In this document: one piece after another, positions 1 through 64,000 of the stretch
Numbering within the stretch: the first letter of the stretch is position 1
How the letters are laid out: each line of letters opens with the position of its first letter
Origin: Candidatus Falkowbacteria bacterium
GTDB taxonomy: Bacteria > Patescibacteriota > Patescibacteriia > Patescibacteriales > WJLG01
NCBI GenBank assembly: GCA_963747695.1
Contig: CAVVFV010000008.1
Span: 203,592 to 267,591, forward strand
DNA: 64,000 nucleotides
Direction of reading: 5' to 3'
Translations under genes and position numbers: made by a program
The notes under the pieces: generated by a model
Database searches by the model: none
What the model was told of the DNA's origin: nothing
What the model saw: the letters and a program-made list of their open reading frames with translations, nothing else

Positions 1-336
1 CGTCCGGAAATATCGCTGCGCGAATTGATCCAATATGCCGCGCTGGTCAAGGATATTAATTTTCTCGGGCTGGAAAAAGGCAAAATCCCGATCGTCACCG
101 CTCATCAGGTCAAAGGGCTTGAATTCGATTATGTCTTCATCATCGGGATGAACGAATATATTTTCCCGATCAATAAATCCGATCTGGAAGAAGAAAAAAG
201 ATTATTTTATGTGGCGATGACTCGCGCCAAGAAAAAAATCTTTATTTCCTACAGCCAATATAATGACAACGGGTACACGGCGACGAAGAGCCGGTTTATA
301 GATTATATTGACAGCAAACATATAAATTTTGTCTAA
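1..336 (+). CDS. UvrD/PcrA/Rep-family (SF1) DNA helicase, C-terminal fragment; 5' end lies left of the window
   Basis: Frame open from base 1 to TAA 334-336; SF1 helicase C-terminal motifs VTAHQVKGLEFDYVFIIG and RLFYVAMTRAKKKIFISY. Confidence 0.75.
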   Translation, partial: RPEISLRELIQYAALVKDINFLGLEKGKIPIVTAHQVKGLEFDYVFIIGMNEYIFPINKSDLEEEKRLFYVAMTRAKKKIFISYSQYNDNGYTATKSRFIDYIDSKHINFV

Positions 337-514
337 CAATTAATTTTTAAATTTTTGTAATTTTTAAAAAAATCATAATTTTTAATTTTTAATCCGGCTG
401 CAAATGGTTTTAAAAATTAGAAATTAAGACCTTAAAATTTTTTAAAAATTATAAAATTAAAAATTTCATATTGTGCTATAATAAAATTTATAATTCATAA
501 TTAATAATTTATAA
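337..514. repeat. AT-only word-repeat spacer (aattttt / ataaatt words, partly palindromic)
   Basis: Read directly; related AT-only words recur at 4862-4965, 12901-12929, 24751-24786, 27988-28031, 47781-47815, 50261-50292. Confidence 0.5.
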
Positions 515-874
515 TTGAACATGACAAGTATCCAAGAAGTCTTCGACCGTATCCAAAAAACCAGAAAAGAGCAGAAAGAATTAAAAGCAATGTATCGCGA
601 CGCCTTGAATAATTCCGGCGCTTATCAGCGCTCGCTGGAAGAATTGAAGAAATTAAAAGATGAAAAGCGGAAATACGAAGAGGGGATTAAGAAAGAATTT
701 TCTTCCGAATTCGATAAGCTGGAGATCTTAAAGAACGAATTGATGAATGACGGCCAGCTGCTTTCGGATATGGTGGTTTCCCAAGTTGCCAAGGGCCAGA
801 AGATTGAGATTCAGGACGAGTTCGAAACAAAATATGAGCCGATTTTTTCGGTCAGATTTAAGAAAATCGGCTAA
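515..874 (+). CDS. hypothetical K/E-rich coiled-coil protein (119 aa)
   Basis: Intact ORF followed by hairpin terminator; no recognisable motif. Confidence 0.45.
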   Translation: MNMTSIQEVFDRIQKTRKEQKELKAMYRDALNNSGAYQRSLEELKKLKDEKRKYEEGIKKEFSSEFDKLEILKNELMNDGQLLSDMVVSQVAKGQKIEIQDEFETKYEPIFSVRFKKIG

Positions 875-893
875 GATAAAGTAAAATAATACC

Positions 894-920
894 AAAACCG
901 CCAGAACAGGGCGGTTTTGT
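894..920 (+). terminator. rho-independent terminator candidate
   Basis: aaaaccgcc / ggcggtttt stem (894-902 / 910-918) 20 nt after the stop. Confidence 0.5.
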
Positions 921-921
921 G

Positions 922-950
922 TTGACAAAATATCTAAAATATGATAAGGT
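922..950 (+). promoter_or_regulatory. sigma70-like promoter candidate
   Basis: TTGACA 922-927, 17-nt spacer, TAAGGT 945-950, upstream of 1025 gene. Confidence 0.4.
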
Positions 951-1024
951 AGCCTGATTTTGTACATTCACATAATCTAGATATTATAACCCATCTTGGC
1001 TCAAGTCGGGCCGCTGGAGGAGAA

Positions 1025-1984
1025 ATGAAAACCTTTATTCTCGTTTGCAACGTGTTATTGCCGGTTTCTCTTTTGGTCGGCCTGATGCTCTGGATTTTCA
1101 GGCCGCAAATCGAGAAAGAATTTACGCTGGCGGGAGGAAAAGTTTTGATGAGAATTCTGAAAGATGCGATGCAACCCCGGCCTGTTGCCAGTACGCCGCA
1201 GGAGGACTCGCTGAAATTCCCGGTCAGGCAGATGTCTTTTGAGAACGATAATATTTTCGGAGAATATTCGGCCGCGGCAACACCGATCTGCCAGCCGGTG
1301 GTTTATCAGACCACGCCTGTCCCGGTTGCGGAAAAGGTTGCGGTGGTCAAGAAGACTGTCACCAAAAAGGGCAAGGCTCTGGGAATTCAGTTAAGAACGC
1401 CCAAGCTCGACCCTAAGACGGAAGAGCAGATTCAAACATCGGTTGACGCGGGAATTGCCAGGCTGCCGTTCATCATTGAGCACTTTGGCAAAATCGTGGA
1501 AGACACCTGCTCCCAGAAGGCGATTGATCCTGATTTGGAGTTCGCCAAGATCGCCGTTGAATCCCGCGGCTACATTAATGCGGTCAGCGATTCCGGGGCG
1601 ATGAGTCTGGAACAGTTGATGCTTAAAACCGGCCGGCACTTGTTGGCCTTGCGCGGAATTTACGTCAATGACGAAGAAGTGCTGAAAGTGATGCTGCGCG
1701 ATCCTTACCTGAATATTTCGCTGGGGACGGATCATTTTCTTATCAGTATGCAGTTGTTCAACGATCCGGTGAAAGCTCTGGTCGGCTATGAGGCCGGAGA
1801 CGATCACGTCTTGAGTCAAATCAGGAAATTCGGCGGAGACGTGGAAGTTCCGTACTATCGCAAGATTTACGGCATCTATGTTTGGCTTAAAGAGCATCCG
1901 GAGCTTAGACAAAATCGGGGATTGCCGATCGATCTCCGGATGAGAGCGCCAAGAGAGGCCATCCAAATGGCCGAAGTTCGCTAA
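1025..1984 (+). CDS. membrane-anchored protein with SLT-like lytic transglycosylase domain
   Basis: N-terminal TM helix; AKIAVESRGYINAVSDSGAMSLEQLM resembles the E-S...GLMQ core of SLT domains; GGAGGA SD upstream. Confidence 0.5.
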   Translation: MKTFILVCNVLLPVSLLVGLMLWIFRPQIEKEFTLAGGKVLMRILKDAMQPRPVASTPQEDSLKFPVRQMSFENDNIFGEYSAAATPICQPVVYQTTPVPVAEKVAVVKKTVTKKGKALGIQLRTPKLDPKTEEQIQTSVDAGIARLPFIIEHFGKIVEDTCSQKAIDPDLEFAKIAVESRGYINAVSDSGAMSLEQLMLKTGRHLLALRGIYVNDEEVLKVMLRDPYLNISLGTDHFLISMQLFNDPVKALVGYEAGDDHVLSQIRKFGGDVEVPYYRKIYGIYVWLKEHPELRQNRGLPIDLRMRAPREAIQMAEVR

Positions 1985-1990
1985 AAGTAC

Positions 1991-2022
1991 GCCCTGTTTA
2001 CTAACGTAAACGGGGCTTTTTT
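1991..2022 (+). terminator. rho-independent terminator
   Basis: ccctgtttac / gtaaacgggg stem followed by T6 (2017-2022). Confidence 0.7.
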
Positions 2023-2037
2023 GTTGTCTGTTTAGTA

Positions 2038-2066
2038 TTGACTTATTGTCAAAAATATGCTATTAT
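2038..2066 (+). promoter_or_regulatory. sigma70-like promoter candidate
   Basis: TTGACT 2038-2043, 17-nt spacer, TATTAT 2061-2066. Confidence 0.5.
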
Positions 2067-2134
2067 ATAGATACGATAAACAGTGTTCTTTCCCAATGAA
2101 ATAAGCCAAAAATACCCAAACGAGAGGATAAAAA

Positions 2135-2767
2135 ATGAAAGCTCTATTCATTATTATCGTGTTAGCCATCGCCTTCGTGGCAGTATTTGCGCCACGGGAA
2201 AGCGGAACAGCAATTTGTACCGCATTCGTTAATGCCAAACCCGTCGCCGTGAAAGTGGCAGATGCTATCGGCGGTTTAACCCAGGAAATTTTGATCGCAC
2301 TCAAAAAAGCCGGACAGCAGAAAAATTTTAATGCCGACTCGATCGTGACGCAAAGCGGTTATGCTAAAGTGGCAAAAACCGTCCAGGCCAAATGGGGAAG
2401 ATACATCGATTCAATCGCCCTCTGTTACGGAATACCTGCCAAACTGGTGATTGCCAAAATCTCTTATGAATCTCTGGGCAAACCTGACACAGTGGGCAAA
2501 GCCGGAGAAATCGGTCTGACGCAGATGAAGCCGACGACAGCCGCGCCGCTTGGTTATTCCCGGCAAGACCTTTTCAACCCGAGGAAGAACATCAAGGCGT
2601 TCTGCCAGTATTTTTCCGGCCTTAAGGCTAAAAGAGGAACTGACGCCGATGCGATCGTCGCTTACACTTGGGGCGATAGCGCTTATCAAAAAGCGATTAA
2701 TCTCGCCGGATGCGCCGAAAACGTCCATTGCTACGAAATCGTAGCCGCAATTCAAAAAACCTTGTAA
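2135..2767 (+). CDS. exported lytic transglycosylase (SLT domain)
   Basis: N-terminal hydrophobic anchor; ISYESLGKPDTVGKAGEIGLTQMKP = catalytic E-S ... GLTQ(M) SLT signature. Confidence 0.65.
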   Translation: MKALFIIIVLAIAFVAVFAPRESGTAICTAFVNAKPVAVKVADAIGGLTQEILIALKKAGQQKNFNADSIVTQSGYAKVAKTVQAKWGRYIDSIALCYGIPAKLVIAKISYESLGKPDTVGKAGEIGLTQMKPTTAAPLGYSRQDLFNPRKNIKAFCQYFSGLKAKRGTDADAIVAYTWGDSAYQKAINLAGCAENVHCYEIVAAIQKTL

Positions 2768-2770
2768 CCC

Positions 2771-2815
2771 ATACCCTTTGTTCACAATCGTGAGCAAAGG
2801 GTATTATTTTATTTA
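2771..2815 (+). terminator. rho-independent terminator
   Basis: ataccctttgttcac / gtgagcaaagggtat stem, T-rich tail. Confidence 0.7.
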
Positions 2816-2996
2816 TTAAAAGATGAGAATGAAGAAGTAAAAATTTATTTAAGCGGTCGGAAAGGCGAAGAGCTGATTTTAAGCAAGCAATTTTTTTCTT
2901 GCCAAAAGCCTATTATTAGTCTATTATATAAATGAAAAATGAAAATTTTTAACTATAAAATATTTTTTCATTTTGAGATTTTATTTTTTCATTCCT

Positions 2997-4862
2997 ATGA
3001 TAACCGCCCAAGAATTACGCCAAAAATATTTCCAATTTTTTCAGTCCAAGGGGCATAAATTGATTCCTTCGGCTTCTTTGCTTCCGGAAAATGATCCAAC
3101 TGTTTTATTCAATACCGCCGGTATGCAGCCGCTGGTTCCTTATCTGCTGGGCGAAACGCACCCGGAAGGCAAGCGGCTGGTTGACGCGCAGAAATGTTTG
3201 CGTACCGACGATATCGAAGAAGTCGGCGATACCACTCACCATACTTTTTTTGAAATGCTCGGCAATTGGTCGCTGGGCGATTATTTCAAGCAAGAAGCGA
3301 TCAATTGGAGTTGGGAATTTCTAACCGATCCGGCTTGGCTCGGATTGGATAAGAATCGCTTGGCCTGTTCGGTTTTTGCCGGCGATGCTGATGCCTCGTT
3401 CGACGCGGAAGCTCATGAAATTTGGAAAAAACTGGGGATGGATGAAAAACGGATCGCCCGACTGCCCAAAAAAAATAATTGGTGGGGGCCGGCCGGAGTT
3501 ACCGGACCCTGCGGCCCGTGTTCGGAAATGTTTTATTGGGTGGGAGATCCGAACCAGGTGCCCGCCGGCTTCAATGATGATAATCCGCTTTGGGTGGAAA
3601 TCTGGAACGATGTTTTTATGCAGTATAATAGGATAAACCGCGGCACTATCCCGCTTAGCGGGACCGCCCATCCGAATGAAAACAATAAAGGAGATTTCAC
3701 TTTTGAGCCGCTAAAACAAAACAATGTCGACACCGGCATGGGTTTGGAAAGAACGTTGGCCACTTTGAACGGGCTGGCTGATAATTATTTAACCGACGTT
3801 TGGACAGGCTTGATCGGCAAGATCGAAGAATTATCAGGTAAAAAATATTTCGAATCTGATGTGATTAAACGTCTAATGAGGATTGTCGCCGATCATATCA
3901 AAGCGGCGACTTTTATCATCGGCGATGAAAAAGGCGTTACCCCTTCAAATACCGGTGCCGGCTATATCGTCCGCCGGCTATTGCGGCGCGCCATAATTCA
4001 CGGCTATCGCTTGGGCATTAAGAAAGGCGGTTATTGGGTTTATCAGATCGCTGAAGTTGTGATCGGAATTTATCGTGAAGCTTATCCGGAATTAGCGAAG
4101 AATCAGGAATATATCAAGAAGAATATCGAAGCCGAGGAAGGGAAATTTGAAAAAACTTTGGAAAACGGGCTTAAAGAATTCAATGAACAATGCGATACTT
4201 TATTGTGCCGGATCGATGCCAATGCCGATTTGCACGTGACCATGCCGGGGGAAGTGGTCTTCAAGCTTTTTGCGACTTACGGTTTTCCCGTCGAGTTGAT
4301 CCGCGAGATCGCCCGGGAGAGAAAAATTGTCATTGACGAAGCGGGCTTCGCGGAAGAATTCAAAAAACACCAGGACCTTTCCCGCACCGCCGCCGCCGGA
4401 ATGTTCAAAGGCGGTTTGGCCGATGCTTCGGAAGAAACGAAAAAACTGCATACGGCCGCGCATCTTTTGCTGGCGGTTTTGCGGAAAGTTTTGGGCGACC
4501 AGATCTTCCAGAAGGGAAGCAACATCACTCCCGAACGTTTGCGATTTGATTTTTCTCATCCGGCTAAAATGACTCCGGAACAAATTGCCGAAGTGGAGCG
4601 ATTGGTCAATGAAGCGATCCAAAAAGATCTGCCGATCATCTGCGAAGAAAAACCTCTGGCGGAAGCGAAGGCCGAAGGCGCGATGGGAGTTTTCGAATCC
4701 AAATACGGCGAGAAAGTCAAAGTTTACAAAATGGGTGAAGTGTCGCAGGAGATTTGCGGTGGCCCGCATGCCTCACATACCGGAGAACTTGGCCATTTCA
4801 AGATTATTAAAGAAGAGAGTTCAAGTTCCGGAGTTAGGAGGATTAAGGCGGTTTTGGAGTGA
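2997..4862 (+). CDS. alaS: alanine--tRNA ligase, short form ending right after the editing domain
   Basis: FFQSKGHKLIPSASL, FNTAGMQP, WGPAGVTGPCGPCSEMF, editing-site HTAAHLL and CGGPH; ATG 2997 preferred over TTG 2973. Confidence 0.9.
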   Translation: MITAQELRQKYFQFFQSKGHKLIPSASLLPENDPTVLFNTAGMQPLVPYLLGETHPEGKRLVDAQKCLRTDDIEEVGDTTHHTFFEMLGNWSLGDYFKQEAINWSWEFLTDPAWLGLDKNRLACSVFAGDADASFDAEAHEIWKKLGMDEKRIARLPKKNNWWGPAGVTGPCGPCSEMFYWVGDPNQVPAGFNDDNPLWVEIWNDVFMQYNRINRGTIPLSGTAHPNENNKGDFTFEPLKQNNVDTGMGLERTLATLNGLADNYLTDVWTGLIGKIEELSGKKYFESDVIKRLMRIVADHIKAATFIIGDEKGVTPSNTGAGYIVRRLLRRAIIHGYRLGIKKGGYWVYQIAEVVIGIYREAYPELAKNQEYIKKNIEAEEGKFEKTLENGLKEFNEQCDTLLCRIDANADLHVTMPGEVVFKLFATYGFPVELIREIARERKIVIDEAGFAEEFKKHQDLSRTAAAGMFKGGLADASEETKKLHTAAHLLLAVLRKVLGDQIFQKGSNITPERLRFDFSHPAKMTPEQIAEVERLVNEAIQKDLPIICEEKPLAEAKAEGAMGVFESKYGEKVKVYKMGEVSQEICGGPHASHTGELGHFKIIKEESSSSGVRRIKAVLE

Positions 4863-4965
4863 AATTATAAATTATAAATTATTAATTATAAATCATCCCT
4901 TTTTTAATTTTATATTTAATATTCGCCAAAATAATTTATAATTTATAATTTATAATTAATAATTA
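4862..4965. repeat. AT-only word palindrome (ataaatt words)
   Basis: Left arm aaattataaattataaattattaattataaat, right arm ataatttataatttataatttataattaataatt. Confidence 0.6.
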
Positions 4966-4974
4966 CCGTTCCTC

Positions 4975-5003
4975 TTGACATTTCCCACGTTTACCTATAC
5001 AAT
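4975..5003 (+). promoter_or_regulatory. near-consensus sigma70 promoter ahead of infA-rpmJ-rpsM...
   Basis: TTGACA 4975-4980, 17-nt spacer, TACAAT 4998-5003. Confidence 0.55.
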
Positions 5004-5062
5004 TTCTTTATAAATCAGTAACAAGATTTACCAATTGTTTTGTTTGGTAATTTTTTTTGTTA

Positions 5063-5302
5063 ATGCAAGAAGAAAAAAATCAAACTATTAATTCCAAAGA
5101 TTTTCTGGAAATGGATGGGGAGGTGACGGAATTAATGCCCGCGGGAACTTTCCGCGTCGTTTTTTCCAACGGCCATGAAATTTTGGCCCATCTTTCCGGT
5201 AAGATGCGGATGAACAAGATCCGTCTCTCGGTCGGCGATCGCGTCAAAGTGCAGATGAGCCCGTACGACCTCACGAAGGGGAGAATCACTTTCCGGTTGT
5301 AA
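5063..5302 (+). CDS. infA: translation initiation factor IF-1
   Basis: S1-fold IF-1 core [60 protein letters not shown]; ATG 5063 (TTG 5057 also possible). Confidence 0.9.
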
Positions 5303-5370
5303 TAAATTTTGAAAACAGTAAATTTTTTAGTGCATGTTTCATGTTCAATGTTTCATGCTCCATGAATATT

Positions 5371-5484
5371 ATGAAGGTCAGAGCAAGCGTAAAACCAATT
5401 TGTAAGGATTGCAAGGTTGTCCGCCGCAAAGGTAAGGTTTGTGTTATCTGCAAGAACCCCAAGCATAAACAAAGACAAGGATAA
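5371..5484 (+). CDS. rpmJ: 50S ribosomal protein L36 (37 aa; too short for the ORF track)
   Basis: Own translation [37 protein letters not shown] with zinc-ribbon C/H pattern; canonical position between infA and rpsM. Confidence 0.9.
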
Positions 5485-5487
5485 ATA

Positions 5488-5576
5488 TTAGTTAATTGGT
5501 TAATTAGTTGATTAGGTACTCAGGAAGTACTTATCAGCAAGCCAACTAATTAACTAATTAACTAATCGACTAATAA
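5488..5576. repeat. word palindrome, taattag words
   Basis: ttagttaattggttaattagttgattag ... ccaactaattaactaattaactaatcgactaa; same word family at 39379-39531. Confidence 0.6.
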
Positions 5577-5584
5577 ACTATTCT

Positions 5585-5980
5585 ATGGCTCAAGCTAGAA
5601 TCGCCGGCGTCAATATTCCCACGGAAAAAAAGGTAAAAATTTCTTTAACCTATATTTTTGGCATTGGTTATTCCCGCGCCCTGGAAGTGCTGGAAGCGGC
5701 TAAGCTGGATCCGGAAAAGCGAGTCAGGGATCTGACCGAGGCGGAAGTCAATAAGTTGAGAGAAATCGTGGAAAAGAAATTCATGGTTGAAGGTGATTTG
5801 AAAAGAGAGATCATCGGCAATATCAAGCGGATGAAAGAGATCGGCTGCTATCGCGGCGTCCGCCATATCAAGGGCTTGCCGGTTCGCGGCCAGACCACCA
5901 AGAGAAACAGCCGCACGGTCCGCGGCAATGTCCGCAAGACCATGGGTTCCGGACGAAAACCTTCGGCTCAAAAAACATAA
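5585..5980 (+). CDS. rpsM: 30S ribosomal protein S13
   Basis: ARIAGVNIP...[13 protein letters not shown]...[24 protein letters not shown]. Confidence 0.95.
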
Positions 5981-5984
5981 AATT

Positions 5985-6050
5985 TATACGAATTACGAAT
6001 CCGGACGAAATATACGAATTCGTATATTCGTAATAATTCGTAGTTCGTAG
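5985..6050. repeat. word palindrome, cgaatac/acgaatt words (B-like)
   Basis: Perfect core tatacgaattcgtata flanked by acgaat / attcgt words. Confidence 0.55.
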
Positions 6051-6083
6051 AGCATCAGTTTTTAATAAGAAATATTTTAACAT

Positions 6084-6692
6084 ATGCCAGAGAATAAAAA
6101 GGAAGAAAAAACGGAGGAGATAAAAAAAGAAATCGTTTCGCCCGAAGTGAAAATCGCCGAGCCGGTTTTGGCTGACGAAAAAGGCTTTGACGAGCTGGAA
6201 GATGAAGTCGAGGTTTCCCATAAGAAAGAAGGGGATGTGACCGAAGAATTGCCTGATGAAATCAAGAAAAAATTGGAGGCCAGAAAAGAGGAAAAAAGCG
6301 CCAAGAAACCGATGAAAAAGAAAAAAAAGCGGGCCAAAGTCAGAGTCGAAATCGGAAAACTCTATGTTAAAGCCAGTTATAATAACACCATCGTTACCGC
6401 CACCGATCTGAATGGCAATGTCATCGCTTGGGCTTCCGCCGGAATGGCCGGATTCAAAGGTCCGAAGAAAGCGACCTCTTATGCCGCGCAGATCATCACT
6501 AAGATCGTTTTGATGAAAGCGAAAGACGAATACGGCATGCGCGAGGCGAGCGTTTTCGTCAAAGGCATCGGCACCGGCCGCGAAGCCGCGATCAGAGCCG
6601 TCAACGCCAATGGCATCAATGTCACCTCGATCAAGGATATCACCCCGATTCCGCACAATGGCTGCCGCCCGAAAAAACCGAGAAGAGTATAA
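6084..6692 (+). CDS. rpsK: 30S ribosomal protein S11 with ~84-aa K/E-rich N-terminal extension
   Basis: Core GKLYVKASYNNTIVTATDLNGNVIAWASAG...PIPHNGCRPKKPRR; 202 aa. Confidence 0.9.
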   Translation: MPENKKEEKTEEIKKEIVSPEVKIAEPVLADEKGFDELEDEVEVSHKKEGDVTEELPDEIKKKLEARKEEKSAKKPMKKKKKRAKVRVEIGKLYVKASYNNTIVTATDLNGNVIAWASAGMAGFKGPKKATSYAAQIITKIVLMKAKDEYGMREASVFVKGIGTGREAAIRAVNANGINVTSIKDITPIPHNGCRPKKPRRV

Positions 6693-6751
6693 AATTTATT
6701 TGATAGCGGGAGAAAATTTTTTCTTATTAAAAAAGTTTAGTGCTAATCGAA

Positions 6752-6846
6752 ATTGTTATATTGTCATATTGTTATGTTGCTGCGCAACGTTCTGAACAGC
6801 TGAACAATATGTAACAATATAACAATATAACAGTATAGCAATATAG
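6752..6846. repeat. A-family word palindrome (caatata words)
   Basis: attgttatattgtcatattgttatgttgctgcgcaacg ... aacaatatgtaacaatataacaatataacagtatagcaatatag; ends 5 nt before rpsD ATG. Confidence 0.7.
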
Positions 6847-6851
6847 TTTTT

Positions 6852-7484
6852 ATGAAAAATATCGATCCAAAATGTAAACAATGCCGGCGCATCGGAGAAA
6901 AACTATTCTTCAAAGGCGAACGCTGCCTTTCCGCTAAATGCGGCCTGACTCGCCGGAATTTTATTCCCGGTTTTCACGGTCCCAAAGCCAAAGGCGCGCC
7001 GCGTCGCTCGGATTACGGCATGCAGCTGATCGAAAAGCAGAAAGCCAAGAAACAATATCTCTTGAATGAGAAGCAATTCCGGATCCTGTTCGAAATTGCC
7101 GCCAAGAAGAGAGGTAACACTGAAGAGCTTTTGCTCCAGCTTTTGGAATTGCGTTTGGATAATGTGGTTTACCGCTCTGGCATCGGCGCTTCGCGCTCTG
7201 AATCCAGACAGTTGGTTAATCATGGCCATTTTACCGTCAACGGCAAGAAAGTCACCATCCCTTCATATAAGGTTAAGCAAGGCGACATTATCAAACTGAA
7301 AGATAAGAGCAAGCGCAGCAAGAAATTCGCCAATCTGGAAGCGAAGATTAAGAAAGGCGAAGTTCCGGGCTGGCTCAATGTCAATGCCGAAGATTTTTCG
7401 GTCAAGGTCCTGCATCAGCCGGCGGCCAAGGATATCCGCGTCAACTTCACTCCGCAAATTATCGTTGAATTCTATTCCAGATAA
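6852..7484 (+). CDS. rpsD: 30S ribosomal protein S4
   Basis: CKQCRRIGEKLFFKGERC zinc-ribbon start, LDNVVYRSGIGASRSESRQLVNHGHFTVNGKKV S4 domain. Confidence 0.95.
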   Translation: MKNIDPKCKQCRRIGEKLFFKGERCLSAKCGLTRRNFIPGFHGPKAKGAPRRSDYGMQLIEKQKAKKQYLLNEKQFRILFEIAAKKRGNTEELLLQLLELRLDNVVYRSGIGASRSESRQLVNHGHFTVNGKKVTIPSYKVKQGDIIKLKDKSKRSKKFANLEAKIKKGEVPGWLNVNAEDFSVKVLHQPAAKDIRVNFTPQIIVEFYSR

Positions 7485-7534
7485 TAAGATTATTATTGAA
7501 GATAAAAATAATTATTACAACTAGAGAGTTCGTT

Positions 7535-7709
7535 AAATCCGAAGCACAAAATCCGAAATCCGAAACAAATCCCAAATCCTAAATTTAAAATCCGAAACAG
7601 CCGGAGTCCAGAAATTTATATCCCTTTTTTTGATAGTAACTTGTTTTGAATTTTGTGCTTAGAATTTTGAATTTGTTTAGGATTTCGTGCTTAGAATTTC
7701 GGATTTTAA
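7535..7709. repeat. word palindrome, aaatccgaa / cacaaaat words
   Basis: Left arm aaatccgaagcacaaaatccgaaatccgaaacaaatcc..., right arm ...ggatttcgtgcttagaatttcggattt. Confidence 0.65.
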
Positions 7710-7786
7710 AGATAATTACAATTAAGAAGTTATTTGTTAATTCAATCTTTATCAAAATACAAAATAAAAATTAATAATAAATATTT

Positions 7787-8599
7787 ATGGAATCAATCGC
7801 CAAGCCAAACAAAATAGAATTCCTTAAAGGTGAAAAGACTCACGAGATGATCGTTCACATCGAGCCTTTTTATCCCGGCTATGGTATGACCATCGGCAAT
7901 TCGCTGCGCCGCGTTTTGCTTTCTTCTTTGTTGGGAACTGCGGTCGTGGGCGTCAAGATCAACGGCGCCAGCCATGAATTCACCACTTTGCCTTACGTCA
8001 AGGAAGATATTTTGGAAATCATCATGAATTTGAAGCAATTGAAGCTGGCGATGTTCGAAGAGGATGAAATAAAATTAGAATTGGACGTGCACGGCAAGAA
8101 GGAAGTCAAGGCCGGCGATATCAAGAAAGACAGCCGGGTGGAAATAGTGAATCCTGATTTGGTCATTGCCAATATTACCGATATGGCTGGTTCATTATCG
8201 ATGGAGATTACGGTCGGCAAAGGCCGCGGCTATCGTCCGGTGGAAAGTATTGAAAAGAAGAATGGCGAAGTCGGTTTCATCGAAACTGATGCCTTCTTTT
8301 CCCCGGTTTTGGCTGTCGGTTTGAAAGTCGAAAATGTCCGCGTCGGCAAAATGACCAACTGGGACAAATTGATCATCGATATCACCACTGACGGGACGAT
8401 TTCCCCGGAAAAGGCTTTTAAAGATTCGGTTCGGGTTTTGCAAGAGCAGGTTAGCGCTCTGGTCGGCGAAGAAGCGCCGGCGCTGGCCGAAGAAGCCAAG
8501 GCGGAAGAGTCAGTCGAGGAAGCTGAAAAAGATTCCGCGGCAGCCGAAAAGAAAACCAAGAAAGAAAAGAAACCCAAGAAAGAAAAGAAAGCTAAATAA
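7787..8599 (+). CDS. rpoA: RNA polymerase alpha subunit, N-terminal domain only, with K/E/A low-complexity tail
   Basis: PFYPGYGMTIGNSLRRVLLSSLLG and downstream NTD; 270 aa; last ~45 aa are EEAKAEESVEEAEK...KKEKKPKKEKKAK. Confidence 0.85.
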   Translation: MESIAKPNKIEFLKGEKTHEMIVHIEPFYPGYGMTIGNSLRRVLLSSLLGTAVVGVKINGASHEFTTLPYVKEDILEIIMNLKQLKLAMFEEDEIKLELDVHGKKEVKAGDIKKDSRVEIVNPDLVIANITDMAGSLSMEITVGKGRGYRPVESIEKKNGEVGFIETDAFFSPVLAVGLKVENVRVGKMTNWDKLIIDITTDGTISPEKAFKDSVRVLQEQVSALVGEEAPALAEEAKAEESVEEAEKDSAAAEKKTKKEKKPKKEKKAK

Positions 8600-8648
8600 T
8601 ATTGTTTTAAAAACAGGGATTAGATACGAAATAAATGTTGAAGTAGAA

Positions 8649-8700
8649 AATTCGCGTTTTTCGCGGCATTCGCATTCATTCGTAGATTCGCATCATATAT
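8649..8700. repeat. B'-family half element
   Basis: aattcgcgtttttcgcggcattcgcattcattcgtagattcgcatcatatat runs into rplQ ATG; near-identical copy at 37033-37089. Confidence 0.65.
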
Positions 8701-9051
8701 ATGAGACACCGCAATAAGAATAAAATTTTGGATAGAAAAAGAGGCCCGCGCGCCGCGCTTTTGAAGGGATTAGCTTCCAGCGTTTTGATATACGAAAAAG
8801 TCGAAACCACGGAAGCCAAGGCGAAAGTCGTCAGATCTCAAGTTGAGAAAATGATCACTTTGGCCAAAAACAACGATTTGGCCTCGACGAAGAAATTGAT
8901 TTCCTCCTTGCCGCAAAAGATGGCGGTTTTGAAATCGATCGAAGTTTTGCGCGAAAGATATAAAGACAGAACCGGCGGTTACACCAGAATCATTAAATTA
9001 AATTCTCGCCCCGGCGATGGCGCCAAGATGGTACAACTCGAGTTAGTCTAA
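8701..9051 (+). CDS. rplQ: 50S ribosomal protein L17
   Basis: MRHRNKNKILDRKRGPRAALLKGLASSVL... GGYTRIIKLNSRPGDGAKMV. Confidence 0.9.
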   Translation: MRHRNKNKILDRKRGPRAALLKGLASSVLIYEKVETTEAKAKVVRSQVEKMITLAKNNDLASTKKLISSLPQKMAVLKSIEVLRERYKDRTGGYTRIIKLNSRPGDGAKMVQLELV

Positions 9052-9068
9052 AAGATAAATTTGGTTAT

Positions 9069-9186
9069 ATAATACGAATACCACGAATTATACGCGAATA
9101 CTACGAACGGCAAACGGAAACGAATAATTCGTTAAATAGTTCGCGGTATCGCGAAAAATTAGTAGTATTCGCATCATGATATTTAT
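9069..9186. repeat. B-family ~120-bp palindromic element
   Basis: aatacgaataccacgaatt...cgcgaatactacgaa ... ttcgcggtatcgcgaaaaattagtagtattcgcatcat; homologous to 34863-34980 and 51541-51659. Confidence 0.75.
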
Positions 9187-9534
9187 ATGGAAAGAAAGTT
9201 ACACATAATTGACGCGGAAGGAAAAGCGATCGGCCGTCTGGCTACTCAGATTGCCACGATTTTACGCGGCAAAAATAAAGTTTCTTATCGTCCTCATCTG
9301 GACGAGGGCGATTGCGTCCAAGTGATCAATGCCGATAAGGTCAAGATCACCGGCAAGAAATTGCAACAGAAGAAATATTATCGCGTTTCCCAATATCCGG
9401 GCGGTCTTAAGGAAACCAGCTTGGAAGAATTGATGGCCAAAAAACCCGGCGAGGCTTTGAAAAAAGCGGTCAAGCAGATGCTGCCGAACACCAAATTGCG
9501 CCCGGGAATGTTAAAAAGATTGATTATTAAGTAA
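9187..9534 (+). CDS. rplM: 50S ribosomal protein L13 (short, 115 aa)
   Basis: IIDAEGKAIGRLATQIATILRGKNK...GGLKE...AVKQMLPNTKL. Confidence 0.9.
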   Translation: MERKLHIIDAEGKAIGRLATQIATILRGKNKVSYRPHLDEGDCVQVINADKVKITGKKLQQKKYYRVSQYPGGLKETSLEELMAKKPGEALKKAVKQMLPNTKLRPGMLKRLIIK

Positions 9535-9610
9535 ATTTTGATAAATTCTATAATCCAAATCTAAAAAAATTCGTGGATTTGGATGAATTTGTAGATTAGG
9601 ATTATATTTT

Positions 9611-10099
9611 ATGCCTACGAAAAAGACAACCAAGAAGTCCGAAGCGGCTGCTCCTAATGTTGCTCCGCATAAAGAAGTCGCGGAAGTTAAGGAAGAAATC
9701 TCTTCGACTAAAGGAAAATATATCAAGGCCATCGGCCGCCGCAAGACCGCCTCGGCTCAGGTTCGCGTTTATCTTACCGGTAAAGGTGAAATTATTGTTA
9801 ACGGCAAACCGGTGGAGAAATATTTTGATGAAGACCGCGCCGCCATCTGCGTTCAGCCTTTAAAATTGACCGGTGTTGGCAAGGATGTGGATATTTCCGT
9901 CTTGTGCAAAGGCGGCGGAGTCAACTCCCAAGCCGAAGCGATGCGCCATGGTCTGGCCCGCGTCCTGATCCTTTTGGATCCGGAATTGAACGGGGCGATC
10001 CGCGCCAAAGGCTGGATGACCCGCGACTCCCGCAAGGTGGAAAGAAAGAAACCTGGTCTTAAGAAAGCCAGAAGAGCTCCGCAATGGAGCAAGCGCTAA
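9611..10099 (+). CDS. rpsI: 30S ribosomal protein S9 with ~30-aa N-terminal extension
   Basis: AIGRRKTASAQVRVY...GGGVNSQAEAMRHGLARVL...DSRKVERKKPGLKKARRAPQWSKR. Confidence 0.9.
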   Translation: MPTKKTTKKSEAAAPNVAPHKEVAEVKEEISSTKGKYIKAIGRRKTASAQVRVYLTGKGEIIVNGKPVEKYFDEDRAAICVQPLKLTGVGKDVDISVLCKGGGVNSQAEAMRHGLARVLILLDPELNGAIRAKGWMTRDSRKVERKKPGLKKARRAPQWSKR

Positions 10100-10122
10100 T
10101 CCTATACTTAGTTTACGTATTC

Positions 10123-10153
10123 AAAAACAGCGGGTTTTATCCCGCTGTTTTTT
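10123..10153 (+). terminator. rho-independent terminator after rpsI
   Basis: aaaaacagcggg / cccgctgttttt stem, T-run 10148-10153. Confidence 0.8.
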
Positions 10154-10155
10154 GT

Positions 10156-10163
10156 GCTATAAT
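10156..10163 (+). promoter_or_regulatory. extended -10 box (TGcTATAAT) 10 nt before ATG 10174: near-leaderless transcript
   Basis: tgctataat read at 10155-10163; no room for an SD. Confidence 0.4.
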
Positions 10164-10173
10164 ATAACCACCT

Positions 10174-10899
10174 ATGGATACTTTAGATGAAGAGGCATTC
10201 AGGTTTGTAAAAAAGAATAAAAAAGAAATAATTAAAAAGTTTGCTAGCACAGACCTTTATCTGGAAAACGACGAACCGTCTTTTTATTTTATGGCAGGAT
10301 GTCCTGGTGCCGGAAAGACCGAATTTTGCAAAGGATTTATCCAGATATTGTCAGAGCAGGGTCTTTCGAGTAAGGGAATTTTACGAATTGACCCCGATGA
10401 TATTAGGGAGATTTTTAGAGATAGAGGATATAACGGAGTAAATTCCGATTTATTTAAAAGATCGTGTGTTAAGGCGGTAGAAATTCTTTATGACACCGCA
10501 ATATCTAGAAAATTAAATACCATCTTTGACGGAACTTTTCATAACCTCGAAAGTTCCTCAAGGAATATAAGCAGGGCAATTGATGTTGGGGCAAATGTAA
10601 GCATTTTTTATATTTATCAAGATCCAATCATTGCTTGGGAATTTTCAAAAATCAGAGAAAGAAAAGAAGGCAGGATTGTGCCAAAGAAATTTTTTATTGA
10701 AGCTTTTTTTAAGTCAAAAGATAATGTTAATAATATTAAGCAATTATACGGAAATAAGGTGGTGGTCACTTTGATTAATAAAAAAGCCAATAATATTAAT
10801 TTTGAATCAAAGTTTAATATTGATAAGATTGACAATTATCTTAAAGTAAGCTATACTCCCGAAGACTTGGAACAAGTCATTAAGGAAATAAATATATGA
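10174..10899 (+). CDS. zeta-toxin/AAA_33-type P-loop kinase
   Basis: Walker A FYFMAGCPGAGKTEF, then RIDPDDIRE and FDGTF blocks typical of zeta-like kinases. Confidence 0.65.
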   Translation: MDTLDEEAFRFVKKNKKEIIKKFASTDLYLENDEPSFYFMAGCPGAGKTEFCKGFIQILSEQGLSSKGILRIDPDDIREIFRDRGYNGVNSDLFKRSCVKAVEILYDTAISRKLNTIFDGTFHNLESSSRNISRAIDVGANVSIFYIYQDPIIAWEFSKIRERKEGRIVPKKFFIEAFFKSKDNVNNIKQLYGNKVVVTLINKKANNINFESKFNIDKIDNYLKVSYTPEDLEQVIKEINI

Positions 10900-11066
10900 T
10901 ATTTTTTAGAAAAAAAGCTAAAGACATAAACTTTTCCAGCCTAAAGGCCGGGGAAAAGGTAAAAATAATCAAGAGGGCTGTCGAGGTTTCGAACCGGGAG
11001 CAACTCGATGTGATAAGAAAATACGGTGATACTCAGGCTACCCGCGGTTTTTGTGATTGTAAATAA
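10896..11066 (+). CDS. 56-aa ORF translationally coupled (ATGA overlap) to the zeta-like kinase
   Basis: Own translation MIFFRKKAKDINFSSLKAGEKVKIIKRAVEVSNREQLDVIRKYGDTQATRGFCDCK; followed by a terminator. Confidence 0.4.
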   Translation: MIFFRKKAKDINFSSLKAGEKVKIIKRAVEVSNREQLDVIRKYGDTQATRGFCDCK

Positions 11067-11090
11067 TTTTTTTTTGAGATTATAAAATAG

Positions 11091-11119
11091 AAACGCTACC
11101 CTCGGGGAAGCGTTTTTTG
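11091..11119 (+). terminator. rho-independent terminator
   Basis: aaacgctaccc / ggggaagcgttt imperfect stem + T6. Confidence 0.6.
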
Positions 11120-11126
11120 TTTGGGA

Positions 11127-11155
11127 TTGACAATGTTACTTTAAAAGCGTAATTT
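11127..11155 (+). promoter_or_regulatory. sigma70-like promoter candidate
   Basis: TTGACA 11127-11132, 17-nt spacer, TAATTT 11150-11155. Confidence 0.5.
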
Positions 11156-11193
11156 GGAGCTACCAACGAACATTCAAATTTTAAGGGAGGAAA

Positions 11194-11844
11194 ATGGATA
11201 CTGAGACAAACAAAAGAATGTGTGACCTGATCGGTCGAGAGGCGTTTGCCATTATGGGCAAAATGCTCACGCAGGAGAAGCTTGATGAGTGGCCGGAAAA
11301 TGATTCCGCCGATTCATATTTGATGGAAATAAAAATGCTCCGCCAGCGTCTGCTGCAGAGTTTTTTCTTCAACAGTTTCCCTGCCATCGTCGATTACCGC
11401 GCCGAATTGAAAGATTTCATCCGGCCGCCGGCTTTCCAGGTCAATACGTCGAGTATCGTGTTTGAGCGTTTTGAAAAGATCATCGAGCAGAAGAAAGGGG
11501 TTGAATTCGGTTTTTTCTTTTTGCCTTACGAACTGCGCACGGATAATGTTATCACCGAAATGAGAAAAAGGAATTTGCGGCCGGCTAATCTGCAGGAACT
11601 TTTATACTTCTCCCGAAAATACGTCCGCTTGCTCAAATTCTTTGAATTAAGCAGTCCGTCGGCCAATTATCAAATAAGAGACTATGTTTTTTTTGCCCGG
11701 ACCAAGTATGGCTCGCCGTTTACCGAGGGAGGAAAACCCTATGTCGAAGTCGGAGCCTTTTCCCATTATAGAGAACCTAAAGAAAAGATCATTTGGTATC
11801 CGGACGTTCAGGTAATCCTCGGCGTCTATCGGTCGGTTGCCTGA
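11194..11844 (+). CDS. hypothetical cytoplasmic protein (216 aa)
   Basis: Intact ORF, strong SD aagggagg, own terminator; no motif recognised. Confidence 0.5.
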   Translation: MDTETNKRMCDLIGREAFAIMGKMLTQEKLDEWPENDSADSYLMEIKMLRQRLLQSFFFNSFPAIVDYRAELKDFIRPPAFQVNTSSIVFERFEKIIEQKKGVEFGFFFLPYELRTDNVITEMRKRNLRPANLQELLYFSRKYVRLLKFFELSSPSANYQIRDYVFFARTKYGSPFTEGGKPYVEVGAFSHYREPKEKIIWYPDVQVILGVYRSVA

Positions 11845-11860
11845 TTCATTTTTTCCATCC

Positions 11861-11890
11861 GACAGTCCCTGCAAAGGACTGTCTTTTTTT
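11861..11890 (+). terminator. rho-independent terminator
   Basis: gacagtcc / ggactgtc stem + T7. Confidence 0.85.
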
Positions 11891-11936
11891 GGTAAATTAT
11901 TCCCGCGGCCGAGCCCTGGGCGACACCGCCGGTTGA

Positions 11937-11964
11937 TTGACATTTTCATATTTTGTGTTATATT
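11937..11964 (+). promoter_or_regulatory. sigma70-like promoter candidate
   Basis: TTGACA 11937-11942, 16-nt spacer, TATATT 11959-11964. Confidence 0.45.
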
Positions 11965-12013
11965 CAATGGTTCTCTGTGGTTCGTTCTTTTCATCAAAAG
12001 GGAGGATTAATTC

Positions 12014-12811
12014 ATGCGCAGTCTGATATTTTTGCCCGTAATTTTGTCTTTCTCCATCTTCGGCGTTTTCGGCGATGGGGCGGGAAATAAATTCGGATTG
12101 AAAAAATGTTTTCAGGAGATCAGTCTGGTAAATCCGAGCGGGGATTACCTGTACTATCAGCTTAAATCCGGCTATCATAACCAGGTCGTTGCCCTGGATG
12201 GTTTCGGGATCACTCAGTCGATGCCGGAAAGAACAGCGCTGGTTTCCGAACTGGATATTTTTAAGAAATGGAGCCTGCGCAAATTTGATTATCTTCGCCC
12301 CAATCAGGTTGATGAGTTTTATCGTCGCGCTGATGAAATCGCTTTAAGCGTCAGTGGCAAGCAGATTCCCGAATTTGACCGACGTGAGGCACTGATGATT
12401 TTAGTCAAAGTATTGCGACGGCAGTTGGTAGATTTTCCGGATAGCAACCGGACGGAAGTGAAAAGCTTGATCGGCAATCTGACAGTATCCGAATATTTCC
12501 TATCCGGCGCGAGTCGAGTGCAATATTATTGCGTTTACGTTGCTTGGTCGGCGGTGTTAATCTTTGACCATTGGAAAAAGATCAATCCGAATTTAGCCGG
12601 CGTCGATTTGTTCGAGTTTTCGATCGATCATCCGGCTCATTCGCTGAATTTGATAACCGAGCAGACTGCCGCCGGGACTAAACTGTATTTTGTGGATTTT
12701 CTCCGCGACCAATTTTGGGATTGTGGCCGTAGTTTTATAGCATCAGATCCCGACGTTTGGTCTCAAATTGAAATGCGCGACGGAATGATCGACCGCGCTT
12801 TTTCAGAGTAA
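12014..12811 (+). CDS. hypothetical exported protein (265 aa)
   Basis: Signal-like N-terminus MRSLIFLPVILSFSIFGVFG; SD gggagg; own terminator. Confidence 0.5.
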   Translation: MRSLIFLPVILSFSIFGVFGDGAGNKFGLKKCFQEISLVNPSGDYLYYQLKSGYHNQVVALDGFGITQSMPERTALVSELDIFKKWSLRKFDYLRPNQVDEFYRRADEIALSVSGKQIPEFDRREALMILVKVLRRQLVDFPDSNRTEVKSLIGNLTVSEYFLSGASRVQYYCVYVAWSAVLIFDHWKKINPNLAGVDLFEFSIDHPAHSLNLITEQTAAGTKLYFVDFLRDQFWDCGRSFIASDPDVWSQIEMRDGMIDRAFSE

Positions 12812-12820
12812 TACCTTAGC

Positions 12821-12854
12821 GGCAGAGTCTTTCACCAAGACTCTGCCTTTTTTT
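12821..12854 (+). terminator. rho-independent terminator
   Basis: ggcagagtct / agactctgcc stem + T7; stem is the same ggcagagtc word used at 26751-26953 and 63124-63217. Confidence 0.85.
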
Positions 12855-12929
12855 AACTCTTTCAATTTTCGTAAATTTTTGCTAAAGTTATAGAATAATA
12901 CAATTTTTAATTTTTAACTTTTAATTGAC

Positions 12930-13736
12930 GTGATCGGTGTCTTTGATTCCGGCGTTGGTGGTTTGACCGTCTTAAAATCGTTGCTGAAGCAGCTGCCTAA
13001 TTATGATTATATCTATTTAGGCGATAATGCCCGCACGCCCTACGGAAATAAAACCAAAGAGGAAGTCTATGAATATACCCGTCAGGCGGTTGATTTTTTG
13101 TTTAAGCAAGGCTGCGATCTGATCATCGTCGCTTGTAATACGGCATCGGCTTTGGCCTTAAGAAAAATCCAGCAAGAATATCTGCCCAAAAAATATCCTG
13201 GTAAGAAGATTCTCGGCGTGGTCCGGCCGATGGCCGAGGCGATCGCCAAGAATCATCACACCAAAAAAATCGGCATCATCGGCACCAAGGCGACGATCAA
13301 ATCAAAAATTTACCCCAAAGAAATCAAGGCGCTTAATAATAAATTGAAAATTTATTGCCAGAGCGCGCCGCTGCTCGTGCCTTTGATCGAGTCCGGGTGG
13401 GACGATCCCCGAGAAGTTAAGGAAACAATTGAGAAATATTTGAAACCGTTGAAAAAGGCCAAGATTGACTTATTGGTTTTGGGATGTACTCATTATCCAT
13501 ACCTAGAAAAGCAGATTTGCCAGACAATGGGCAAGGGCTGTAAGATTTATAATTCAGGGGAGATCGTGGCTAAAAGTTTGAAGGATTACTTGAAGAGGCA
13601 CAAGGAATTGGCGATAATCCATCACGTGAAGCCCAGAATAATTTTTTATACCACCGGCGGAGTCGGGATGTTCAAGCTATTGGGTGATCGGTTTTTGGGA
13701 AGAAAGATTGAAAATATACAGAGAATAAAGTTATAA
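12930..13736 (+). CDS. murI: glutamate racemase
   Basis: IGVFDSGVGGLTVL, IVACNTASA, LGCTHYP catalytic-cysteine motifs; GTG start. Confidence 0.9.
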   Translation: MIGVFDSGVGGLTVLKSLLKQLPNYDYIYLGDNARTPYGNKTKEEVYEYTRQAVDFLFKQGCDLIIVACNTASALALRKIQQEYLPKKYPGKKILGVVRPMAEAIAKNHHTKKIGIIGTKATIKSKIYPKEIKALNNKLKIYCQSAPLLVPLIESGWDDPREVKETIEKYLKPLKKAKIDLLVLGCTHYPYLEKQICQTMGKGCKIYNSGEIVAKSLKDYLKRHKELAIIHHVKPRIIFYTTGGVGMFKLLGDRFLGRKIENIQRIKL

Positions 13737-13831
13737 TATTCAATATCAAATAATAAATAACCAAAAAATATTTAAATATTAAAATATTATATTATTGTTT
13801 TGAGTATTGGATATTGGTTATTTGATATTTG
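13737..13831. repeat. word palindrome, aataaataacc / atattaaa words
   Basis: caaataataaataaccaa ... ttggttatttgatatttg; sister copy 38871-38965. Confidence 0.65.
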
Positions 13832-13854
13832 TCGACTGAACCCAAAAAATAATT

Positions 13855-14946
13855 ATGGAGAATTTACTGAAGAGAATCGAAAATTTGAAGAAGCGCCTGG
13901 CGGATGTCTGGCAGGTTTTGCAATTGGAAAAAGCCAAGGCAGAATTGACGGAGAAGCGGGGGATTATGGAAGAGGAAGGATTTTGGAATGACCAGGAGCA
14001 GGCGGTGAAAGTGAGCAAGGAAGCGGAAGATCTGGATAAGGAAGTTAAAAGATGGGAAAAGATCAAGAATGAGATCGAGGAATTTTTGGAGCTGATCAAT
14101 GAAGCGATCAAAGAAAAGGATAATGAATTGGAAAAAGATATTGATAAGAATCTGGCTGATCTGGAAAAAAGATTTGAAGAAATGGAATTTTTTGCCTTAT
14201 TCTCGGGGAAATATGACCGCGACAATGCGATCCTATCTATTCATGCCGGAACCGGCGGAGTGGACGCGCAGGATTGGGCGCAGATTTTGGAACGGATGTA
14301 TCTGCGTTTTGCCGAGCGGATGGATTTCCGCGCTGAAATAATCGACCGCACGGTCGGCAACGAAGCCGGCATCAAGAGCGTTTCGATCAAGATCGACGGG
14401 CTTTGGGCTTATGGCCATTTGAAATCCGAATCAGGAGTACATCGCCTGGTGCGCATTTCGCCGTTTGATGCGGAAAAGATGCGTCAGACTTCTTTTGCTT
14501 TGGTCGATGTGGTGCCGGAATTTCCTGAAGCTGAAGAAATTGAAATCAAGGAGGATGAGATAAAATTTGAAACTTACCGTTCATCCGGCGCGGGCGGACA
14601 GAATGTCAATAAAGTTTCCACCGCCGTCCGCTTGATCCATATTCCTACGGGGATAACGGTTCAATGCCAGACCCAGCGTTCGCAATATCAGAATCGCGAG
14701 CTGGCGATGAAATTGCTAAAATCAAAATTGATGCAGCTTAGATTAGAAGAGCAGGCCAAAGAAAAAAAAGAAGTCCGCGGCGAAGTGCAGCGGGCCGATT
14801 GGGGCAAACAGATCCGTTCGTATGTGATGCAGCCGTATCAGATGGTCAAGGATCACCGCACCGAATATGAAACTTCGGATATCAAAAGCGTTTTGGACGG
14901 CGAGATCGACGGCTTTATTGAAGCATATTTGAAGAGTAAGAAGTAG
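13855..14946 (+). CDS. prfB: peptide chain release factor 2, uninterrupted ORF
   Basis: RF2-specific SPF ([15 protein letters not shown]) and GGQ ([11 protein letters not shown]); no internal frameshift site. Confidence 0.9.
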
Positions 14947-14961
14947 AAGTATTTCGTCATG

Positions 14962-15088
14962 TTTGTCATCCTGAGGCCTCTGGCTGAAGGATCTGATGCT
15001 TCCTGCGATAGAAATAGTTTGATATAAAATAATGCATGTGCGTTTCATGGAAGGATCGGATCCTTCGCGCGGCGCTCAGGATGACAAA
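14962..15088. repeat. long-range palindromic spacer element
   Basis: tttgtcatcctgag (14962-14975) pairs with ctcaggatgacaaa (15075-15088); inner palindrome ggaaggatcggatccttc. Confidence 0.6.
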
Positions 15089-15093
15089 AAAAG

Positions 15094-16620
15094 ATGAAGA
15101 GGAGGGTCGTTATTTTTGTTGCCTGCTGGTTTCTGGCCGGCGGCATAGTTTTAGCTTCGTTTTTGCCGAAAGACTGGATGTACTTCGGCCTTTATTATTT
15201 TAGCGCCCTAATATTTTTCTTGGTTCTTGCGGCCTGGTTTTGGCGAAAGAAGAATGCGCGTGCCATTTTAATTTGGGCGGCTTTTTTATTTTTCGGTATT
15301 TGGCGATTTGCCGTCAGTTTGCCGGTCGATTCGTCGGATAAGATTTGGTTTTACAACGGCCATAAAATCGAATTCATCGGCGTGGTGGCCGGCGAACCGG
15401 CGGCGCGAGGCAAGAATCAAGAGTTGGAAATGAAAAGTTTGGCAACGGCCCCCCTCCTTTTTAAGGAGGGGTCTGGGGGTGGTTCGGAACGAATAGTTGA
15501 AGGGAAAGTTTTAGTGATGGCAGCGCTTTATCCGCAATATGATTACGGCGAAGTTTTGCGAATCACCTGCAAATTGAAGCGGCCGCAAAATTTTGACGGT
15601 TTCGATTACGAAAAATATCTGGCAGCGCAGGGAATCTATTCGACCTGCAGTTTTCCGCAGATTGAAATTCTGCCCGATAAATTTTTGTCGCCGCCGGTCT
15701 TGGCGGAGAAAAAAAGCTTATCGCGTTTTAGCTGGCTGTGGGGTGGAATTTTTTATGTCCGGGAAAAATTAAGCGCCACAATCGACAGCGGTCTGACCGA
15801 ACCCGAGGCCGGCCTGCTCAAAGCTTTTTTGTTGAACGATCCGACCGTGCCTGACGATTTGAACATTTCTTTCCGCCAGAGCGGCTTGGCGCATATCGTC
15901 GCGATTTCCGGCTCGCACATCTCGGAGCTGATCGGCATCATTTTTTTCTGCCTGTTGTTTTTCGGTTTGAACCGTCGCCATGCTTTCTGGTTCTGCGTGC
16001 CGGTGATAATTTTTTACGTGGCGATGATCGGCGCTCCGGCTTCGGCTCTGCGAGCGGGGATAATGGGATTTTTAGTTTTATTGGCAATGTATTTGGGGCG
16101 CTTGGCGCGATTGGATTATACTTTAGCGCTGGCCGCAGCCGGCATGCTGTTAATTAATCCGCTGCTGGTGATCGCTGATGCCGGATTTCAGTTATCCTTC
16201 TTGGCGGTTTTGGGAATGATCTATCTTTATCCGGTTTTTGATCAATGGCTTGCGAGGTTTTACGAAAACAAAAATTCAACCACCCCCAGACCCCTCCTTG
16301 GAAAGGAGGGGAGTTTGCCGCAACGCGTCATTAAAATAATTTGCCAGACGGCCGCGCTGACGATCGCCGCCCAGGTTTTTACCGCGCCGATTTTGATTTT
16401 TGGGTTTCACCAAATTTCCCTGGTTGCGCCGATTGCCAACTTGTTCGCGCTTTGGTCCGCGCCGTTCATTATGATTTCCGCCTTCATTGCCATGACCGTA
16501 TCGGCAATAATGCCAGCCGGCGCGGTCTATTTTTTCCTGCCCACTGATATTTTAGTTAAATATCTTATCGCCGTAGCGCAAATTTCCGCCAGCTTGCCGT
16601 TCGCTTATTGGAAATTTTAG
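15094..16620 (+). CDS. comEC: ComEC/Rec2-family DNA internalisation channel (no metallo-beta-lactamase domain)
   Basis: Polytopic; competence-domain block FRQSGLAHIVAISGSHIS; carries two in-frame hairpin elements. Confidence 0.8.
   Translation: MKRRVVIFVACWFLAGGIVLASFLPKDWMYFGLYYFSALIFFLVLAAWFWRKKNARAILIWAAFLFFGIWRFAVSLPVDSSDKIWFYNGHKIEFIGVVAGEPAARGKNQELEMKSLATAPLLFKEGSGGGSERIVEGKVLVMAALYPQYDYGEVLRITCKLKRPQNFDGFDYEKYLAAQGIYSTCSFPQIEILPDKFLSPPVLAEKKSLSRFSWLWGGIFYVREKLSATIDSGLTEPEAGLLKAFLLNDPTVPDDLNISFRQSGLAHIVAISGSHISELIGIIFFCLLFFGLNRRHAFWFCVPVIIFYVAMIGAPASALRAGIMGFLVLLAMYLGRLARLDYTLALAAAGMLLINPLLVIADAGFQLSFLAVLGMIYLYPVFDQWLARFYENKNSTTPRPLLGKEGSLPQRVIKIICQTAALTIAAQVFTAPILIFGFHQISLVAPIANLFALWSAPFIMISAFIAMTVSAIMPAGAVYFFLPTDILVKYLIAVAQISASLPFAYWKF
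15451..15484 (-). repeat. K-family GC-rich hairpin element inside comEC (inverted copy)
   Basis: cccctcctttttaaggaggggtctgggggtggtt; its reverse complement differs from 16278-16311 at 2 loop bases only. Confidence 0.85.
16278..16311 (+). repeat. K-family GC-rich hairpin element inside comEC
   Basis: aaccacccccagacccctccttggaaaggagggg; encodes TTPRPLLGKEGS in frame. Confidence 0.85.
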
Positions 16621-16678
16621 CCGAGTCTTGTCAATAGGAAATTTTTGACGAAAAAGGTATAATTTTAGTAGCAAGCAA

Positions 16679-16735
16679 TATGTAGTACGCAGTACGGTCT
16701 AAACCCATACTTCATACTACATACCCCATACTACA
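16679..16735. repeat. word palindrome, gtagtac/catact words
   Basis: atgtagtacgcagtacgg ... ccatacttcatactacat, ends at the GTG start 16738. Confidence 0.5.
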
Positions 16736-16737
16736 AA

Positions 16738-18198
16738 GTGCCAAAGTTCCGTGTCGAATTAAGAATAGCCTGGATAACCGCGCTGGCCGTGGCGGTTTTT
16801 GTGTTGGCTTGGCTCGCGATAATTCCGTCAGGGAAAATATCCTACGCGACAAATTTCAAGGGGTTTAATGATTTCATCAGCCAGCTGACGCCAAAGGAAA
16901 GGATCAGTGCCGAACCAGACGGCACGCAAGATATTATCGGCGACCCGGGATATTTTTCTTTGCGCACGCCTCGCCCGTTCAATCAGGCGAAGGTCACGGT
17001 GAAATTTCAAGCCAGTCCCGATTTGCCGATCGTCGAGGCCGGCGTTTCCACCGACGGCCGGACTTGGCAATACGATCTGCAGCCGCTTTATAATGCCAAG
17101 CTGGAAGAGCTGATGAAAAGTTGGAACGTGATTAGCGACGGCGGGACCATCCTGCTGCAGCGGACTAAACAATTCGACTCAATCGCCGATTTTTTAACCA
17201 ATCCGCCGCCGGATGATCAGATTGCTTTGTCCGATTATAATCTGAAAACTGATTATTTATTGCCAGGTTACCAGCCGCAACGCGCGACCTCGACGATGTG
17301 CCGACCGCTGGTCGGCGCTTATCAATTTTACACTTACGTCAAAAACGAAAATTTGTTCGATGATTTTATCTTCCAGGACTTAAATAAAATTTCCGGCGCC
17401 AATCCGATCGACGTCTACGTTTATTATCGCGATAAATTGATCGACAGCGAATTTTTAGCCGATGACGGCGTGATCGACGGCAATAGCGAACAAAAACCTT
17501 GGCGGCATCTGCGGTTGAATTTGGCCAACTTGCCCGAAGGAGTTTATAAAGTCGATGTGCGCGTCAACGGCGATATTGTGACCAGGTCGATCACCACCGG
17601 ACAAAGCAAGATGGCCTTCATTAATAATCTGCCTTTAGCCGACACGCCCGAAGTTTCTTGCGGTTTGAATTTTTTTACCGATGGACAAACCTTGTCAGTG
17701 CAGACTTCTCATCCGGCTGATCTGGGCAAAATAAATATCATTAAGAGTGGAACCTCGTCTTCGAGTGAGGAGCTGGATGTCAATCAGGCTTACCAGATCT
17801 TTAGCGCGAACGATTTGCCGCCCTCCGGCAGCCGGATAATTTTAACCGACGGCGGCCTCTCGCTCTCCACTGACGGACTTTTTTCGCTCTCGGCCGAGCA
17901 AATGGTTGATCCGCGTTTGAAAGTCGTTGATGCCAATTTCGACGCCGACCGCGAGGGAGTGGATTATATTTTAGCCAAATACACGCCGCCGGTGAGACGA
18001 GGGGATTGGCTCGTGGCACAGGCGAATTTTGATCTTACCGGCGCCTTTCGGCTGTGGAATAAATATTATTTTCTGATTTCCGCGCCCGGCCTTTCCGCCA
18101 CCGATCAGCTTAATGACCAGGTGCGGATCAAGGAAATCAAAGTTGATTTGACCGGCACTTCGCTTTGGGAAAAATTAAGTAAGCTAATGAAAAGATGA
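16738..18198 (+). CDS. N-terminally anchored extracytoplasmic protein of unknown function (486 aa)
   Basis: Single N-terminal TM helix; stop overlaps next ATG (ATGA at 18195-18198). Confidence 0.55.
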   Translation: MPKFRVELRIAWITALAVAVFVLAWLAIIPSGKISYATNFKGFNDFISQLTPKERISAEPDGTQDIIGDPGYFSLRTPRPFNQAKVTVKFQASPDLPIVEAGVSTDGRTWQYDLQPLYNAKLEELMKSWNVISDGGTILLQRTKQFDSIADFLTNPPPDDQIALSDYNLKTDYLLPGYQPQRATSTMCRPLVGAYQFYTYVKNENLFDDFIFQDLNKISGANPIDVYVYYRDKLIDSEFLADDGVIDGNSEQKPWRHLRLNLANLPEGVYKVDVRVNGDIVTRSITTGQSKMAFINNLPLADTPEVSCGLNFFTDGQTLSVQTSHPADLGKINIIKSGTSSSSEELDVNQAYQIFSANDLPPSGSRIILTDGGLSLSTDGLFSLSAEQMVDPRLKVVDANFDADREGVDYILAKYTPPVRRGDWLVAQANFDLTGAFRLWNKYYFLISAPGLSATDQLNDQVRIKEIKVDLTGTSLWEKLSKLMKR

Positions 18199-19892
18199 AA
18201 ATAATCAATTGGTTGAAAAAAAAGGAAAATTTCGTGCCGATAATTTTGTTTATCCTGGCGGTTTTGCCGTTTATTCCGAATACGCGGGATTTTTTCTTGT
18301 CGGATGATTGGGATTTTTTGACGCAAGTCGCCAACCCTCATCAACCGCTCTGGCATTATCTTTTTACGAATTATGTCGGCACGAATAGTGGCGGATCGTA
18401 TCGTCCGCTGACGATTTATTTCTGGCTGTTCATCCATCATTTCTGGCAGTTGAATTATTTTTGGTATCATCTGGCGCAGCTACTATTGCACGCCGCCGAC
18501 GCCGTCTTACTTTACCTGGTCGTTCTAAATTTCATCTGGCCGGAAAAGCAAACCGATCGCTTCGTTTTGGCGGCCGCCAGTTCGGCCGTTTTCATCCTCT
18601 TGCCGAATCACGCGGAAGCCGTGGCCTGGATCGCCGCCGTCTGCGATCCGCTTTGCGCCTTTTTCTATTTGGCGAGTCTGCTTGGCCTGCTTTTCTGTTT
18701 AAGATATTTTCGCGCCAGATTTTGGCTTTACGCGGCTTCGCTGCTTTTCTTTCTGGCGGCGCTTTTTAGCAAAGAAATGGCGATGTCGCTGCCGTTTATA
18801 ATTTTATTTTTCTCGGCTTACCGTCTCTGGCAAAAACGTGATAAGGCGGTAATGATTTTATTCACGCTGCCGTACTTTCTGATCTTAGCCGGCTACTTTT
18901 GGTTACGCTATCGGGCGATCGGTTTGTTTTTCGGCTATTACGGCGAAGAACATTTGCATTTCGGATTGACCAAAACTTTAGCCGTTTACGGCGATATCGT
19001 CTCCAGTTTCGTTTTAAGCGATTATTGGCGCACGATTTTTTCGCTCTGGTTGAATGATCATCTCGCTGCGATTTTTATAATTTTTGCTTTATTTTTGGCT
19101 GGGCTCGGTTTTTTAACCTGGAAAAAAAAGTGGTCAGTTTGGCCGTGGCTTGTTTTCGCGTCGCTCGCCATCAGCCTGGTGCCGGTCGCGGATTTCGGAG
19201 TTAATCTTACCAAAACCTATTTTAGCGAAGAGGGAGAGCGTTACGGTTATCTGCCTTCGCTTTTCGCGGCCATTTTGATCGCCCTGGCGTTTATCGCGGT
19301 ATGGAAAAAAATTCAAAATAAATTATCGCTGCGAGTTGTTTTTATTATTCTAATTATGGCCATTGCCGCGGGGTTGGGCGGGCAATTGCTTGCGAAAAAT
19401 CAGCGGTATGAGGTGGCCGGTCTGGTGGCGCAAAAAGCGCTCGCGAACGCCGTGGCGCAAATGAAGCAAGGCGATTACGTTGGGGCGTTATTTTTCGGGT
19501 TGCCGGATAATTTCCATGGCGCGCCGATTTTCCGCAACGGCTGGCAGGAAGCGATCGCTTTTTATCTGCCGAAGCCGCCGATAATTTTATCGCCCTTCAA
19601 CCGGACGGCTTATCAACCCGCCGGGCAATTCGCGGTGACGAGATATAACAGCGGCGATTTTGATTATTATGATATCAATGCCGCCAAATCGATCATTGCC
19701 AAGCCGAATTTTTCCTCCGCCGATTATGCCACGCTTTTAAATAATTATATTTTTGAACCGGGAGGGAGCAACGACCGTTATTTCGGCAATCGGCTTTCGA
19801 TTTCGCTCTCCCGGAGCTTGGCGGCCAATCCCGGGATCGGTTTATTTTTTTGGAACGGCGCAAGCTGGACCGTGATGGCCGGTCAGCCGTAA
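18195..19892 (+). CDS. polytopic GT-C-like (PMT/ArnT-type) membrane glycosyltransferase
   Basis: More than 10 hydrophobic spans; first-loop acidic motif FFLSDDWDFL ... SYRPLT. Confidence 0.6.
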   Translation: MKIINWLKKKENFVPIILFILAVLPFIPNTRDFFLSDDWDFLTQVANPHQPLWHYLFTNYVGTNSGGSYRPLTIYFWLFIHHFWQLNYFWYHLAQLLLHAADAVLLYLVVLNFIWPEKQTDRFVLAAASSAVFILLPNHAEAVAWIAAVCDPLCAFFYLASLLGLLFCLRYFRARFWLYAASLLFFLAALFSKEMAMSLPFIILFFSAYRLWQKRDKAVMILFTLPYFLILAGYFWLRYRAIGLFFGYYGEEHLHFGLTKTLAVYGDIVSSFVLSDYWRTIFSLWLNDHLAAIFIIFALFLAGLGFLTWKKKWSVWPWLVFASLAISLVPVADFGVNLTKTYFSEEGERYGYLPSLFAAILIALAFIAVWKKIQNKLSLRVVFIILIMAIAAGLGGQLLAKNQRYEVAGLVAQKALANAVAQMKQGDYVGALFFGLPDNFHGAPIFRNGWQEAIAFYLPKPPIILSPFNRTAYQPAGQFAVTRYNSGDFDYYDINAAKSIIAKPNFSSADYATLLNNYIFEPGGSNDRYFGNRLSISLSRSLAANPGIGLFFWNGASWTVMAGQP

Positions 19893-19897
19893 AAAAT

Positions 19898-21595
19898 ATG
19901 CTCGAACTATCAATGGCGACAATCAAAATTCTCGCGTGGTCCAAAGTAATCTTGGCTTTGTTTCTGATCGGCGGAATCTGGCTGATCTATAGTAAAAAAA
20001 TCAAAGCGGCGTATTTCTTGTGGCTAATCGGCGCGGCGGTCGTTGTTTTTTACGCCGTGATGAGCTGGAAATTGCAAAAGATGTTCTGGGGCGATAACGG
20101 CGACGAGGTATTTGTTTTTTCTTTTTTGACCAAGGCGATGTCGGCGCATCCATTCGGTGATTTCTTTTATGCCCATCTGCCGGCTTTTTATCCGCCCTTA
20201 TATTTCTGGGTCGTCGGCTGGGCGGCGAGATTCGTCACTCCTTCCGGGATCACGGCCGCCAAGATCGGCGCAGCGGCAGTACTCGCGGTTTGGTTTTTCG
20301 GCGTCTATTATTTGCAAAAAATTTATTGGCGAAAAAAAACCAATCAGGTCGAGATCATTTCTTCGCCGTGGTTTTGGCTGGCCTTACCGGCCGTGGCTTT
20401 TTTGGCCAATGACTTCAATGATCTCATCTTCAAACCCTATGAAGCTATTTCCGCGATTTTGCTGGTCGTCTGGCTGGGAATGCTGGCCAATGAACTGGAA
20501 GAAAGATGGGATTGGAAAAAATATTTACTGTTCGGCTTGAGCGGCGGGCTATTATTTTTGACTTATTATTTCTGGTGGTTCTTCGTCGTCTTGTCTCTTC
20601 TCGCTTGGATAATCTTAAGCCAAAATAAAATTTTTACGGCGGCGAGAATTGTTCTTACCGGCGCGATAATTTTTTTGGTTAGCCTGCCTTATACCTTGCC
20701 CTTGGCAATTACCTACGCCCGCCTGGGAATCGAAAATTGGCAAGCCAGCTATTTTTATTACAGCCGTTTCGTGACCTATGTGCCATTTTTAAATTTTAGT
20801 CTGGCCGGAGCATTGTTCCTGATCGGCCTGGCCGGATTGATAATCTATCGCCGCAATAATTTCGTCAGGATCAACTTGTTCTTGTTCTTGTCCTGTTATG
20901 CTTATCAATTTTTGAATATTGTGTTATTTTTAGTGAGCGGCAAATCCTATCAAGCGGAAAAAGCTTTTCCCTATCTGGCCACCGTCTCTTTGGCGGTCGG
21001 CGCGGCGTATTTATTAGTGGACGCGGGGCGCCGATTTTCCGGCAAGAAATATTTTCGCGAAGCCGCGGCGATCGTCTTGGTGGTCATCGCGATCAGCCTG
21101 CCCTTCGGTTCTTTTATCGATAGTCCGGTGGTGCTGCAGAATTTGGAGACTGATCAGCAGGGGAATTCGGCGCAATACCTCTCCGCCAAGATCAAACAAA
21201 CTGTACCTGATTATGCCACGCGTACTTGGCTCTCTTCCGGAATTCCCGAGATCAACGCCTATTTGCCGCTGGCATATTATTGGTATTCCAACCCCAGTTA
21301 TTCTAATCCGGCGGTTCATTGGTCGGTCCGTTTCAGCCAGATAAAAAAAATGACCGAGGCTAAATCGGCTGACGAATTCCAAGCCGATCTTAACGGGCTC
21401 GGAGCGGATAAGTTCGATACGCTATTGCTTTATCAGGATAAAAATTCGCAGAGTTACCCGCTGTTCTATTGGCAGGACAATTATCCCAATGCCGGCAAAC
21501 AGGAACAGCTTAATTTGAATCCCGCCTTGATCAGCGATAAATATTGGCAAAAAGTCTTTGACGATGGCGAATGGCGGATATTTTTAGCCAAGTAA
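19898..21595 (+). CDS. polytopic GT-C-like membrane protein
   Basis: Many TM spans; first loop MFWGDNGDEVF; ATG 19898 preferred over the upstream TTG 19850, which overlaps the previous gene. Confidence 0.5.
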   Translation: MLELSMATIKILAWSKVILALFLIGGIWLIYSKKIKAAYFLWLIGAAVVVFYAVMSWKLQKMFWGDNGDEVFVFSFLTKAMSAHPFGDFFYAHLPAFYPPLYFWVVGWAARFVTPSGITAAKIGAAAVLAVWFFGVYYLQKIYWRKKTNQVEIISSPWFWLALPAVAFLANDFNDLIFKPYEAISAILLVVWLGMLANELEERWDWKKYLLFGLSGGLLFLTYYFWWFFVVLSLLAWIILSQNKIFTAARIVLTGAIIFLVSLPYTLPLAITYARLGIENWQASYFYYSRFVTYVPFLNFSLAGALFLIGLAGLIIYRRNNFVRINLFLFLSCYAYQFLNIVLFLVSGKSYQAEKAFPYLATVSLAVGAAYLLVDAGRRFSGKKYFREAAAIVLVVIAISLPFGSFIDSPVVLQNLETDQQGNSAQYLSAKIKQTVPDYATRTWLSSGIPEINAYLPLAYYWYSNPSYSNPAVHWSVRFSQIKKMTEAKSADEFQADLNGLGADKFDTLLLYQDKNSQSYPLFYWQDNYPNAGKQEQLNLNPALISDKYWQKVFDDGEWRIFLAK

Positions 21596-21605
21596 ATTTA
21601 TTTAT

Positions 21606-21785
21606 ATGAAGATGAGAATTATTATTGAAGAATTATTCTGCTTTATCGGCTCAGCCATGATTGTTTTTTTTGGCATGGAGTTGTTATGGCCCCGGATCGT
21701 TTTGGCCTACTTCAATTATACTTGGCTGATTTTGGTTTGGCTCTTGGCCGGGATTATTCTGTTGTTTCTGCCGCGAGAGGAATGA
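21606..21785 (+). CDS. possible 59-aa two-helix membrane peptide
   Basis: Own translation MKMRIIIEELFCFIGSAMIVFFGMELLWPRIVLAYFNYTWLILVWLLAGIILLFLPREE; below ORF-track cutoff. Confidence 0.3.
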   Translation: MKMRIIIEELFCFIGSAMIVFFGMELLWPRIVLAYFNYTWLILVWLLAGIILLFLPREE

Positions 21786-21810
21786 AACTGTGATTGATAT
21801 TCAAGTTGCT

Positions 21811-21852
21811 AAAAAATACCTCCGAAAATCCGGAGGTATTTTATTTTTTTTT
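21811..21852. terminator. bidirectional terminator between convergent genes
   Basis: A-run, aatacctccg / cggaggtatt stem, T-run. Confidence 0.8.
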
Positions 21853-23316
21853 CAATTCATATTCATTCACGGATCCGTTCCAATATAGCAGGGCATCGCC
21901 GGTTGACAGATCGATCTTTTCCCCGGCCGCGGGAAAAAATATTTCGTTCTGATCCATCTTGCCGATGATGATCGCCGCGCCGTAAAGATGGGCATTGTTG
22001 CTGGTAAAAGGATGATCCCACTGGATGTATAATTTTTGCGGAGCAAGATTTTTTACTTCGGTCATCGCCGTCACCAGCGACCGGCCGGTTTGATAAACAT
22101 AAGGGTAATCGCGATTGACGACTTGGAATAAGTAAACGGTTTGCCAAGCGGTCAGAATGACAATGATTACCGCCGTAACGCCGAACCAGCGGCGGGAATT
22201 TTTTACGGCGAAATAATAATCAACGATTGCCGCCAAGATTAGGATCATCCCAAAGCGGGGGAGATAAGTGTAGCGGGAGGCGAGCGGGTCCCACCAATTC
22301 ACCACGGCGAGCATGATCGTCGGCGCGACGGTAATGATAATCCATAAAAATCCGTAGCGGACTAAAGGCAGTTTTCGGTATGCGTAAAAAATCGCGGCGA
22401 TAAACAGGAAACAGGCAAGAATCAGCCAGCCGACCGCCAAATGATGCAAGAGTGGCGTGAGTTCAGAGAGCGGGATAAAAAGATCGGTGATAACGATCGG
22501 CAGCCGGGCAATGGTGTGCCAGGAAAAAGCGAAAGTGCCGCTCGCGATATCGGCGCTTTGTTTTTGCCAGATAAATTGCTGCCAGCCGTAAAGCAAAAAT
22601 AAAAAAATTATCGCCGACCAATAAATCAAATGCGCTTTGGTAAAAATTTTATTAACATTTTTTTTCCAGAAAACCAATAAAATGGCGAAAAGCAGAAGCG
22701 GAAAGATCGCGGCGATTTCTTTGCTGCCGATCGCCAAGAGCGCGGCCAAAAAAGAAATGAGCAAATAAATTTTTCTGCCGCCGTTCAAAAAGACTAGATA
22801 GGAAGCGATGCCGGCAAAAATAAATAAGGTGGCGATCGAATGCATATTGGCGCCGACCCAGACTAAAGGCTCGAAGGCCGTGCCGGCCCAGACGAATAAT
22901 AGTCCTGTTATTGCCGCGGTCAACCGCGAACGGGATAATTGCCAGGCGATCAAAGCGGCGAAGAGCGAATTAACGAGATGCACCAGAAGATCAAAAGTAA
23001 AATAAGCCGGCGAATAAAAACCGAAGATTTTCCCCATCACGGTGTAAAAGAGATTCAGCACCGGCGAATAAAAACTGGACATCCGGAAAGTGAGAATGTT
23101 ATAAAGATTCAGATTGATCCGGGCGCCGTGCCAGAGCCAGGTAAAATCATCCGAGAAGAAATAGGCGTGAAAAATCGTCCAGCCGAATAAGCATGCGGCG
23201 GCCACAGCGTAAAGCAAAGTCAAGGCCAGCCAAAATTTGGCCGTCGGCGATTTGCCGCCATTTTCCGAAGCAAGGTTGGCTGAAGATGAATTTGCTGACA
23301 TAATTTGATTATACAA
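21841..23316 (-). CDS. polytopic GT-C-like (PMT/ArnT-type) membrane glycosyltransferase
   Basis: Many TM spans; first-loop YFFSDDFTWLWHG ... SFYSPV motif paralogous to 18195 and 31349 genes. Confidence 0.6.
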   Translation of the reverse strand: MYNQIMSANSSSANLASENGGKSPTAKFWLALTLLYAVAAACLFGWTIFHAYFFSDDFTWLWHGARINLNLYNILTFRMSSFYSPVLNLFYTVMGKIFGFYSPAYFTFDLLVHLVNSLFAALIAWQLSRSRLTAAITGLLFVWAGTAFEPLVWVGANMHSIATLFIFAGIASYLVFLNGGRKIYLLISFLAALLAIGSKEIAAIFPLLLFAILLVFWKKNVNKIFTKAHLIYWSAIIFLFLLYGWQQFIWQKQSADIASGTFAFSWHTIARLPIVITDLFIPLSELTPLLHHLAVGWLILACFLFIAAIFYAYRKLPLVRYGFLWIIITVAPTIMLAVVNWWDPLASRYTYLPRFGMILILAAIVDYYFAVKNSRRWFGVTAVIIVILTAWQTVYLFQVVNRDYPYVYQTGRSLVTAMTEVKNLAPQKLYIQWDHPFTSNNAHLYGAAIIIGKMDQNEIFFPAAGEKIDLSTGDALLYWNGSVNEYELKKK

Positions 23317-23441
23317 TTTTAACTAATTTAAAGCAAAATTCGGGATTATTCAGCTACATTAATCATTATTGCCCCCAGGGCATATTATTGGTATAATTTA
23401 ATTAATATTAAATCGAAAAATAGAGGAGGATCATCAAATCT

Positions 23442-24425
23442 ATGAATAATTTTGAAAATCAGGCCGTCAGGCGTAATGAATCTTCGAGCCAGAATGAAAC
23501 CGAAGACAGTGCGGATGATAAAAAGATTAAAGATACTCCGGAAGATCTGCGTTATAAATTAGGCCGGATGATGGCCGACATTGCCAAAAAGGGCAATGAA
23601 CAGTTTGGCGGCGAGCCGATCTTGAATAATGATGCCAGTATAAATATGGTCCAGTGGGAAACGGGCAATGGCGGACCGCATTCTCGAAAAGATCGAAAAA
23701 CCGATCGCGATGTGGTAAACGACCATTTGTTGCTTTATAGCGGGCTTGCAAAAATGGAAGAAGGGCCGAAAAGAGATGCGGCGGTTGCCGAATGGGCACA
23801 GAGGAGAGAAATGAGCCTGGCGGCCATGATGGAGAGGGCGATCGCGGCAGTCTGCGATAAAATTGTCGGCGATAAATTCATCATCGTTCTGCCAGCCATC
23901 TACGATGATATCGTCAACGGAATCGACAATATGATGGTCAACAAAGAAACCGGCGATGTGGTTTGCGCTTTCGATGAAGTTAGAGAGTACGAAGGTCTTC
24001 ACCATGGCGAAGCCGGCCACGAAGAAGGCGTTTTAAGAAAAGTCAATGCGCATGAATGGGGGGACAAGACGAGGAAGGAGAAAAAAGAAGAAAAAATTAT
24101 CAATCGCGCCGAGCGGGGCGGGGCGGTAATCAGATATGGTTTCGGCAAGGAAGGCGGCAAATTGGTCAAAAAGAAAATAACCGGCGTGCCGCTGTTTTAT
24201 GTTTCTTTGACCGAGACCGAATCGAAAAGGCTTTTGAATGGGATGGATTATGATTCTGATCAACCCAGCGCCGTTGAATTGGAAATTTTCGATAAGCTGA
24301 TCACGTCATTTGAAAAGCAAGCGGCAGATATAAAAAAAGCCAGGATTAATTCGGACGTCGCGCGTAATCTAGCTAATTTTGAAAAATCATTGGCAGTAAT
24401 GAAAGAATTGCGGAAAAGATTTTAA
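23442..24425 (+). CDS. hypothetical soluble protein (327 aa)
   Basis: Intact ORF, SD gaggagg; no motif recognised. Confidence 0.5.
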   Translation: MNNFENQAVRRNESSSQNETEDSADDKKIKDTPEDLRYKLGRMMADIAKKGNEQFGGEPILNNDASINMVQWETGNGGPHSRKDRKTDRDVVNDHLLLYSGLAKMEEGPKRDAAVAEWAQRREMSLAAMMERAIAAVCDKIVGDKFIIVLPAIYDDIVNGIDNMMVNKETGDVVCAFDEVREYEGLHHGEAGHEEGVLRKVNAHEWGDKTRKEKKEEKIINRAERGGAVIRYGFGKEGGKLVKKKITGVPLFYVSLTETESKRLLNGMDYDSDQPSAVELEIFDKLITSFEKQAADIKKARINSDVARNLANFEKSLAVMKELRKRF

Positions 24426-24737
24426 AAAATTCACCTCTCGAGAGGGGTGGACTCGCGTCGCGCGAGGACGGGGTGTGTTACTGCAGGTTATTAAGGTCAA
24501 AAACATTTGCTACTTTTTTTAAAAAAAGTAGCACAAAAAACTGCTCGCAGGAGAAATTTTGGGACGCTCCGCTATCCCGCCGAGGCGGGACTAGCAAAAT
24601 TTCAAACTTGCTCGCTAGACGCTCGCTCAGACAGTGAAATTTTGCACGGCTTCTACGCTGCGTGATTACGGAAATTTTCCAATGCGCGCTACAAAGAAGT
24701 AAATTAATTTTGATAAATAAAAAAAGCGCCCGAACTC
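24424..24737 (+). repeat. J-repeat copy A (~0.3 kb structured direct repeat)
   Basis: Starts in the stop codon of the upstream gene; shares long blocks with 30721-31075 (tttgcYacttttttt aaaaaaagtRgc, ctccgctatcccgcc, aattttgcacggcttc, cgtgattacggaaattttccaatgcgcgctacaa). Confidence 0.85.
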
Positions 24738-24795
24738 AGAATAGATTAGTATAATTTTTAATTTTTAATCCGTAATTTTTAATTGAATTAAAACT

Positions 24796-26733
24796 ATGCC
24801 AAAAAAAGCAGCAAAAAAGGCCAAAGTGGCGAACGCGGGAGGGGAATTAACTGATGTTCTTTTAGCGAGCAAAAAAATCTACAAGCCGTCGGCAGCGCTG
24901 GTAAAAGACGCGGTGGTGAAGGATTGGGAAAAGGCTCGCCGAGAAGCCGACAAAGATCCGCTCGCTTATTGGGAAGAAGCGGCGAAAGACTTGGTTTGGT
25001 TCAAGCCCTGGACGCAAGTTTTGGACAAATCCCAGAAGCCGTTTTTCAAATGGTTCACCGGCGGCCAGACAAATTTAGCTTATAATGCGATTGACCGCTG
25101 GCTGAATACGCCGAAGGAAGACAAGGTAGCGATCATGGGCGAAGATGAGACCGGCCGGGCTCGCGCCTTCACTTATAAAGAAGTTTCCCGCGAAGTAAAT
25201 AAAATCGTTAATGGGCTGAAAGGCCTTGGCGTGAAAAAGGGTGATCGCATCGCCATCTATATGCCAAATATTCCGGAGATCGCTTTCGCGATGCTGGCCT
25301 GTGCCAAGCTCGGCGCGATGCACTCGGTGGTTTATGCCGGATATTCGGCTGCCGCTTTGAGCAACCGCATCCAAGACGCGCAGGCGAAAGTCGTTTTCAC
25401 TGCCGACGGTTCCTGGCGCCGCGGTAAAGCCATCAACCTGAAAGCCGTGGTCGATGAAGCCATCCAAACTTGTCCCTCCGTGGAAAAAGTTATCGTTACC
25501 AAAAATAATAATCAGGAAGTTCCGTTCAATCCGACTAAGGATATCTGGCTGGCTGATTTTATCAAGGACCAATCCACCGAAGCGAAATGCGAAGCGATGG
25601 AAGCGGAAGACCCGGCGTTTGTTCTGTACACTTCGGGAACAACTTCAAAGCCGAAAGGTGTGGTGCATGTTCACGGCGGCTATCCGGTCGGCGTGTTGCG
25701 CACGATGAAATGGATTTGGGACATCAAGGATTCCGATATTTTTTGGTGTACGGCCGATCCGGGCTGGATCACCGGCCATTCTTATATTATCTACGGGCCG
25801 CTTTTGGCCGGCGTAACGACTTTGATGTATGAAGGCACGCCGGATTTTCCCGAACAGGACCATATCTGGAGCATGGTGGAAAAATATAAAGTAACGATCC
25901 TCTATACCGCGCCGACTTTGATTCGCGCGATGATGAGTTTGGGCGATGAATTGCCGGACAAGCACGAGATGCCGACTTTGCGCCTCTTGGGTTCAGTGGG
26001 CGAGCCGATCAATCCTAAGGCTTGGACATGGTATTTTAAACATATCGGCAAAAGCAAACGACCGGTGCTGGATACCTGGTGGCAGACGGAAACCGGCTGC
26101 AATATGATTTCGCCTTTGCCGGTGACGCCGCTCAAAGCGGGTTCCGCGACTAAGCCGTTTCCGGGAATCCAAGCTGATATTTTGGATATGAAGGGCAAAA
26201 AAGTTCCGGCCGGAAAGGGCGGCTATCTGGTGATCAAAACTCCCTGGCCTTCAATGATCCGCACGGTGTTCAACGCGCCGGAAAGATATCTGAAAACTTA
26301 TTGGCACGATATCAAAGGCGTCTTCTTTACCGGCGATATCGGTTTCAAAGACAAGGACGGTTATTTCTTCATTCAGGGCCGCACTGACGATATGTTGAAA
26401 ATTGCCGGTCATAGAATAGGCACCGCCGAAGTTGAATCAGCTTTTGTTTCCCATCCGGCCGTGGCCGAATGCGGTGTGATCGGCGTGCCTGACGAAATCA
26501 AAGGTGAAGTCATCAAGGCGTTCTGTATTCTGAAAAAAGGAATCATCGGCGATGATAAATTGAAAGAAGAATTGAAGATGCATGTGCGCCATACGATCGG
26601 TCCGGTCGCGGTTATGAAAGACGTCGCCTTTGTTGACTCTTTGCCGAAAACCAGAAGCGGCAAGATAATGCGCCGCATCTTGAAAGCCAAAGAGCTTGGC
26701 CTGCCGTTAGGCGACACTAGTGCGCTGATATAG
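24796..26733 (+). CDS. acs: acetyl-CoA synthetase (AMP-forming)
   Basis: YTSGTTSKPKGV, WWQTETG, FFTGDIGFKDKDGYFFIQGRTDD, C-terminal SLPKTRSGKIMRRIL with the regulatory lysine. Confidence 0.95.
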   Translation: MPKKAAKKAKVANAGGELTDVLLASKKIYKPSAALVKDAVVKDWEKARREADKDPLAYWEEAAKDLVWFKPWTQVLDKSQKPFFKWFTGGQTNLAYNAIDRWLNTPKEDKVAIMGEDETGRARAFTYKEVSREVNKIVNGLKGLGVKKGDRIAIYMPNIPEIAFAMLACAKLGAMHSVVYAGYSAAALSNRIQDAQAKVVFTADGSWRRGKAINLKAVVDEAIQTCPSVEKVIVTKNNNQEVPFNPTKDIWLADFIKDQSTEAKCEAMEAEDPAFVLYTSGTTSKPKGVVHVHGGYPVGVLRTMKWIWDIKDSDIFWCTADPGWITGHSYIIYGPLLAGVTTLMYEGTPDFPEQDHIWSMVEKYKVTILYTAPTLIRAMMSLGDELPDKHEMPTLRLLGSVGEPINPKAWTWYFKHIGKSKRPVLDTWWQTETGCNMISPLPVTPLKAGSATKPFPGIQADILDMKGKKVPAGKGGYLVIKTPWPSMIRTVFNAPERYLKTYWHDIKGVFFTGDIGFKDKDGYFFIQGRTDDMLKIAGHRIGTAEVESAFVSHPAVAECGVIGVPDEIKGEVIKAFCILKKGIIGDDKLKEELKMHVRHTIGPVAVMKDVAFVDSLPKTRSGKIMRRILKAKELGLPLGDTSALI

Positions 26734-26750
26734 CTCATAACACATAACAC

Positions 26751-26953
26751 TTTGGCTATGGCAGAGTCTCCGCCTCGGGACTCTGCCCGGTCGGATCGCG
26801 GCAGAGTCCGCTGACGCGAGACTCTGCCGAAGCCAATATGGGGAGGGAATATCGATTTTATGTTTGGTTCCGTCGCAGTCTCCCGTAAGGGGACTGCGAC
26901 GCAGGCGAATCAATTTTCGCCGCAGTCCGAGGCGAGACTGCGGCAAGACCAAA
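26751..26953. repeat. GC-rich nested hairpin array (two units of outer stem + two hairpins)
   Basis: ttggct[ggcagagtc..gactctgcc][ggcagagtc..gactctgcc]agccaa, then tttggt[cgcagtc..gactgcg][ccgcagtc..gactgcgg]accaaa. Confidence 0.75.
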
Positions 26954-26979
26954 GATTTTGGCGATGATACGATAATTTT

Positions 26980-27534
26980 ATGAAGCGAGTTTATATAATT
27001 CATGGCTGGGAAGCAAATCCGGAGAGCAATTGGTTTCCTTGGTTAAAGAAAGAATTAGCAAAAAAAGGTTTTCAGGCGGAAATTCCCGAAATGCCGAATT
27101 CGGCGCACCCTGTTTGTGAAGATTGGGTTAATTATCTGAAAAAAATCGTTGGCAAGGTTGATGAAGACACTTTCTTCGTCGGCCACAGTTTGGGCCCGAT
27201 CGCGATTATGCGATTTTTGGAAACCTTGCCGGCTCGCGAGAAAGCCGGCGGCGTGATTATGGTTGCGGGTTTTTCCGAATCCTTGGGAATCCCGGAAACA
27301 GAGAGTTTTTTCCAGCAGCCGCTTGATTATGCTAAGCTTAAAAGTTCGGCCAAAAAATTTGAAGTTATCAATTCGGACAATGATCCTTATGTGCCGATAA
27401 ATAGAGGGGAGATTTTACGAGACAAACTTGGCGCAGAGCTAACTATTATGCATGGTCATGGTCATCTCAATGCCGGCAACGGATTTTTCGAACTGCCGAT
27501 CGTTTTGGAAAAGATATTATTATTGAGTAAATAA
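26980..27534 (+). CDS. YdeN/RBBP9-type alpha/beta serine hydrolase
   Basis: 184 aa; IIHGWEANPESNWFPWL start and nucleophile elbow GHSLG. Confidence 0.65.
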   Translation: MKRVYIIHGWEANPESNWFPWLKKELAKKGFQAEIPEMPNSAHPVCEDWVNYLKKIVGKVDEDTFFVGHSLGPIAIMRFLETLPAREKAGGVIMVAGFSESLGIPETESFFQQPLDYAKLKSSAKKFEVINSDNDPYVPINRGEILRDKLGAELTIMHGHGHLNAGNGFFELPIVLEKILLLSK

Positions 27535-27636
27535 TTGGAAATTTACATGACAATTTTTACTAATTTTATAGCAAAATAACAAAAACTTTCCAAGTATTTG
27601 TTTGGTGCCAAATTAATAGTTTATTAGAAAATTCAT

Positions 27637-27987
27637 ATGAGGAAGCCTTTCAAAAAACATTTAAAAACAATCCCAGTCGAAGAAGCTCACGAGGGAAGTG
27701 GAAAAAGGCAACTTATTTTATCGAAAAATGATGCGGTATCAGAACATTTTCAAGCCATGACAAAAGGTTTTCTCAAGGCAGGCTCAATGTTTGATTGGCA
27801 TTTTCATGAAAATATTGATGAATTTTTCCTGGTACTAAAAGGTGAAGGATTTATTGAGTTTAAAGGTGGAGAAAAATTCGAATATTCTCCTGATGACCTC
27901 GTCTATATCCCAGATGGAATAGAACATAAAATTAAAGCCACTGGAAAAGAAGAAAGCGAATTTTTCTTTATTAGACTTAATAATTAA
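27637..27987 (+). CDS. cupin-domain protein
   Basis: 116 aa; cupin motifs WHFHENIDEFFLVLKGEG and YIPDGIEHKI. Confidence 0.6.
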   Translation: MRKPFKKHLKTIPVEEAHEGSGKRQLILSKNDAVSEHFQAMTKGFLKAGSMFDWHFHENIDEFFLVLKGEGFIEFKGGEKFEYSPDDLVYIPDGIEHKIKATGKEESEFFFIRLNN

Positions 27988-28031
27988 AATATTAAATTTG
28001 TAATTAATAATTTGTAATTTGTAATTATTCC

Positions 28032-30722
28032 ATGGAAACCGCCTATCCCTTAAGTGAAAGAAAATTAGATAAGATTTTTAATCCGAAGACGATTGCCGTC
28101 ATCGGCGCTTCCGACCGCGAAGGCGGCGTGGGCAACGCGCTGATGAAGAATCTGATCGGCAATAATTTCGGCGGCATCGTTTATCCGGTTAATCCGGCGC
28201 GCGAGAGCGTGGCAGGCATCAAAGCTTACCCGAAAGTTTCCGACATTCCCGATAAAATCGATTTGGCGATCATCGCCACTCCGGCGCCTACCGTTACCGC
28301 CATCGTCGAGGAATGCGGCCAGGCCGGAGTTTCCGGAATAATTATTATTTCCTCGGGGTTTGACGAGATCGGCGCCAAGGGCCATAAGATGAGCGAGGAA
28401 ATTTTGTCGACCGCCCGCGAATATGGGATGCGCATCATCGGCCCGAACTGCCTGGGATTTATCCGGCCGTCGATTCATTTGAACGCCAGCTTTGCCAACA
28501 AGATGGCCTTGCCCGGTCATATCGCTTTCATTTCTCAGTCTGGCGCGCTCTGCACGGCCATTCTTGACTGGTCGTTGAAAAATAACGTCGGCTTTTCGCA
28601 ATTCGTTTCCATCGGTTCCAACATCGATATTTCTTTCCATGATCTGATTGATTATTTCGGCGACGATCCGGAAACGGACAGTATTTTGATTTATATGGAA
28701 TCGCTGACCGAGGCGCGGAAATTCATGTCAGCTGCCCGCGCTTTTTCCCGGAAAAAACCGATCGTGGTTTTGAAAGTCGGGCGCACCGAAGCCGGTTCCC
28801 AGGCGGCTAAGTCGCATACCGGCGCGATCACCGGCAACGATTCCGTTTATGACGCGGCTTTCGAGCGCGCGGGAATAATCCGCGTTGATGGCGCTTTGGA
28901 TTTGTTCCACGTGGCCAAGATGCTGGCGATGCAGCAACGTCCGGCGGATAACCGTGTCGCGGTCATTACCAATGCCGGCGGTCCGGGCGCGATTGCCGCC
29001 GACTGGCTGGCTATGAAAGGCGGACGCTTGGCCCAATTATCCCATACCACCGTGGCCGAGCTGAAAAAATTCTTGCCGGCTGCCGCTTCCACAGTCAATC
29101 CGGTGGATATTTTGGGTGATGCCGATCAGCATCGTTACCGGCAAGCGGTGGAATTATGTCTGGCTGATCCGAACGTTGACGCGGCTTTGGTTATTCTGAC
29201 GCCGCAGGAGATGACCAGCCCGACCGATGTCGCCCGACAGATCGTTTCGATAAAAAATAAAACCGGCAAAACTATGTTCGCTTCCTGGATGGGCGGCGAT
29301 GACGTTGCCGAAGGGCGGGTGATTTTGGAAAAAGGGCACATCCCGATTTACCGCACTCCGGAGGAAGCAGTGGATATTTTTATGTATGTTGACAGTTATC
29401 GCCGGCGTTTGGAATTCTTGAAGGAAACTCCGGGGTCGGTGCCTCATGCTTTTCAGCCGAAGACAGAAAAGAATCGTGAGCTGATTGAAAAAGTTATTGC
29501 CGATCATCGCACTGTGATGACCGAAGCCGAAGCCAAGGAAATGATCGCCAATTATGGAATTCCGGTCGCCAAGAACGGTACAGCCAATTCGGCTACTGAA
29601 GCCGGAGCAATCGCTTTCCAGATCGGCTTCCCGGTAGTGATGAAAATTCTCTCGCCGGATATTTTGCATAAAACCGATATCGGCGGCGTGAAGTTGAATA
29701 TCAGTTCGCGCTCCGAAGCGGAAGCGGCCTATCATGAAATTCTGGCCGGCGCGAAAAAAGGCGCACCGAAAGCTAAGATTGATGGCGTCTTTGTCGAGGC
29801 AATGACCAAAAAACGTTATGAGCTGCTGATCGGCTGCAAGAAGGATGAAATTTTCGGCCCGGCGATCGTCTTCGGCATGGGCGGCGTAGCCGTCGAAGTC
29901 TTCCGCGACACGGCGGTCGGCTTGCCGCCTTTGAATATGTCTCTGGCTTTGAAGATGATCCAGGAAACCAAAATTTATAAATTACTGGCAGGCTATCGGG
30001 GCATACCGGGCGTGGATATTGAAGCGATCCAATTCTTGCTTTATAAATTCGCTTATCTGGTCGCTGATTTTCCCGAGATCAAAGAATTGGATATCAATCC
30101 GTTCGCGGTCGATGAGAACGGCGGCGTGGTTTTGGACGCCAAAGTTATTTTGGATGAAAAAGTTTTGGGCGTCAAACATAAGCCCTACGCGCATTTGGTA
30201 ATTTCCCCTTATCCCAAAGAGCTGGAAAAAAATATTGTTTTGAAAAATAAGAAAAAAGTTTTGTTGCGCCCGATCCGTCCGGAAGATGAAAAATTAGAGC
30301 AGGAAATGATCGATAATTTTTCCGCTCGCACCATGCGTGATCGTTTTTTGGGGAGAGTGGCTAAGGTCAATTTGGAGATGCTGCGCGGCTTCACCCAGAT
30401 CGATTATGACCGTGAGATCGCCCTGGTCGGCGTGTTGACGGAGCGCGGCCGGGTGCGTTTTATCGGCGTGGTCAGATTGATCGCCGATCCTTACAATGAA
30501 TCGGCTAGCATGGCGATCGCTATTGCCGATCCCTGGCAAGCGCTTGGTTTAGGCGGCGAGATGGTCGATTATATTTTGGATATCGCCCGCGTCCGCGGCT
30601 TGAAAAAAGTCTGGGCCGAATTTTTTCCATCCAACGAGCGGATGAAAAAGATTTTGACTAAACGGAATTTTACCCTCAAGGAGCGCGGCAAGACGATGAT
30701 CGGGGAATTGGAACTTGGATAA
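28032..30722 (+). CDS. Pat-like protein: ADP-forming acetyl-CoA synthetase (alpha+beta) fused to a C-terminal GNAT acetyltransferase
   Basis: CoA-binding IAVIGASDREGGVG, phosphohistidine loop AAKSHTGAITG, ATP-grasp region, GNAT tail LRPIRPEDE...; 896 aa. Confidence 0.85.
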   Translation: METAYPLSERKLDKIFNPKTIAVIGASDREGGVGNALMKNLIGNNFGGIVYPVNPARESVAGIKAYPKVSDIPDKIDLAIIATPAPTVTAIVEECGQAGVSGIIIISSGFDEIGAKGHKMSEEILSTAREYGMRIIGPNCLGFIRPSIHLNASFANKMALPGHIAFISQSGALCTAILDWSLKNNVGFSQFVSIGSNIDISFHDLIDYFGDDPETDSILIYMESLTEARKFMSAARAFSRKKPIVVLKVGRTEAGSQAAKSHTGAITGNDSVYDAAFERAGIIRVDGALDLFHVAKMLAMQQRPADNRVAVITNAGGPGAIAADWLAMKGGRLAQLSHTTVAELKKFLPAAASTVNPVDILGDADQHRYRQAVELCLADPNVDAALVILTPQEMTSPTDVARQIVSIKNKTGKTMFASWMGGDDVAEGRVILEKGHIPIYRTPEEAVDIFMYVDSYRRRLEFLKETPGSVPHAFQPKTEKNRELIEKVIADHRTVMTEAEAKEMIANYGIPVAKNGTANSATEAGAIAFQIGFPVVMKILSPDILHKTDIGGVKLNISSRSEAEAAYHEILAGAKKGAPKAKIDGVFVEAMTKKRYELLIGCKKDEIFGPAIVFGMGGVAVEVFRDTAVGLPPLNMSLALKMIQETKIYKLLAGYRGIPGVDIEAIQFLLYKFAYLVADFPEIKELDINPFAVDENGGVVLDAKVILDEKVLGVKHKPYAHLVISPYPKELEKNIVLKNKKKVLLRPIRPEDEKLEQEMIDNFSARTMRDRFLGRVAKVNLEMLRGFTQIDYDREIALVGVLTERGRVRFIGVVRLIADPYNESASMAIAIADPWQALGLGGEMVDYILDIARVRGLKKVWAEFFPSNERMKKILTKRNFTLKERGKTMIGELELG

Positions 30723-31075
30723 AAAATTCCCCTCTTGGGAGGGGTGCCGAGCCCGGCGAATAGGTGCGGGTTTATTCCCGACATTATTTCAAATATCTTT
30801 GCCACTTTTTTTAAAAAAAGTGGCGCAAAAAATCGCGCGCTGGACAAATTTCCTATCACTCCGCTATCCCGCCAATGCGGGACTAGCAAAATTGCTATAC
30901 TTGTCCCGCTTTTATTAATAATATTATAATAAGGAGGCGGGACTTCGAACAACGCAATTTTGCACGGCTTCCCTGTCCCGCCAGCGGCGGTGATACGCTT
31001 CGTGATTACGGAAATTTTCCAATGCGCGCTACAAGGAAATTTATTATTTTGACAAATAAAAAAGCGCCGGAACTC
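30721..31075 (+). repeat. J-repeat copy B
   Basis: Starts in the stop codon of the Pat-like gene; collinear with 24424-24737, with one extra inner hairpin gtcccgc...gcgggac. Confidence 0.85.
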
Positions 31076-31115
31076 GAGGTGAGTTCGGCGGCGCTTGCGG
31101 ATGAGTATGATGCCG

Positions 31116-31271
31116 TTATTTTTTCGGCGTTGCGGCTGGTTCCTGTGGAAGTGGTGGCAAGCGTTTCAATATTTCAGCCGTATTTTTCCTGACACCTTCA
31201 AGGTTCAACAGTATACACATCAACATGAGAATAACGGCGATAAAAAGGATATTTAAAACTATTGGGTTCAT
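31116..31271 (-). CDS. possible 51-aa single-pass membrane peptide
   Basis: MNPIVLNILFIAVILMLMCILL... from internal ATG of ORF 31116-31346. Confidence 0.3.
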   Translation of the reverse strand: MNPIVLNILFIAVILMLMCILLNLEGVRKNTAEILKRLPPLPQEPAATPKK

Positions 31272-31348
31272 AAAACCTTCCAGAAGAATGTGAAAGTGCA
31301 AGATTTGATATATTAATATAATATCATATTTAACTAATTTTGTCAATA

Positions 31349-33001
31349 ATGTGGGAATCGATTAAGAAAAATAGGGAAATCGCGGTTTTTATCGCATTTT
31401 TAATCATCGGGTTGGCTGTTTACGCCAACTCTTTTGGCAACCAGTTTTTTTGGGATGATAATGACGAGATCGTTAATAATATTTACGTCCAGCATTTTGA
31501 TGTCAGCAAGATGTTTTCGCAGAGCATGATTTCCGGCGCCGGGCAAACCGATAATTATTACCGGCCGATCCTGCTTTTGTCGTACGCCGTGGATTATCAG
31601 CTTTGGGGAATGAATCCGTTCGGTTTCAATCTGATCGATGTGCTGCTGCACATCTTTAACGCGTGGCTGATTTTTATTTTATTATATTTCCTTTTGTCGT
31701 TGCGGCAAACCGCGTCCACTGAACCACCCTCCAACTCCTCCTTTGAGAGGAAGGGGGTTTGGCTGGCGTTTTTGCCGGCGCTGATTTTTTTGGTTCACCC
31801 GCTAAACACCGAAGCGGTCGATTATGTTTCCGGGCGAGCCGACGTCTTGTACGCTTTTTGGGCGCTTTTATCGCTTTTATTCTATTATTATTTTTTTCAA
31901 GCCAAAAACGTCAAGGGTAAGATCATCAACTATTCGGTCGCGGTGGTTTTTTTTATTTTTTCCCTGCTTACCAAAGAAACGGCTGTCGTGCTGCCGTTCC
32001 TGGCCGTGCTGATGGAGTTGGTTTTCCTGGCCAAGGGTGATTGGCGGACCAAAACGAAAACGGCCGCCAAAAATTCCTGGCCGTTTTTTTTGGTTTTAGC
32101 AGTTTATCTCCTGCTGCATTTGACGGTTTTTAATTTCAGCCATCTGGCCGGCGTTCCGATCGGTTGTCAGGGGGAATATTGCTCTTTCGGGATCGTTAAG
32201 CGGTTTTTGGTTTTCGGATCGGTGACCTTGAATTATTTTCAGATTTTATTCGTGCCGCTCGGTTTACATATGGAAAGGGCGGTGACGGAGTTCGGTTCGG
32301 TTTATTCCTGGAAAACTCTGGCGGCCTGGTTCGCCGTGCTGGTCTGGGCGGCGGTAGCGGTCATCTTTTGGAAAAAATCCCGGAGCATCGCCTTCGGATT
32401 ATTTTGGTTCTTCATCCTGCTGCTGCCGACTTCGGGAATCTTAGTCAGGATGAATTATCCGACCTACGAGCATTTTCTTTATCTGCCGATGATCGGATTT
32501 TGGCTGGCCCTCGGCGGCTTGATCTGCCTCGCCGCTGATAACCTTAAAAACGACCGGGTTTTACTCTTGGCGAAGATATTATTTTATGTTATGCTAAGCG
32601 CTTGTGTGGTTTTTTGGGGAATCCTGACGATCCGGCGCAACTTGATCTGGCATGATCCGATAACTTTCTACGAAAATAATTTAAAGTATTCGCCGCAGAG
32701 TTTTATCGAGCATACTAATCTGGGAATCGCTTACGATAATGCCGGACGACCAACCGAAGCGATAGCCCAATATCGCCAAGCGATTGGCATTGATGATGTT
32801 TATCCGCAAGTGCATTACGATCTGGCCAACGCTCTGGTGGGAGCGCAACAATACGACCAGGCGGAAAAGGAATATTTGCTCGCCATCGCCATGGATCCGG
32901 AATTTATTTTGCCTTACCGGAGTTTATATGATTTGTATAGTTATTTAGGGGAGAAGGATGAGGCAGGAGAAATTTTAAAAAAGATGCCCGGCAATAATTA
33001 A
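31349..33001 (+). CDS. GT-C-like membrane glycosyltransferase with C-terminal TPR repeats (TMTC/PMT_2-like)
   Basis: First loop FFWDDNDEI ... NYYRPILLLSY; about 11 TM spans; TPR tail YDNAGRPTEAIAQYRQAIGIDD...YDQAEKEYLLAIAMDP. Confidence 0.7.
   Translation: MWESIKKNREIAVFIAFLIIGLAVYANSFGNQFFWDDNDEIVNNIYVQHFDVSKMFSQSMISGAGQTDNYYRPILLLSYAVDYQLWGMNPFGFNLIDVLLHIFNAWLIFILLYFLLSLRQTASTEPPSNSSFERKGVWLAFLPALIFLVHPLNTEAVDYVSGRADVLYAFWALLSLLFYYYFFQAKNVKGKIINYSVAVVFFIFSLLTKETAVVLPFLAVLMELVFLAKGDWRTKTKTAAKNSWPFFLVLAVYLLLHLTVFNFSHLAGVPIGCQGEYCSFGIVKRFLVFGSVTLNYFQILFVPLGLHMERAVTEFGSVYSWKTLAAWFAVLVWAAVAVIFWKKSRSIAFGLFWFFILLLPTSGILVRMNYPTYEHFLYLPMIGFWLALGGLICLAADNLKNDRVLLLAKILFYVMLSACVVFWGILTIRRNLIWHDPITFYENNLKYSPQSFIEHTNLGIAYDNAGRPTEAIAQYRQAIGIDDVYPQVHYDLANALVGAQQYDQAEKEYLLAIAMDPEFILPYRSLYDLYSYLGEKDEAGEILKKMPGNN
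31722..31757 (+). repeat. diverged K-family element inside the TPR-glycosyltransferase
   Basis: aaccaccctccaactcctcctttgagaggaaggggg versus consensus aaccaccccNagNcccctccttNNaaaggagggg. Confidence 0.5.
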
Positions 33002-33093
33002 TTGCTATACTGTTATATTGCTATATTGTTAGGCAGCGAGAAAAATTTTTTTGCAAAATAACAATATGACAATATAGCAATATAACAATATGT
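33001..33093. repeat. A-family word palindrome
   Basis: attgctatactgttatattgctatattgtt ... aacaatatgacaatatagcaatataacaatatg; ends 4 nt before murJ ATG. Confidence 0.7.
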
Positions 33094-33097
33094 CAGC

Positions 33098-34771
33098 ATG
33101 ATTAAGAATTTTTTCAACAAACAGATTAATAGCATTACCGTGGCGGCGATCTTGGTCGCTTTGTCTTCGCTATTAAGCCGTTTGCTCGGAGTGTTTCGTG
33201 ATCATATTTTGGCGGGGCAGTTTGGCGCCGGTCCGACGCTCGATGCTTATTATGCCGCGTTCCGCGTTCCCGATCTGGTTTTCAATTTGCTGGTGCTCGG
33301 GGCGCTCTCGGCCGGTTTAATCCCGGTCTTTACCGGTTTGATCAAAGATTTTAAGGGTACGATGACCAACCTTTTCGGCTTGGAAAATACCGAGGCTTGG
33401 CGACTGATCAATAATATTCTGAATTTGATTCTAATCTCGATGGCCGTGCTTTCGGTGTTAGGAATAATTTTTGCCGACCCGATCATCAAAACGCTGATCG
33501 CTCCGGGATTCTCGCCGGCAATGCAGGCCAAGACCGCCGGCTTGAGTCGGATAATGTTCTTATCGCCGATCATCTTGGCCGTCTCCAGTATTTTCAGCGG
33601 CGTCTTGCAGACCTTCAAAAGATTTTTTATCTATTCGCTGGCGCCGATTATGTATAATGTCGGAATTATCTGCGGCGCCTTATTTTTAGTGCCGCTGTGG
33701 GGGATCTATGGTTTGGCCTGGGGCGTAGTTTTCGGCGCCTTGCTGCATATGTTCATCCAATTGCCGGCGGTTTTCACATTAGGTTACAAGTATCGCCCAT
33801 TCCTAAATCTGCGCGATGTCCATCTGCGGAAGATCCTGATGATGATGGTGCCGCGGACTTTGAGCCTGGCGGTTTCTCAATTGAATCTGGTGGTGATCAC
33901 TTTCATCGCTTCCGGGTTGGCTTCCGGCTCGCTGACGGTTTTCAATCTGGCCAATAATCTGCAATATTTTCCCATCGGCATTTTCGGCGTTTCTTTCGCC
34001 ATCGCCGCCTTTCCTTCGCTTTCTTCGGCCGCGGCTGATAATAAAAGATTGGTGCGGAATTTTTCTTGGACCATCAGGCAGATTTTATTTTTTATCGTGC
34101 CGTCGACTATTTTGCTTCTGGTCTTGCGGGCGCAGATCGTCCGCGTCATCCTCGGCTCCGGCCAATTCACTTGGCAGGACACGATGCTGACTTTCAACAC
34201 TTTGGGATTTTTCACCATCAGTCTTTTTGCTCAAGCGACCGCGCCTCTGCTGATCAGAGTCTTTTATGTCCGTGAAGATTCAACTACGCCATTCGTCATC
34301 GGAATAATTTCCGTGGCGGCGGAAAGGATAATCGCGCTCTATCTGGTGAACCGGATGGGCGTCGGCGGATTGGCCTTGGCTTTTTCGCTGGCCAATATTT
34401 TGAATTTTATACTCTTGTGGCTGATGCTCCATATTAAGCTGGGCGATCTGCTGGAAGGTAAGATCTTGGTTTCCGTCTTAAAATTTTCCGTGGCCGGATT
34501 GATCTGCGGTTTTATCGCCCAGGAAATGAAAGGTATCGTCTGGCCTTTTATCGATATGACTAGGTTCTTGGGTGTTTTAGTCCAAGGTTCGGCGGCCGGC
34601 CTTTGCGGTTTGCTTGTTTACGCCCTGTTCTGCTGGCTGCTTAGGAGCGAGGAAATGGCCAGCTTCATCTCCTCGGCCAAGAGCCGCCTTTTGCGGATTA
34701 TGGCGAAAAATCCGCCGGCCTTGCTCCAGTCGATCGACTCGATCGATGACGTGGATAAGAATAGTTTGTAA
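33098..34771 (+). CDS. murJ: lipid II flippase MurJ/MviN
   Basis: LLSRLLGVFRDHILAGQFGAGPTLDAYYAAFRVPDLVFNLLVLGALSAGLIP, 14-TM MOP architecture. Confidence 0.85.
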   Translation: MIKNFFNKQINSITVAAILVALSSLLSRLLGVFRDHILAGQFGAGPTLDAYYAAFRVPDLVFNLLVLGALSAGLIPVFTGLIKDFKGTMTNLFGLENTEAWRLINNILNLILISMAVLSVLGIIFADPIIKTLIAPGFSPAMQAKTAGLSRIMFLSPIILAVSSIFSGVLQTFKRFFIYSLAPIMYNVGIICGALFLVPLWGIYGLAWGVVFGALLHMFIQLPAVFTLGYKYRPFLNLRDVHLRKILMMMVPRTLSLAVSQLNLVVITFIASGLASGSLTVFNLANNLQYFPIGIFGVSFAIAAFPSLSSAAADNKRLVRNFSWTIRQILFFIVPSTILLLVLRAQIVRVILGSGQFTWQDTMLTFNTLGFFTISLFAQATAPLLIRVFYVREDSTTPFVIGIISVAAERIIALYLVNRMGVGGLALAFSLANILNFILLWLMLHIKLGDLLEGKILVSVLKFSVAGLICGFIAQEMKGIVWPFIDMTRFLGVLVQGSAAGLCGLLVYALFCWLLRSEEMASFISSAKSRLLRIMAKNPPALLQSIDSIDDVDKNSL

Positions 34772-34862
34772 AAATTACTAATCATCCATTAATAAAGGGC
34801 ATCTTGAAAAAGTGCCTTTTTTATTGATTGACCTTTAGTAAAAAAAACCGTAGTATAATAAT

Positions 34863-34980
34863 ATGATGCGAATACTACGAATTGTTCGCGAATACTACAA
34901 ATTAATTTAACGAATTAATATAGAATAATTCGATAAATAGTTCGCTGTATTCGCGAAAAATTTGTAGTATTCGCATTATG
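34863..34980. repeat. B-family ~120-bp palindromic element
   Basis: atgatgcgaatactacgaattgttcgcgaatactac ... gtattcgcgaaaaatttgtagtattcgcattat; 7 nt before lepA ATG. Confidence 0.8.
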
Positions 34981-34987
34981 TTTATTT

Positions 34988-36773
34988 ATGAAAAATATCA
35001 GAAACTTCTGTATTATCGCCCATATCGACCACGGCAAATCCACTTTTTCCGACCGGCTTTTAGAATTGACCGGTACGATCGAGAAGCGGAAAATGCGCGA
35101 ACAGTTTCTGGATAAATTGGATCTGGAGCGCGAGCGCGGCATCACCATCAAATTGAAACCCGTCACCATGCATTGGGAAGGGTATATTTTGAATCTTATT
35201 GACACGCCCGGGCACGTGGATTTTTCTTATGAAGTTTCCCGGTCGCTCGCGGCCGTCGAAGGTGCAATTCTCTTAATTGACGCCACGCAAGGGATCCAGG
35301 CCCAGACGCTCGCTAATTTATATCTCGCGATGAAAGAGGATCTGACCGTCATTCCGGTGATCAATAAGATCGATCTGCCGGCGGCCGATGTGCCGAAAGT
35401 GAAACAAGAAATAATCCATTTGATGGGCTGCAAGGATGAGGAGATTTTATTGGCTTCAGGAAAAACCGGCGAGGGCGTGGAAAAAGTTTTGCGGGAAGTG
35501 ATCGCCAAAGTTCCGGCCCCGGATCCGTCCCGCGAGGGGAATCCGACGCGGGCGCTGATTTTTGATTCCAATTACGACGAATATAAGGGCGTGGTGGCGC
35601 ATGTCCGGGTGATGGACGGCGCTTTCAAAAAAGGCGACAAGATAAAATTATATAACACTAAAACGGTCAGCGAAGTTTTGGACATTGGTATCTTTAATCC
35701 CGAATACCAACCGACCGGTGACTTGAGTACCGGCGAAGTCGGATATCTGGTTACCAGCTACAAAAATGTTACCGAGTGTGCGGTCGGCGATACGGTCACG
35801 ACCGTGGCGGACTTTGAGAAGATTGAACCGTTGAAAGGCTATGAAAAAGTCAACCCGATGGTTTTTGCCGGAGTTTTTCCTCGCGAGGGCGATGATTTTC
35901 AGGCACTGCGCGAAGCCATGGACCGCTTTAAGTTGAATGACGCCTCGCTTTCTTATGAACCGGAACATTCCGAAGCCTTGGGTTTTGGTTTTCGCTGCGG
36001 CTTCTTGGGATTATTGCATTTGGAAATTTTTCAGGAACGTCTTTCGAGAGAATTCAATCTGGACCTGATCGTTACCGTGCCGTCAGTAGCTTATAAAGTT
36101 TATAAACGGAATGGCGAGGAAGTGATCATCCGCACGCCGCAAAAATTGCCCAATCCGACCGAGATCGATCATGTTGAAGAGCCTTGGGTGGCCCTGGACG
36201 TGGTTGTGCCCAAAGAGTATATCGGCAAAGTTATGGAGTTGGCCGTGGATAAAAAAGGAATTTATAAAAATACCGAATATTTGGACGAGTCGAGAGTGAT
36301 TATGCATTATGATCTGCCGATGGCTTCGATCCTCACTGATTTTTATGATAAGATAAAAAGCGCCAGTTCCGGCTTTGCTTCGATCAATTACGATTTTTTG
36401 GATTATCGGCCGGCCAAAGTCGTCCGCCTGGATATCTTGGTAGCTGAAGAGCCGATTGAAGCATTATCGACGATCGTTTATGAAGATGATGCATTCCGTT
36501 CCGGACGCGCCGTAGTGGAAATTTTGAAAGATACTTTGTCGCGGCAGATGTTCGTCGTCAAATTGCAGGCGGCGGTGCAGGGGAAAGATCATCGCTTCGG
36601 AAAGATTGTCGGCTTTGCGCAAAGATGTTACCGCCAAATTATACGGCGGCGACGTTTCCCGCAAGCGCAAGCTTTTGGAAAAACAAAAAAAGGGCAAGAA
36701 GAAGATGATGGCCGCCGGGCGGGGATCGGTGGAGATACCACCGGAGACGTTCGTGAGGATATTAAAAAAATAA
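34988..36773 (+). CDS. lepA: elongation factor 4 (LepA); frame broken once near the 3' end as assembled
   Basis: G1 [10 protein letters not shown]3 DTPGHVDF. Conserved C-terminus [41 protein letters not shown]...[11 protein letters not shown] is in the +1 frame from the GGGG run 36580-36583 and stops at 36771-36773. The ORF-track tail to 36820 is out-of-frame read-through. Confidence 0.85.
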
Positions 36774-36780
36774 AAAAAAT

Positions 36781-36890
36781 AATCCGAACCCACAAAATAT
36801 CGCGAATACTACGAACATGATAACGAATTGATAAGTTCGGTTCGATAAAAGTTCGCAGTATTAGCGCATATAATTCGTAGTATTCGGATT
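36781..36890. repeat. B-family variant element
   Basis: aatccgaa...cgcgaatactacgaac ... ttcgtagtattcggatt. Confidence 0.6.
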
Positions 36891-36903
36891 ATATTATAAT
36901 AAT

Positions 36904-37008
36904 ATGATCAAGAGAAAAACAATAGTCAAAGTCGTTTGGATTTTCATCTCTTTCATGGTTATCTTTTCCATGGTCGCCTGGACCGTAGGAACTTCATTTA
37001 CGAGATAA
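36904..37008 (+). CDS. possible 34-aa membrane peptide
   Basis: Own translation MIKRKTIVKVVWIFISFMVIFSMVAWTVGTSFTR; sits between two B-family elements. Confidence 0.25.
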   Translation: MIKRKTIVKVVWIFISFMVIFSMVAWTVGTSFTR

Positions 37009-37032
37009 AATTTGCTGATGAGAATAAATTAT

Positions 37033-37089
37033 ATTCGATTCGCGGTTTTCGCGGCATTCGCATAAATTCGCAGATTCGCATCATATTTT
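37033..37089. repeat. B'-family half element
   Basis: attcgattcgcggttttcgcggcattcgcataaattcgcagattcgcatcatatttt runs into recJ ATG; twin of 8649-8700. Confidence 0.65.
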
Positions 37090-38870
37090 ATGAATAAGAT
37101 CTGGCAAATCGCGCCCAAAATCCGCGAAGGATTTTTCAAGAAATTTCCCGAATACGACCGGGTGATTTTGCAATTGCTGCATAACCGCGGTTTAAGAGAG
37201 AGCGAGGAGATGGATCTTTTTTTGCACGGACATTTTGAAAATAATTTCAGTCCCTTCTTATTCAATAAGATGGAAGAGGCGATCAATCTGACTATCACTC
37301 ATATCAAAGCGGGTGATAAGATTTGCATTTATGGCGATTACGATGCTGACGGTATGACCGCTTCGGCTCTCTTGGCTGAGGTGTTGGCGACTTTGCGCGC
37401 TGACTGTTTCGTTTATATTCCTGACCGCGGTAGCGAAGGATATGGCTTGCATCGGGAGGCGATCGACAAGGCGATAAAAAAAGGAGCGAAGCTTTTAATA
37501 ACCGTCGACGGCGGCATCCGCAATAAGGGCGAAGTCGAATACGCCCGAGCTCGCGGGCTGGAAACAATCATCACCGATCATCATACCCCGCCGGAGTCTT
37601 CAGCCAATCTGCCCGATTGTCTTGATCGTCAATCCGCACCTCAAAGGAGAAAAATATCCTTTTAAGTTCTTGGCCGGAGTCGGCGTGGCTTTCAAATTTT
37701 CCCAGGCCTTGGTGGAGCGGTCGAAATTGAACGCCGAGCAGAAAAAGAAAATTTTGGAAAAAACTTTGGACTTGGTGGCGATCGGCACCGTGGCCGATTG
37801 CGTCACTTTACTGGGAGAAAACCGGCTGCTTTTAAAAAAAGGACTGGAAATTTTAAACGAGACTAAAAGAGTCGGTTTGAAAGAATTGATGAAGGCGGCC
37901 AAGATCGAGGGCAGGCAGCTGGAGGCTTGGAATATCGGTTTTCAGATCGCGCCCCGGCTTAACGCTTCGAGTCGGATGGGTTCGGCCGGCAATGCCTACA
38001 ATCTGCTTTCGACCAAGGATAAGAATGAGGCGGAAAAAGAAGCGCAATTGCTGAACGATCGCAATCTGCGGCGGCAGAAGGAAACGGAAGAGATCGTCGC
38101 CGAGGTGGAGTTGCAGATCAAAAAGCAGTTCGAAGAAAAAATTATCATCGGCATCTGTCCGGAAAAAGCCAAGCCGTGGAACGAAGGGATCGTCGGTCTG
38201 GTAGCCGGCCGGATTGCCGAAAAATATTATAAGCCGACTTTGATCATTACTAAATCGGAAAAAGGGTTCAAGGGTTCTGGCCGTTCGATCGAAGAATTCA
38301 ATCTATTCAAAGCAATCGAAGAAGCCGGAGATTTGCTGGGCAATCACGGCGGGCATCCGATGGCCGTCGGTTTCAATGCCAGCGAGGCTAACCTTCATCT
38401 TTTCGCCGAAAAGATCAGAAAAATCGCCAAACGAGATTTGGGTCACTTGCAGCTCGAGCCGAAATTGAAGATCGACTGTGAAATCATCCTCGAGGATGCC
38501 AGCCGCGACTTTTTATCGCGAAGTCCAGAGATTGGCGCCGTTCGGCCAGCATAATCCCGAACCGAAATTTTTGAGTGAAAATATCCAGATTAAGGATATG
38601 ATGAAAATGGGGGCGAACGGCCAGCATATTAAATTCCGTTTTGGCCTGCCGATGGCTGCGGGCAGGCGGTCTGGGGGGATCGGCTTTAATCATGCCGAGG
38701 AATGGGCGGATTTCAAGATCGGTGATTTGGTCGACGCGGTTTATACTTTGGACGAGAATGAATTCAACGGCAATACCAGCCTGCAATTCAAATTGATCGA
38801 TCTGAAATTGCACGGCAGCGAGTTGATCAAGAAAGGACATTGGTCGGCGGAGACGGTATATATAGATTGA
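37090..38870 (+). CDS. recJ: single-stranded-DNA-specific exonuclease RecJ; two frame breaks as assembled
   Basis: DHH motifs IYGDYDADGMTAS, ITVDGG, ITDHHTP; DHHA1 GGHPMAVG. Track pieces 37090-37665, 37622-38554 and 38478-38870 join into ~590 aa if one nt is skipped at ~37621 and one T of T5 38510-38514. Confidence 0.85.
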
Positions 38871-38965
38871 AATATCCAATAATAAATAACCAATATTAAA
38901 AAAATATTAAAATATTTTAATATTAAAATATTTTTTGGATATTTTTTATTTGATATTTATTTGTT
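38871..38965. repeat. word palindrome, sister of 13737-13831
   Basis: aaatatccaataataaataaccaatattaaa ... ttggatattttttatttgatatttatttg. Confidence 0.65.
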
Positions 38966-39387
38966 ATGATTCAAAAAAAACAAAAACTTATTATTTATAC
39001 TGATGGCGGCGCGCGGGGAAATCCGGGTCCGGCGGCGATTGGCGCGGTTTTAAAGGACGAGAAAGGGGAGCTAGTCGCGGAAATTTCCGAGTATATCGGC
39101 GAGACCACTAATAATCAAGCCGAATATCGGGCGGTGGTTGCGGCCATGGAAAAAGCTAAGAAACTTGGCGCCGAGGAATTGCAATTTTTTTTGGACAGCG
39201 AATTAGTGGTTAAGCAGCTTAACCGCGAATACAAAGTCCGCGATAAAGAACTGGCGCCGTTTTTCATGAAAATATATAATGCCGCGATGGGATTTAAGAA
39301 AGTAACCTTCAAACATATTCGCCGGGAACTTAATGCGGAAGCGGAAGGTTGGTGAATGAAGCGCTGGATAATAAAAAAGTTAATTAG
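38966..39387 (+). CDS. rnhA: ribonuclease HI; 1-nt gap near the 3' end as assembled
   Basis: IYTDGGARGNPGPAAIG, TNNQAEYRA, DSELVV. Conserved EADRLVNEAL tail is readable only after a 1-nt deletion at ~39345, and then stops at TAG 39385-39387. Confidence 0.8.
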
Positions 39388-39531
39388 TCGATTGGTTAAT
39401 TAGTTAATTGGTTGTAAAATATTCAATTTCTCAATATAAAAAAACCGTCAGCCTGTATTGTGCCGATGGTTTTTTATATTGATAAATTATTAACTCTTAA
39501 ACTAATTAACCAATCGACTAGTCAACCAATC
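39379..39531. repeat. word palindrome (taattag words) enclosing a bidirectional terminator
   Basis: Arms gttaattagtcgattggttaattagttaattggttg / aactaattaaccaatcgactagtcaaccaatc; central hairpin aaaaaaaccgtcagc...gccgatggttttt (39438-39476). Confidence 0.65.
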
Positions 39532-40450
39532 ATATTTTTCGATATTCTTGTCCGCCAAGCTCTTGGATATATTCGATTTCTTTTTTCCCCTCCTCGCCTT
39601 TGAACAGATGCTTGAAGCGGGCCTGGATTTTCAGATATTCTTCGACTTTGATCGGAGTTTGAATTTTAGAAACGTTAACGAGCTGGCCGTCGACATATTC
39701 CAGAAGGGGATAAAGGCCGGTTTGCACTGCCAATTTTGCGACTTGCATCGCGTCGGAAGTTTTGATGCCAAAGCCGGGAATGCAGGGTGACATTATCTGG
39801 ATATATCCCGGTCCCTGGGTTTCAATGCCTTTTCTGACTTTGGCGGTAATATCCAAAGGGTAGCCGGCGGTGGATTGGGCGATATATTTTACGCCGTGCG
39901 CTAAGGCGATGGCGAGCATATCTTTTTTGCGTTGGGTTGAACCGATCGAGGCCGAACCGGCCGGAGTCGTCGTAGTGGAAGCGCCGGGCGGCGTGGCGCC
40001 GGAAGCCTGAACGCCGGTATTGGAATAAACTTCCGTATCGTAGCAAATATATAAAATATTTTCGCCCCTTTCCCACATCCCCGAAATCAAGCCAAAGCCG
40101 ATATCAAAAGTCGAGCCGTCGCCTCCCTGGACGATGACCTTGGTATTCCGTAGGTCCGCAATACTTTGCGGACCAGTCGGTTTGCCCGCAAGGTATTGCG
40201 GGCCTACGGATTTTATTTTGAAATTCAAAGCGGCTCGGATGCCGCTCGCGACCGCGGCGGGATTTTCGAACAAAGAATGGATCCAGGGAATTTTCCAGGC
40301 CGATTCCGGGTAAGGAGTGGTGGTCACTTCCAAACAGCCGGTGGCGTTGGCGATAATCACATCCGGGCCCATCGCCCGGGAAGCGGCTATGGCCGCGATC
40401 ATCTGCCCGCAGCCGGCGCAGGCGCGGTGGCCCGGAGCGATTAAGCACAT
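39530..40450 (-). CDS. porB: pyruvate/2-oxoacid:ferredoxin oxidoreductase, beta (TPP-binding) subunit
   Basis: APGHRACAGCG, QGGDGSTFDIGF, CYDTEVYSNTG; the start may lie further upstream (see findings). Confidence 0.85.
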   Translation of the reverse strand: MCLIAPGHRACAGCGQMIAAIAASRAMGPDVIIANATGCLEVTTTPYPESAWKIPWIHSLFENPAAVASGIRAALNFKIKSVGPQYLAGKPTGPQSIADLRNTKVIVQGGDGSTFDIGFGLISGMWERGENILYICYDTEVYSNTGVQASGATPPGASTTTTPAGSASIGSTQRKKDMLAIALAHGVKYIAQSTAGYPLDITAKVRKGIETQGPGYIQIMSPCIPGFGIKTSDAMQVAKLAVQTGLYPLLEYVDGQLVNVSKIQTPIKVEEYLKIQARFKHLFKGEEGKKEIEYIQELGGQEYRKI

Positions 40451-40510
40451 CGCCAGCCTTTTTTTTAGTTGAATCAGGAGATATTTTATTTTGCATAATT
40501 TAATTATGAA

Positions 40511-41901
40511 CTAAAATGTCGGTGATTTACCTGCCGCTAAGATGCCGAGAAAATCATTGTTGATGCATTTTACCACACAGGGTATCGCCGCTAGAATTAT
40601 AATTGGACCGTATATGCATCTCAGCACCTGCTGGTCGATACATTCATACTGGACATAGGCGACTCCTGTCGCTTTGGCTCCGTTAAGATCCGCGGCCAGT
40701 TTGTTAGATCTGTCCGAAGGCCGTTGGTGGCCGCCGTAGACGCAGGTTCCATTTCATGGCAGCTGCCGTTTGTGCGCGCCGGGAATAGGCGTGCCAGGCG
40801 CCGTGACCGTAAATCATTGTGAAAGAAGAGAATTGATCCATCAGATCCGATCACCCTGGCATTGAGCGGAATTGATATTCCAGGCGCTGCCGATAACGTT
40901 GAGGGCGGCGGGAGTTTGCAACGCTTCACAGTTGGTGCAGTTTCCGGCTTCCGTGGTACAGCAGCAAATTTGGCTGATGTCGGCAGGCTGACCGGCGCAC
41001 AAGCTGGCGACAGACGTTTTGAAAAGGTTATTGGGGCAAAGGGATTCCGCACCGAACATTCCTTGAGAGCCGGTAAGCAACGTCTGGGGAGTTTGCCAGG
41101 AGCAGTTGGCGCCAGAAGTGTCTTGCGCCTGCTGGTACCGGAGTTTGGATCGCGGTCGGTTGCAAATTTATCAGCGCCGGATTGACCTGATTAAGGATTA
41201 GATAAGAAGTTAGCACCAGCACCAAACCGGTAATGCTCGCGGTGATCATCGATTTGGCTTCGGTGACATTGGAAGCGTTGCCGCCGGCGGTAATCCACAT
41301 CAGTCCGCCGATCATCAGAACTACCGCAGCGACGATGCCCACAGCGCTGACGGCAAAGGTATAGATCAGTTTGATATAGTTAGCGATCGGCGCGGTGGAA
41401 TTGCCAAAAGTTATCTGCGTGTTCAAAGTGGCCTGACCGCCCGAAAAGGTCGGGATCGGCACCTGCAAAATGAGCGGGGGATACGCTTTAGTCGGAGCGG
41501 GAGCGGAGCAAGCAGCACTTGATGGGCCGGAATTAGTACTCCGCCTGCCAGGTGCAGTTAGGAGGCGTCCATGTTCCTTCGCCTCCGCTGGCGCAGGCAT
41601 CGCACGATGAGGCGCCGCAATCTGATGCATACGCTCCGCTGGCGGTGGTTTTGGCGCCGTCGTTATCGTCGGTGCAAGTGCAGACGCCGGTGGGTTCGCC
41701 AAGGTTCGACCATTGGCAGCCGGCTCTAGCATTGCAAGCTTCGGGCGTTTCTAATATAGCATCCGTACAGTGACCGCCTTCCTGGCCAGGTATCATTGAG
41801 CAGGCGGCTATGGCAAATCTAGCTGTATCCACGAACTGAAAAACAATTATCAAGACAAATGCAAATTTAATAAATTTTTTCATTTTAAAATTTTTAATCA
41901 T
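40511..41901 (-). pseudogene. cysteine-rich exported protein with T4SS-pilin-like two-helix domain, multiply disrupted as assembled
   Basis: Signal peptide MKKFIKFAFVLIIVFQF. Cys-rich N-domain (41533-41901). Two-TM block YIKLIYTFAVSAVGIVAAVVLMIGGLMWITAGGNASNVTEAKSMITASITGLVLVLTSYLILNQVNP (41163-41385). Second Cys-rich region and C-terminal TM. Needs +1 shifts at ~41540 and ~41120-41126, plus 3 in-frame TGA or further shifts. Confidence 0.6.
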
Positions 41902-41910
41902 AAAATTTAT

Positions 41911-42019
41911 ATTGTTATATTGTTGAGTTACAAAAAATTATTTCATTGAAATAAATTTTTTACTAAAAAGCTTAAAATCGTTGCGTAGCAATATAACAAT
42001 ATAGCAATATGACAATATT
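41911..42019. repeat. A-family word palindrome (left arm truncated)
   Basis: attgttatattgtt ... cgttgcgtagcaatataacaatatagcaatatgacaatat. Confidence 0.65.
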
Positions 42020-43228
42020 CTATTTTCCAATAAATTCAACTTCTTTTCCTTTTCTCACAGCTTTATTTATAATAGCTTTAATCATCCCCCGCGTGACGTC
42101 CCGTCCGCCCAGGCCGATGATGAAATTTTTGACTACGGCGTTGATTTTTCCCTGCACTGCCGCTTTAACCTCGATATATAGCGGGCCGGCATAGCCTAAA
42201 GAAACGGCTTTTTCCGCGACTAAAATATTTTTGGCGCCGACTTTTTTTAAGACATTAATGATCGCTTGCTCGGGAAATGGCCGGAAAGTCCGCAACTTCA
42301 AAACGCCGATGCTGCCGCTGGAACCGAAGATGCCGCCGGCCGATCTTTTTTCATCGATCACTTCCTTAATCGTACCGACCACCGAACCCATGGCAACGAT
42401 CACGGTTTTTGCGCGCTCTGAACCGTAATACTCGATTAATCCATTATCAAATTTCAAATTTCTAATTTCCAATTTCGAACTGGTTATCGGAATAGTTTTA
42501 TTATATTTTTCATATTCGGATTTTATTACCTCTAAAGATAAGACGAGATCATCGTGCAGTTCTTGGCGGATTTCCAGATAATCAACCGGAGTAGCGAAAG
42601 CGCCGAACGTCCGCGGATTGGCCGGATCCAGATATGTTCCCGTCTTGGGCTTATAGTCGGGTAAGAATTTTTTGATATCTTTTTCCGAAGGAATACTCAC
42701 TTCTTCGTAAGAATGGGTTAAGACAAAACCGTCGACATTGACCATTACTGGCAAATGTAATTTTTCCGCAATTTTGTAAGCCAAAATATGCTGGGTGACG
42801 GCTTCCTGATGATTTTCGGCAAACAATAAGATCCAGCCGGCATCGCGGATGGTCATCACGTCTTGCGCGTCGTTCCAGATGTTGATTGGCGCGGACACGG
42901 CGCGGTTAGCGCAGGTGATCACGACCGGCAAGCGCATTCCGGCGATGTTGAAGATCACCTCGGTCATCAAAAGCAAGCCTTGCGAACTGGTGGCTGAATA
43001 GGCGCGGACGCCGGTCGCGGCAGCGCCCAAGATTATGGAAGCGGCGGCAAATTCGCTCTCGGCCCGGACATATTCGTAATCAGCCTCGCCGTCAGCTTTG
43101 AAGCGCGCCAAATCTTCCATGATGTGCGTCTGCGGCGTAATCGGATAAGCGGAGACGACCGCGGGCTTGATATTTTTTATGGTTAAGGCAATTGCTCGCG
43201 AGCCTTCGAGGATTTGAGGTTTATTCAT
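42020..43228 (-). CDS. porA: pyruvate/2-oxoacid:ferredoxin oxidoreductase, alpha subunit
   Basis: GSRAIALTIKNIKPAVVSAYPITPQT, RAESEFAAASIILGAAATGVRAYSATSSQGL. Confidence 0.9.
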   Translation of the reverse strand: MNKPQILEGSRAIALTIKNIKPAVVSAYPITPQTHIMEDLARFKADGEADYEYVRAESEFAAASIILGAAATGVRAYSATSSQGLLLMTEVIFNIAGMRLPVVITCANRAVSAPINIWNDAQDVMTIRDAGWILLFAENHQEAVTQHILAYKIAEKLHLPVMVNVDGFVLTHSYEEVSIPSEKDIKKFLPDYKPKTGTYLDPANPRTFGAFATPVDYLEIRQELHDDLVLSLEVIKSEYEKYNKTIPITSSKLEIRNLKFDNGLIEYYGSERAKTVIVAMGSVVGTIKEVIDEKRSAGGIFGSSGSIGVLKLRTFRPFPEQAIINVLKKVGAKNILVAEKAVSLGYAGPLYIEVKAAVQGKINAVVKNFIIGLGGRDVTRGMIKAIINKAVRKGKEVEFIGK

Positions 43229-43328
43229 ATATTGCTATATTGTCATATTGTTATATTGTAGCGCTACGTTTTTACAACTTTTCTACATTTTCTCGTTGCG
43301 TAGCAATATAACAATATAGCAATATGAC
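43229..43328. repeat. A-family word palindrome (intercistronic porD-porA)
   Basis: atattgctatattgtcatattgttatattgtagcgc ... cgttgcgtagcaatataacaatatagcaatatgac. Confidence 0.75.
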
Positions 43329-43330
43329 AT

Positions 43331-43597
43331 TTACTTCTTTTCCAGTTCCATCTTAATCACCTTGACCGGGCACTCGGAGGCGCAGACGCCGCAGCCTTTA
43401 CAGAAATCGTAATCGGTTTGCGGCTTGGGTTTGCTTTCCGGCTGATCAACCATCTTGATGCAGTTTTCCGGACAGACGCGGGCGCAGGTGGCGCAGGAAA
43501 TACAATGCTCCAGATCGGTCTTCGGGCGGAAAGTGCGCCAACCGCCCGTATGGTTGGTAATGGTTGAACCTGGTTGAACAGTAATATCGATAGACAT
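43331..43597 (-). CDS. porD: pyruvate:ferredoxin oxidoreductase delta subunit (2x[4Fe-4S] ferredoxin)
   Basis: CISCATCARVCP and CKGCGVCASECP cluster motifs; 88 aa. Confidence 0.85.
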   Translation of the reverse strand: MSIDITVQPGSTITNHTGGWRTFRPKTDLEHCISCATCARVCPENCIKMVDQPESKPKPQTDYDFCKGCGVCASECPVKVIKMELEKK

Positions 43598-43620
43598 ATT
43601 TTATTGGGAATAAATATTTG

Positions 43621-43694
43621 TAATGATTAATGATAGATGATAAATGATAAATTTTGATTAATTTTTTAATCTATCATTAATCATTTATCATTTA
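43621..43694. repeat. word palindrome, tgataaatga words (intercistronic porG-porD)
   Basis: taatgattaatgatagatgataaatgataaa ... taatctatcattaatcatttatcattt. Confidence 0.65.
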
Positions 43695-44254
43695 GTATCG
43701 TACGCTTTTTCGATAGCGGTAATATTTTTTTGGACTATCTCTTCTCCCTTTTCCTCGAACTTCTCGCGGATCGCTTCTTTCAGTCCGTTGATGCTGACTA
43801 AATCTATCGCTTTGGCCAGTACGCCGAGGATGGTGGTGTTGGCCAGATTGCGGCCCAAAATTTCCATGGCGATTTTCGAGGCGTCGACCGCGTAAATATC
43901 GGCGAGCGAAACCGGTTCTTTTTTTGCGCCAAAGGTCAGCTTAAGCTCGGCGGCCGGCTGGGTGGTATTGACTATCACTTTGACGCCCTTGCCACAGTCG
44001 CTGGTCATATCGACTAAACCGATCAAAGTCGGGTCAAGGATGATCAGAATATCCGGGTGATAAACTTGTTCGCGGTTGCGGATGAATTTGTCATCGATGC
44101 GGGCGAAGGCTTGGATCGGCGCGCCGGTCCGTTCCACGCCGAAAGAAGGGAAGGCCTGCGCTTGGTGGCCGTCGGCATAAGCCGCGATGGCGATTAATTC
44201 GGCGGCGGTGACGACTCCTTGTCCGCCCCGGCCGTGTAATCTGATCTGTTTCAT
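43688..44254 (-). CDS. porG: pyruvate:ferredoxin oxidoreductase gamma subunit
   Basis: IRLHGRGGQGVVTAAELIAIAA ... FPSFGVERTGAPI. Confidence 0.9.
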   Translation of the reverse strand: MKQIRLHGRGGQGVVTAAELIAIAAYADGHQAQAFPSFGVERTGAPIQAFARIDDKFIRNREQVYHPDILIILDPTLIGLVDMTSDCGKGVKVIVNTTQPAAELKLTFGAKKEPVSLADIYAVDASKIAMEILGRNLANTTILGVLAKAIDLVSINGLKEAIREKFEEKGEEIVQKNITAIEKAYDTK

Positions 44255-44260
44255 ATTAAA

Positions 44261-44360
44261 ATATTGTCAGATTGCTATATTGTTATATTGTTGTGAGACG
44301 CAAATTAACGGTTAATTTTTTTTCGTTGCGCGACAATATAACAATATGTCAATATAGCAA
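44261..44360. repeat. A-family word palindrome
   Basis: atattgtcagattgctatattgttatattgttg ... cgttgcgcgacaatataacaatatgtcaatatagcaat. Confidence 0.75.
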
Positions 44361-44369
44361 TTCGATTGG

Positions 44370-44993
44370 TTATTTCAAAAACTGCTGAATTATCTGTTCG
44401 AATTTATCTTCCGGGATCTCTCCCTCGATCTTGTAACCGTTGATGAAGAAAGTCGGCGTCCCGATCACTCCCAGGGACTGGCCGTCAGCATAATCGGCCC
44501 TGATGGCGTTCAAATATTTTTGGCTGGTGAAACAATTGGTAAAAACAGTTCGATTGGCGCCGACGGAAACCGCCAGGTCGGGCAGAGAAGATGTCTCAAA
44601 CTGCCCTTGCAGCGCGAACAATTTGTCATGCATCGCCCAAAATAGTCCCTGTTCGCCGGCGCATCTCGCGGCCAGCGCCAGATCAAGCGAATTGTCATGC
44701 AAAGGGAAATCCTTAAAGATAAGCTTAACTGAATTTTTATATTTAACGCTGATTTCTCTGACGGCGGTATAGTCCTCCTGACAGTAGGGGCAGGCGAAAT
44801 CGGAAAATTCAACGACAGTGACTTTGGGCGTGCTGGTGCCGAAAGAATAATCGGCCGGGCGGTCGGTCACGACGAATTTTGGCGTTGATTGGACCGGACG
44901 ATGCGGGGTGGCGAAATGCGCCACCAGCGCTCCGACCAGAATTATTGCCGCGAAAACGATGACCGTGATGGTTTTTTTGTTCATTTTATTCAT
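44370..44993 (-). CDS. membrane-anchored DsbA-family thiol:disulfide oxidoreductase
   Basis: N-terminal TM; thioredoxin-fold active site FACPYC; GTPTFFING. Confidence 0.8.
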   Translation of the reverse strand: MNKMNKKTITVIVFAAIILVGALVAHFATPHRPVQSTPKFVVTDRPADYSFGTSTPKVTVVEFSDFACPYCQEDYTAVREISVKYKNSVKLIFKDFPLHDNSLDLALAARCAGEQGLFWAMHDKLFALQGQFETSSLPDLAVSVGANRTVFTNCFTSQKYLNAIRADYADGQSLGVIGTPTFFINGYKIEGEIPEDKFEQIIQQFLK

Positions 44994-45206
44994 TGCGGGC
45001 GCTTGGAAAATAAACTATAATATAATTGCTTTTATTATACCATATTATATCTGTATGGCGATAGCTAATCATGATTATTTAGAAGTCCAAGCTTTAAAGA
45101 AAGCCGCCCTGCGCGAGAAGAAGAAAAAGCCGAAGATGAAAGTCAGTGGCGCAAGTGTTAAACATTTACAACGGTTAATTAACGGTAAGTGATTTTTATA
45201 ATTAAA

Positions 45207-45276
45207 ATTGTTATATTGCTAAATTGTCATATTGTTGTGATCTGACTTAGCAATATAACAATATGGCAATATAACA
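45207..45276. repeat. A-family word palindrome
   Basis: attgttatattgctaaattgtcatattgttg ... ttagcaatataacaatatggcaatataacaATG (abuts xth start). Confidence 0.7.
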
Positions 45277-46095
45277 ATGAAATTAATATCTTGGAACGTC
45301 AACGGCATCAGGGCCGCGGTTAAAAAAGGCTTTGTCGATTTTTTGCAAAACGAAAGGCCGGATATCTTGTGTTTGCAGGAAATCAAGATTTCCGATTCAG
45401 CTAAGCGCGAAGAAGTTTTTGATTTTGCCGGTTACCAGGAATTTTGGCATTCGGCCGTCAAGCCGGGGTATGCCGGGACGATGACCTTAGTTAGGGATAA
45501 TTTAATCAGTGAAACGGCCGTAACACACCCCGTCTCGCGAGGCGCGAGCCACCCCTCTCGAGAGGGGAATAAATTTATCGGGCTCGTGGAATTTCCCGAT
45601 GATCCGGAAGGCCGGGTGCAGATTTTGGAATTCGAGAAATTTTATTTGTGCAACATCTATTTTGTCAACGCCCAGCGCGGTTTGACCAGGCTGAAACATA
45701 AAATGGAATGGGAGGATCGCCTGTTGAAGTTCTTGAAAAAATTGGATAAGAAAAAATCGCTGGTCATTTGCGGCGATTATAATGTCGCTCACGAGGAAAT
45801 CGATATCGCCCGTCCCAAAGAGAATAAAAAAAATGCCGGTTTCACCCCGGAGGAGCGGGCCTGGATGACTAAATTTCTTAAAGCCGGTTTCGTCGACGTC
45901 TTCCGTAACCAGCATCCGGACAAGATCCAATATAGTTGGTGGACTTTTTATGCCAATGCCCGGGCCCGCAACATCGGCTGGCGCATTGACTATTTTTGCG
46001 TTTCAGCGTATCTTGTTAAGTCAGTCAAAAGTTCTTTTATAATGGATCAAGTCCAGGGATCGGACCATTGTCCGGTCGGCGTCATTTTAAAATAA
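45277..46095 (+). CDS. xth: exodeoxyribonuclease III with a 17-codon repeat-element insertion
   Basis: SWNVNGIRA, LCLQEIK, EGRV, CGDYNVAH, WRIDYF, GSDHCPV. Confidence 0.9.
   Translation: MKLISWNVNGIRAAVKKGFVDFLQNERPDILCLQEIKISDSAKREEVFDFAGYQEFWHSAVKPGYAGTMTLVRDNLISETAVTHPVSRGASHPSREGNKFIGLVEFPDDPEGRVQILEFEKFYLCNIYFVNAQRGLTRLKHKMEWEDRLLKFLKKLDKKKSLVICGDYNVAHEEIDIARPKENKKNAGFTPEERAWMTKFLKAGFVDVFRNQHPDKIQYSWWTFYANARARNIGWRIDYFCVSAYLVKSVKSSFIMDQVQGSDHCPVGVILK
45520..45570 (+). repeat. K'-type GC-rich element inserted in frame in xth
   Basis: gtaacacaccccgtctcgcgaggcgcgagccacccctctcgagaggggaat; nearly the reverse complement of intergenic 24430-24481. Confidence 0.85.
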
Positions 46096-46296
46096 GCGCC
46101 GGCCTTGTCGGAAGTCTTGGCAGAAAACAAGGATTTGGAAAGGGGAGGGTATGAAGAACTTTTTTTCCAGCAGCTTATGTCTTTTAGCTTTTGCAGGTAT
46201 GCTATTTTTGTCGATCTTTTCGAAGAAAGCCGGAGAGATGCTGGAGGACATTTTTCTGGATATTTTGGCGGTTGCCGATTGGGAAAATTAGGAGGG

Positions 46297-46473
46297 ATGA
46301 TGGAAAACAAAAAAAGCTCAGTTTCACCGGCCATTTTTTTCGGCGCAATCAGTGTTCTTGTCCGAGTCTTGTTTTACGGCTCAATTCTGGGATCGCTCGT
46401 TCTGCTGGAAATTTTGGTTATTAATCCGATCAAAAACATGTTTCAACGGGTATTTTTCGGGAAAAGCGGCTAA
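46297..46473 (+). CDS. possible 58-aa membrane peptide
   Basis: ATG 46297 behind SD aggaggg; MMENKKSSVSPAIFFGAISVLVRVLFYGSILGSLVLLEILVI; hairpin over the stop. Confidence 0.4.
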   Translation: MMENKKSSVSPAIFFGAISVLVRVLFYGSILGSLVLLEILVINPIKNMFQRVFFGKSG

Positions 46474-46498
46474 TTGGCGGCCGCTTTTATATTTGCTA

Positions 46499-46527
46499 TT
46501 GACTTTTTAACATATTTGTTATATAAT
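46499..46527 (+). promoter_or_regulatory. consensus-like sigma70 promoter
   Basis: TTGACT 46499-46504, 17-nt spacer, TATAAT 46522-46527. Confidence 0.55.
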
Positions 46528-46578
46528 ATAATTTAGCTCATTGTTAATATTCCATAATCTTTACCGAAAGGACATTCC

Positions 46579-46839
46579 GTGAAAAAAATGAAGCAAAGGA
46601 TCGACAGGCTGACCGCGAAGATTACCGACAAGATTGGCGTAAAAACCATGGCCATCTTACTCGTCAATGCAATCTTTGCCTCCGCCTGGTTGGTCTGCCA
46701 GAATGATCTCTCGAAATACGGAGTCAGCGCCTATGCTGTGGCCAGCGTTTTGGCCTTGGCCATCGCGGCGCTTCCAGCCATGGACAACATCACGCTTGAT
46801 GATCTGGTCCTGACGCCTCCCGAGATTACGGAAAAATAA
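46579..46839 (+). CDS. hypothetical two-helix membrane protein (86 aa)
   Basis: GTG start (ATG 46588 alternative); followed by a terminator. Confidence 0.45.
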   Translation: MKKMKQRIDRLTAKITDKIGVKTMAILLVNAIFASAWLVCQNDLSKYGVSAYAVASVLALAIAALPAMDNITLDDLVLTPPEITEK

Positions 46840-46859
46840 GTTCAAAAACATCTCAAACG

Positions 46860-46892
46860 AAGGCGGCTGATAAATTTATCGGTCGCCTTTTT
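46860..46892 (+). terminator. rho-independent terminator
   Basis: aggcggctgata / tatcggtcgcct stem + T5. Confidence 0.65.
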
Positions 46893-46958
46893 CATTTGCA
46901 ATTTGCCGATTTTTCAGCTAAAATGATAAGTGAATAATCTAGTATTCGGTATTTTTTT

Positions 46959-49811
<2,853 letters not shown>

Positions 49812-49822
49812 TTATCAAAGAA

Positions 49823-50263
49823 ATGGCAGCTAAAAAGGATTATTCAGTCGCGAGCGTAATTGCAATTTATTTTTTACTCTCCAGCCTGCTGATTTGGTTC
49901 TTCCGCCATTTTCTTTATGCCTTGATATCTTTACCTTCGGCAAGTTTCGTTTTCGACGAACGATCTATCTATTATTTGTATTATCTTGCGGTAATTATTG
50001 CGGTTTTAGCGAGTTGTCCGCTCGGTTGCCGGATCGCGGCCGCTTTAGTGAAGAATAAATATAAAAAAGAGGCCGGTGGAAAAATCGTCCTCGTTTCCGC
50101 GGCGCTTTATATCGTTTTAACTTTAGGCGTCTTGATAAATAATTCATTGAAGCGGGGGAAAATCGACCTGGATTTCTTCTTTGGCGTCGCAGTCTTTGTC
50201 GTTATGAATGTTTTATATTATTTTTTTACCAGATTATACATCGGCCGAAATTTTTTAAAATAA
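49823..50263 (+). CDS. hypothetical four-helix membrane protein (146 aa)
   Basis: Intact ORF 11 nt after leuS; hydrophobic spans. Confidence 0.5.
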   Translation: MAAKKDYSVASVIAIYFLLSSLLIWFFRHFLYALISLPSASFVFDERSIYYLYYLAVIIAVLASCPLGCRIAAALVKNKYKKEAGGKIVLVSAALYIVLTLGVLINNSLKRGKIDLDFFFGVAVFVVMNVLYYFFTRLYIGRNFLK

Positions 50264-50298
50264 ATTTTTAATTTTGCATTTTTAATTTTTGATTGATT

Positions 50299-51537
50299 AT
50301 GTTCCGTTCCATCAATCTTAAAGGCCGGCTGTCCGGCGGTTTGGTTGCCATTTATTCCTCGCGGATGATTTTGAATATCGGCTCTTCGCTGATGGGTCTC
50401 TTTCTGCCGATTTTTTTATTTCAGGTTTTCGGTTCCAAGTTGAGCTATACGCTGATTTATTTTCTCATCTATTACTCTTCTTATTTTTTCTTGGTGGCTG
50501 TGGGCGCCAAATTTTCGCTCAATCGAGCCGGGATAAAATGGGCCATCATCATCAGTACGATCTTCGGCGCCGTTTACTTCGTCATCCTTTATTTCATCAC
50601 CGGTCCGCGGGGGATGATCGAAACGGCGGCCGGGATGAATCACACCAGCGTTTTGATCTTTTTGGGCATTTCGATTATGTTCACGGCGCTGCAGGATCTG
50701 ACCTATTGGGTTCCGGTGCATACCGAGATGTCCAAGTTCACCGATCGAGCGAACCGCGCTAAACAATTATCCTTTCTCGAGTCGAGTTCGATCGCCTTCA
50801 ATGCGATCGGCCCGCTTTTTGCCGGCTGGATTTTGTTGACTTCCGGCTACAATATCCTCTTTGCCATCACGGTTTTTATTACTATCCTTTCGATCGTGCC
50901 GCTGTTCTATCTGCCTCCGACTGAAGAAAGGTTCAGCTGGACTTACCGGGAGACCTGGAAAGAATTATTTTCCAAAAAAAGGCAGAAAGCCGTCCTGGCC
51001 TTTATGGGCGATGGCGCCGAGAATGTCGTTTCCGGCATCGTCTGGCCGATTTTTATCTGGGAAATCCTCAAGGGAAATTATTTTTCGGTTGGCGCGATTT
51101 CGTCCCTGATAGTTTTATCGACGATTATTTTGGAATTGCTGGTCGGCAAATACGCCGACTCGGCGCGGCGCGGCAAAATTCTGCACTGGGGAACGGTTCT
51201 CTATGCCCTGGGCTGGCTGATTAAGATTTTTATCGACACGGCTTTCCAGATTTTCATCGTCAGCACTTATCATAACCTGGTCCGCCTTTTTACCCGCACG
51301 CCGTTCGACACCTTGCTTTATGAGCACGCCGCCGACCAGGGGCATTATGTCGATGAATATACCGTGATCCATGAAATGGCCTTGATGATCGGCCGGATCC
51401 TGATCATCCTGCTGATCTTGATTCTGGTGCCGCTGTTCGGGATCGGCACGACTTTTATTTTGGCGGCTATCGCGACCCTGTTAATGAATTTTTTGGTCGA
51501 CGAAAAAACCGTTCAGGAAATCAAAGCGAGAATATAA
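50299..51537 (+). CDS. MFS-type transporter
   Basis: About 12 hydrophobic spans in 6+6 arrangement with a central charged loop; ATG 50299 preferred over TTG 50293. Confidence 0.6.
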   Translation: MFRSINLKGRLSGGLVAIYSSRMILNIGSSLMGLFLPIFLFQVFGSKLSYTLIYFLIYYSSYFFLVAVGAKFSLNRAGIKWAIIISTIFGAVYFVILYFITGPRGMIETAAGMNHTSVLIFLGISIMFTALQDLTYWVPVHTEMSKFTDRANRAKQLSFLESSSIAFNAIGPLFAGWILLTSGYNILFAITVFITILSIVPLFYLPPTEERFSWTYRETWKELFSKKRQKAVLAFMGDGAENVVSGIVWPIFIWEILKGNYFSVGAISSLIVLSTIILELLVGKYADSARRGKILHWGTVLYALGWLIKIFIDTAFQIFIVSTYHNLVRLFTRTPFDTLLYEHAADQGHYVDEYTVIHEMALMIGRILIILLILILVPLFGIGTTFILAAIATLLMNFLVDEKTVQEIKARI

Positions 51538-51540
51538 ACT

Positions 51541-51659
51541 TGATGCGAATACTACAAATTTTGCGCGAATACCGCGAATAAATTAACGAATTATCTAAAA
51601 ATAATTCGCTAAATAGTTCGTAGTATTCGCGAACAATTCGTAGGTTCGCATCATATTTT
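51541..51659. repeat. B-family ~120-bp palindromic element
   Basis: tgatgcgaatactacaaattttgcgcgaataccgcgaat ... ttcgtagtattcgcgaacaattcgtaggttcgcatcatatttt runs into rsmA ATG. Confidence 0.8.
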
Positions 51660-52508
51660 ATGGATTTATTGGAAAGGACAAAGGAGATTTGTAAACTTTA
51701 TGATATCTGGCCTTCGCGCTCCAAGGGACAGAATTTTTTAGTTTCCGAAAGCGTCTATGATAAAATCGTCGCCGCAGCCGGTTTAACCAAGGATGATACG
51801 GTTTTGGAAGTCGGCCCGGGTTTGGGATTCCTGACCGCCGAATTGGCAAAGGCTGCCAAGCAAGTGATCGCTGTCGAGCTTGACGATAAACTCGCTGCTT
51901 ATTTAAAAGATGCTTTACAAGCCAATGAGGTTGATAATGTCGAGGTGGTTAACGAAAATATTTTGGATTTAGATTTTAAAAATATACGAAATACGAAATA
52001 CGAAATACGAAATACTAATTTTAAGATCGTTGCCAACCTTCCTTATAATATAACCTCGGTTTTTCTTAGAAAATTTCTCTCCAATGAGCCGCGTCCGGAA
52101 TCGATGGTTTTGCTGCTGCAGAAAGAAGTGGCCGAGCGCATTTGCGCCCAGCCCGGCGATATGTCTTTGTTGGCTCTGTCGGTGCAATTTTATGCTGAGC
52201 CGGAAATCATCGATTTTGTGCCGAATCATGATTTTTGGCCGGCGCCGAAAGTGGACTCAGCTATCATTAAGATAAAAGTTAAGAGAGAAGAGAGAAGAGA
52301 TGCTGACGAGAAGGATTTCTTCCGTTTGGCGAAGTTCGGGTTTTCGGCACGGCGCAAGATGCTCAAGAATAATCTGGCCGGCGGCTTGCATATCAAGCCA
52401 GCCGAGGCGGAAGCGATCTTGGTCAAAGCCGGTTTTAATCCCAAGATCAGGGCGGAAGATTTAGGGGTCGGGGATTGGGAAAGGATTATCAAATTGTTAT
52501 ATTGTTAA
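51660..52508 (+). CDS. rsmA: 16S rRNA (adenine1518/1519-N6)-dimethyltransferase
   Basis: SKGQNFL, VLEVGPGLGFLT (SAM motif I), ANLPYNITS. Confidence 0.9.
   Translation: MDLLERTKEICKLYDIWPSRSKGQNFLVSESVYDKIVAAAGLTKDDTVLEVGPGLGFLTAELAKAAKQVIAVELDDKLAAYLKDALQANEVDNVEVVNENILDLDFKNIRNTKYEIRNTNFKIVANLPYNITSVFLRKFLSNEPRPESMVLLLQKEVAERICAQPGDMSLLALSVQFYAEPEIIDFVPNHDFWPAPKVDSAIIKIKVKREERRDADEKDFFRLAKFGFSARRKMLKNNLAGGLHIKPAEAEAILVKAGFNPKIRAEDLGVGDWERIIKLLYC
51984..52015 (+). repeat. tandem heptanucleotide repeat (atacgaa x4.6) inside rsmA
   Basis: atacgaaatacgaaatacgaaatacgaaatac read directly; encodes IRNTKYEIRNT. Confidence 0.9.
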
Positions 52509-52580
52509 ATTGCTATATTGTTGCGCAACGAGATATTTTTTTCGTAGCACAACAATATAACAATATAGCAGTATAGCAAT
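52493..52580. repeat. A-family word palindrome overlapping the rsmA 3' end
   Basis: attgttatattgttaaattgctatattgttgcgcaacg ... cgtagcacaacaatataacaatatagcagtatagcaat; the last rsmA codons (LLYC-stop) lie in the left arm. Confidence 0.7.
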
Positions 52581-52650
52581 AAGATGATTATTGTTTTTTT
52601 TCGCCTAAATATGTTATAATTATGGACAAAGAAGATAAGCGGACTTTCGC

Positions 52651-53262
52651 ATGGCCGAGACGAAGAAAAACCTTGATAAAAAACAAAAGTTGGCTTTAGC
52701 CGGGTTGGCTGTTTTTGGTTTTATTCTGGTCGTAATCTGGCTTTTCCAATTGAACAGCGAGATTGTCGGGCCGCTCGCGGTCAATTTTTCCCCTGCTAAT
52801 ACGGCCGCGACCGCGGCTCAAACCGCCGAGGATAAATTAAAAAGCCAGGATACTGACGGTGATGGTTTATCGGATTGGGATGAAATAAATGTTTACCACA
52901 CCTCGCCTTACTTGGCGGATTCGGACAGCGACGGTATTCCCGACGGCGTGGAAGTTGCCAACGGCACTGATCCGAATTGTCCCCAGGGAAAAGATTGCGC
53001 TAATTTGGCGCCGATTGAAGCTTCGGGAACCAGCCCGGTTATCGGTCTGATCGGTGATAATACTTCGGCGGCAAGTTCGAGTCTGTCGGCCGCCAGTTCG
53101 ACGGCAATGATAAATTTGCTGACCGGCGCGACCGATGCCGCCACTTTAAGGAAGATTTTATTGCAGGCGGGAATGGACAAGGCTTCGCTTGATCAGATTA
53201 GTGATGAAGATTTGATCCAAAATTATCAACAGTTACTGGCCTCGAGCACCCCGGCGCAATAA
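52651..53262 (+). CDS. membrane-anchored protein with thrombospondin-type-3-like calcium-binding repeats
   Basis: N-terminal TM; DTDGDGLSDWDE and DSDSDGIPDGVE DxDxDG repeats; S/A-rich tail. Confidence 0.65.
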   Translation: MAETKKNLDKKQKLALAGLAVFGFILVVIWLFQLNSEIVGPLAVNFSPANTAATAAQTAEDKLKSQDTDGDGLSDWDEINVYHTSPYLADSDSDGIPDGVEVANGTDPNCPQGKDCANLAPIEASGTSPVIGLIGDNTSAASSSLSAASSTAMINLLTGATDAATLRKILLQAGMDKASLDQISDEDLIQNYQQLLASSTPAQ

Positions 53263-53298
53263 TCAACTCGGATTACATTCAATATATTATTTTAAATT

Positions 53299-56200
53299 AT
53301 GCGTTTTCAAACCGATCCAACCAAACAGGGAAAAAGAGGAAAGTTGGTGAAGATTTTGGCAGCCGTTTTTTTGGTTTTTTTCATCTCCTCATCCTTCGTG
53401 TTTATGGCGCCGCAGCCGGCCCGAGCTGATTTACCCGTCGTTGACCTTTTGGGCAACGCCATTTCCACCGGCAAGACCATTTGGGATAAAATTCAGAACG
53501 TTTTGAAAGTTCTTCTGGTCAAGGTGGCAGGTACGGCCGTTGAAACGGCTCTCTCGCATACTTTGCAAACGATCGCCTATGATGAAGCGACCTATTTGGG
53601 AACCGGCGGTACCGGGCAGAAACCGCTTTGGCAGACCGGTAATGTCGAAACTATCATGTCGAATGTCGGTCAAGACGCCGCCGGCAGCTTTATTTCCAGC
53701 TTGGATAAACAGTTCGGCGTCAACCTTTGTTCGCCGGATATTTCCGTAAAATTATCAATCGGCTTAGGTCTGGTCGGAGCGGTCAGACCGCCCGCGCCGG
53801 ATTGCACCTGGAGCCAATTATCATCGAACTGGGACGCGGCGATCAAGAAATATTCCTCTTTGAACGGCCAGGGTTTTTTGAAAGAATTCGCCCAGTCGTT
53901 CGACGTTACCGGCGGCAAGACCGATCTTTCCGCCGCTTTTTCCGTGCAGCAAGGGATGTGGGCGGCGCAAGGTCAGGCCTCTTTCAACCAGCAATTGCAG
54001 ATGACTGCCGGTTCGGCCGGGCTGATGCTTGATAATCGCAATATCGCCGGAACAGTCCAAGGAGTACCGGGGAAATCTCAGAAAGATTTTGATACTACTA
54101 TGGCGGCGCAAAAAGCCGCGCTGATGAAAACGACCGGAAGCGATCTCTCCGATCTGGTTTCGATTTTTGTCAACCAGCTGACGATCACGGGCATGCAGAC
54201 GATTATGAAAAAATTCACCCAGTCCCTGAATCAGCCGGCGGCGCAGTCGAGCATCACCAATCCTTATGCCGCGCCTCAATCCGGCGGACTTGCCGCCGCG
54301 CAAGGCGTTTTGCACAAGATAATCGAACCTTCCTTTAATACCAAAGCGGATTATGATATCTTGCAGCAATTGTCAGTTTGCAATGTCGGAGTCTTGGGCG
54401 GCGTCGGCCCGACCGATTGCGTGATTGATGATAATTTCAGCCAAGCGATCTCCAATAAGGAAACCGTTGGGGAAGCTTTTGCCAACGATACCAAACCTTT
54501 CGGATTTATCGCCCCCGGAATCGAACCTTCCTATACGCAAGGCTATCCTTACCGTTCAATGTCCATCTTGCGCAAATATCGGATCATTCCGGTTGGCTGG
54601 GAATTGGCGGCCCAATACATTAATACTCATTTTTCCGATCCCGAGGTTGCCAATCATAATAAATTGCAAGATTTGATCGCCTGCTACGACCCCAACGATC
54701 TCTATCCCGGTTTTTACGCCGATTGGTGCCGCGGTTTGATTGATCCGACTTGGGTGTTGAAAGCGCCGCAGAATTATTGCACCAAAGAAGGCTATGGCCC
54801 GCAGATCTTGAGCGCGCAATCGGTTTCCGGCGGCGTGGACGGCAATGGCAATCCTTTGCAGTCGCAGCTTCAAGTGGTCCGCTCTGATTCCTATTGCGGG
54901 GATGAGCAATCCTGCATCAAGGAAAACGACGACGGCTCATGCTATAAATTCGGCTACTGCACCGAAGACAAGCGGCTGTGGAAATTCGGCACTGCCGGTT
55001 CCTGCGACGCGCAATATAACACTTGCCAGACTTTCACCAACGCGGCGAGCGGCGCGCAGGTTTCTTATTTGAAAAATACTTTGCAATATTGCAGCCAGAC
55101 CAATGCCGGCTGCCAGCAATACGCGATCGCTTCCGCCGACGGTTATTCTTCCTCAACCGATACGCTGGATTGGACGAAAAGTTCGGATTCGGTTTTCCTT
55201 AACGCCCAGGCGCATACTTGCGATCAAAGCAATGAAGGCTGCCATGAATTTATGCGCATCGCTCCGGGGCTGGGCACTAACCTGGTGATCAATTCCAATT
55301 TTGTCAATGATACCGAAAATAATCCGCCGGCTCATTGGTCGTCGGATTCAGCCTCGGCGGTGACAGTCACTTCCAACTATCCGGCCGGCCAGACCGGTTT
55401 GGTCGCCGCGGTAAATTCCAATTCGCAAGAGGCTTTTTATTCCAAGGATTGGTCGGTCGCTGTGACTAATTTTGTTTCCGCCTTCCCGGAAGGTTTCGTG
55501 ATGGAGCCGGAAGTTTCTTATACTTTGAGCGCTGAAGTTTATTTGCAAAGCGGCAGCAGCGTGACGATCGGCATCGGCCGGGAGGGGAGCACCTGGAAAG
55601 AAGTCAACACGACGGCCGCCGGCTGGCAGCCGCTTTCTGTTACGCTTCTCAACAATAGCGATATCCTTGCCAATGAAATAAGGATTTATGGCTCAGGCAG
55701 CAGTGCTTCTTTCTATGTTACTGATATAAAATTTGAAGTCGGCGCAGCGGCAACGGCGTTCAGCACTTATTACAGCAACAATCTGGTTAATGAAAAGTTT
55801 ATGCCGGCTTATTTGCAAGATGCCTGCTATACCGACGCGGAGCACGGCGATTTCAGTTTGCGCGATAGCGCGCCCCCGATTTGCAATAATTTCGCGCGTG
55901 AGTGCAATCGGGACGAAGCCGGCTGCGATTCTTTCACCAACAATGATAACCCGGGCCTGGCGATTCCAGCCGCCATTACTGATGTCGATGCCTGCCCGCA
56001 AGTGTGCGACGGCTACAATACTTTTATCCAGAGCGAAAATAATTTTTCTTCCGCCCATGTTAAATATTTCATCCCGAGTACCGCTCAGACTTGTTCGGCG
56101 GCAGCCTCAGGCTGCCGCGAATTCACCAATCTCGCTTCCAGCACGGCCGGCGGCGAGCAGAAAGAGTATTATTCTTATCTGCGCCAATGCGTCAAGCCGA

Positions 56201-58020
56201 CCGATCCGGGCATTACCTGCGGCGATTATTATGCTTGGGAAGGCAGCGGCACCGGCGGCCAGCAATTGGTCAAATACAATTTGGAAGTGAGCGCTAATGG
56301 CACAGGACCCCAGGTGACCAGCCCTGACTCGGCTCTGTGCAGTCCGCTGGTTTACGGCTACAACCCTTTCAATCCGGCGGCTAATGCCGATTGCCGGCAA
56401 TTCTATGATAATGCGGGCCACATCTCTTATCATCTTTATTCCCGCACTGTTTCCTGCAGCAGCGCTTGCTCGAATTATCGCCTGACTCAAAAAGATACGC
56501 TTGATAATGTTGCTGATTCCGGCACCTGCGCGACCGCCGGCGGCAATTGGGATGACGCGGCGCAAGCCTGCTATGCCTGCAAAAATGGCGGCGTTTGGGA
56601 TGCCAATCAAGGCGCTTGCGTCTATCAGGCGCTCAAGACCGAGAGCACTGCTTGTTCCGCCGCTGACAACGGCTGTTCGGAGTATAACGGCAACGGCGGC
56701 GCCAATACCGAGACGATGTTTTTCGATGATTTCGAAGCAGGAACGACCGACGGCTGGGGCGGCCACCAAGCCGGCATCGATACTGCCGCTTATGTCGCCG
56801 GCACTCATTCTTTCCAATTCAGCAATTCCATGGAAAAGAATATCGGCACGACCACGGTCACCCAAGGCTCGTCTTACGTTCTGACCTTCCTCGCCAAGAC
56901 CGATAATACCGACGTCGAACTGGGAGCCGAGATTAATAATCAAACTGATCCGGCTTTGGCTTTTGATAAATCAGTGGTGGTTAAGGCCGGCGAATGGCGG
57001 ATTTACAGTTTGAGCCTGCCGGTTGTCAATCAGTCGATTACCGACGGCGAGACTTTGACCATCAAAACCATTACCGGTTCTGATCAGATTTATATCGATA
57101 ATATCCAACTGGTAAAAATATCCGACCGTTATTACCTGGTCGATGGTTCCTGGAATACTCCGGCTTCTTGTGATCAGGATACCAACCACAATCCTTATCC
57201 GTTGTTCGCTCTGGGTTGCGCCTCGTATAATGATCATCTGGGCGTTACCAAATATCTGCACAGCTTCGATCGGATCTGCCAGCCTTCGGCGGTCGGCTGC
57301 GAGGCGATCATCGATACGCAAAATACCGCTTCAGCCGATGCGGATGTTTCGCACGGCGCGACCACGACCGTGCCGGCCGACCGGATGATCTACGCCCGCT
57401 ATGACCAAAGCCTGCTCTGCGACAAGACCGACCAAGGCTGCGAACGGCTTGGTTTGAAAACTTCTTATGGCGGCGAAGCCACTTATCAGGATAGTTATTT
57501 ATTGAATAACGCTGATAATTACGGTTTCATCCTTTGCGGCCAGGGAGGAGTCGGCTGCGATCTGTATAATTATACTTCGGGCAATACGGCGGCCGCGGCG
57601 CAAACTTATTTCAAAGATCCGGGCAATCAGGTTTGCGAATGGCGCCAGTCGTCGGCAGTCGCTTCCAACAACGGTTGGGGCTGGTATAAGAAAAAAGTGA
57701 CGCGCTGCAACGGCACGGATAATATCTGCGCCTCGAACGCGGACTGTTCGGCCGGAACCTGTATTTTGGAAACGGCCGACACTCCGTGTCCGACCGATAA
57801 ATTAAAAACCATCGGCGCGGGAGGCTTAGGCAACGAAGTATATCAACCAGGGAGCGATGGGCAATATCAATGGGCTGGGCTTTGTCCGGACGATCAGTCA
57901 AGCTGCACGGAATATATCGATCCGGTCAGCAGTTTTTCCGGTAACGTTGTGGCCAACGCCGACTTCAGCCAGAATATCGGCAATCAGCCGAATGCGGCTG
58001 ATAACTGGGATAATAAATAA
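53299..58020 (+). CDS. giant cysteine-rich surface protein, segment 1 (1573 aa)
   Basis: Signal/anchor KILAAVFLVFFISSSFVFMAPQPARA; many Cys; jelly-roll/CBM-like modules ending FYVTDIKFEV (55282-55740) and IYIDNIQLVKI (56719-57120). Confidence 0.75.
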   Translation: MRFQTDPTKQGKRGKLVKILAAVFLVFFISSSFVFMAPQPARADLPVVDLLGNAISTGKTIWDKIQNVLKVLLVKVAGTAVETALSHTLQTIAYDEATYLGTGGTGQKPLWQTGNVETIMSNVGQDAAGSFISSLDKQFGVNLCSPDISVKLSIGLGLVGAVRPPAPDCTWSQLSSNWDAAIKKYSSLNGQGFLKEFAQSFDVTGGKTDLSAAFSVQQGMWAAQGQASFNQQLQMTAGSAGLMLDNRNIAGTVQGVPGKSQKDFDTTMAAQKAALMKTTGSDLSDLVSIFVNQLTITGMQTIMKKFTQSLNQPAAQSSITNPYAAPQSGGLAAAQGVLHKIIEPSFNTKADYDILQQLSVCNVGVLGGVGPTDCVIDDNFSQAISNKETVGEAFANDTKPFGFIAPGIEPSYTQGYPYRSMSILRKYRIIPVGWELAAQYINTHFSDPEVANHNKLQDLIACYDPNDLYPGFYADWCRGLIDPTWVLKAPQNYCTKEGYGPQILSAQSVSGGVDGNGNPLQSQLQVVRSDSYCGDEQSCIKENDDGSCYKFGYCTEDKRLWKFGTAGSCDAQYNTCQTFTNAASGAQVSYLKNTLQYCSQTNAGCQQYAIASADGYSSSTDTLDWTKSSDSVFLNAQAHTCDQSNEGCHEFMRIAPGLGTNLVINSNFVNDTENNPPAHWSSDSASAVTVTSNYPAGQTGLVAAVNSNSQEAFYSKDWSVAVTNFVSAFPEGFVMEPEVSYTLSAEVYLQSGSSVTIGIGREGSTWKEVNTTAAGWQPLSVTLLNNSDILANEIRIYGSGSSASFYVTDIKFEVGAAATAFSTYYSNNLVNEKFMPAYLQDACYTDAEHGDFSLRDSAPPICNNFARECNRDEAGCDSFTNNDNPGLAIPAAITDVDACPQVCDGYNTFIQSENNFSSAHVKYFIPSTAQTCSAAASGCREFTNLASSTAGGEQKEYYSYLRQCVKPTDPGITCGDYYAWEGSGTGGQQLVKYNLEVSANGTGPQVTSPDSALCSPLVYGYNPFNPAANADCRQFYDNAGHISYHLYSRTVSCSSACSNYRLTQKDTLDNVADSGTCATAGGNWDDAAQACYACKNGGVWDANQGACVYQALKTESTACSAADNGCSEYNGNGGANTETMFFDDFEAGTTDGWGGHQAGIDTAAYVAGTHSFQFSNSMEKNIGTTTVTQGSSYVLTFLAKTDNTDVELGAEINNQTDPALAFDKSVVVKAGEWRIYSLSLPVVNQSITDGETLTIKTITGSDQIYIDNIQLVKISDRYYLVDGSWNTPASCDQDTNHNPYPLFALGCASYNDHLGVTKYLHSFDRICQPSAVGCEAIIDTQNTASADADVSHGATTTVPADRMIYARYDQSLLCDKTDQGCERLGLKTSYGGEATYQDSYLLNNADNYGFILCGQGGVGCDLYNYTSGNTAAAAQTYFKDPGNQVCEWRQSSAVASNNGWGWYKKKVTRCNGTDNICASNADCSAGTCILETADTPCPTDKLKTIGAGGLGNEVYQPGSDGQYQWAGLCPDDQSSCTEYIDPVSSFSGNVVANADFSQNIGNQPNAADNWDNK

Positions 58021-58321
58021 AACTGCAAAATATAAATTTGGAAGGCGGAACTTTGTATGTTTTGACGGTGCAAGGAAACAATACTGCGCACTTGAATTTT
58101 AGCAATGGCACGCCCTTCCACGTGCTTCAGGCGGATAATTCATTCGCTCCGGCCACCAATAATATTCAGGTCGGCCCTGATTCCAGTATTCTTTTCTATA
58201 CCGATAACACGATCCAGCAAATCAAAGTACAGCTAATGCGGCGGCTCGCGCCAACGGCAACAATCAGAGTACGATTATTTTAAGGAAAGCCATTGTCAAT
58301 TATCATCTGGCTGACGGATGA
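58017..58321 (+). other. linker segment of the giant gene readable only by frame hopping (1 -> 0 -> 2 -> 0)
   Basis: Frame 0 gives KLQNINLEGGTLYVLTVQGNNTAHLNF...; frame 2 gives NAAARANGNNQSTIILRKAIVNYHLAD; both match the composition of the flanking protein. Confidence 0.5.
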
Positions 58322-61300
58322 TAATGGAGTCGATAAGAGCTCCTGCTCTCAGGGGGCCAATCCTTCGGCCGGCTGCGTTTATTTCAATGAAAGAAGCGTC
58401 TTGACCGGCACGGGCGGCTTCGAACCCTTGGCCAACAACATCGATCCTTGGAAAGATTATGGCATTCTCAATATCAATGCCGCGAGTTCGTTCAATCTGG
58501 CCAACGGTCCCTTGCCGATCAAAGTCAATCCGGATCGCGACTGCGCCCAGTGGCTCGCCTGCAAGAGTTATGTTCAGGATGCCAATACTAACAATAAAGT
58601 CTGTTTCGATATTGCCAATTGCAACCGCCTGGATGATTCCGGCAATTGCGCCAACTTCACGGTCCTGACCGACAACCAGCTCGGCAACCGCATTTTTCCT
58701 ACCTCGACCGCGGAAAATCTTGATACGATCAAGAATCTGACCGGCTATGTCCGGGTGGGTTATCCGACCGTCACTGCCTTTTCCGATTTGCGGAACATCC
58801 CGAGCGATCTGCTTAACCCCGGCGCCATGTCTCAAATCGGCAAGAATCTGATCGTGCCCAACGGCGATTTTGAATTAGCCATCGTCACTTCGACGCCGAT
58901 TAATGCCGGCGTGAACTGGATCGGTGACCCGTCCAATTGGACGCCTTACGGCGGCGGCATCGGCTGGACGCGGGATACGGCTGATTCGATGTTCGCGGTA
59001 ATTTCCGATCCGCAGACCGCGCAAAATTACGGTTTCTATACCGACCGGTCCAAAAGCGCCGATACTTATCCGATGATCGGCAAATCTTTCTTGCGCTATA
59101 ATGCCACCACTCCGGACGGCAGCTCGGATAATTTCCCTGTCTCGGACGTGATCAATGTCCAGCCCGGCCAGGATTATTATCTTAGTTTTTACGTCGATAC
59201 TTTCGGATTGAAAGACAATGATCCGAACAATAAAGCGGTCTATGCCGACATCAGAGTTCTTGATAGCAGCGGCGATGTGATCAGTTCGGTCCAGCAAGGC
59301 TATCAGGACGGCTGGGAATTGAAAACTCAAAAATTCACCGTCCCCAAAACCTCCAAAACTATCAAACTGCTTTTGGCGGCGACCGCCAATTCTTCCGGCA
59401 ATGTTTATGTCGACGATTTCGAGATCACGCCGGTGCTTTTGGCGCGCCAGGCTTCCAGCTATGTTGATTCATCAATCGGCAACGGCGGCCAGTCGGCGAA
59501 TATCCCCAACCTGTTTGACCGCCAGACCTGCCGGCTTTTCCCGCAGGAAAATTCTTTGTCCTGCGAATACACCGACGACGCTGGAATACTCCAGAAAGGC
59601 GACCGCGGCTATTGTCTGCAATATGATCACGCCCCAGGCGATCCGAACGCCTGCATCCTATGGTGGCCAATCGACCAAGTCAAAGGCGCCGGCATCCAGG
59701 CCAACCAAGCCGTCGGTTATGACGGCCGCTCGCCGCTGTATTACTGCACCAAGTCTCTCTTTACTAATTTATCCTATGCGCCAAGCGATTTGACTTTCGT
59801 TAATAGCGCCAGTTTTGTCTATAGCATTAACGGCAGCAATAACGGTGTTGGCGGTAATTCTTTATCGGGCGCCTTCGATGCCGATCCGAGCTGCAGTATT
59901 CTTGGCGAACTTTTTGGCAGTATTACCAGTATATTTACCGGCATCCCAAATCTTGCCGACGTTTTTAGTGCGAGCGGTTTTGACGGCGTTGATGTTAATA
60001 AGGGTCAGACATATGGCACGTTGGGCAACAGCACTCCTATGGTGCTGAACTATGGCACCAATGTTATCCAAGTTACTCTAAGTCACGAAAATGCCGGGGA
60101 TTGCAGCAAGCATAATCCTAACCTGTTTGATCTTTCGGGGAAATATCATTATTTAGATGGCGATCAAACGATAACTAAAAGTTTTGATTTTGCGCAGATG
60201 TACCAGGATTTGATGGTGAATGGGAGCACGAATAGTTGTAGCGATGATCCTTCAAAACCAATCTCCGGTTGTAAACAGGTCCAAACTTATTCTGACGGCA
60301 GCACCTTCCAGGCTCATTTTGGTTGTGGCGTCCGAGACGACAAAGATAGTGATGGTAATAGGGTAGGCGATGATAGTGTAAAAGTCTCTAATAATTTGAT
60401 TGATTATACTTATTGTAATCAAGACAAAGGTAGCGGAAACATAATTTTAACTTACACCTTTAATATTTCCAATAGTCCGGCTTGTGCCCAAGTAGCCCAA
60501 GTGGTTGATGCGAGCGGACGGAATGACGCCTGGACCGAAAGAGTCAGACAAGGGAGCTCTTATGATGAGGCTACTTGCAATAAAAATATGCCGACTTCGT
60601 TCTTCTTTTCACAGTACAATAGCAATCCGCCAATTTTTGCTTTTGCCTCGCCCAGTAGTAATCCAATATTCAGTGGTCAAACTGTTTCAACTAAACCAGC
60701 CGGCAGTCCGACCGGCAACATCTGCGCATCGACTGCCACCACTTCGCCGTTCGGCTCGGCCAATCCTCCGGCGGGAAATATAATTTTCTTGAGTGATCCT
60801 TCGCATTGGAAAAATCCTTTGCCTTACTGGTCAAGCACCACGGCGCTTAGCGCGCTTCAAGGTTCAATGGGCCAGCTTTATGCCAAGAATGATTTGAGCA
60901 ATCTTTTTGCCCAAAGCCTGGGCGTTTGGGATTGGTCGACCACGACCAACTCATATCTGCATGCCCCCGACGCGGAAGGCTGGACGGCGACGACGATCAG
61001 ATGCGACAACAATGTCCGGCCGGCCTGCTCGGCGACGACCAATTGCAATTGCGCCGTGGCGCCGACGGTTGCCAATCTTGATTTGAATGGCGCCGGCTCG
61101 GCCTATCTTTACGGGCGGGGATTTGTCAATCTGACATTCAATTCCACGGTCGACCCGGAGCAGGCGCCGCTCGCTTCTTATTCGATCGATTGGGGCGACG
61201 GCACCTCTTCAGTCCTTGATGTTTCCGGCGCCGATATGAACGCCCGTCCGCCCGGCACATCGCCGCATTCGGTCTATCACGCTTATGACTATTACGATCT

Positions 61301-61663
61301 CCTGAATAAATATAATAAAGGCGAAAATGACGGTGACGGCTACCGCACCCTGCCGACGTTATTCTGTGATGATACGAAATGCACCGTCAAGCCGCGAGTA
61401 AAAATAGTTGATAACTGGGGTTGGTGTTCGGAAGGAATAAATGGCAAATCTTGTCCGGTTATCAATATCACTGATCCGATTAATGGTGCGGGGTATTGTA
61501 TGAATTCAGCGGGAGATTACTATAGAACCGGTTCAGCGTTGCTGGAGCGATAACACCACGGGAATTACATCCCGGTAAAACCTGCACTGCTAATCCGTCC
61601 TATCCTTATTGTGATGATGGCTGGTATGAATCAGGCGGGCAGATAGTCATCTACAAACAATAA
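58293..61663 (+). CDS. giant cysteine-rich surface protein, segment 2, with the true C-terminus in the -1 frame after ~61532
   Basis: CBM-like module ending VYVDDFEITPV (58848-59435); PKD-like YSIDWGDGTS...HAYDY (~61075-61300); tail SVAGAITPRELHPGKTCTANPSYPYCDDGWYESGGQIVIYKQ ends TAA 61661-61663. Confidence 0.7.
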
Positions 61664-61725
61664 AAATAAAACCATAATTGATATTATGGCTTTTATTGAA
61701 TATTAGCCGAAATATTAATATTTTA

Positions 61726-61754
61726 TTGACCTTGGGATGAAAATATGCTATTAT
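61726..61754 (+). promoter_or_regulatory. sigma70-like promoter with extended -10
   Basis: TTGACC 61726-61731, 17-nt spacer ending TGc, TATTAT 61749-61754. Confidence 0.5.
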
Positions 61755-61842
61755 TATGACAGCAATTTATACCCCAAAAAGGTATAAAACGCACCTTGAA
61801 AAGTGAGAAGGAAAAAAAGTTTCAATTTAAAAAGGGAGGAAA

Positions 61843-63011
61843 ATGAAAAAGTATTAGTCACTCTGTTGTTGCTGGTCGCTTTCGCGGCCACGTCGTCGGC
61901 GATTGATTTATCAACCTGGCATGTTTTGAATATTCCGGGCACGGGCAGTTTGGGCGGCTCATACATTAAGAAAACCCAGATGGCACGGCATAATTGTCTG
62001 ACGCTGGAATGCTATCGATGCGTCGACCGGAAATTGCGCTAATCGGCAAAATTCCGGTTATGGGCGTTACGGTAAGGGACGTGGATTGGGACAGTCATAA
62101 AAATATTTGGGGTGCGACCAGCAATGGTTTGGTGCGTGTCGGTCTCAATGACACATCCACTTATCTGACCGCGGACGGAATGCCCAGCAATTATCCGTGC
62201 GAACGATCGAGTGCGATTCCGCTAATAATCGTTTAATCATCGGATCGACTGATAACGGTATGGCGATCATCAAACAGGACGCATCCGGCAAGCCCCTTTC
62301 GTTTCAGAATGTTTTTGCCGGGCAGGGTATCCAAAAAGTGGGAACCTATGTCCAGGAAATTTGGGGCGTAAACACGATGCGGGTTTATCATTATGATGGA
62401 TCGAACTGGATCACTTATGACACGGGCAGTTCAACTATCAGATTCCCGTTTGGCGCTTTTGTCGCCAAGAAACGGGAACGCCTATGTCGGAAGCGATAGT
62501 CGCGGTTAACGGTTATATCGCCGTTTTTGATCATCAATCCGGTTTGTGGAGCAAAATTATTCCTGACTCCGGCGTCACCCACGGCTCGACTATTCCCAGT
62601 CTCGTAGTGGACAACCAGAACGCGCTTTGGTTTACGTGTGCGAAATATCTGGTGCGGATTGATTTGACCACGATGAAAAACGAACGGATTCCGCTCGACG
62701 GCAGTGTTGTTCCTTGTCTGAATAACACGATCATGGGGTCAGTTGATCCTGTGCTCGGCCTTACCGACGATGGCAATCTGCTGATTGCGGCCTATGCTGC
62801 GATCGTCGAAGTTAAAAGCTCTAATGCTGTCCTATGGCATCCGACGCTTGCGCCGAAAGTCGCCCGCGGCAGTTTCCAGATCATCGGTCAGATCAACCCC
62901 TTGGGCCGAATGATCAAATCCTTCTCACCGAATTCGGTTTCCGGAGTCAGCTTTACGCTGATCCGGACAGCCGAAGGAATGAAGGCGGTCAAAACGCTTA
63001 TCGCTCGATAA
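61843..63011 (+). pseudogene. exported beta-propeller-like repeat protein, at least 4 frame breaks as assembled
   Basis: ATG 61843 behind SD agggagg; signal peptide MKK-VLVTLLLLVAFAATSSA needs one more A in A5 61846-61850; track pieces 61803-62042, 61994-62236, 62197-62499 and 62484-63011 concatenate; NIWGATSNGLVRV-type blades. Confidence 0.6.
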
Positions 63012-63030
63012 GCCTCCGCCAAATTGTACG

Positions 63031-63067
63031 GAGCCCAGACACATCGTGTCCGGGCTCTCTTTTTTTA
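63031..63067 (+). terminator. rho-independent terminator
   Basis: gagcccagacac / gtgtccgggctc stem + T-run. Confidence 0.8.
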
Positions 63068-63123
63068 CATAGAACATGGATCATGGAGCATAGAGCAAGG
63101 ATCAAGGATCATCAAACAACCGG

Positions 63124-63217
63124 TTTGGCTATGGCAGAGTCTCTCGCTTCGGGGACTCTGCCGGATTTGGCGAGTTCGGCGGTATAGTCCGCTTCGCGAG
63201 ACTCTGCCGAGGCCAAA
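63124..63217. repeat. GC-rich nested hairpin unit, homologous to 26751-26836
   Basis: tttggctatggcagagtctc..ggactctgcc ... gactctgccgaggccaaa; flanked by word arms catagaacatgg... (63068-63112) / ...ctatgttctatg (63235-63264). Confidence 0.75.
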
Positions 63218-63384
63218 AAGCATTTTTTTTGTCACGTTCTATGCTCTTTGCTCTATGTTCTATGCCCTTTTTCCCTATTCATTTTTTTTATCGATTATGT
63301 TATAATTAGGGCAGTAAAATGTGCAGGTAACTACCCGTTTTTTTTGGTATTTATCGCGCCATTTTTCCGATTTTTTTATCTTCG

Positions 63385-63449
63385 GTAGGAACGCAATACT
63401 TTGCGTTCCGCCGATCGAACCGATTGAACGCGAAGTATCGCGTTCCTAC
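63385..63449. repeat. double-hairpin palindrome (ggaacgc words)
   Basis: gtaggaacgcaatactttgcgttcc ... gaacgcgaagtatcgcgttcctac. Confidence 0.6.
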
Positions 63450-63468
63450 GCATTGAACAAGTAATCGC

Positions 63469-64000
63469 ATGGCCAATAATAATTTAGAATTACCGAATCA
63501 GCGGACGCTGGCGCCCGATCAAGAATCGGCCGCCGCCCGACGATTGGCGCGGGAAAGATTGGGTGCAGCAGCCGGACCCGAAGGAGGAAATAGAGTGGGC
63601 GCTGCCGAAGCTTTGAAGAGGGTCGCGGGAAATGAGAACCAAACTCAAGCGATAACCGGCGGCGTAAGTCTTGGGTTAGATTTAAGACGGCAAATAAATG
63701 AGACTAATTTTGATAGCGGAACTTTTCACGTTGTCTTGCTGTTATCGATCATTAAAGATTTGGCCAATATCTTGACCTTGGGAACATTCGGGACACTGCT
63801 GAATTTTGCGGTTACGCCGGCGCTCTTCATTATTTTTTTTATGCGCGGCTCGCTGATTGCCAGAACCTTGATCAAATGGTTTGTTTGGCCGATGGTCGTT
63901 GAATTCATTCCGTTTTTAGATTTTTTTCCAATGTATGTCGTAATGACCCTCTTGCTTAAATATAAGATGGACAAGAAAAGAAAGGAATTGCAGCAACAGT
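63469..64000 (+). CDS. hypothetical membrane protein, 5' fragment running off the right edge (absent from ORF track)
   Basis: Own translation MANNNLELPNQRTLAPDQES...FHVVLLLSIIKDLANILTLGTFGTLLNFAVTPALFIIFFM... has no stop through 64000. Confidence 0.5.
   Translation, partial: MANNNLELPNQRTLAPDQESAAARRLARERLGAAAGPEGGNRVGAAEALKRVAGNENQTQAITGGVSLGLDLRRQINETNFDSGTFHVVLLLSIIKDLANILTLGTFGTLLNFAVTPALFIIFFMRGSLIARTLIKWFVWPMVVEFIPFLDFFPMYVVMTLLLKYKMDKKRKELQQQ

Follow-up and report, generated by a model that had tools for sequence, protein, structure and literature searches.

Genes of the dsbA-por block

The minus strand of the window, by which we mean the whole 64-kb stretch of DNA analysed here, carries a dsbA-like gene followed by the genes of a four-subunit PFOR, and a gene of the T4SS pilin family lies between those of the alpha and beta subunits. 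The features of this block, in the direction of reading, are as follows.

44370..44993, minus strand: dsbA-like thiol:disulfide oxidoreductase, with which the conserved block begins (Pfam Thioredoxin_4/DSBA)
43688..44254, minus strand: porG, PFOR gamma (Pfam POR, 134 bits)
43331..43597, minus strand: porD, PFOR delta, 2x[4Fe-4S] (Pfam Fer4 families)
42020..43228, minus strand: porA, PFOR alpha, intact (Pfam POR_N and PFOR_II)
41908..42029, no strand: inverted repeat of tandem ATATTGNN octamers in the porA-pilin spacer
40504..41901, minus strand: whole gene of the pilin with its predicted LAS peptidase module, as reconstructed (about 460 aa, 25 Cys, at least 10 small indels)
39530..40496, minus strand: porB, PFOR beta, with corrected start (Pfam); the assembled ORF runs from 40450 to 39530

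In canonical four-subunit PFOR operons (porGDAB) the alpha and beta genes are adjacent. The window encodes all four subunits on a single strand and in canonical order, but the clade to which it belongs places dsbA ahead of them and has one to three pilin-family genes between alpha and beta, an arrangement that is conserved within the clade. The position of dsbA is identical in all relatives, and the porA product is 81% identical over its full length to that of the related locus L001. The intergenic spacers of the block are 90–150 nt long and AT-rich in the window and its closest relatives and contain repeat elements, and no minus-strand terminator-like hairpin was found across the whole block in the window.

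The annotated start of porB had to be moved. The gene really begins with the ATG at 40496; one surplus base near position 40441 throws the frame off, and the ORF of the assembly picks up again at a chance ATG at 40450, which removes 17 N-terminal residues in comparison with intact orthologues. The porB N-terminus of the relatives reads ...GDVLIAPGHRACAGCG; in the window, one frame gives MQNKISPDSTKKKAGDVL followed by N and the next frame gives MCLIAPGH. With this correction the distance between porA and porB changes from 1,569 nt, as assembled, to 1,523 nt, in agreement with the sequence-only reading, a previous interpretation of the same DNA that had put the same-strand distance between the two genes at about 1.5 kb. 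Over 2,357 bp the window shows 100% identity to an independent short-read contig (Logan contig L007, from ERR11748453), with porG 100% identical and porD matching exactly; this contig spans dsbA to porD only and ends at a repeat ahead of the pilin gene, so that it covers undamaged sequence and cannot arbitrate the lesions described below.

Architecture of the pilin-family gene

As assembled, the gap between porA and porB reads in three frames: an ORF from 41901 to 41533 (signal and Cys-rich segment), a second from 41732 to 41028 (two-helix block) and a third from 41080 to 40841 (second Cys-rich stretch, in frame 1, containing CCCTTEAGNCTNCE). The signal peptide with its Cys-rich domain and the further Cys-rich region that had been described earlier were recovered in the first and the third of these ORFs, respectively. 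When the frames are joined, the gene has the following parts.

41803..41901, minus strand: signal peptide or N-terminal hydrophobic segment (MIKNFKMKKFIKFAFVLIIVFQFVDTARFAIAA), seen in the sequence itself
41536..41802, minus strand: N-terminal Cys-rich segment in frame 2, closed by the TAA at 41535-41533, which follows a net -1 shift near 41536-41545
41139..41504, minus strand: VirB2-like pilin core with two TM helices, in frame 0 and free of lesions (PF18895, 30.1 bits)
40860..41134, minus strand: Cys-rich linker (NCSWQ...CCC...NCTNC) in frame 1, entered via a net -1 shift at about 41123 (GCA[C]AAGAC)
40504..40945, minus strand: predicted LAS-type (hedgehog-N/MepA-like) zinc peptidase module, heavily frame-damaged (module HMM)

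A signal or leader segment followed by a hydrophobic two-helix hairpin is visible in the window sequence, and the frame 0 block, which reads FAVSAVGIVAAVVLMIGGLMWITAGGNASNVTEAK...LVLVLTSYLILNQVNP, includes the conserved pilin core motif MWITAGGN. The two-helix block had been attributed to the T4SS pilin family, and the Pfam search bears this out: the curated gathering score of T4SS_pilin (PF18895) is 26.6 bits, the frame 0 piece lies above it and the joined reconstruction scores 26.6 bits, and the nearest proteins are Patescibacteria proteins annotated as 'pilin' or T4SS_pilin. The pilin core shows 81% identity to the homologue P0001, and the N-terminus is 51% identical to that of the intact homologue P0002 over residues 1-69.

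The 3' part of the gene differs from what had been proposed. The true end is probably ...NHRHFSS followed by the TAA at 40506-40504, 7 nt ahead of the porB ATG, and the end coordinate given previously is not retained. A C-terminal TM segment (IYGPIIILAAIPCVV) had also been suggested. Codon usage favours another frame, which reads SNYNSSGDTLCG and aligns to SNYNIPSDNCG of the homologues, and the intact homologues are without a C-terminal TM; judged from these comparisons, the supposed TM segment is a part of the predicted LAS module misread out of frame.

Homologues and their C-terminal modules

Using the frame-joined translation as query, we retrieved 39 homologues, all of Patescibacteria type, with lengths of 275–564 aa and a PF18895 annotation on most of them. 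The shared plan consists of a signal/TM segment, a highly conserved pilin core, a variable Cys-rich linker, in which the motifs CxW (CSW) and CCC are almost invariant, and a variable C-terminal module. The pilin family is much larger, and an exhaustive search at E<=1e-3 gave 17,006 cluster representatives. A LAS-like module was detected in 62 of the 181 family members retrieved, and the C-terminal modules of some homologues match Pfam SLT_3, SLT or Peptidase_M15_3 (the last in the relative P0025, with 29.7 bits). In the homologues closest to the window no C-terminal module was recognised by Pfam, and for those of P0001, P0002 and P0007 it gave no match even at E<=0.1, the HH_signal and Peptidase_M15 models included.

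To describe the module, we aligned its intact representatives and compared their profile and predicted fold with known structures. Ten intact homologues share the invariant residues H284-x6-D291, E322 and H356-x-H358 (numbering of P0002). The profile of the LAS-module proteins matched only hedgehog N-terminal domains in the PDB (E=3e-4), and the alignment passes through TE(A/G)W, HxxGxxxD, YE and HxH, that is, through the zinc site of ShhN. The AF2 model of the intact P0002 has pLDDT values of 80–90 in the C-terminal domain; an N-terminal helix (residues 2-32) and the helices at 113-151 and 155-181 are modelled with pLDDT of only 60–70. Foldseek comparison of this model with the PDB returned the N-domains of Dhh, Shh and Ihh at the top (E about 5e-5, probability 1.0, TM 0.5–0.57), followed by the murein endopeptidase MepA (1u10, E=0.017). 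Since the profile matches hedgehog N-domains and the predicted fold matches both Dhh/Shh/Ihh and MepA, the C-terminal module is predicted to be a LAS-family zinc peptidase of the hedgehog-N/MepA-like type.

The kinship of ShhN to bacterial M15A peptidoglycan peptidases is documented (PMC6027127, PMC8052667). The likeness of the pilin module to the LAS zinc metallopeptidases (hedgehog-N and M15A DD-peptidases, PMC6027127, PMC8052667; MepA, 1u10) lies in the H-x6-D...E...H-x-H pattern and in the predicted fold; ShhN and the module also match at TE(A/G)W and YE. It differs from the known LAS families in being rich in Cys, in being fused to a pilin and in falling outside the Pfam HH_signal and Peptidase_M15 models, while the calcium sites of ShhN are not evident in it; the window copy, in addition, has Tyr in place of the Asp ligand. 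This hedgehog-like module would represent an added bacterial branch of the LAS enzymes that current domain libraries miss.

In the profile comparison, the C-terminal modules of P0009 (from locus L009) and P0033 (from L010) did not align to the LAS module, so not every pilin embedded among por genes can be called LAS-type. The sequence-only reading had overlooked the C-terminal LAS-type module.

Gene order in related loci

Eight distinct related Patescibacteria loci, whose porA products are 62–84% identical to that of the window, share the order Exo, dsbA, porG, porD, porA, one to three pilin-family genes and porB. In relatives whose contig extends beyond porB, RNase H mostly lies downstream of it. 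The pilin-family genes in the slot between porA and porB are complete ORFs in every relative whose contig spans the gap. The loci compared and the content of this slot are listed below.

L001/L002: two pilin-family genes, of 277 aa and 362 aa
L003/L004/L008: one gene, of 403 aa
L005/L006 (GCA_028707065.1): genes of 433 aa and 373 aa, plus an ORF of 142 aa without Pfam match
L009: 332 aa
L010: 419 aa
L011: 384 aa
L012: the contig ends within the pilin-family gene

The sequence-only reading had regarded the gene as wedged into the operon, and had named the presence of the same gene in relatives as the mark of a lineage-typical member. The synteny comparison speaks against the insertion, as the relatives keep the family in the same slot and on the same strand down to 62% porA identity. 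Because they do so, the pilin gene is a lineage-typical resident of a dsbA-porG-porD-porA-pilin(s)-porB block and not an insertion.

The block can be very compact. In L011 the distances are 7 nt between dsbA and porG, 4 nt between porG and porD, 50 nt between porD and porA, 9 nt between porA and the pilin gene and 1 nt between the pilin gene and porB. L001 also has a 9 nt junction, junctions of 1–17 nt occur across L001, L010 and L011, and dsbA is separated from porG by 2–7 nt in these three loci. In the most compact relatives the pilin genes are probably co-transcribed with the por genes; co-transcription is less certain in the window than in L010 and L011, because of its long, AT-rich and repeat-bearing spacers. 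The more distant pilin homologues (L013-L020) are not located beside por genes, and several of them stand in tandem pilin arrays, in agreement with the pilin arrays described in PMC12102498.

Frame damage in the window copy

The window copy had been described as broken several times, and we found more breaks than this had implied: at least 10 indels of one or two bases, about eight or more of them in the last approximately 350 nt, while the 366-nt pilin core has none. Upstream of the peptidase module there are two net shifts, near 41536-45 and at about 41123. The lesion density of the last 350 nt or so is about one per 35 nt, compared with about one per 1–2 kb in the neighbouring genes, and all lesions lie in runs of only two to four identical bases.

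The reading frame was followed with a codon-usage scan trained on the long ORFs of the window and independent of the homologues. The path runs in frame 2 to about 41560, in frame 0 over the pilin core (41516-41150) and in frame 1 over the linker (41132-40860), makes short excursions in frames 0, 1 and 2 at 40850-40730, and then continues in frame 1, in frame 0 at about 40604-40580 and again in frame 1. A frameshift-aware protein-to-DNA alignment against six homologues gave inconsistent positions for the lesions of the C-terminal module, owing to an identity of only about 30% in that part, and was superseded by the module HMM, the codon-usage scan and a repair test.

As assembled, the LAS-module HMM gives 29.7 bits in a single frame that contains in-frame TGAs at 40843-40841, 40816-40814 and 40756-40754. 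Each TGA lies in a short out-of-frame island, and a conserved motif (SDLMDQFSSF, GAW and GSCHE) resumes in the neighbouring frame. With six small indel edits between 40850 and 40750 the score of the module rose from 29.7 to 69.7 bits and all three TGAs disappeared, the sequence being FTVTGAWPPIPGAHNGSCHENGTCV; two further edits recovered the C-terminal reading favoured by codon usage and brought the score to 72.9 bits. In the assembled copy the first zinc His is out of frame, with a TGA in its place, the Asp ligand is replaced by Tyr and H-R-H stands in another frame. The Tyr (TAC) at the position of the zinc-ligand Asp persists even after frame repair.

TGA recoding was tried as an explanation of these stops and rejected: ORFs of 1,573, 1,086 and 896 aa in the same window are intact under the standard code without in-frame TGA, so TGA is a stop codon here.

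Origin of the lesions and of the gene's position

Several other genes of the same contig are damaged as well. In comparison with intact orthologues, LepA has a +1 shift at 36584, RecJ has +1 shifts at 37622 and 38507, and porB has the +1 shift described above. In LeuRS a -1 and a +1 shift bracket an in-frame TAG at 47757, within the conserved TTRPDTLFG..LAPEHP motif, and a secreted beta-propeller-like gene (61803-63011) is split over four frames. The breaks in LeuRS, LepA, RecJ and porB indicate that the contig consensus itself is unreliable. The dN/dS values of the pilin core (0.12–0.20, with about 0.10 for porA) show the core to be under purifying selection. Since LeuRS, which is normally essential, is broken, since indels occur in compensating pairs and since the pilin core is constrained, we regard faults of the consensus or the assembly, within a strain-variable region, as a likelier source of the indels than the decay of a genuine pseudogene.

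A real and recent pseudogene is nevertheless a serious alternative, if a less likely one. Under it, the por-embedded pilin-peptidase has been lost in the population, and its module is decaying by indels and by the Asp to Tyr change while the pilin core is still undamaged. The number of indels, the three in-frame TGAs and a lesion density far above that of the flanking genes agree with such decay; a uniform error process does not account for the density in the last 350 nt or so, and the Tyr that remains after repair hints at real inactivation. The relatives also differ in copy number (one to three) and in the C-terminal module, so the locus turns over. The proteins of the window are recorded solely from one 331,635-bp contig at NCBI and ENA, and the broken pilin pieces have no record under the boundaries that were tried. 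Protein and cluster look-ups retrieved no version of the window's pilin gene, broken or intact, from another assembly, and the want of a recorded intact version would fit a loss; the window-specific Cys-rich linker had no close relative in a metagenome scan. Against this explanation, the normally essential LeuRS is broken on the same contig, as are LepA, RecJ and porB, the pilin core shows no relaxed constraint, and several of the lesions form compensating pairs that keep the length, which is typical of a muddled consensus of alleles of similar length and not of independent mutations. Errors in the consensus thus remain the reading that we prefer, and gene losses called from this assembly are unreliable unless the reads are consulted.

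The position of the gene could also be ascribed to a one-off insertion of foreign or mobile DNA that interrupted a canonical porGDAB operon. The adjacency of alpha and beta genes in canonical operons and the repeat element at the upstream edge of the gene would fit such an event, which we consider highly improbable. The earlier report of an A-family palindrome at this edge was confirmed, since the inverted repeat is present in the porA-pilin spacer, and the window contains 28 matches to the ATATTGNN motif where 0 are expected. Related copies are found, however, in the porD-porA, dsbA-porG and Exo-dsbA spacers and at three other intergenic sites of the window, seven sites overall, and one copy also lies in the porD-porA spacer of L001 and L002; the repeat is a generic intergenic element and not a boundary of the pilin gene. 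The gene has a GC content of 0.54–0.63, like that of the flanking por genes, no integrase, transposase or flanking direct repeat was found at it, and a recent event is refuted by the occurrence of the same family in the slot of eight distinct relatives. At most, an ancient insertion was fixed in the ancestor of the clade.

Programmed breaks, whether by recoding of TGA, by programmed frameshifting or by phase variation of a surface protein, deserve almost no credence: phase variation is frequent among surface proteins and all three in-frame stops of the peptidase module are TGA, but the motifs at the TGA islands are restored by indel edits and not by readthrough, runs of two to four bases are too short for slipped-strand switches, and at least ten shifts in one gene have no precedent as a programmed mechanism.

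Proposed function

Taken together, the data make it fairly probable that the gene encodes a modular extracytoplasmic pilin with a LAS peptidase, resident in the dsbA-por block and with a role in the pilus and in wall cutting, and that the copy found here is mis-assembled rather than dead. Its likely function would be that of an extracellular peptidoglycan peptidase anchored to the membrane or to a pilus, which combines a VirB2-like pilin with a VirB1-like activity.

For topology, DsbA dependence, peptidoglycan substrate, pilus incorporation and co-transcription we infer the following mechanism. Pilins of the VirB2 type are inserted as a hairpin of helices whose two ends lie outside the cell, and because of this the Cys-rich segments and the predicted LAS module are expected to be extracytoplasmic. 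The pilin hairpin would anchor the protein in the membrane or enter a T4SS-type pilus, with both terminal parts of the protein outside the cell, and the co-encoded DsbA may oxidise its many cysteines. As dsbA starts the block, lies within a few nucleotides of porG in three relatives and the reconstruction contains 25 Cys, the arrangement suggests that the genes travel together partly for the sake of this protein's oxidative folding. The predicted LAS module would then cleave peptide bonds of peptidoglycan, either in the cell's own wall, opening the way for the pilus or secretion apparatus as VirB1 does, or in the wall of a host bacterium. Pfam domains of the T4SS machinery (VirB4, VirB6, coupling protein) were not found in the large ORFs of the 64-kb window; such genes are usual neighbours of the pilin family but do not strictly define it.

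Comparison with known systems

PMC12102498 reports that Patescibacteria depend on host bacteria, that their T4SS and pilin arrays belong to the small number of systems with a demonstrated essential role in epibiotic growth, that a VirB2-like pilin gene lies near virB4 in 1,135 of 1,948 assemblies and that most Patescibacteria genomes with VirB2-like pilins are without VirB1. The window gene resembles the pilins surveyed there (PF18895; PMC12102498) in its signal peptide, two-helix hairpin and MWITAGGN core and in passing the Pfam gathering score, and its family resembles the pilin arrays described there in that highly variable paralogues often stand side by side (two or three in L001 and L005). 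It differs from them in its location in a dsbA-por block, with no T4SS genes within 64 kb. The proteins of the window family are also three to five times longer than a plain pilin, and many of them carry a C-terminal module of the cell-wall hydrolase type. Neither pilin-hydrolase fusions nor a location beside por genes is mentioned in the passages of PMC12102498 that were searched.

The closest functional parallel is found in the peptidoglycan hydrolases associated with T4SSs (VirB1, TraG of pIP501 and PrgK of pCF10, as presented in PMC12102498), in which a wall-cutting enzyme is likewise tied to a T4SS component. The SLT and SLT_3 lysozyme-like modules on other members of the pilin family belong to the same activity class as VirB1. 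The known hydrolases, in contrast, are separate proteins, whereas the module is here fused to the pilin, and its predicted chemistry is that of a metallopeptidase and not that of a lytic transglycosylase or CHAP enzyme. Pilins fused to LAS or SLT modules could take the VirB1 role, or attack the host wall. A large subfamily of pilin-peptidoglycan hydrolase fusions, if the predictions hold, would offer a concrete and testable answer to how the wall is breached.

A wider and rather unlikely extension of this proposal is that widespread VirB2-like pilins of Patescibacteria carry their own wall-cutter, a hedgehog-type LAS peptidase or an SLT lysozyme, and so would supply the VirB1 function that seems to be missing from most such genomes. 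Within one clade, a 'self-drilling' pilin of this kind would have been hard-wired into the dsbA-PFOR operon, which would couple an appendage that pierces the wall, or attacks that of the host, transcriptionally to the pyruvate-fermenting core metabolism. The conserved presence of a surface-appendage gene inside a central-metabolism (dsbA-por) operon is unusual, and it provides a simple handle for expression studies.

Frame lesions in the window

Besides the pilin gene, reading frames were found to be disrupted in the following genes:

46959-49811, LeuRS, with lesions around 47745-47800
34988-36820, LepA, with a single-base insertion at 36584
37090-38870, RecJ, with single-base insertions at 37622 and 38507
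61803-63011, secreted-protein gene with a signal peptide and beta-propeller-like repeats

The conserved TTRPDTLFG..LAPEHP motif of LeuRS is garbled over about 15 codons by a -1/+1 indel pair, which also introduces an in-frame TAG at 47757. Since LeuRS is normally an essential gene, these lesions argue for a consensus error in the contig. The insertions in LepA and RecJ were recognized by comparison with the intact orthologues of L001, a contig of a related Patescibacteria member. In porB, an extra base at about 40441, close to the start, removes the first 17 codons, and the frame is restarted by a fortuitous ATG at 40450. The beta-propeller-like gene, whose reading frame changes near 62028, 62202 and 62468 so that it is spread over four frames, is the second surface-protein gene in the window with heavy frame damage.

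Organization of the dsbA-por block

The position of dsbA was determined in three related contigs:

L001, 3993-4625
L010, 7115-7735
L011, 7090-7751

In all three, only 2-7 nt separate the end of dsbA from porG. Because of these short gaps, the genes for the periplasmic disulfide oxidoreductase (dsbA), for PFOR, whose subunits are cytoplasmic, and for the Cys-rich pilin appear, from their arrangement, to form one transcription unit.

An intergenic inverted-repeat element occurs at seven sites in the window:

6750-6844
33007-33099
41908-42029
43221-43325
44253-44363
45205-45280
52491-52582

Each arm consists of three to four ATATTGNN octamers in tandem, and this motif has 28 matches in the window vs 0 expected by chance. 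Four of the seven sites lie in spacers of the dsbA-por block, and one copy is conserved between porD and porA in both L001 (5567-5644) and the related L002. The independent short-read contig L007 ends inside one such element. The element may represent an array of operators or promoters or, alternatively, a small repetitive element.

The public records of the Patescibacteria-like contigs L008 and L010-L013, and of protein-cluster members, carry the names 'Candidatus Nanoarchaeia archaeon', 'uncultured Gammaproteobacteria bacterium' or 'Candidatus Methylomirabilis sp.', which are probably wrong labels arising from binning or taxonomy.

Metabolic genes and a candidate wall-cutting enzyme

Three further genes of the window were considered:

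24796-26733, AMP-forming acetyl-CoA synthetase
28032-30722, 896-aa fusion of an ADP-forming acetyl-CoA synthetase with a GNAT acetyltransferase domain
1025-1984, protein of 319 aa containing an SLT lytic transglycosylase domain

Both synthetase genes lie 10-15 kb away from the PFOR genes, which fits a pyruvate-to-acetate fermentative core. The SLT protein is a further candidate wall-cutting enzyme, separate from and unlinked to the pilin gene.

Follow-up and report, generated by a model that had tools for sequence, protein, structure and literature searches.

A two-hairpin palindromic repeat lying in frame in exonuclease III of a Patescibacteria genome is probably one copy of a dispersed, non-autonomous DNA element

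The 51 nt at 45520-45570 (+) inside xth, in the 64,000-nt stretch of a Candidatus Falkowbacteria contig analysed here (the window), are probably a copy of a palindromic DNA element that is dispersed and non-autonomous, of the REP or Rickettsia-palindromic-element kind. As part of the same reading, the peptide that the element adds to Xth is probably a passenger, and the nucleotide sequence with its DNA palindrome is what is conserved. The kind of element is already known, while the family and its host phylum are new; full-text literature searches on the element sequences, on palindromic or in-frame repeats of the CPR, and on DUF559 together with a repeat found no description of the element. 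Its distribution suggests that the element is mobile, and its primary dispersal is likely enzymatic. Homologous recombination is the only movement documented here, and no excision or transposition event was observed.

The host gene and its extra loop

The xth gene (45277..46095, +; 272 aa) has an intact ORF and encodes an exodeoxyribonuclease III of the ExoA-APE1 family. Its homologues belong to Pfam PF03372 (E down to 1e-137), it has the PF03372 fold with conserved catalytic residues, every invariant catalytic column being present, and its AF2 model (pLDDT 91.9) matches H. pylori XthA, B. subtilis ExoA, Mth212 and APE1. An earlier note on this DNA had described 17 additional in-frame codons at this place. 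The 17-codon element itself stands (GTAACACACCCCGTCTCGCGAGGCGCGAGCCACCCCTCTCGAGAGGGGAAT, encoding VTHPVSRGASHPSREGN, V82-N98); the peptide given there was one codon off, and the extra segment is longer, comprising 22 codons (45505..45570, +; I77-N98, ISETAVTHPVSRGASHPSREGN) made up of a 5-codon variable leader and the element, an extent defined by aligning its codons with L011 (P0004) and L012 (P0002), orthologues in which the site is empty. Peptides encoded in 45505-45570, if translated, include DNLISETAVTHPVSR and GASHPSR.

That ExoIII and ExoA proteins normally lack such a segment, as stated in the earlier note, is borne out by its absence from the closest insert-less orthologues, P0002 and P0004 (250 aa), and from every solved ExoIII/APE1 homologue structure. 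The proposed loop position also agrees with the AF2 model, in which the segment forms a low-confidence loop between strands 67-73 and 100-104 (mean pLDDT 53 for residues 81-90 and 67 for residues 91-100). At the sheet end where this loop connects two beta-strands, homology with APE1 suggests an orientation away from the face that binds DNA. Transcription and translation of the xth copy would supply 17 of the 22 residues of a disordered loop. The site is filled in the window and in L001, L002 and L003, with a second element copy nested in L001, and empty in L011 and L012. Conservation of the 17 residues in relatives otherwise lacking the repeat had been named as the case that would speak against a mobile sequence; the residues are conserved in P0003, P0005 and P0006, and the genomes of L001/P0005 and L002/P0006, for which flanking DNA is present, carry further repeat copies elsewhere.

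Architecture and pairing of the element

Across the family, the unit of ~51-55 nt consists of (TA)ACACACCCCGTC, a perfectly paired short hairpin of free sequence (hairpin 1; mean stem length 6.3 bp), and a second hairpin, (G/T)CCACCCCTC-loop-GAGGGGA(A/T)TT, the constant boxes of the metagenome set being partly fixed by the search pattern (CGTC imposed, CCA partly). In the window element the arms of hairpin 2 are CCACCCCTC-loop-GAGGGGAAT. The xth copy (copy 1) contains, all on the + strand, the 5' box (45523-45534), the hairpin 1 stem (45534-45539/45543-45548, loop AGG), CCA (45549-45551), hairpin 2 (CCCCTC 45552-45557 / GAGGGG 45562-45567, loop TCGA) and the tail AAT (45568-45570). It matches the covariance model (CM R1) at 45521-45571 (+) with 79 bits (E=7e-20), and as DNA it folds into two hairpins (-12.1 kcal/mol, z=-2.85). 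Copy 1 is also stop-free in all six frames, a feature that we rejected as a family property (16/113 distinct cores vs 4% of random 47-mers).

Hairpin 2 is essentially invariant. Hairpin 1 shows double changes at all 6 pairs, with 91% of cells paired, all four Watson-Crick types represented and G-U in only 3 of ~800 cells; its covariation score is 0.342 vs 0.069 for shuffles (reached by 0 of 500) and at most 0.030 for slid controls. A hairpin that is free in sequence and still Watson-Crick-paired, with almost no G-U, speaks for a palindrome at the DNA level and not for an RNA. One sub-family hairpin, TCGCG-NGG-CGCGA, has spread through a small clade of Patescibacteria. The element ends, TAACAC... 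and ...GGGGAATT, are not terminal inverted repeats, and the search for target-site duplications in 130 copies gave a 2-mer as the best flanking match (25 vs 12.4 expected) and nothing longer.

Copies in the window

The earlier note had presented 45520-45570 as almost the reverse complement of 24430-24481. Both sequences read as quoted there, and self-BLAST gives 90.6% identity between 24429-24481 and 45570-45520 in an alignment of 53 columns that has two 1-nt indels. The window contains the 15-mer GTAACACACCCCGTC exactly two times, against 0.03 occurrences expected from shuffles; the likeness of this 15-mer to 16S rRNA 1390-1405 was dismissed as chance, since the motif turns up alongside the hairpins in many contexts unrelated to one another. 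The twin (copy 2; 24428..24481, -) is an intergenic 53-nt form that has, compared with the 51-nt form, an additional base in hairpin 1 on either side and a single mismatch within hairpin 2, and it matches the covariance model at 24428-24480 (-; 55 bits, E=2e-13). Antisense to its two flanking genes, it has its GGGGAAT end 7 nt past the stop of ORF 23442-24425. Its position at the 5' end of J-repeat copy A, already pointed out in the earlier note, has a counterpart at the equivalent end of J-repeat copy B, where a decayed third copy (30725..30773, -; 22 bits, E=2e-4) directly follows the stop of ORF 28032-30722, with hairpin 2 and the AATT tail intact and the 5' box and hairpin 1 degenerate.

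A related short-form element, AACCACCCCTAGCCCCTCCTTGGAAAGGAGGGGAAT, lies in frame in leuS (49435..49469, +), with a weak covariance model match at 49413-49472; it is a 30-nt insertion relative to L011 and L002, and its 3' arm overlays pre-existing host codons. Hairpin repeats are in frame in at least three housekeeping genes of the 64-kb window (xth, leuS and comEC).

Copies in other genomes

Two GTDB genomes contain another 4 copies of the sub-family seen in the window; those in murD (L005) and uvrC (L006) are in frame, and those of L007 and L008 are intergenic. Related genomes have near-identical copies both in genes (murD, uvrC, leuS and porA) and in spacers; their frames differ and both orientations occur, in keeping with the earlier claim that the repeat exists in coding and non-coding contexts. 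Beyond these, a metagenome scan gave at least 120 further loci with the element, and the covariance model made 174 matches in the 672 kb of the listed loci, some of which, outside the window, hold element arrays. Copies inside ORFs number 24 in sense and 16 in antisense, and the sense copies use three reading frames. Bulge-helix-bulge or intron-like removal was found unsupported; gene-internal copies, which occur in both orientations, keep the reading frame without exception and have no stop in the frame that is read.

Between unrelated loci, and between genomes, the 12-nt 5' box and hairpin 1 differ little or not at all, and a hairpin-1 sequence common to the copies of one contig fits amplification from a master copy. 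At leuS site 2, L002 carries a clean 51-nt insertion, the empty site there being unlike the element. For leuS site 6, the sequence is GAA GAG CGG GGG ATC in the empty allele and GAA AGG AGG GGA ATT in the filled 3' arm; in xth, the empty GGC ATC AAA aligns with the filled GGG AAT AAA. This overlay of host codons by the 3' arm, at xth and leuS site 6, is not predicted by simple insertion. A phage or plasmid element was rejected, given that BLAST with the consensus copy found no match among PLSDB plasmids or INPHARED phages and that only 2 IMG/VR contigs match it.

A mosaic xth allele

The insert in xth is carried by a recombination tract with outer bounds 45473..45648 (+), at most 176 nt and within the gene. 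Inside this tract the window xth matches insert-bearing alleles, and outside it insert-less alleles: among 54 informative sites, those up to 45472 are of the short-allele type (4/4), those at 45567-45622 of the insert-allele type (13/13), and those from 45649 on again mostly of the short-allele type (32/37). Sliding identity over codons 71-112 is 0.93 to L002 (third positions 0.95) and 0.58-0.63 to L011 and L012. Because the tract matches insert-bearing alleles, the xth copy appears to have spread between lineages, or to have been retained, by homologous recombination. Judged from the allele sequences, a short tract of this kind, rather than transposition in situ, is most likely how the copy arrived or was kept here. 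The mosaic allele is direct evidence that short tracts of homologous recombination can carry such inserts from one lineage to another.

Weighing other explanations

The element might instead act mainly as structured RNA (an attenuator, a terminator hairpin or a stabiliser of mRNA 3' ends), its copy in xth being accidental or regulatory, for example by pausing ribosomes or RNA polymerase. We consider this unlikely, even though the placement of intergenic copies lends it some weight. These are biased in orientation relative to the neighbouring gene (57 vs 27), the commoner orientation having the GGGGAAT end facing the stop of an opposite-strand gene, often 3-20 nt away, and copies 2 and 3 of the window both come after stop codons. 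Hairpin 2 in sense orientation is often followed by A(A/T)TT(T), and REPs, reported in the same places, are thought to act as RNA (PMC3733652). The near absence of G-U from the hypervariable stem, however, implies that pairing is kept on both strands, and gene-internal copies lie in both orientations. Intergenic copies in their commonest orientation have no U-run after the hairpins, and a terminator scan at the twin called no terminator. Rfam 15 gave no matches at gathering score in the window and none on elements in the 15 loci searched at E<=1; a tRNA/tmRNA scan of the window likewise found none. Quite improbable, in our view, is that the hairpins were made locally, by template-switch or fold-back replication errors at GGGGAAT-like sites, and homogenised by gene conversion, so as to be convergent palindromes. 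Arm-to-arm copying would yield perfect pairing without G-T intermediates, target-site duplications are absent, and both the leuS site 6 and the xth empty alleles already align with the element 3' arm. Such local templating cannot explain the near-identical 5' box and hairpin 1 at unrelated loci and genomes, nor the leuS site 2 insertion into a site unlike the element, and the hairpin-1 sequence shared within a contig fits a master copy instead.

The segment could also be a lineage-specific Xth loop kept for the function of its peptide, its likeness to a spacer being secondary; THPVSRGASHPS(R/Q)EGN is indeed conserved in four Xth orthologues, and the same loop is expanded in 12/116 nearest orthologues. 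This we regard as very improbable. The same DNA gives unrelated peptides in murD and uvrC, where it is read in other frames, and in leuS, where it is antisense, and other Xth orthologues have unrelated hairpin-derived peptides at the same spot. The nearest relatives lack the segment, and model confidence in the loop is low. Synonymous and non-synonymous sites are equally strongly conserved: where orthologues share the amino acid, 13-16 of 14-16 codons in the element are identical vs ~62% elsewhere in xth (Fisher p 5e-4 to 0.04). Under the dispersed DNA element that we favour, copies would survive where they are least harmful, that is, just past stop codons and in frame in protein surface loops.

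A candidate partner enzyme

DUF559, a Vsr-fold endonuclease family (PF04480 confirmed), is the only recurrent neighbour family among the 843 clustered ORFs of the loci, in which no transposase-like recurrent neighbour was found. All 6 DUF559 ORFs lie at most 100 nt from an element vs 110/708 other ORFs (p=1.6e-5). The gene-element junction (..EHTPS..HPSQEGN) is repeated in DUF559 homologues of several phyla, and in a Parcubacteria MAG a DUF559 gene has elements on both sides. The analysis turned up no transposase; the 64-kb window and the ~90 kb of closest-relative DNA examined also have no DUF559 gene. As the only candidate enzyme seen, the nuclease is a lead. By analogy with REPIN-RAYT, we tentatively raise the possibility, on balance a doubtful one, that the elements and the small DUF559 (Vsr-fold PD-(D/E)XK) genes that they bracket form a previously undescribed repeat-enzyme partnership with a nicking or homing-type nuclease. 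In such a partnership the DUF559 nuclease would recognise the invariant boxes and the hairpin, nick at elements and drive their copying by repair synthesis, as opposed to cut-and-paste transposition. If true, this would explain why target duplications are lacking, why the palindrome is strictly Watson-Crick and why coding sequence has been colonised in Patescibacteria, as well as the spread across phyla (Parcubacteria, Poribacteria, Bacteroidota, Nitrospirota and Kryptoniota).

Implications

The genomes of Patescibacteria (CPR) are very small and are regarded as streamlined. The in-frame repeats in housekeeping genes of the window suggest that selfish DNA persists even in such genomes. Inserts of this kind enlarge and diversify protein loops, confound orthologue alignments and create spurious 'PSQEGN / SPLERG' peptides in metagenome protein catalogues. 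The combination of invariant boxes, a free but paired hairpin and linkage to DUF559 offers a testable handle on how transposase-less REP-like repeats spread, and the linkage likewise offers one on the role of the very common DUF559 proteins.

Comparison with known systems

One of the closest likenesses is to the Rickettsia palindromic elements (RPE), reportedly described by Ogata et al. in 2000. In both cases palindromic repeats lie between genes and in frame in housekeeping genes of a small-genome bacterium, the host genes stay intact and the inserted peptide sits at tolerated positions; the hosts include repair genes (uvrB, uvrC and dnaE in Rickettsia; xth and uvrC here) and tRNA synthetases. 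RPE-1 measures 100-150 bp, whereas the unit here has 51-55 nt and two hairpins, one hypervariable and one invariant. The phylum also differs; given that difference and the one in size, membership of RPE-1 to RPE-8 is unlikely, and the likeness is functional. We know of no DUF559 gene association described for RPEs. REPIN-RAYT systems combine REP doublets with a domesticated IS200/IS605-type tyrosine transposase. They resemble the present case in having a single-copy enzyme gene flanked by inverted copies of a genome-dispersed repeat and no target-site duplications, and the hairpin with its short conserved 5' motif resembles their recognition unit. The flanked gene here, located outside the window, encodes a DUF559/Vsr-fold PD-(D/E)XK endonuclease and not an HUH Y1 transposase (on REPIN-RAYT, see also PMC3733652).

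MITEs, such as the Coxiella QMITEs and the enterobacterial RU elements, are defined by terminal inverted repeats and target-site duplications (PMC5896051, PMC2759123). The present element shares with them its small size, its non-autonomous nature and an intergenic and intragenic distribution that adds peptides to host proteins, but has neither of the two defining features. CGTC-tagged REPs, with which RPE-4 and RPE-6 have been equated, are single 20-40-bp palindromic units of high copy number with 8-9-bp stems, A/T in the first two positions, 4-5-nt loops, frequent G-T and predominant HH dimers; as with the element here, they lie mostly just downstream of ORFs, their intragenic units are often in repair genes, and no dedicated transposase is known for them (PMC3733652). 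The element here likewise has an unpaired CGTC 5' of a GC-rich hairpin (CCCGTC right before hairpin 1 in the window copies; GCC in L002), followed after hairpin 1 by CCA in the 51-nt form or TCCA in the 53-nt form, in all three forms of the window's lineage. It departs from these REPs in its longer unit, its low copy number in the window's lineage (3 per 64 kb) and its window stem of 6 bp with a 3-nt loop, which is all G-C except for T-A at the second pair of copy 1 and has no G-T; the window holds no dimers. It further carries an additional conserved 5' ACACACC and a second, invariant hairpin.

Palindromic repeat within exonuclease III

The xth gene (exodeoxyribonuclease III, 45277-46095) is intact and encodes 272 aa. 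Homologues with PF03372 number in the thousands, the nearest being from Patescibacteria, and every invariant catalytic column is present in the aligned window protein. Its nearest two orthologues, P0002 and P0004, have the 250 aa that are the family's base length and share 82-83% identity with the window Xth outside the insert. Compared with these, the window protein has 22 additional codons, I77-N98 (45505-45570), the last 17 of which, V82-N98, are a repeated element (45520-45570, + strand). An earlier note, based on the sequence alone, had described a 17-codon insertion, which holds for the element itself but not for the extra segment, 22 codons long relative to the 250-aa orthologues. Its statement that ExoIII proteins lack the segment is borne out by P0002, P0004 and solved structures (H. 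pylori XthA 8igi, B. subtilis ExoA 5cfe, Mth212 and APE1), in which the insert position is empty.

The AlphaFold model (pLDDT 91.9 overall) has residues 81-100, at pLDDT 53-67, as a loop joining strands 67-73 and 100-104; modelling, which the note had proposed, agrees with a loop placement, the insert being a low-confidence loop between two strands. By alignment, the insert site corresponds approximately to Leu140/Lys141 of human APE1, which we take to be the distal end of a beta-hairpin in APE1-DNA complexes, with the DNA contacts Tyr128 and Arg156 at the proximal ends. Judging from this alignment and those complexes, the insert would lie away from the DNA contacts. That the insert is translated, that it is neutral and where it sits with respect to the active site are inferences.

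Element copies in the window

The sequences quoted in the note for 45520-45570 and 24430-24481 match the window DNA, and their inverted likeness is confirmed by self-BLAST (24429-24481 versus 45570-45520, 90.6% over 53 columns), with differences consisting of two single-base indels flanking hairpin 1, the variable stem, and a few substitutions. Exactly two occurrences of the 15-mer GTAACACACCCCGTC exist in the 64 kb, against 0.03 expected. A covariance model scored the xth copy at 79 bits and its twin (24428-24481, - strand) at 55 bits, and recovered a third, decayed copy in the window at 30725-30773 (-) (E=2e-4). Copies 2 and 3 occupy an equivalent position, a few bases past the stop codons of ORFs 23442-24425 and 28032-30722, and each also lies at the 5' end of a J-repeat copy (24506-24737 and 30798-31075); the note therefore rightly placed the twin at the 5' end of J-repeat copy A. 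In DNA folding, either strand of every window copy forms two short hairpins (xth copy: -12.1 kcal/mol, z=-2.85).

The J-repeat comprises two spacer copies (24497-24737 and 30789-31075; ~250-290 nt, 82-89% identical), each preceded by an element copy. Both include GC hairpins and a perfect palindrome rich in AT, GCTAC-T7-A7-GTAGC, which is called terminator-like on the - strand. One copy precedes the gene for acetyl-CoA synthetase (24796-26733), the other that for a TPR protein (31340-33001).

Other repeats were noticed in the window. The comEC ORF (15094-16620; PF03772 and DUF4131) contains an inverted pair, 15451-15484 and 16278-16311, 94% complementary, a related short hairpin element (AACCACCCCCAGACCCCTCC-loop-GGAGGGG) with both copies within the reading frame. 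AT-rich intergenic arrays with 8-nt periodicity are found at 6751-6855, 33000-33102, 41910-42029, 43222-43344, 44262-44374, 45206-45291 and 52492-52593; a short GC hairpin (..GCGCAACG..) separates their units, ATTGTTAT or ATTGCTAT, from the facing reverse complement, AACAATAT, and one array lies directly upstream of xth, overlapping its start codon at 45277. Further 8-nt periodic families occur at 5487-5591 and 39375-39539, and at 13742-13830 and 38870-38966. In lepA (EF4/LepA, ORF 34988-36820), a GC-rich island at 35510-35555 (..CCGTCCCGCGAGGGGAATCC..), ending in an GAGGGGAAT-like motif, may be another decayed element.

The same sub-family in other genes and genomes

Three more Xth orthologues (P0003, P0005 and P0006; 71-74% protein identity) carry the element at the same position, with element DNA 88-98% identical to that of the window; in P0005, a variant second copy is nested within the first. 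Where the amino acid is the same, the codon within the element is identical in 13-16 of 14-16 cases, against ~62% in the rest of xth (Fisher p 5e-4 to 0.04). A sub-family-specific pattern scan over one genome per GTDB species returned four real copies, namely in frame in a MurD-type ligase (L005, ..MTYTPRPRAARVHPSQEGNI..), in frame in UvrC (L006, ..GRNTPRLARREPPLSRGEF..) and in two spacers (L007, L008); two Rhodococcus matches were rejected as chance. L005, L006 and L008 belong to one MAG, the one whose Xth (P0004) has no insert. The covariance model added antisense copies in leuS (..NSPLERG..GCV..) of L001 and L002, the loci encoding P0005 and P0006, and one in porA of L001 that is read in sense. 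Five different housekeeping genes thus contain one 51-53-nt sequence, reading it in at least three sense frames and in antisense, and the sequence also occupies non-genic sites; copies in xth, murD, uvrC, leuS, porA and spacers uphold the note's view that one sequence, mobile as judged from its distribution, sits in both coding and non-coding DNA.

The MAG holding L005, L006, L008 and L011 (GCA_035506055.1, DATJQC01) carries the label 'Candidatus Nanoarchaeia archaeon'. In the xth-leuS region, however, it shares synteny and 77-83% protein identity with Patescibacteria contigs, and it has bacterial murD and uvrC; the archaeal label looks like a misclassification.

A mosaic xth allele

Over most of its length, the window xth is nearest to the insert-less genes of L011 and L012 (0.8-0.9 nucleotide identity), whereas over codons 71-112 it matches insert-bearing L002 at 0.93 (third positions 0.95) and L011/L012 at 0.58-0.63. 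We considered 54 informative sites that set the two insert-less sequences, in mutual agreement, apart from the three with the insert. Up to 45472, 4/4 sites in the window are of the insert-less type; between 45567 and 45622, 13/13 are of the insert-bearing type; and from 45649 on, 32/37 are of the insert-less type. Therefore, a tract of at most 176 nt including the insert differs in history from the rest of xth. This pattern indicates that the insert was exchanged between lineages via homologous recombination; the simplest reading is a gain by an insert-less-type gene. Recombination of a host gene segment is the sole movement documented for the element.

Insertion sites in the Xth loop and leuS

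The same Xth loop is expanded by at least 22 residues in 12 of the 116 nearest orthologues. The expanded peptides vary, and most end in motifs of the GAGGGG-type arm (..RRGD, ..KEGG, ..EGN) right before (K/L)F(V/I)G. L133, the single expanded orthologue with DNA read, carries a related variant in the loop, AACCACCCC...CCCCTCC-TTGAT-AGGAGGGG, and also has a degenerate relative at a second xth site. This locus, from one relative, further has a small 23S_rRNA_IVP (PF05635) gene at 7631-7990, inside a pyruvate:ferredoxin oxidoreductase cluster. The equivalent clusters of L001, L010 and the window lack this gene; it is another small gene of variable presence, possibly a selfish one.

The leuS genes of four syntenic genomes hold at least four presence/absence hairpin inserts, including a clean 51-nt insertion between ATA and ACN in L002. 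In the window, a 30-nt insert at 49435-49469 is a third copy of the short form paired in comEC, and its 3' arm overlays pre-existing host codons (empty GAA GAG CGG GGG ATC, filled GAA AGG AGG GGA ATT), as at the xth site (GGC ATC AAA versus GGG AAT AAA). The overlay fits either a preference for sites resembling the element end or partial local templating, the latter being a minor rival.

The window leuS (46959-49811) is split by an in-frame TAG (47757-47759) into same-frame ORFs 46959-47759 and 47877-49811. Compared with L011 and L002, 47730-47775 shows a local double frameshift, leaving ~11 codons of the conserved TTRPDT-(L) motif out of frame (..TFSVALM*CSRRRHP..); the gene may be a pseudogene or recoded, or the assembly may be wrong here. 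LeuRS also carries a domain insert of ~150 residues (window ~48070-48520; genes L001 11574-14582 and L002 3386-6367), a NUDIX domain in L001 and L002 by precomputed Pfam; its insertion site is common to the window and L001 and lies elsewhere in L002, and L011 has a shorter, unrelated insert. Near the N-terminus (window 47027-47068), the window and L001 share a 24-nt GC-rich insert that L002 and L011 lack.

Architecture and placement of the wider family

A metagenome scan with ACACACCCCGTC-N(12-22)-CCACCCCTC returned at least 120 stretches against ~5 expected by chance (rough estimate), the conserved boxes of this sample being fixed by the search pattern itself. Among the matches listed, the gap forms a hairpin in 138/138 extracted copies, with 96 distinct hairpin sequences, a mean of 6.3 pairs and a mean folding energy of -8.0 kcal/mol versus -4.2 after shuffling. 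GAGGGG completes the second box in every copy, with A (135/138), A/T, T and T next, and T and A are favoured directly 5' of the first box.

The covariance model gave 174 matches in 672 kb. Hairpin 1 showed two-sided changes in 6/6 pairs, with 91% of cells paired; its covariation score of 0.342 was reached by 0/500 shuffles (0.069), and slid controls gave 0.030 or less. Fitting the alignment to the model biases these counts toward structure; the hairpins are still obvious in raw sequences. G-U pairs occupy only 3 of ~800 cells of hairpin 1 although every Watson-Crick type is common; both strands therefore keep the pairing, which favours a DNA palindrome over an RNA helix. In the model alignment, hairpin 2 (CCCCTC/GAGGGG) does not vary. 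Hairpin-1 sequences are usually common to the copies of one contig and different between contigs, a pattern suggestive of amplification within lineages. The element matched no Rfam family and nothing in plasmid and phage collections, and it is nearly absent from IMG/VR.

Among the matches listed, ~40/138 copies lie inside long ORFs (24 sense, 16 antisense; by a stricter count, 18 and 7). Intergenic copies are biased: the gene past their GGGGAAT end runs against the element in 57 cases and along with it in 27, with a stop codon often only 3-20 nt off. The window twin follows this bias (stop codon at 7 nt), and placement just past stop codons is the location reported for REPs (PMC3733652). No target-site duplications were detectable in the flanks of family copies. 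The window copy has zero stop codons in six frames, as do only 16/113 distinct family cores among the matches listed; six-frame stop freedom therefore acts as a filter that lets some copies persist inside genes, and we reject it as a design feature.

A neighbouring DUF559 gene

Clustering of all 843 ORFs of the element loci revealed a single family recurrently adjoining elements, a small protein of 120-140 aa assigned to DUF559 (PF04480, E=2e-31). In the non-overlapping ORF set, 6/6 DUF559 ORFs lie within 100 nt of an element versus 110/708 other ORFs (Fisher p=1.6e-5); with tblastn the DUF559 loci total eight, usually with elements on either side. Homologues at 65-75% identity occur in Poribacteria, Parcubacteria, Bacteroidota, Nitrospirota and Kryptoniota. 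In many of them, the C-terminus continues into a sense-read element (..WI.EHTPS...HPSQEGN), and many have N-terminal extensions that are related elements in antisense. In the Parcubacteria MAG L136, two copies bracket the gene (4229-4663), one antisense and 23 nt upstream, the other sense and within the last codons; a further copy lies right past the preceding recJ. Among PD-(D/E)XK nucleases, DUF559 falls in the Vsr branch, alongside a group I intron homing endonuclease (PMC3424549). No DUF559 gene occurs in the 64-kb window or in the closest relatives' fragments, and the link is therefore a lead for this genome, not a finding.

Comparison with known repeats

Palindromic repeats within genes are known from the RPEs of Rickettsia. 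They also include Coxiella and enterobacterial MITE-like units (PMC5896051, PMC2759123), and intragenic copies of GTAG/CGTC REPs are notably common in repair genes (uvrA, uvrB, uvrC, uvrD, recBCD) and tRNA synthetases (PMC3733652). The element is not a MITE because it has neither TIR nor TSD. Its hairpin-1 module resembles CGTC REPs in having a CGTC tag and a CCA tail, but it departs from their stem/loop dimensions, G-T frequency and dimer organisation, and adds a conserved 5' extension and the invariant second hairpin. No RAYT was seen among the neighbouring ORFs clustered, and our literature search found no description of the element sequence or of any such element in Patescibacteria. In behaviour the element resembles an RPE or REP, and it has no demonstrated membership in the families described so far.

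Follow-up and report, generated by a model that had tools for sequence, protein, structure and literature searches.

Near the end of the 64,000-nucleotide stretch of DNA analysed here (the window), the open reading frame map divides the plus strand from 53299 to 61663 into pieces, the first ORF being 53299-58020 and the last long one 58293-61553. Are these separate genes or the parts of a single one, and what might the product do? The first question has a plain answer, as the region is a single gene whose product has about 2,787 amino acids. In tblastn searches, matches to the closest homologue, P0001 (2816 aa), spanned the region from end to end, with residues 1-1583 falling on 53299-58011 (frame mod 1), residues 1588-2770 on 58023-61514 (frame mod 0) and residues 2790-2816 on 61577-61660 (frame mod 2). 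The frame path, checked residue by residue against homologues in alignments, runs 1 to 0 to 2 to 0 to 1 to 2 and changes at about 58018, 58230, 58319, 61530 and 61573. All five breaks are indels of one or two nucleotides: one base is missing at 58018-58019, two are extra at 58230-58231 by comparison with L001, single extra bases lie at 58319 and 61530, and at 61571-61573 there is an extra C within a CCC run. The third-frame piece at 58232-58318, which reads 'ANAAARANGNNQSTIILRKAIVNYHLADG', is a near residue-for-residue match to 'ANVAPRANGNQSTIILRKAIVNYHLSEG' in P0001, and the 14-codon piece at 61531-61572, 'VQRCWSDNTTGITS', fits the family motif 'RCWSN'. A straight frame-0 reading with a single in-frame stop at 58281 was ruled out, since the frame-2 detour aligns residue for residue. 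Once repaired, the 2,787-aa protein is 67% identical to P0001 over 100% of its length and 60% identical to P0003.

An earlier note on this DNA had joined three ORFs into a single gene for a protein of ~2,780 aa, with a module running over the ORF boundaries and a Cys-rich C-terminal tail reaching 61663. The peptides that it quoted were all found at the positions it gave, and the single gene, the boundary-spanning module and the tail were borne out by the homologues; the count of frame changes was not, there being five instead of two or three, and the 14-codon piece and two of the changes had been overlooked. The note had also said that homologues occurring as separate genes would speak against the join, and 55 of the 57 complete homologous loci proved to have one ORF, of 2,476-3,033 aa. 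Three independent genes, as drawn by the ORF map and as the first ORF might suggest by standing alone as a 1573-aa protein (P0002) in public collections, therefore have a negligible probability: homologues are unbroken over every junction, neither a signal peptide nor a plausible start is present on the downstream pieces, and those at 58038-58283 and 61531-61572 are sensible solely as parts of a long protein. The features of the gene and of its upstream neighbour are collected in Table 1.

Table 1. Features of the giant gene and its upstream partner, in window coordinates.
Feature	Position	Strand	Basis and remarks
TSP3 membrane protein, upstream partner	52651-53262	+	203 aa; Pfam TSP3_bac, E 2.9e-11
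Whole giant gene	53299-61663	+	2,787 codons and stop via five frame changes; tblastn with P0001, P0003 and P0005, alignments, repaired translation
Predicted Sec-type signal peptide	53299-53427	+	aa 1-43; read from sequence; same layout in 11 homologues
Orphan conserved N-terminal domain	53428-54858	+	aa 44-520 (~480 aa); alignments A2 and A4
Cys-repeat linker 1	54796-55263	+	C-x6-C units (disulfide linker); hhalign K1~K2 probability 85%
CBM-like jelly-roll module 1	55252-55794	+	ends FYVTDIKFEV; Pfam, PDB profile, AF2/Foldseek
Cys-rich linker 2	55801-56694	+	Cys conservation, hhalign; AF2 pLDDT 80-88 at aa 940-1120
CBM-like module 2	56692-57084	+	ends IYIDNIQLVKI; Pfam, PDB profile, hhalign
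Cys-rich linker 3	57082-57942	+	Cys conservation, hhalign
Module 3, fold unproven	57931-58337	+	conserved; carries three of the five frame changes
Cys-rich linker 4	58329-58847	+	Cys conservation
CBM-like module 4	58845-59453	+	ends VYVDDFEITPV; Pfam, hhalign, Foldseek
Hypervariable lineage-specific domain	59895-60797	+	aa ~2200-2500; alignment occupancy 0.09-0.56, 116 homologues
Conserved Ig-like beta domain	61050-61412	+	IDWGDG...HSxYHxY; AF2 strands 916-990 of model 2
Cys-rich C-terminal tail	61413-61663	+	two more frame changes, 61530 and 61571-61573

What broke the gene, for which the earlier note gave no cause, is probably not biology or gene decay, and the five indels are best taken as assembly or consensus errors of the contig, because LeuRS, RecJ and the next downstream gene carry indels of the same type and because the conserved residues have been retained. 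LeuRS contains a compensated -1/+1 pair that scrambles its conserved editing motif and creates a stop, RecJ falls into separate DHH, DHHA1 and OB pieces, and the next gene downstream of the giant gene is spread across three frames. Of 369 positions conserved at 90% or more, 355 are kept in the repaired giant protein, against 350-356 in intact relatives, as are 67 of 67 conserved Cys; the protein's conservation equals that of intact relatives, and the relaxed constraint that marks a pseudogene was not seen. Surface proteins are frequently lost or phase-varied, and a real, recently inactivated pseudogene, correctly sequenced and marking the loss of the protein from the strain, would also account for the five frame disruptions, for the disruption of a neighbouring 386-aa gene and for the shortened ORFs in 2 of 57 related loci. 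The breaks are moreover clustered, three inside 300 nt and two inside 45 nt, which counts against the reading as errors. Inactivation is nevertheless unlikely, given that the damage in LeuRS falls on an essential gene, that 8.3 kb are free of stops apart from those made by the frame shifts, that conserved positions are kept at the rate of intact relatives and that no indel site is a long homopolymer such as serves phase variation. The Logan contig L086 (run ERR11748453) matches window positions 51625-53823 with 100% identity and ends before any indel site; no match came from exact look-ups of P0002, ORF 62484-63011 and ORF 38966-39355 for same-strain assemblies or from a metagenome scan for the 58319 junction, and a literature search for the run found no paper. 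As the indels split the giant gene, LeuRS and RecJ in this contig, annotation of the assembly will under-report intact genes.

Read through the breaks, the product appears to be a secreted, Cys-rich, sugar-binding surface protein of an undescribed Patescibacteria family. A search found 588 homologues, hundreds of which are unbroken proteins of 2,400-3,000 aa; among the best 120, almost every one is a single protein of 2,200-3,100 aa encoded in a Patescibacteria MAG. Records with Falkowbacteria, Parcubacteria or 'Patescibacteria group' in their titles were the main source of the family, which comprises over 1,000 clusters at the 50% identity level. The protein shares with P0001, P0085 and other members an orphan N-domain, the Cys pattern and full-length collinearity. 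The suggestion of a CPR/Patescibacteria protein belonging to no named family agrees with the origin of the homologues, and CBM_4_9 was the sole Pfam match.

The N-terminus has the layout of a signal peptide, with a basic n-region, a 20-residue hydrophobic core and an ARA|D cleavage-like site, and all 11 homologues inspected share it, in keeping with the export signal predicted earlier. The N-domain that follows is best conserved at aa 350-500 ('EGYPYRSMxILRKxRIIPVGWELAAQ'), and its profile retrieved 1,673 clusters, in every case as the N-terminal part of giant proteins; Pfam, NCBIfam and PDB profiles gave no match to it. The AF2 model of this domain is confident solely at aa 370-490 (the N-terminal model is poor, pLDDT 55.7). 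The dozens of Cys pairs noticed earlier correspond to 86 Cys in the repaired protein; at 71 of these positions the Cys is conserved in 80% or more of 116 homologues. An LPXTG-like anchor motif was not found in the giant protein, and a C-terminal transmembrane segment is not evident.

Four CBM-like modules had been proposed, and three of them, modules 1, 2 and 4, are supported as CBM4/9/16/22-like jelly rolls by profile and fold comparisons. Module 2 alone exceeded the Pfam CBM_4_9 gathering score (31.2 bits vs a cut-off of 25.9, E 3.2e-7), and it also matched the PDB profile of 4xup (E 1.5e-4) and module 1 in hhalign (95.6%). Module 1 fell under the curated cut-off (E 6.9e-4, 20.4 bits) and matched the PDB profile of 4d0q (E 2.4e-4); its AF2 model (pLDDT 70-91) matched 2zey in Foldseek (E 8.4e-7, TMt 0.73). 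Module 4, likewise under the cut-off for CBM_4_9 (E 9e-4, 20.0 bits) and with an E of 3e-4 for CBM_4_9_1, aligned with module 1 in hhalign (94.9%) and matched 2y64 in Foldseek (E 4.3e-8, TMt 0.70). The jelly-roll fold of modules 1 and 4 superposes on CBM4/16/22 structures with TM 0.7-0.8 (8xmz, TMt 0.80). The likeness to the CBM4/9/16/22 families (Pfam CBM_4_9, PF02018) is one of fold together with a weak to moderate sequence match, but the modules sit on no recognisable glycoside hydrolase. Module 3, which spans the ORF junctions, could not be demonstrated as a fourth CBM, with no match in Pfam or to PDB profiles and hhalign probabilities of 28% to module 1 and 10% to module 2.

Beyond module 4 lies a domain that is folded in the AF2 model and only 37-51% identical to P0001, vs 60-87% elsewhere in the protein. 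Diversification of the DGR type was ruled out within the window, as blastn over all 64 kb found no second copy or template repeat of the giant gene. The PKD-like domain of the earlier note was not upheld: Pfam PKD gave no match at E<=10 on aa ~2485-2744, and the family profile of that region matched nothing in the PDB other than a designed Ig domain (E 0.007). No PKD domain was detected by these comparisons, and the resemblance to one stops at the WGDG...H.Y motif and strands in an Ig-like arrangement.

It is likely that the protein leaves the cell by the Sec route, that about 40 disulfides stiffen it and that it displays three lectin modules, together with the hypervariable and Ig-like domains, outside the cell. 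This reading was drawn from the signal peptide, the conservation of 71 of the 86 Cys, the CBM evidence, a DsbA gene 8 kb upstream of the giant gene and the best structural neighbours in a viral library, which were phage receptor-binding proteins, tail fibres and minor tail proteins with tips of the CBM or F5-8 type C kind. The giant protein resembles these in its multi-domain beta-sandwich architecture and variable target-recognition part; the similarity, however, is local and at the level of domains (the global rmsd is very large), and the giant gene is cellular, with conserved chromosomal synteny and no surrounding phage genes. CBM4/9/22 modules are usual companions of glycoside hydrolases, and the protein might instead be a secreted enzyme, a cell-wall or polysaccharide hydrolase that substitutes for VirB1, with a catalytic N-domain and CBMs targeting it to its substrate. 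Invariant acidic residues in the N-domain, such as E435 in 'GWELAAQ', would suit such an enzyme, as would the rarity of VirB1 homologues near virB4 in most Patescibacteria classes (PMC12102498). Against this, the N-domain matched no catalytic family in Pfam, NCBIfam or PDB profiles, by which an enzymatic N-domain was rejected, and a binding stalk would better account for a hypervariable domain and some 2,000 aa of spacer rich in disulfides, making the enzyme very unlikely.

The position of the giant gene ahead of a T4SS cluster, overlooked by the earlier note, bears on what such an exported lectin might serve. The window ends at 64000, 2.3 kb past the giant gene, and the T4SS genes are known from homologous loci. 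In the four loci that were fully inspected (33-67% identity), the order was KsgA, the small TSP3 protein, the giant gene, a gene of ~165-206 aa, a VirB6-like gene, two unknown genes, PrgI and TraC-like, and a VirB4-like ATPase came next in the three whose flank extends far enough. The TSP3 protein, which is membrane-anchored with TSP3 calcium-binding repeats and ends 36 nt before the giant gene, is upstream in 60 of 62 related loci, and the VirB6-like gene is downstream in 46 of 49, being absent within 5.5 kb in the other three. It is plausible, if somewhat short of an even chance, that the giant protein works with the monoderm-type (MPF-FATA-like) T4SS that follows in related genomes, the basis being conserved gene order. 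The position could also be inherited gene order, carried down in small genomes that seldom rearrange, around a surface or envelope protein unrelated to the T4SS, a general host-attachment protein or scaffold. Functionally unlinked genes are nearly as syntenic (KsgA is upstream in 57 of 62 loci, and LeuRS is syntenic too), KsgA is, like other housekeeping genes, a common neighbour of virB4 in general (PMC12102498), three loci have no downstream VirB6-like gene, and an AT-rich hairpin after the stop codon, seen by eye, is accompanied by a promoter-like site at 61726-61754. Such independence is possible but doubtful, as all five loci with broken upstream KsgA synteny kept the downstream VirB6-like gene, and in many loci the genes are all on the same strand with short gaps.

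The giant protein and its setting can be compared with known systems. PrgB, the aggregation substance of pCF10, and related surface adhesins of Gram-positive conjugative T4SS (MPF-FATA) are likewise large secreted surface proteins encoded just upstream of VirB6-like, PrgI (VirB3-like) and VirB4 genes, and the presumed role in common would be to make and stabilise cell-cell contact. The giant protein lies beside the same channel genes in homologous loci but has no sequence or domain homology to PrgB, is twice the size and disulfide-rich, and carries lectin-type jelly rolls along with its orphan N-domain; Pfam and motif searches of it found neither PrgB-type adhesin domains nor the LPXTG anchor. 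The Saccharibacteria, compared here by description, belong to the same phylum and have the same kind of T4SS as the giant-protein loci. In Southlakia epibionticum, polysaccharide-binding adhesins, surface proteins with glycan-binding domains, are required for epibiotic growth (Wang et al. 2023, PMC10633639). The Saccharibacteria cluster has VirB2-like pilin arrays, and the giant family was found mainly under the record titles given above. The T4SS was essential for epibiotic growth in the sole genetically tested Patescibacterium (PMC10633639, PMC11665869). The T4SS considered here has no relaxase and is thought to be non-conjugative, and a phylum-wide survey of the system found no adhesin (PMC12102498).

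The protein is best read as an adhesin or stalk that binds host glycans and partners the T4SS, and we infer both the adhesin role and the T4SS link. After Sec export, about 40 disulfides would stiffen the protein, and its N-domain, with the help of the small TSP3 membrane protein, would keep it on the cell surface or at the T4SS. Glycans of the host envelope would be bound by the distal lectin modules and the hypervariable one, bringing the secretion channel against the host cell. The giant protein would be a functional analogue of the PrgB-type adhesins, or of a pilus, in lineages with no adhesin of that type found so far. Taken as a whole, with a single gene, indels arising as errors, an exported lectin and a T4SS partner, this explanation is moderately likely. 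A further suggestion, put forward tentatively, is that, in Falkowbacteria-like lineages, the family provides the host-contact organelle still missing from the Patescibacteria T4SS, a disulfide-stapled lectin stalk of ~2,700 aa that would dock through its N-domain to both the extended VirB6-like protein and its small TSP3 companion and replace a pilus or PrgB-type adhesin, with the hypervariable domain setting host range. A giant, strictly conserved secreted protein of predicted lectin character, found at the head of a T4SS cluster in hundreds of genomes, is a candidate for the means by which these bacteria grip their hosts, and the hypervariable domain that it carries may be what determines host range.

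The giant gene (53299-61663, +) is a single gene. In the uncorrected sequence it appears as ORFs of 1573 aa (53299-58020) and 1086 aa (58293-61553) with a short piece at 58038-58283, all on the + strand, and the earlier note, whose quoted peptides are all found in the sequence, had joined these into one protein. A protein collection search with the joined protein returned 588 homologues. Nearly all of the 120 best come from Patescibacteria MAGs and are undivided proteins of 2,200-3,100 aa; P0001 (2816 aa) matches the entire query (100% coverage) at 67% identity, and for P0003 (2791 aa) the identity is 60%. These two homologues and a third, P0005, span the region end to end through three frames in tblastn. 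The frame path was set by residue-level alignments (see table), and alignment with the DNA of a syntenic relative placed gaps of 1-2 nt at the frame-change sites. The frame-2 detour ANAAARANGNNQSTIILRKAIVNYHLADG aligns with ANVAPRANGNQSTIILRKAIVNYHLSEG of P0001, so the earlier reading across this junction was right; what had been overlooked was the 14-codon piece VQRCWSDNTTGITS, which matches the family motif 'RCWSN'. The frame changes number five in total. Three separate genes, as the ORF map would have it, are extremely improbable, with a single ORF of 2,476-3,033 aa found in 55 of the 57 complete loci among the 80 fetched.

Frame path of the repaired giant gene
Feature	Position	Strand	Frame	Remark
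Giant gene segment	53299-58017	+	mod 1	
Giant gene segment	58020-58229	+	mod 0	
Giant gene segment	58232-58318	+	mod 2	
Giant gene segment	58320-61529	+	mod 0	
Giant gene segment	61531-61572	+	mod 1	14 codons
Giant gene segment	61574-61660	+	mod 2	stop 61661-61663

Between ~43.3 kb and 63 kb the window is collinear with the locus of the closest relative (L001, GCA_028707065.1), where the giant gene is intact (2816 aa). Damage of the same kind affects three further genes of the window. LeuRS differs from that of L001 in its conserved editing motif, where two indels (-1 and +1, 45 nt apart within 47720-47770) compensate each other; the resulting in-frame stop at 47757-47759 leaves the gene in two parts, 46959-47759 and 47877-49811. 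RecJ (37090-38870, +) lies in three overlapping ORFs with DHH, DHHA1 and RecJ_OB, implying two more frameshifts, and the next gene after the giant gene (61881-63008, +) is a homologue of a 386-aa L001 protein, spread over three frames. A real recent pseudogene, in a strain that does without the giant protein, is a rather improbable source of the breaks, since the essential LeuRS is broken in the same manner and the repaired giant protein bears no sign of relaxed constraint. Of the 369 positions conserved at 90% or more among 116 homologues it retains 355 (intact relatives, 350-356), along with all 67 of 67 conserved cysteines, and its 8.3 kb hold no stop except those made by the frame shifts. 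Consensus or assembly indels are therefore favoured over decay and are probably the cause. A Logan contig assembled independently from run ERR11748453 (L086, 2,199 bp) is 100% identical to window 51625-53823, so the same strain was sequenced in that run; it stops short of every indel site, and a search for further independent copies of the window sequence found none.

LeuRS (46956-49811, +) also has a NUDIX domain, at aa 75-198 of its second ORF, inserted past the editing domain; the 1002-aa LeuRS of the closest relative shares this insertion, and in three relatives further removed the enzyme (815-842 aa) lacks it. We know of no described LeuRS-NUDIX fusion. Elsewhere in the window, three consecutive large ORFs of 486, 565 and 581 aa occupy 16738-21595 (+); the 581-aa ORF, the last, carries the N- and C-terminal domains of an AftA-like arabinofuranosyltransferase, and the first two gave no Pfam match.

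The giant protein opens with a Sec signal layout (basic residues, then a hydrophobic core of 20 residues and ARA|D) that recurs in 11 homologues, which bears out the signal peptide proposed earlier. The strongly conserved N-terminal domain that follows (residues 44-520) has no match in Pfam, NCBIfam or PDB; a search of 1.84 billion representatives with its profile found 1,673 clusters (1,079 with E<=1e-30), and throughout the best 150 the domain stands at the N-terminus of a giant protein. The many paired cysteines are likewise real: of 86 in the protein, 71 are conserved across 80% or more of homologues, many are arranged as C-x6-C pairs, and a ~70-aa repeat is common to the first three cysteine-rich linkers. 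Residues ~2200-2500 are hypervariable (alignment occupancy 0.09-0.56; identity to P0001 of 37-51%, as against 60-87% elsewhere), and the window holds no DGR-like repeat. The stretch previously called PKD-like is not detectable as PKD and is instead a conserved C-terminal Ig-like beta domain. The LPXTG anchor motif is absent from the protein.

The CBM fold is present in the giant protein, in three of the four modules that had been claimed. Homology links modules 1, 2 and 4 (hhalign 95-96%), which match Pfam CBM_4_9 at E 7e-4, 3e-7 and 9e-4, respectively, with module 2 alone exceeding the curated cut-off; in the PDB a family profile matches CBM22, CBM4 and CBM70 structures, and predicted AF2 models superpose on CBM4/16/22 structures with TM of 0.7-0.8. 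Module 3, cut by the frameshifts, resembles the others at motif level only, and its fold is unproven. That the modules target a hydrolase standing in for VirB1 is improbable.

Relatives of the giant gene occur in 249 species-level genomes in a genome scan, titled Falkowbacteria, Parcubacteria or 'Patescibacteria group'. Many TPA MAG records with the Patescibacteria-type locus (L006-L085) are titled 'uncultured Gammaproteobacteria bacterium', which looks like mislabelled or placeholder taxonomy. Four fully inspected loci (33-67% identity) share the order LeuRS, (MFS), KsgA, a small TSP3-repeat membrane protein (the TSP3 protein) and giant gene, followed by a small membrane protein of ~165-206 aa (preceded in L001 by the 386-aa gene), a VirB6-like protein of ~805-940 aa (TrbL_3 match in three of four), two unknown genes, PrgI (VirB3-like) and a TraC-like gene. 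A VirB4-like ATPase comes next in the three loci with a long enough flank, and downstream of it lie a ~225-aa membrane protein in two loci and DsbA in one. Among the 80 loci fetched, the VirB6-like gene is downstream in 46 of the 49 with at least 4 kb of downstream sequence; the TSP3 gene is immediately upstream in 60 of 62. The window ends 2.3 kb past the giant gene, which places the T4SS genes of its own genome outside the view.

The TSP3 protein of the window (52651-53262, +), a possible partner or anchor of the giant protein, is small and membrane-anchored; it contains a CPQGKDC pair and two calcium-binding repeats of the TSP3 type, and 36 nt separate its gene from the giant gene. Within 61664-61760, right behind the giant gene stop, an AT-rich hairpin is visible by eye, CCATAAT-TGAT-ATTATGG, then CTTTTATT, which the terminator scan did not call, and a promoter-like TTGACC-17-TATTAT (61726-61754) has a TG upstream. 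The 386-aa-homologue gene that follows gives weak beta-propeller-like Pfam hints and is present in the closest relatives only (L001, L007, L010). Upstream of the giant gene, at a distance of 8 kb, is a DsbA-like thioredoxin gene (44370-44993, -), and a DsbA gene closes the T4SS cluster in a Falkowbacteria locus (L004 28379-28799); both fit a need for extracellular disulfide formation. The ~225-aa protein (L003 27257-27934; L004 27659-28324) has one N-terminal transmembrane helix and could be the VirB8-like component, which is mostly confined to class ABY1 (PMC12102498).

A phylum-wide T4SS survey reported VirB4, TrsD, VirB3, VirB6, VirB8 and VirB2-like components, noted KsgA near virB4, and detected no adhesins such as PrgB (PMC12102498). 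In Saccharibacteria, epibiotic growth requires the T4SS, whose role is still unknown, as well as several glycan-binding adhesins (PMC10633639, PMC11665869). No published description of the giant cysteine-rich family was found in the literature. A surface protein unrelated to the T4SS, its synteny merely inherited, is unlikely but carries the most weight among the rivals, followed by the recent pseudogene, the hydrolase and the three genes; in five loci KsgA has been lost upstream, and the VirB6-like gene is kept downstream in all five. The best reading is a T4SS-linked surface adhesin assembled from different parts. We infer a stalk that is exported by Sec, stapled by disulfides and equipped with lectin modules and a hypervariable domain for recognition. 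The N-domain, possibly together with the TSP3 partner, would hold it at the cell surface, and by binding host glycans it would bring the T4SS up against the host. The single gene and its very probably artefactual split are ordinary; the finding takes its weight from the family, which is large, unnamed and strictly placed ahead of a secretion system with no known host-contact component.
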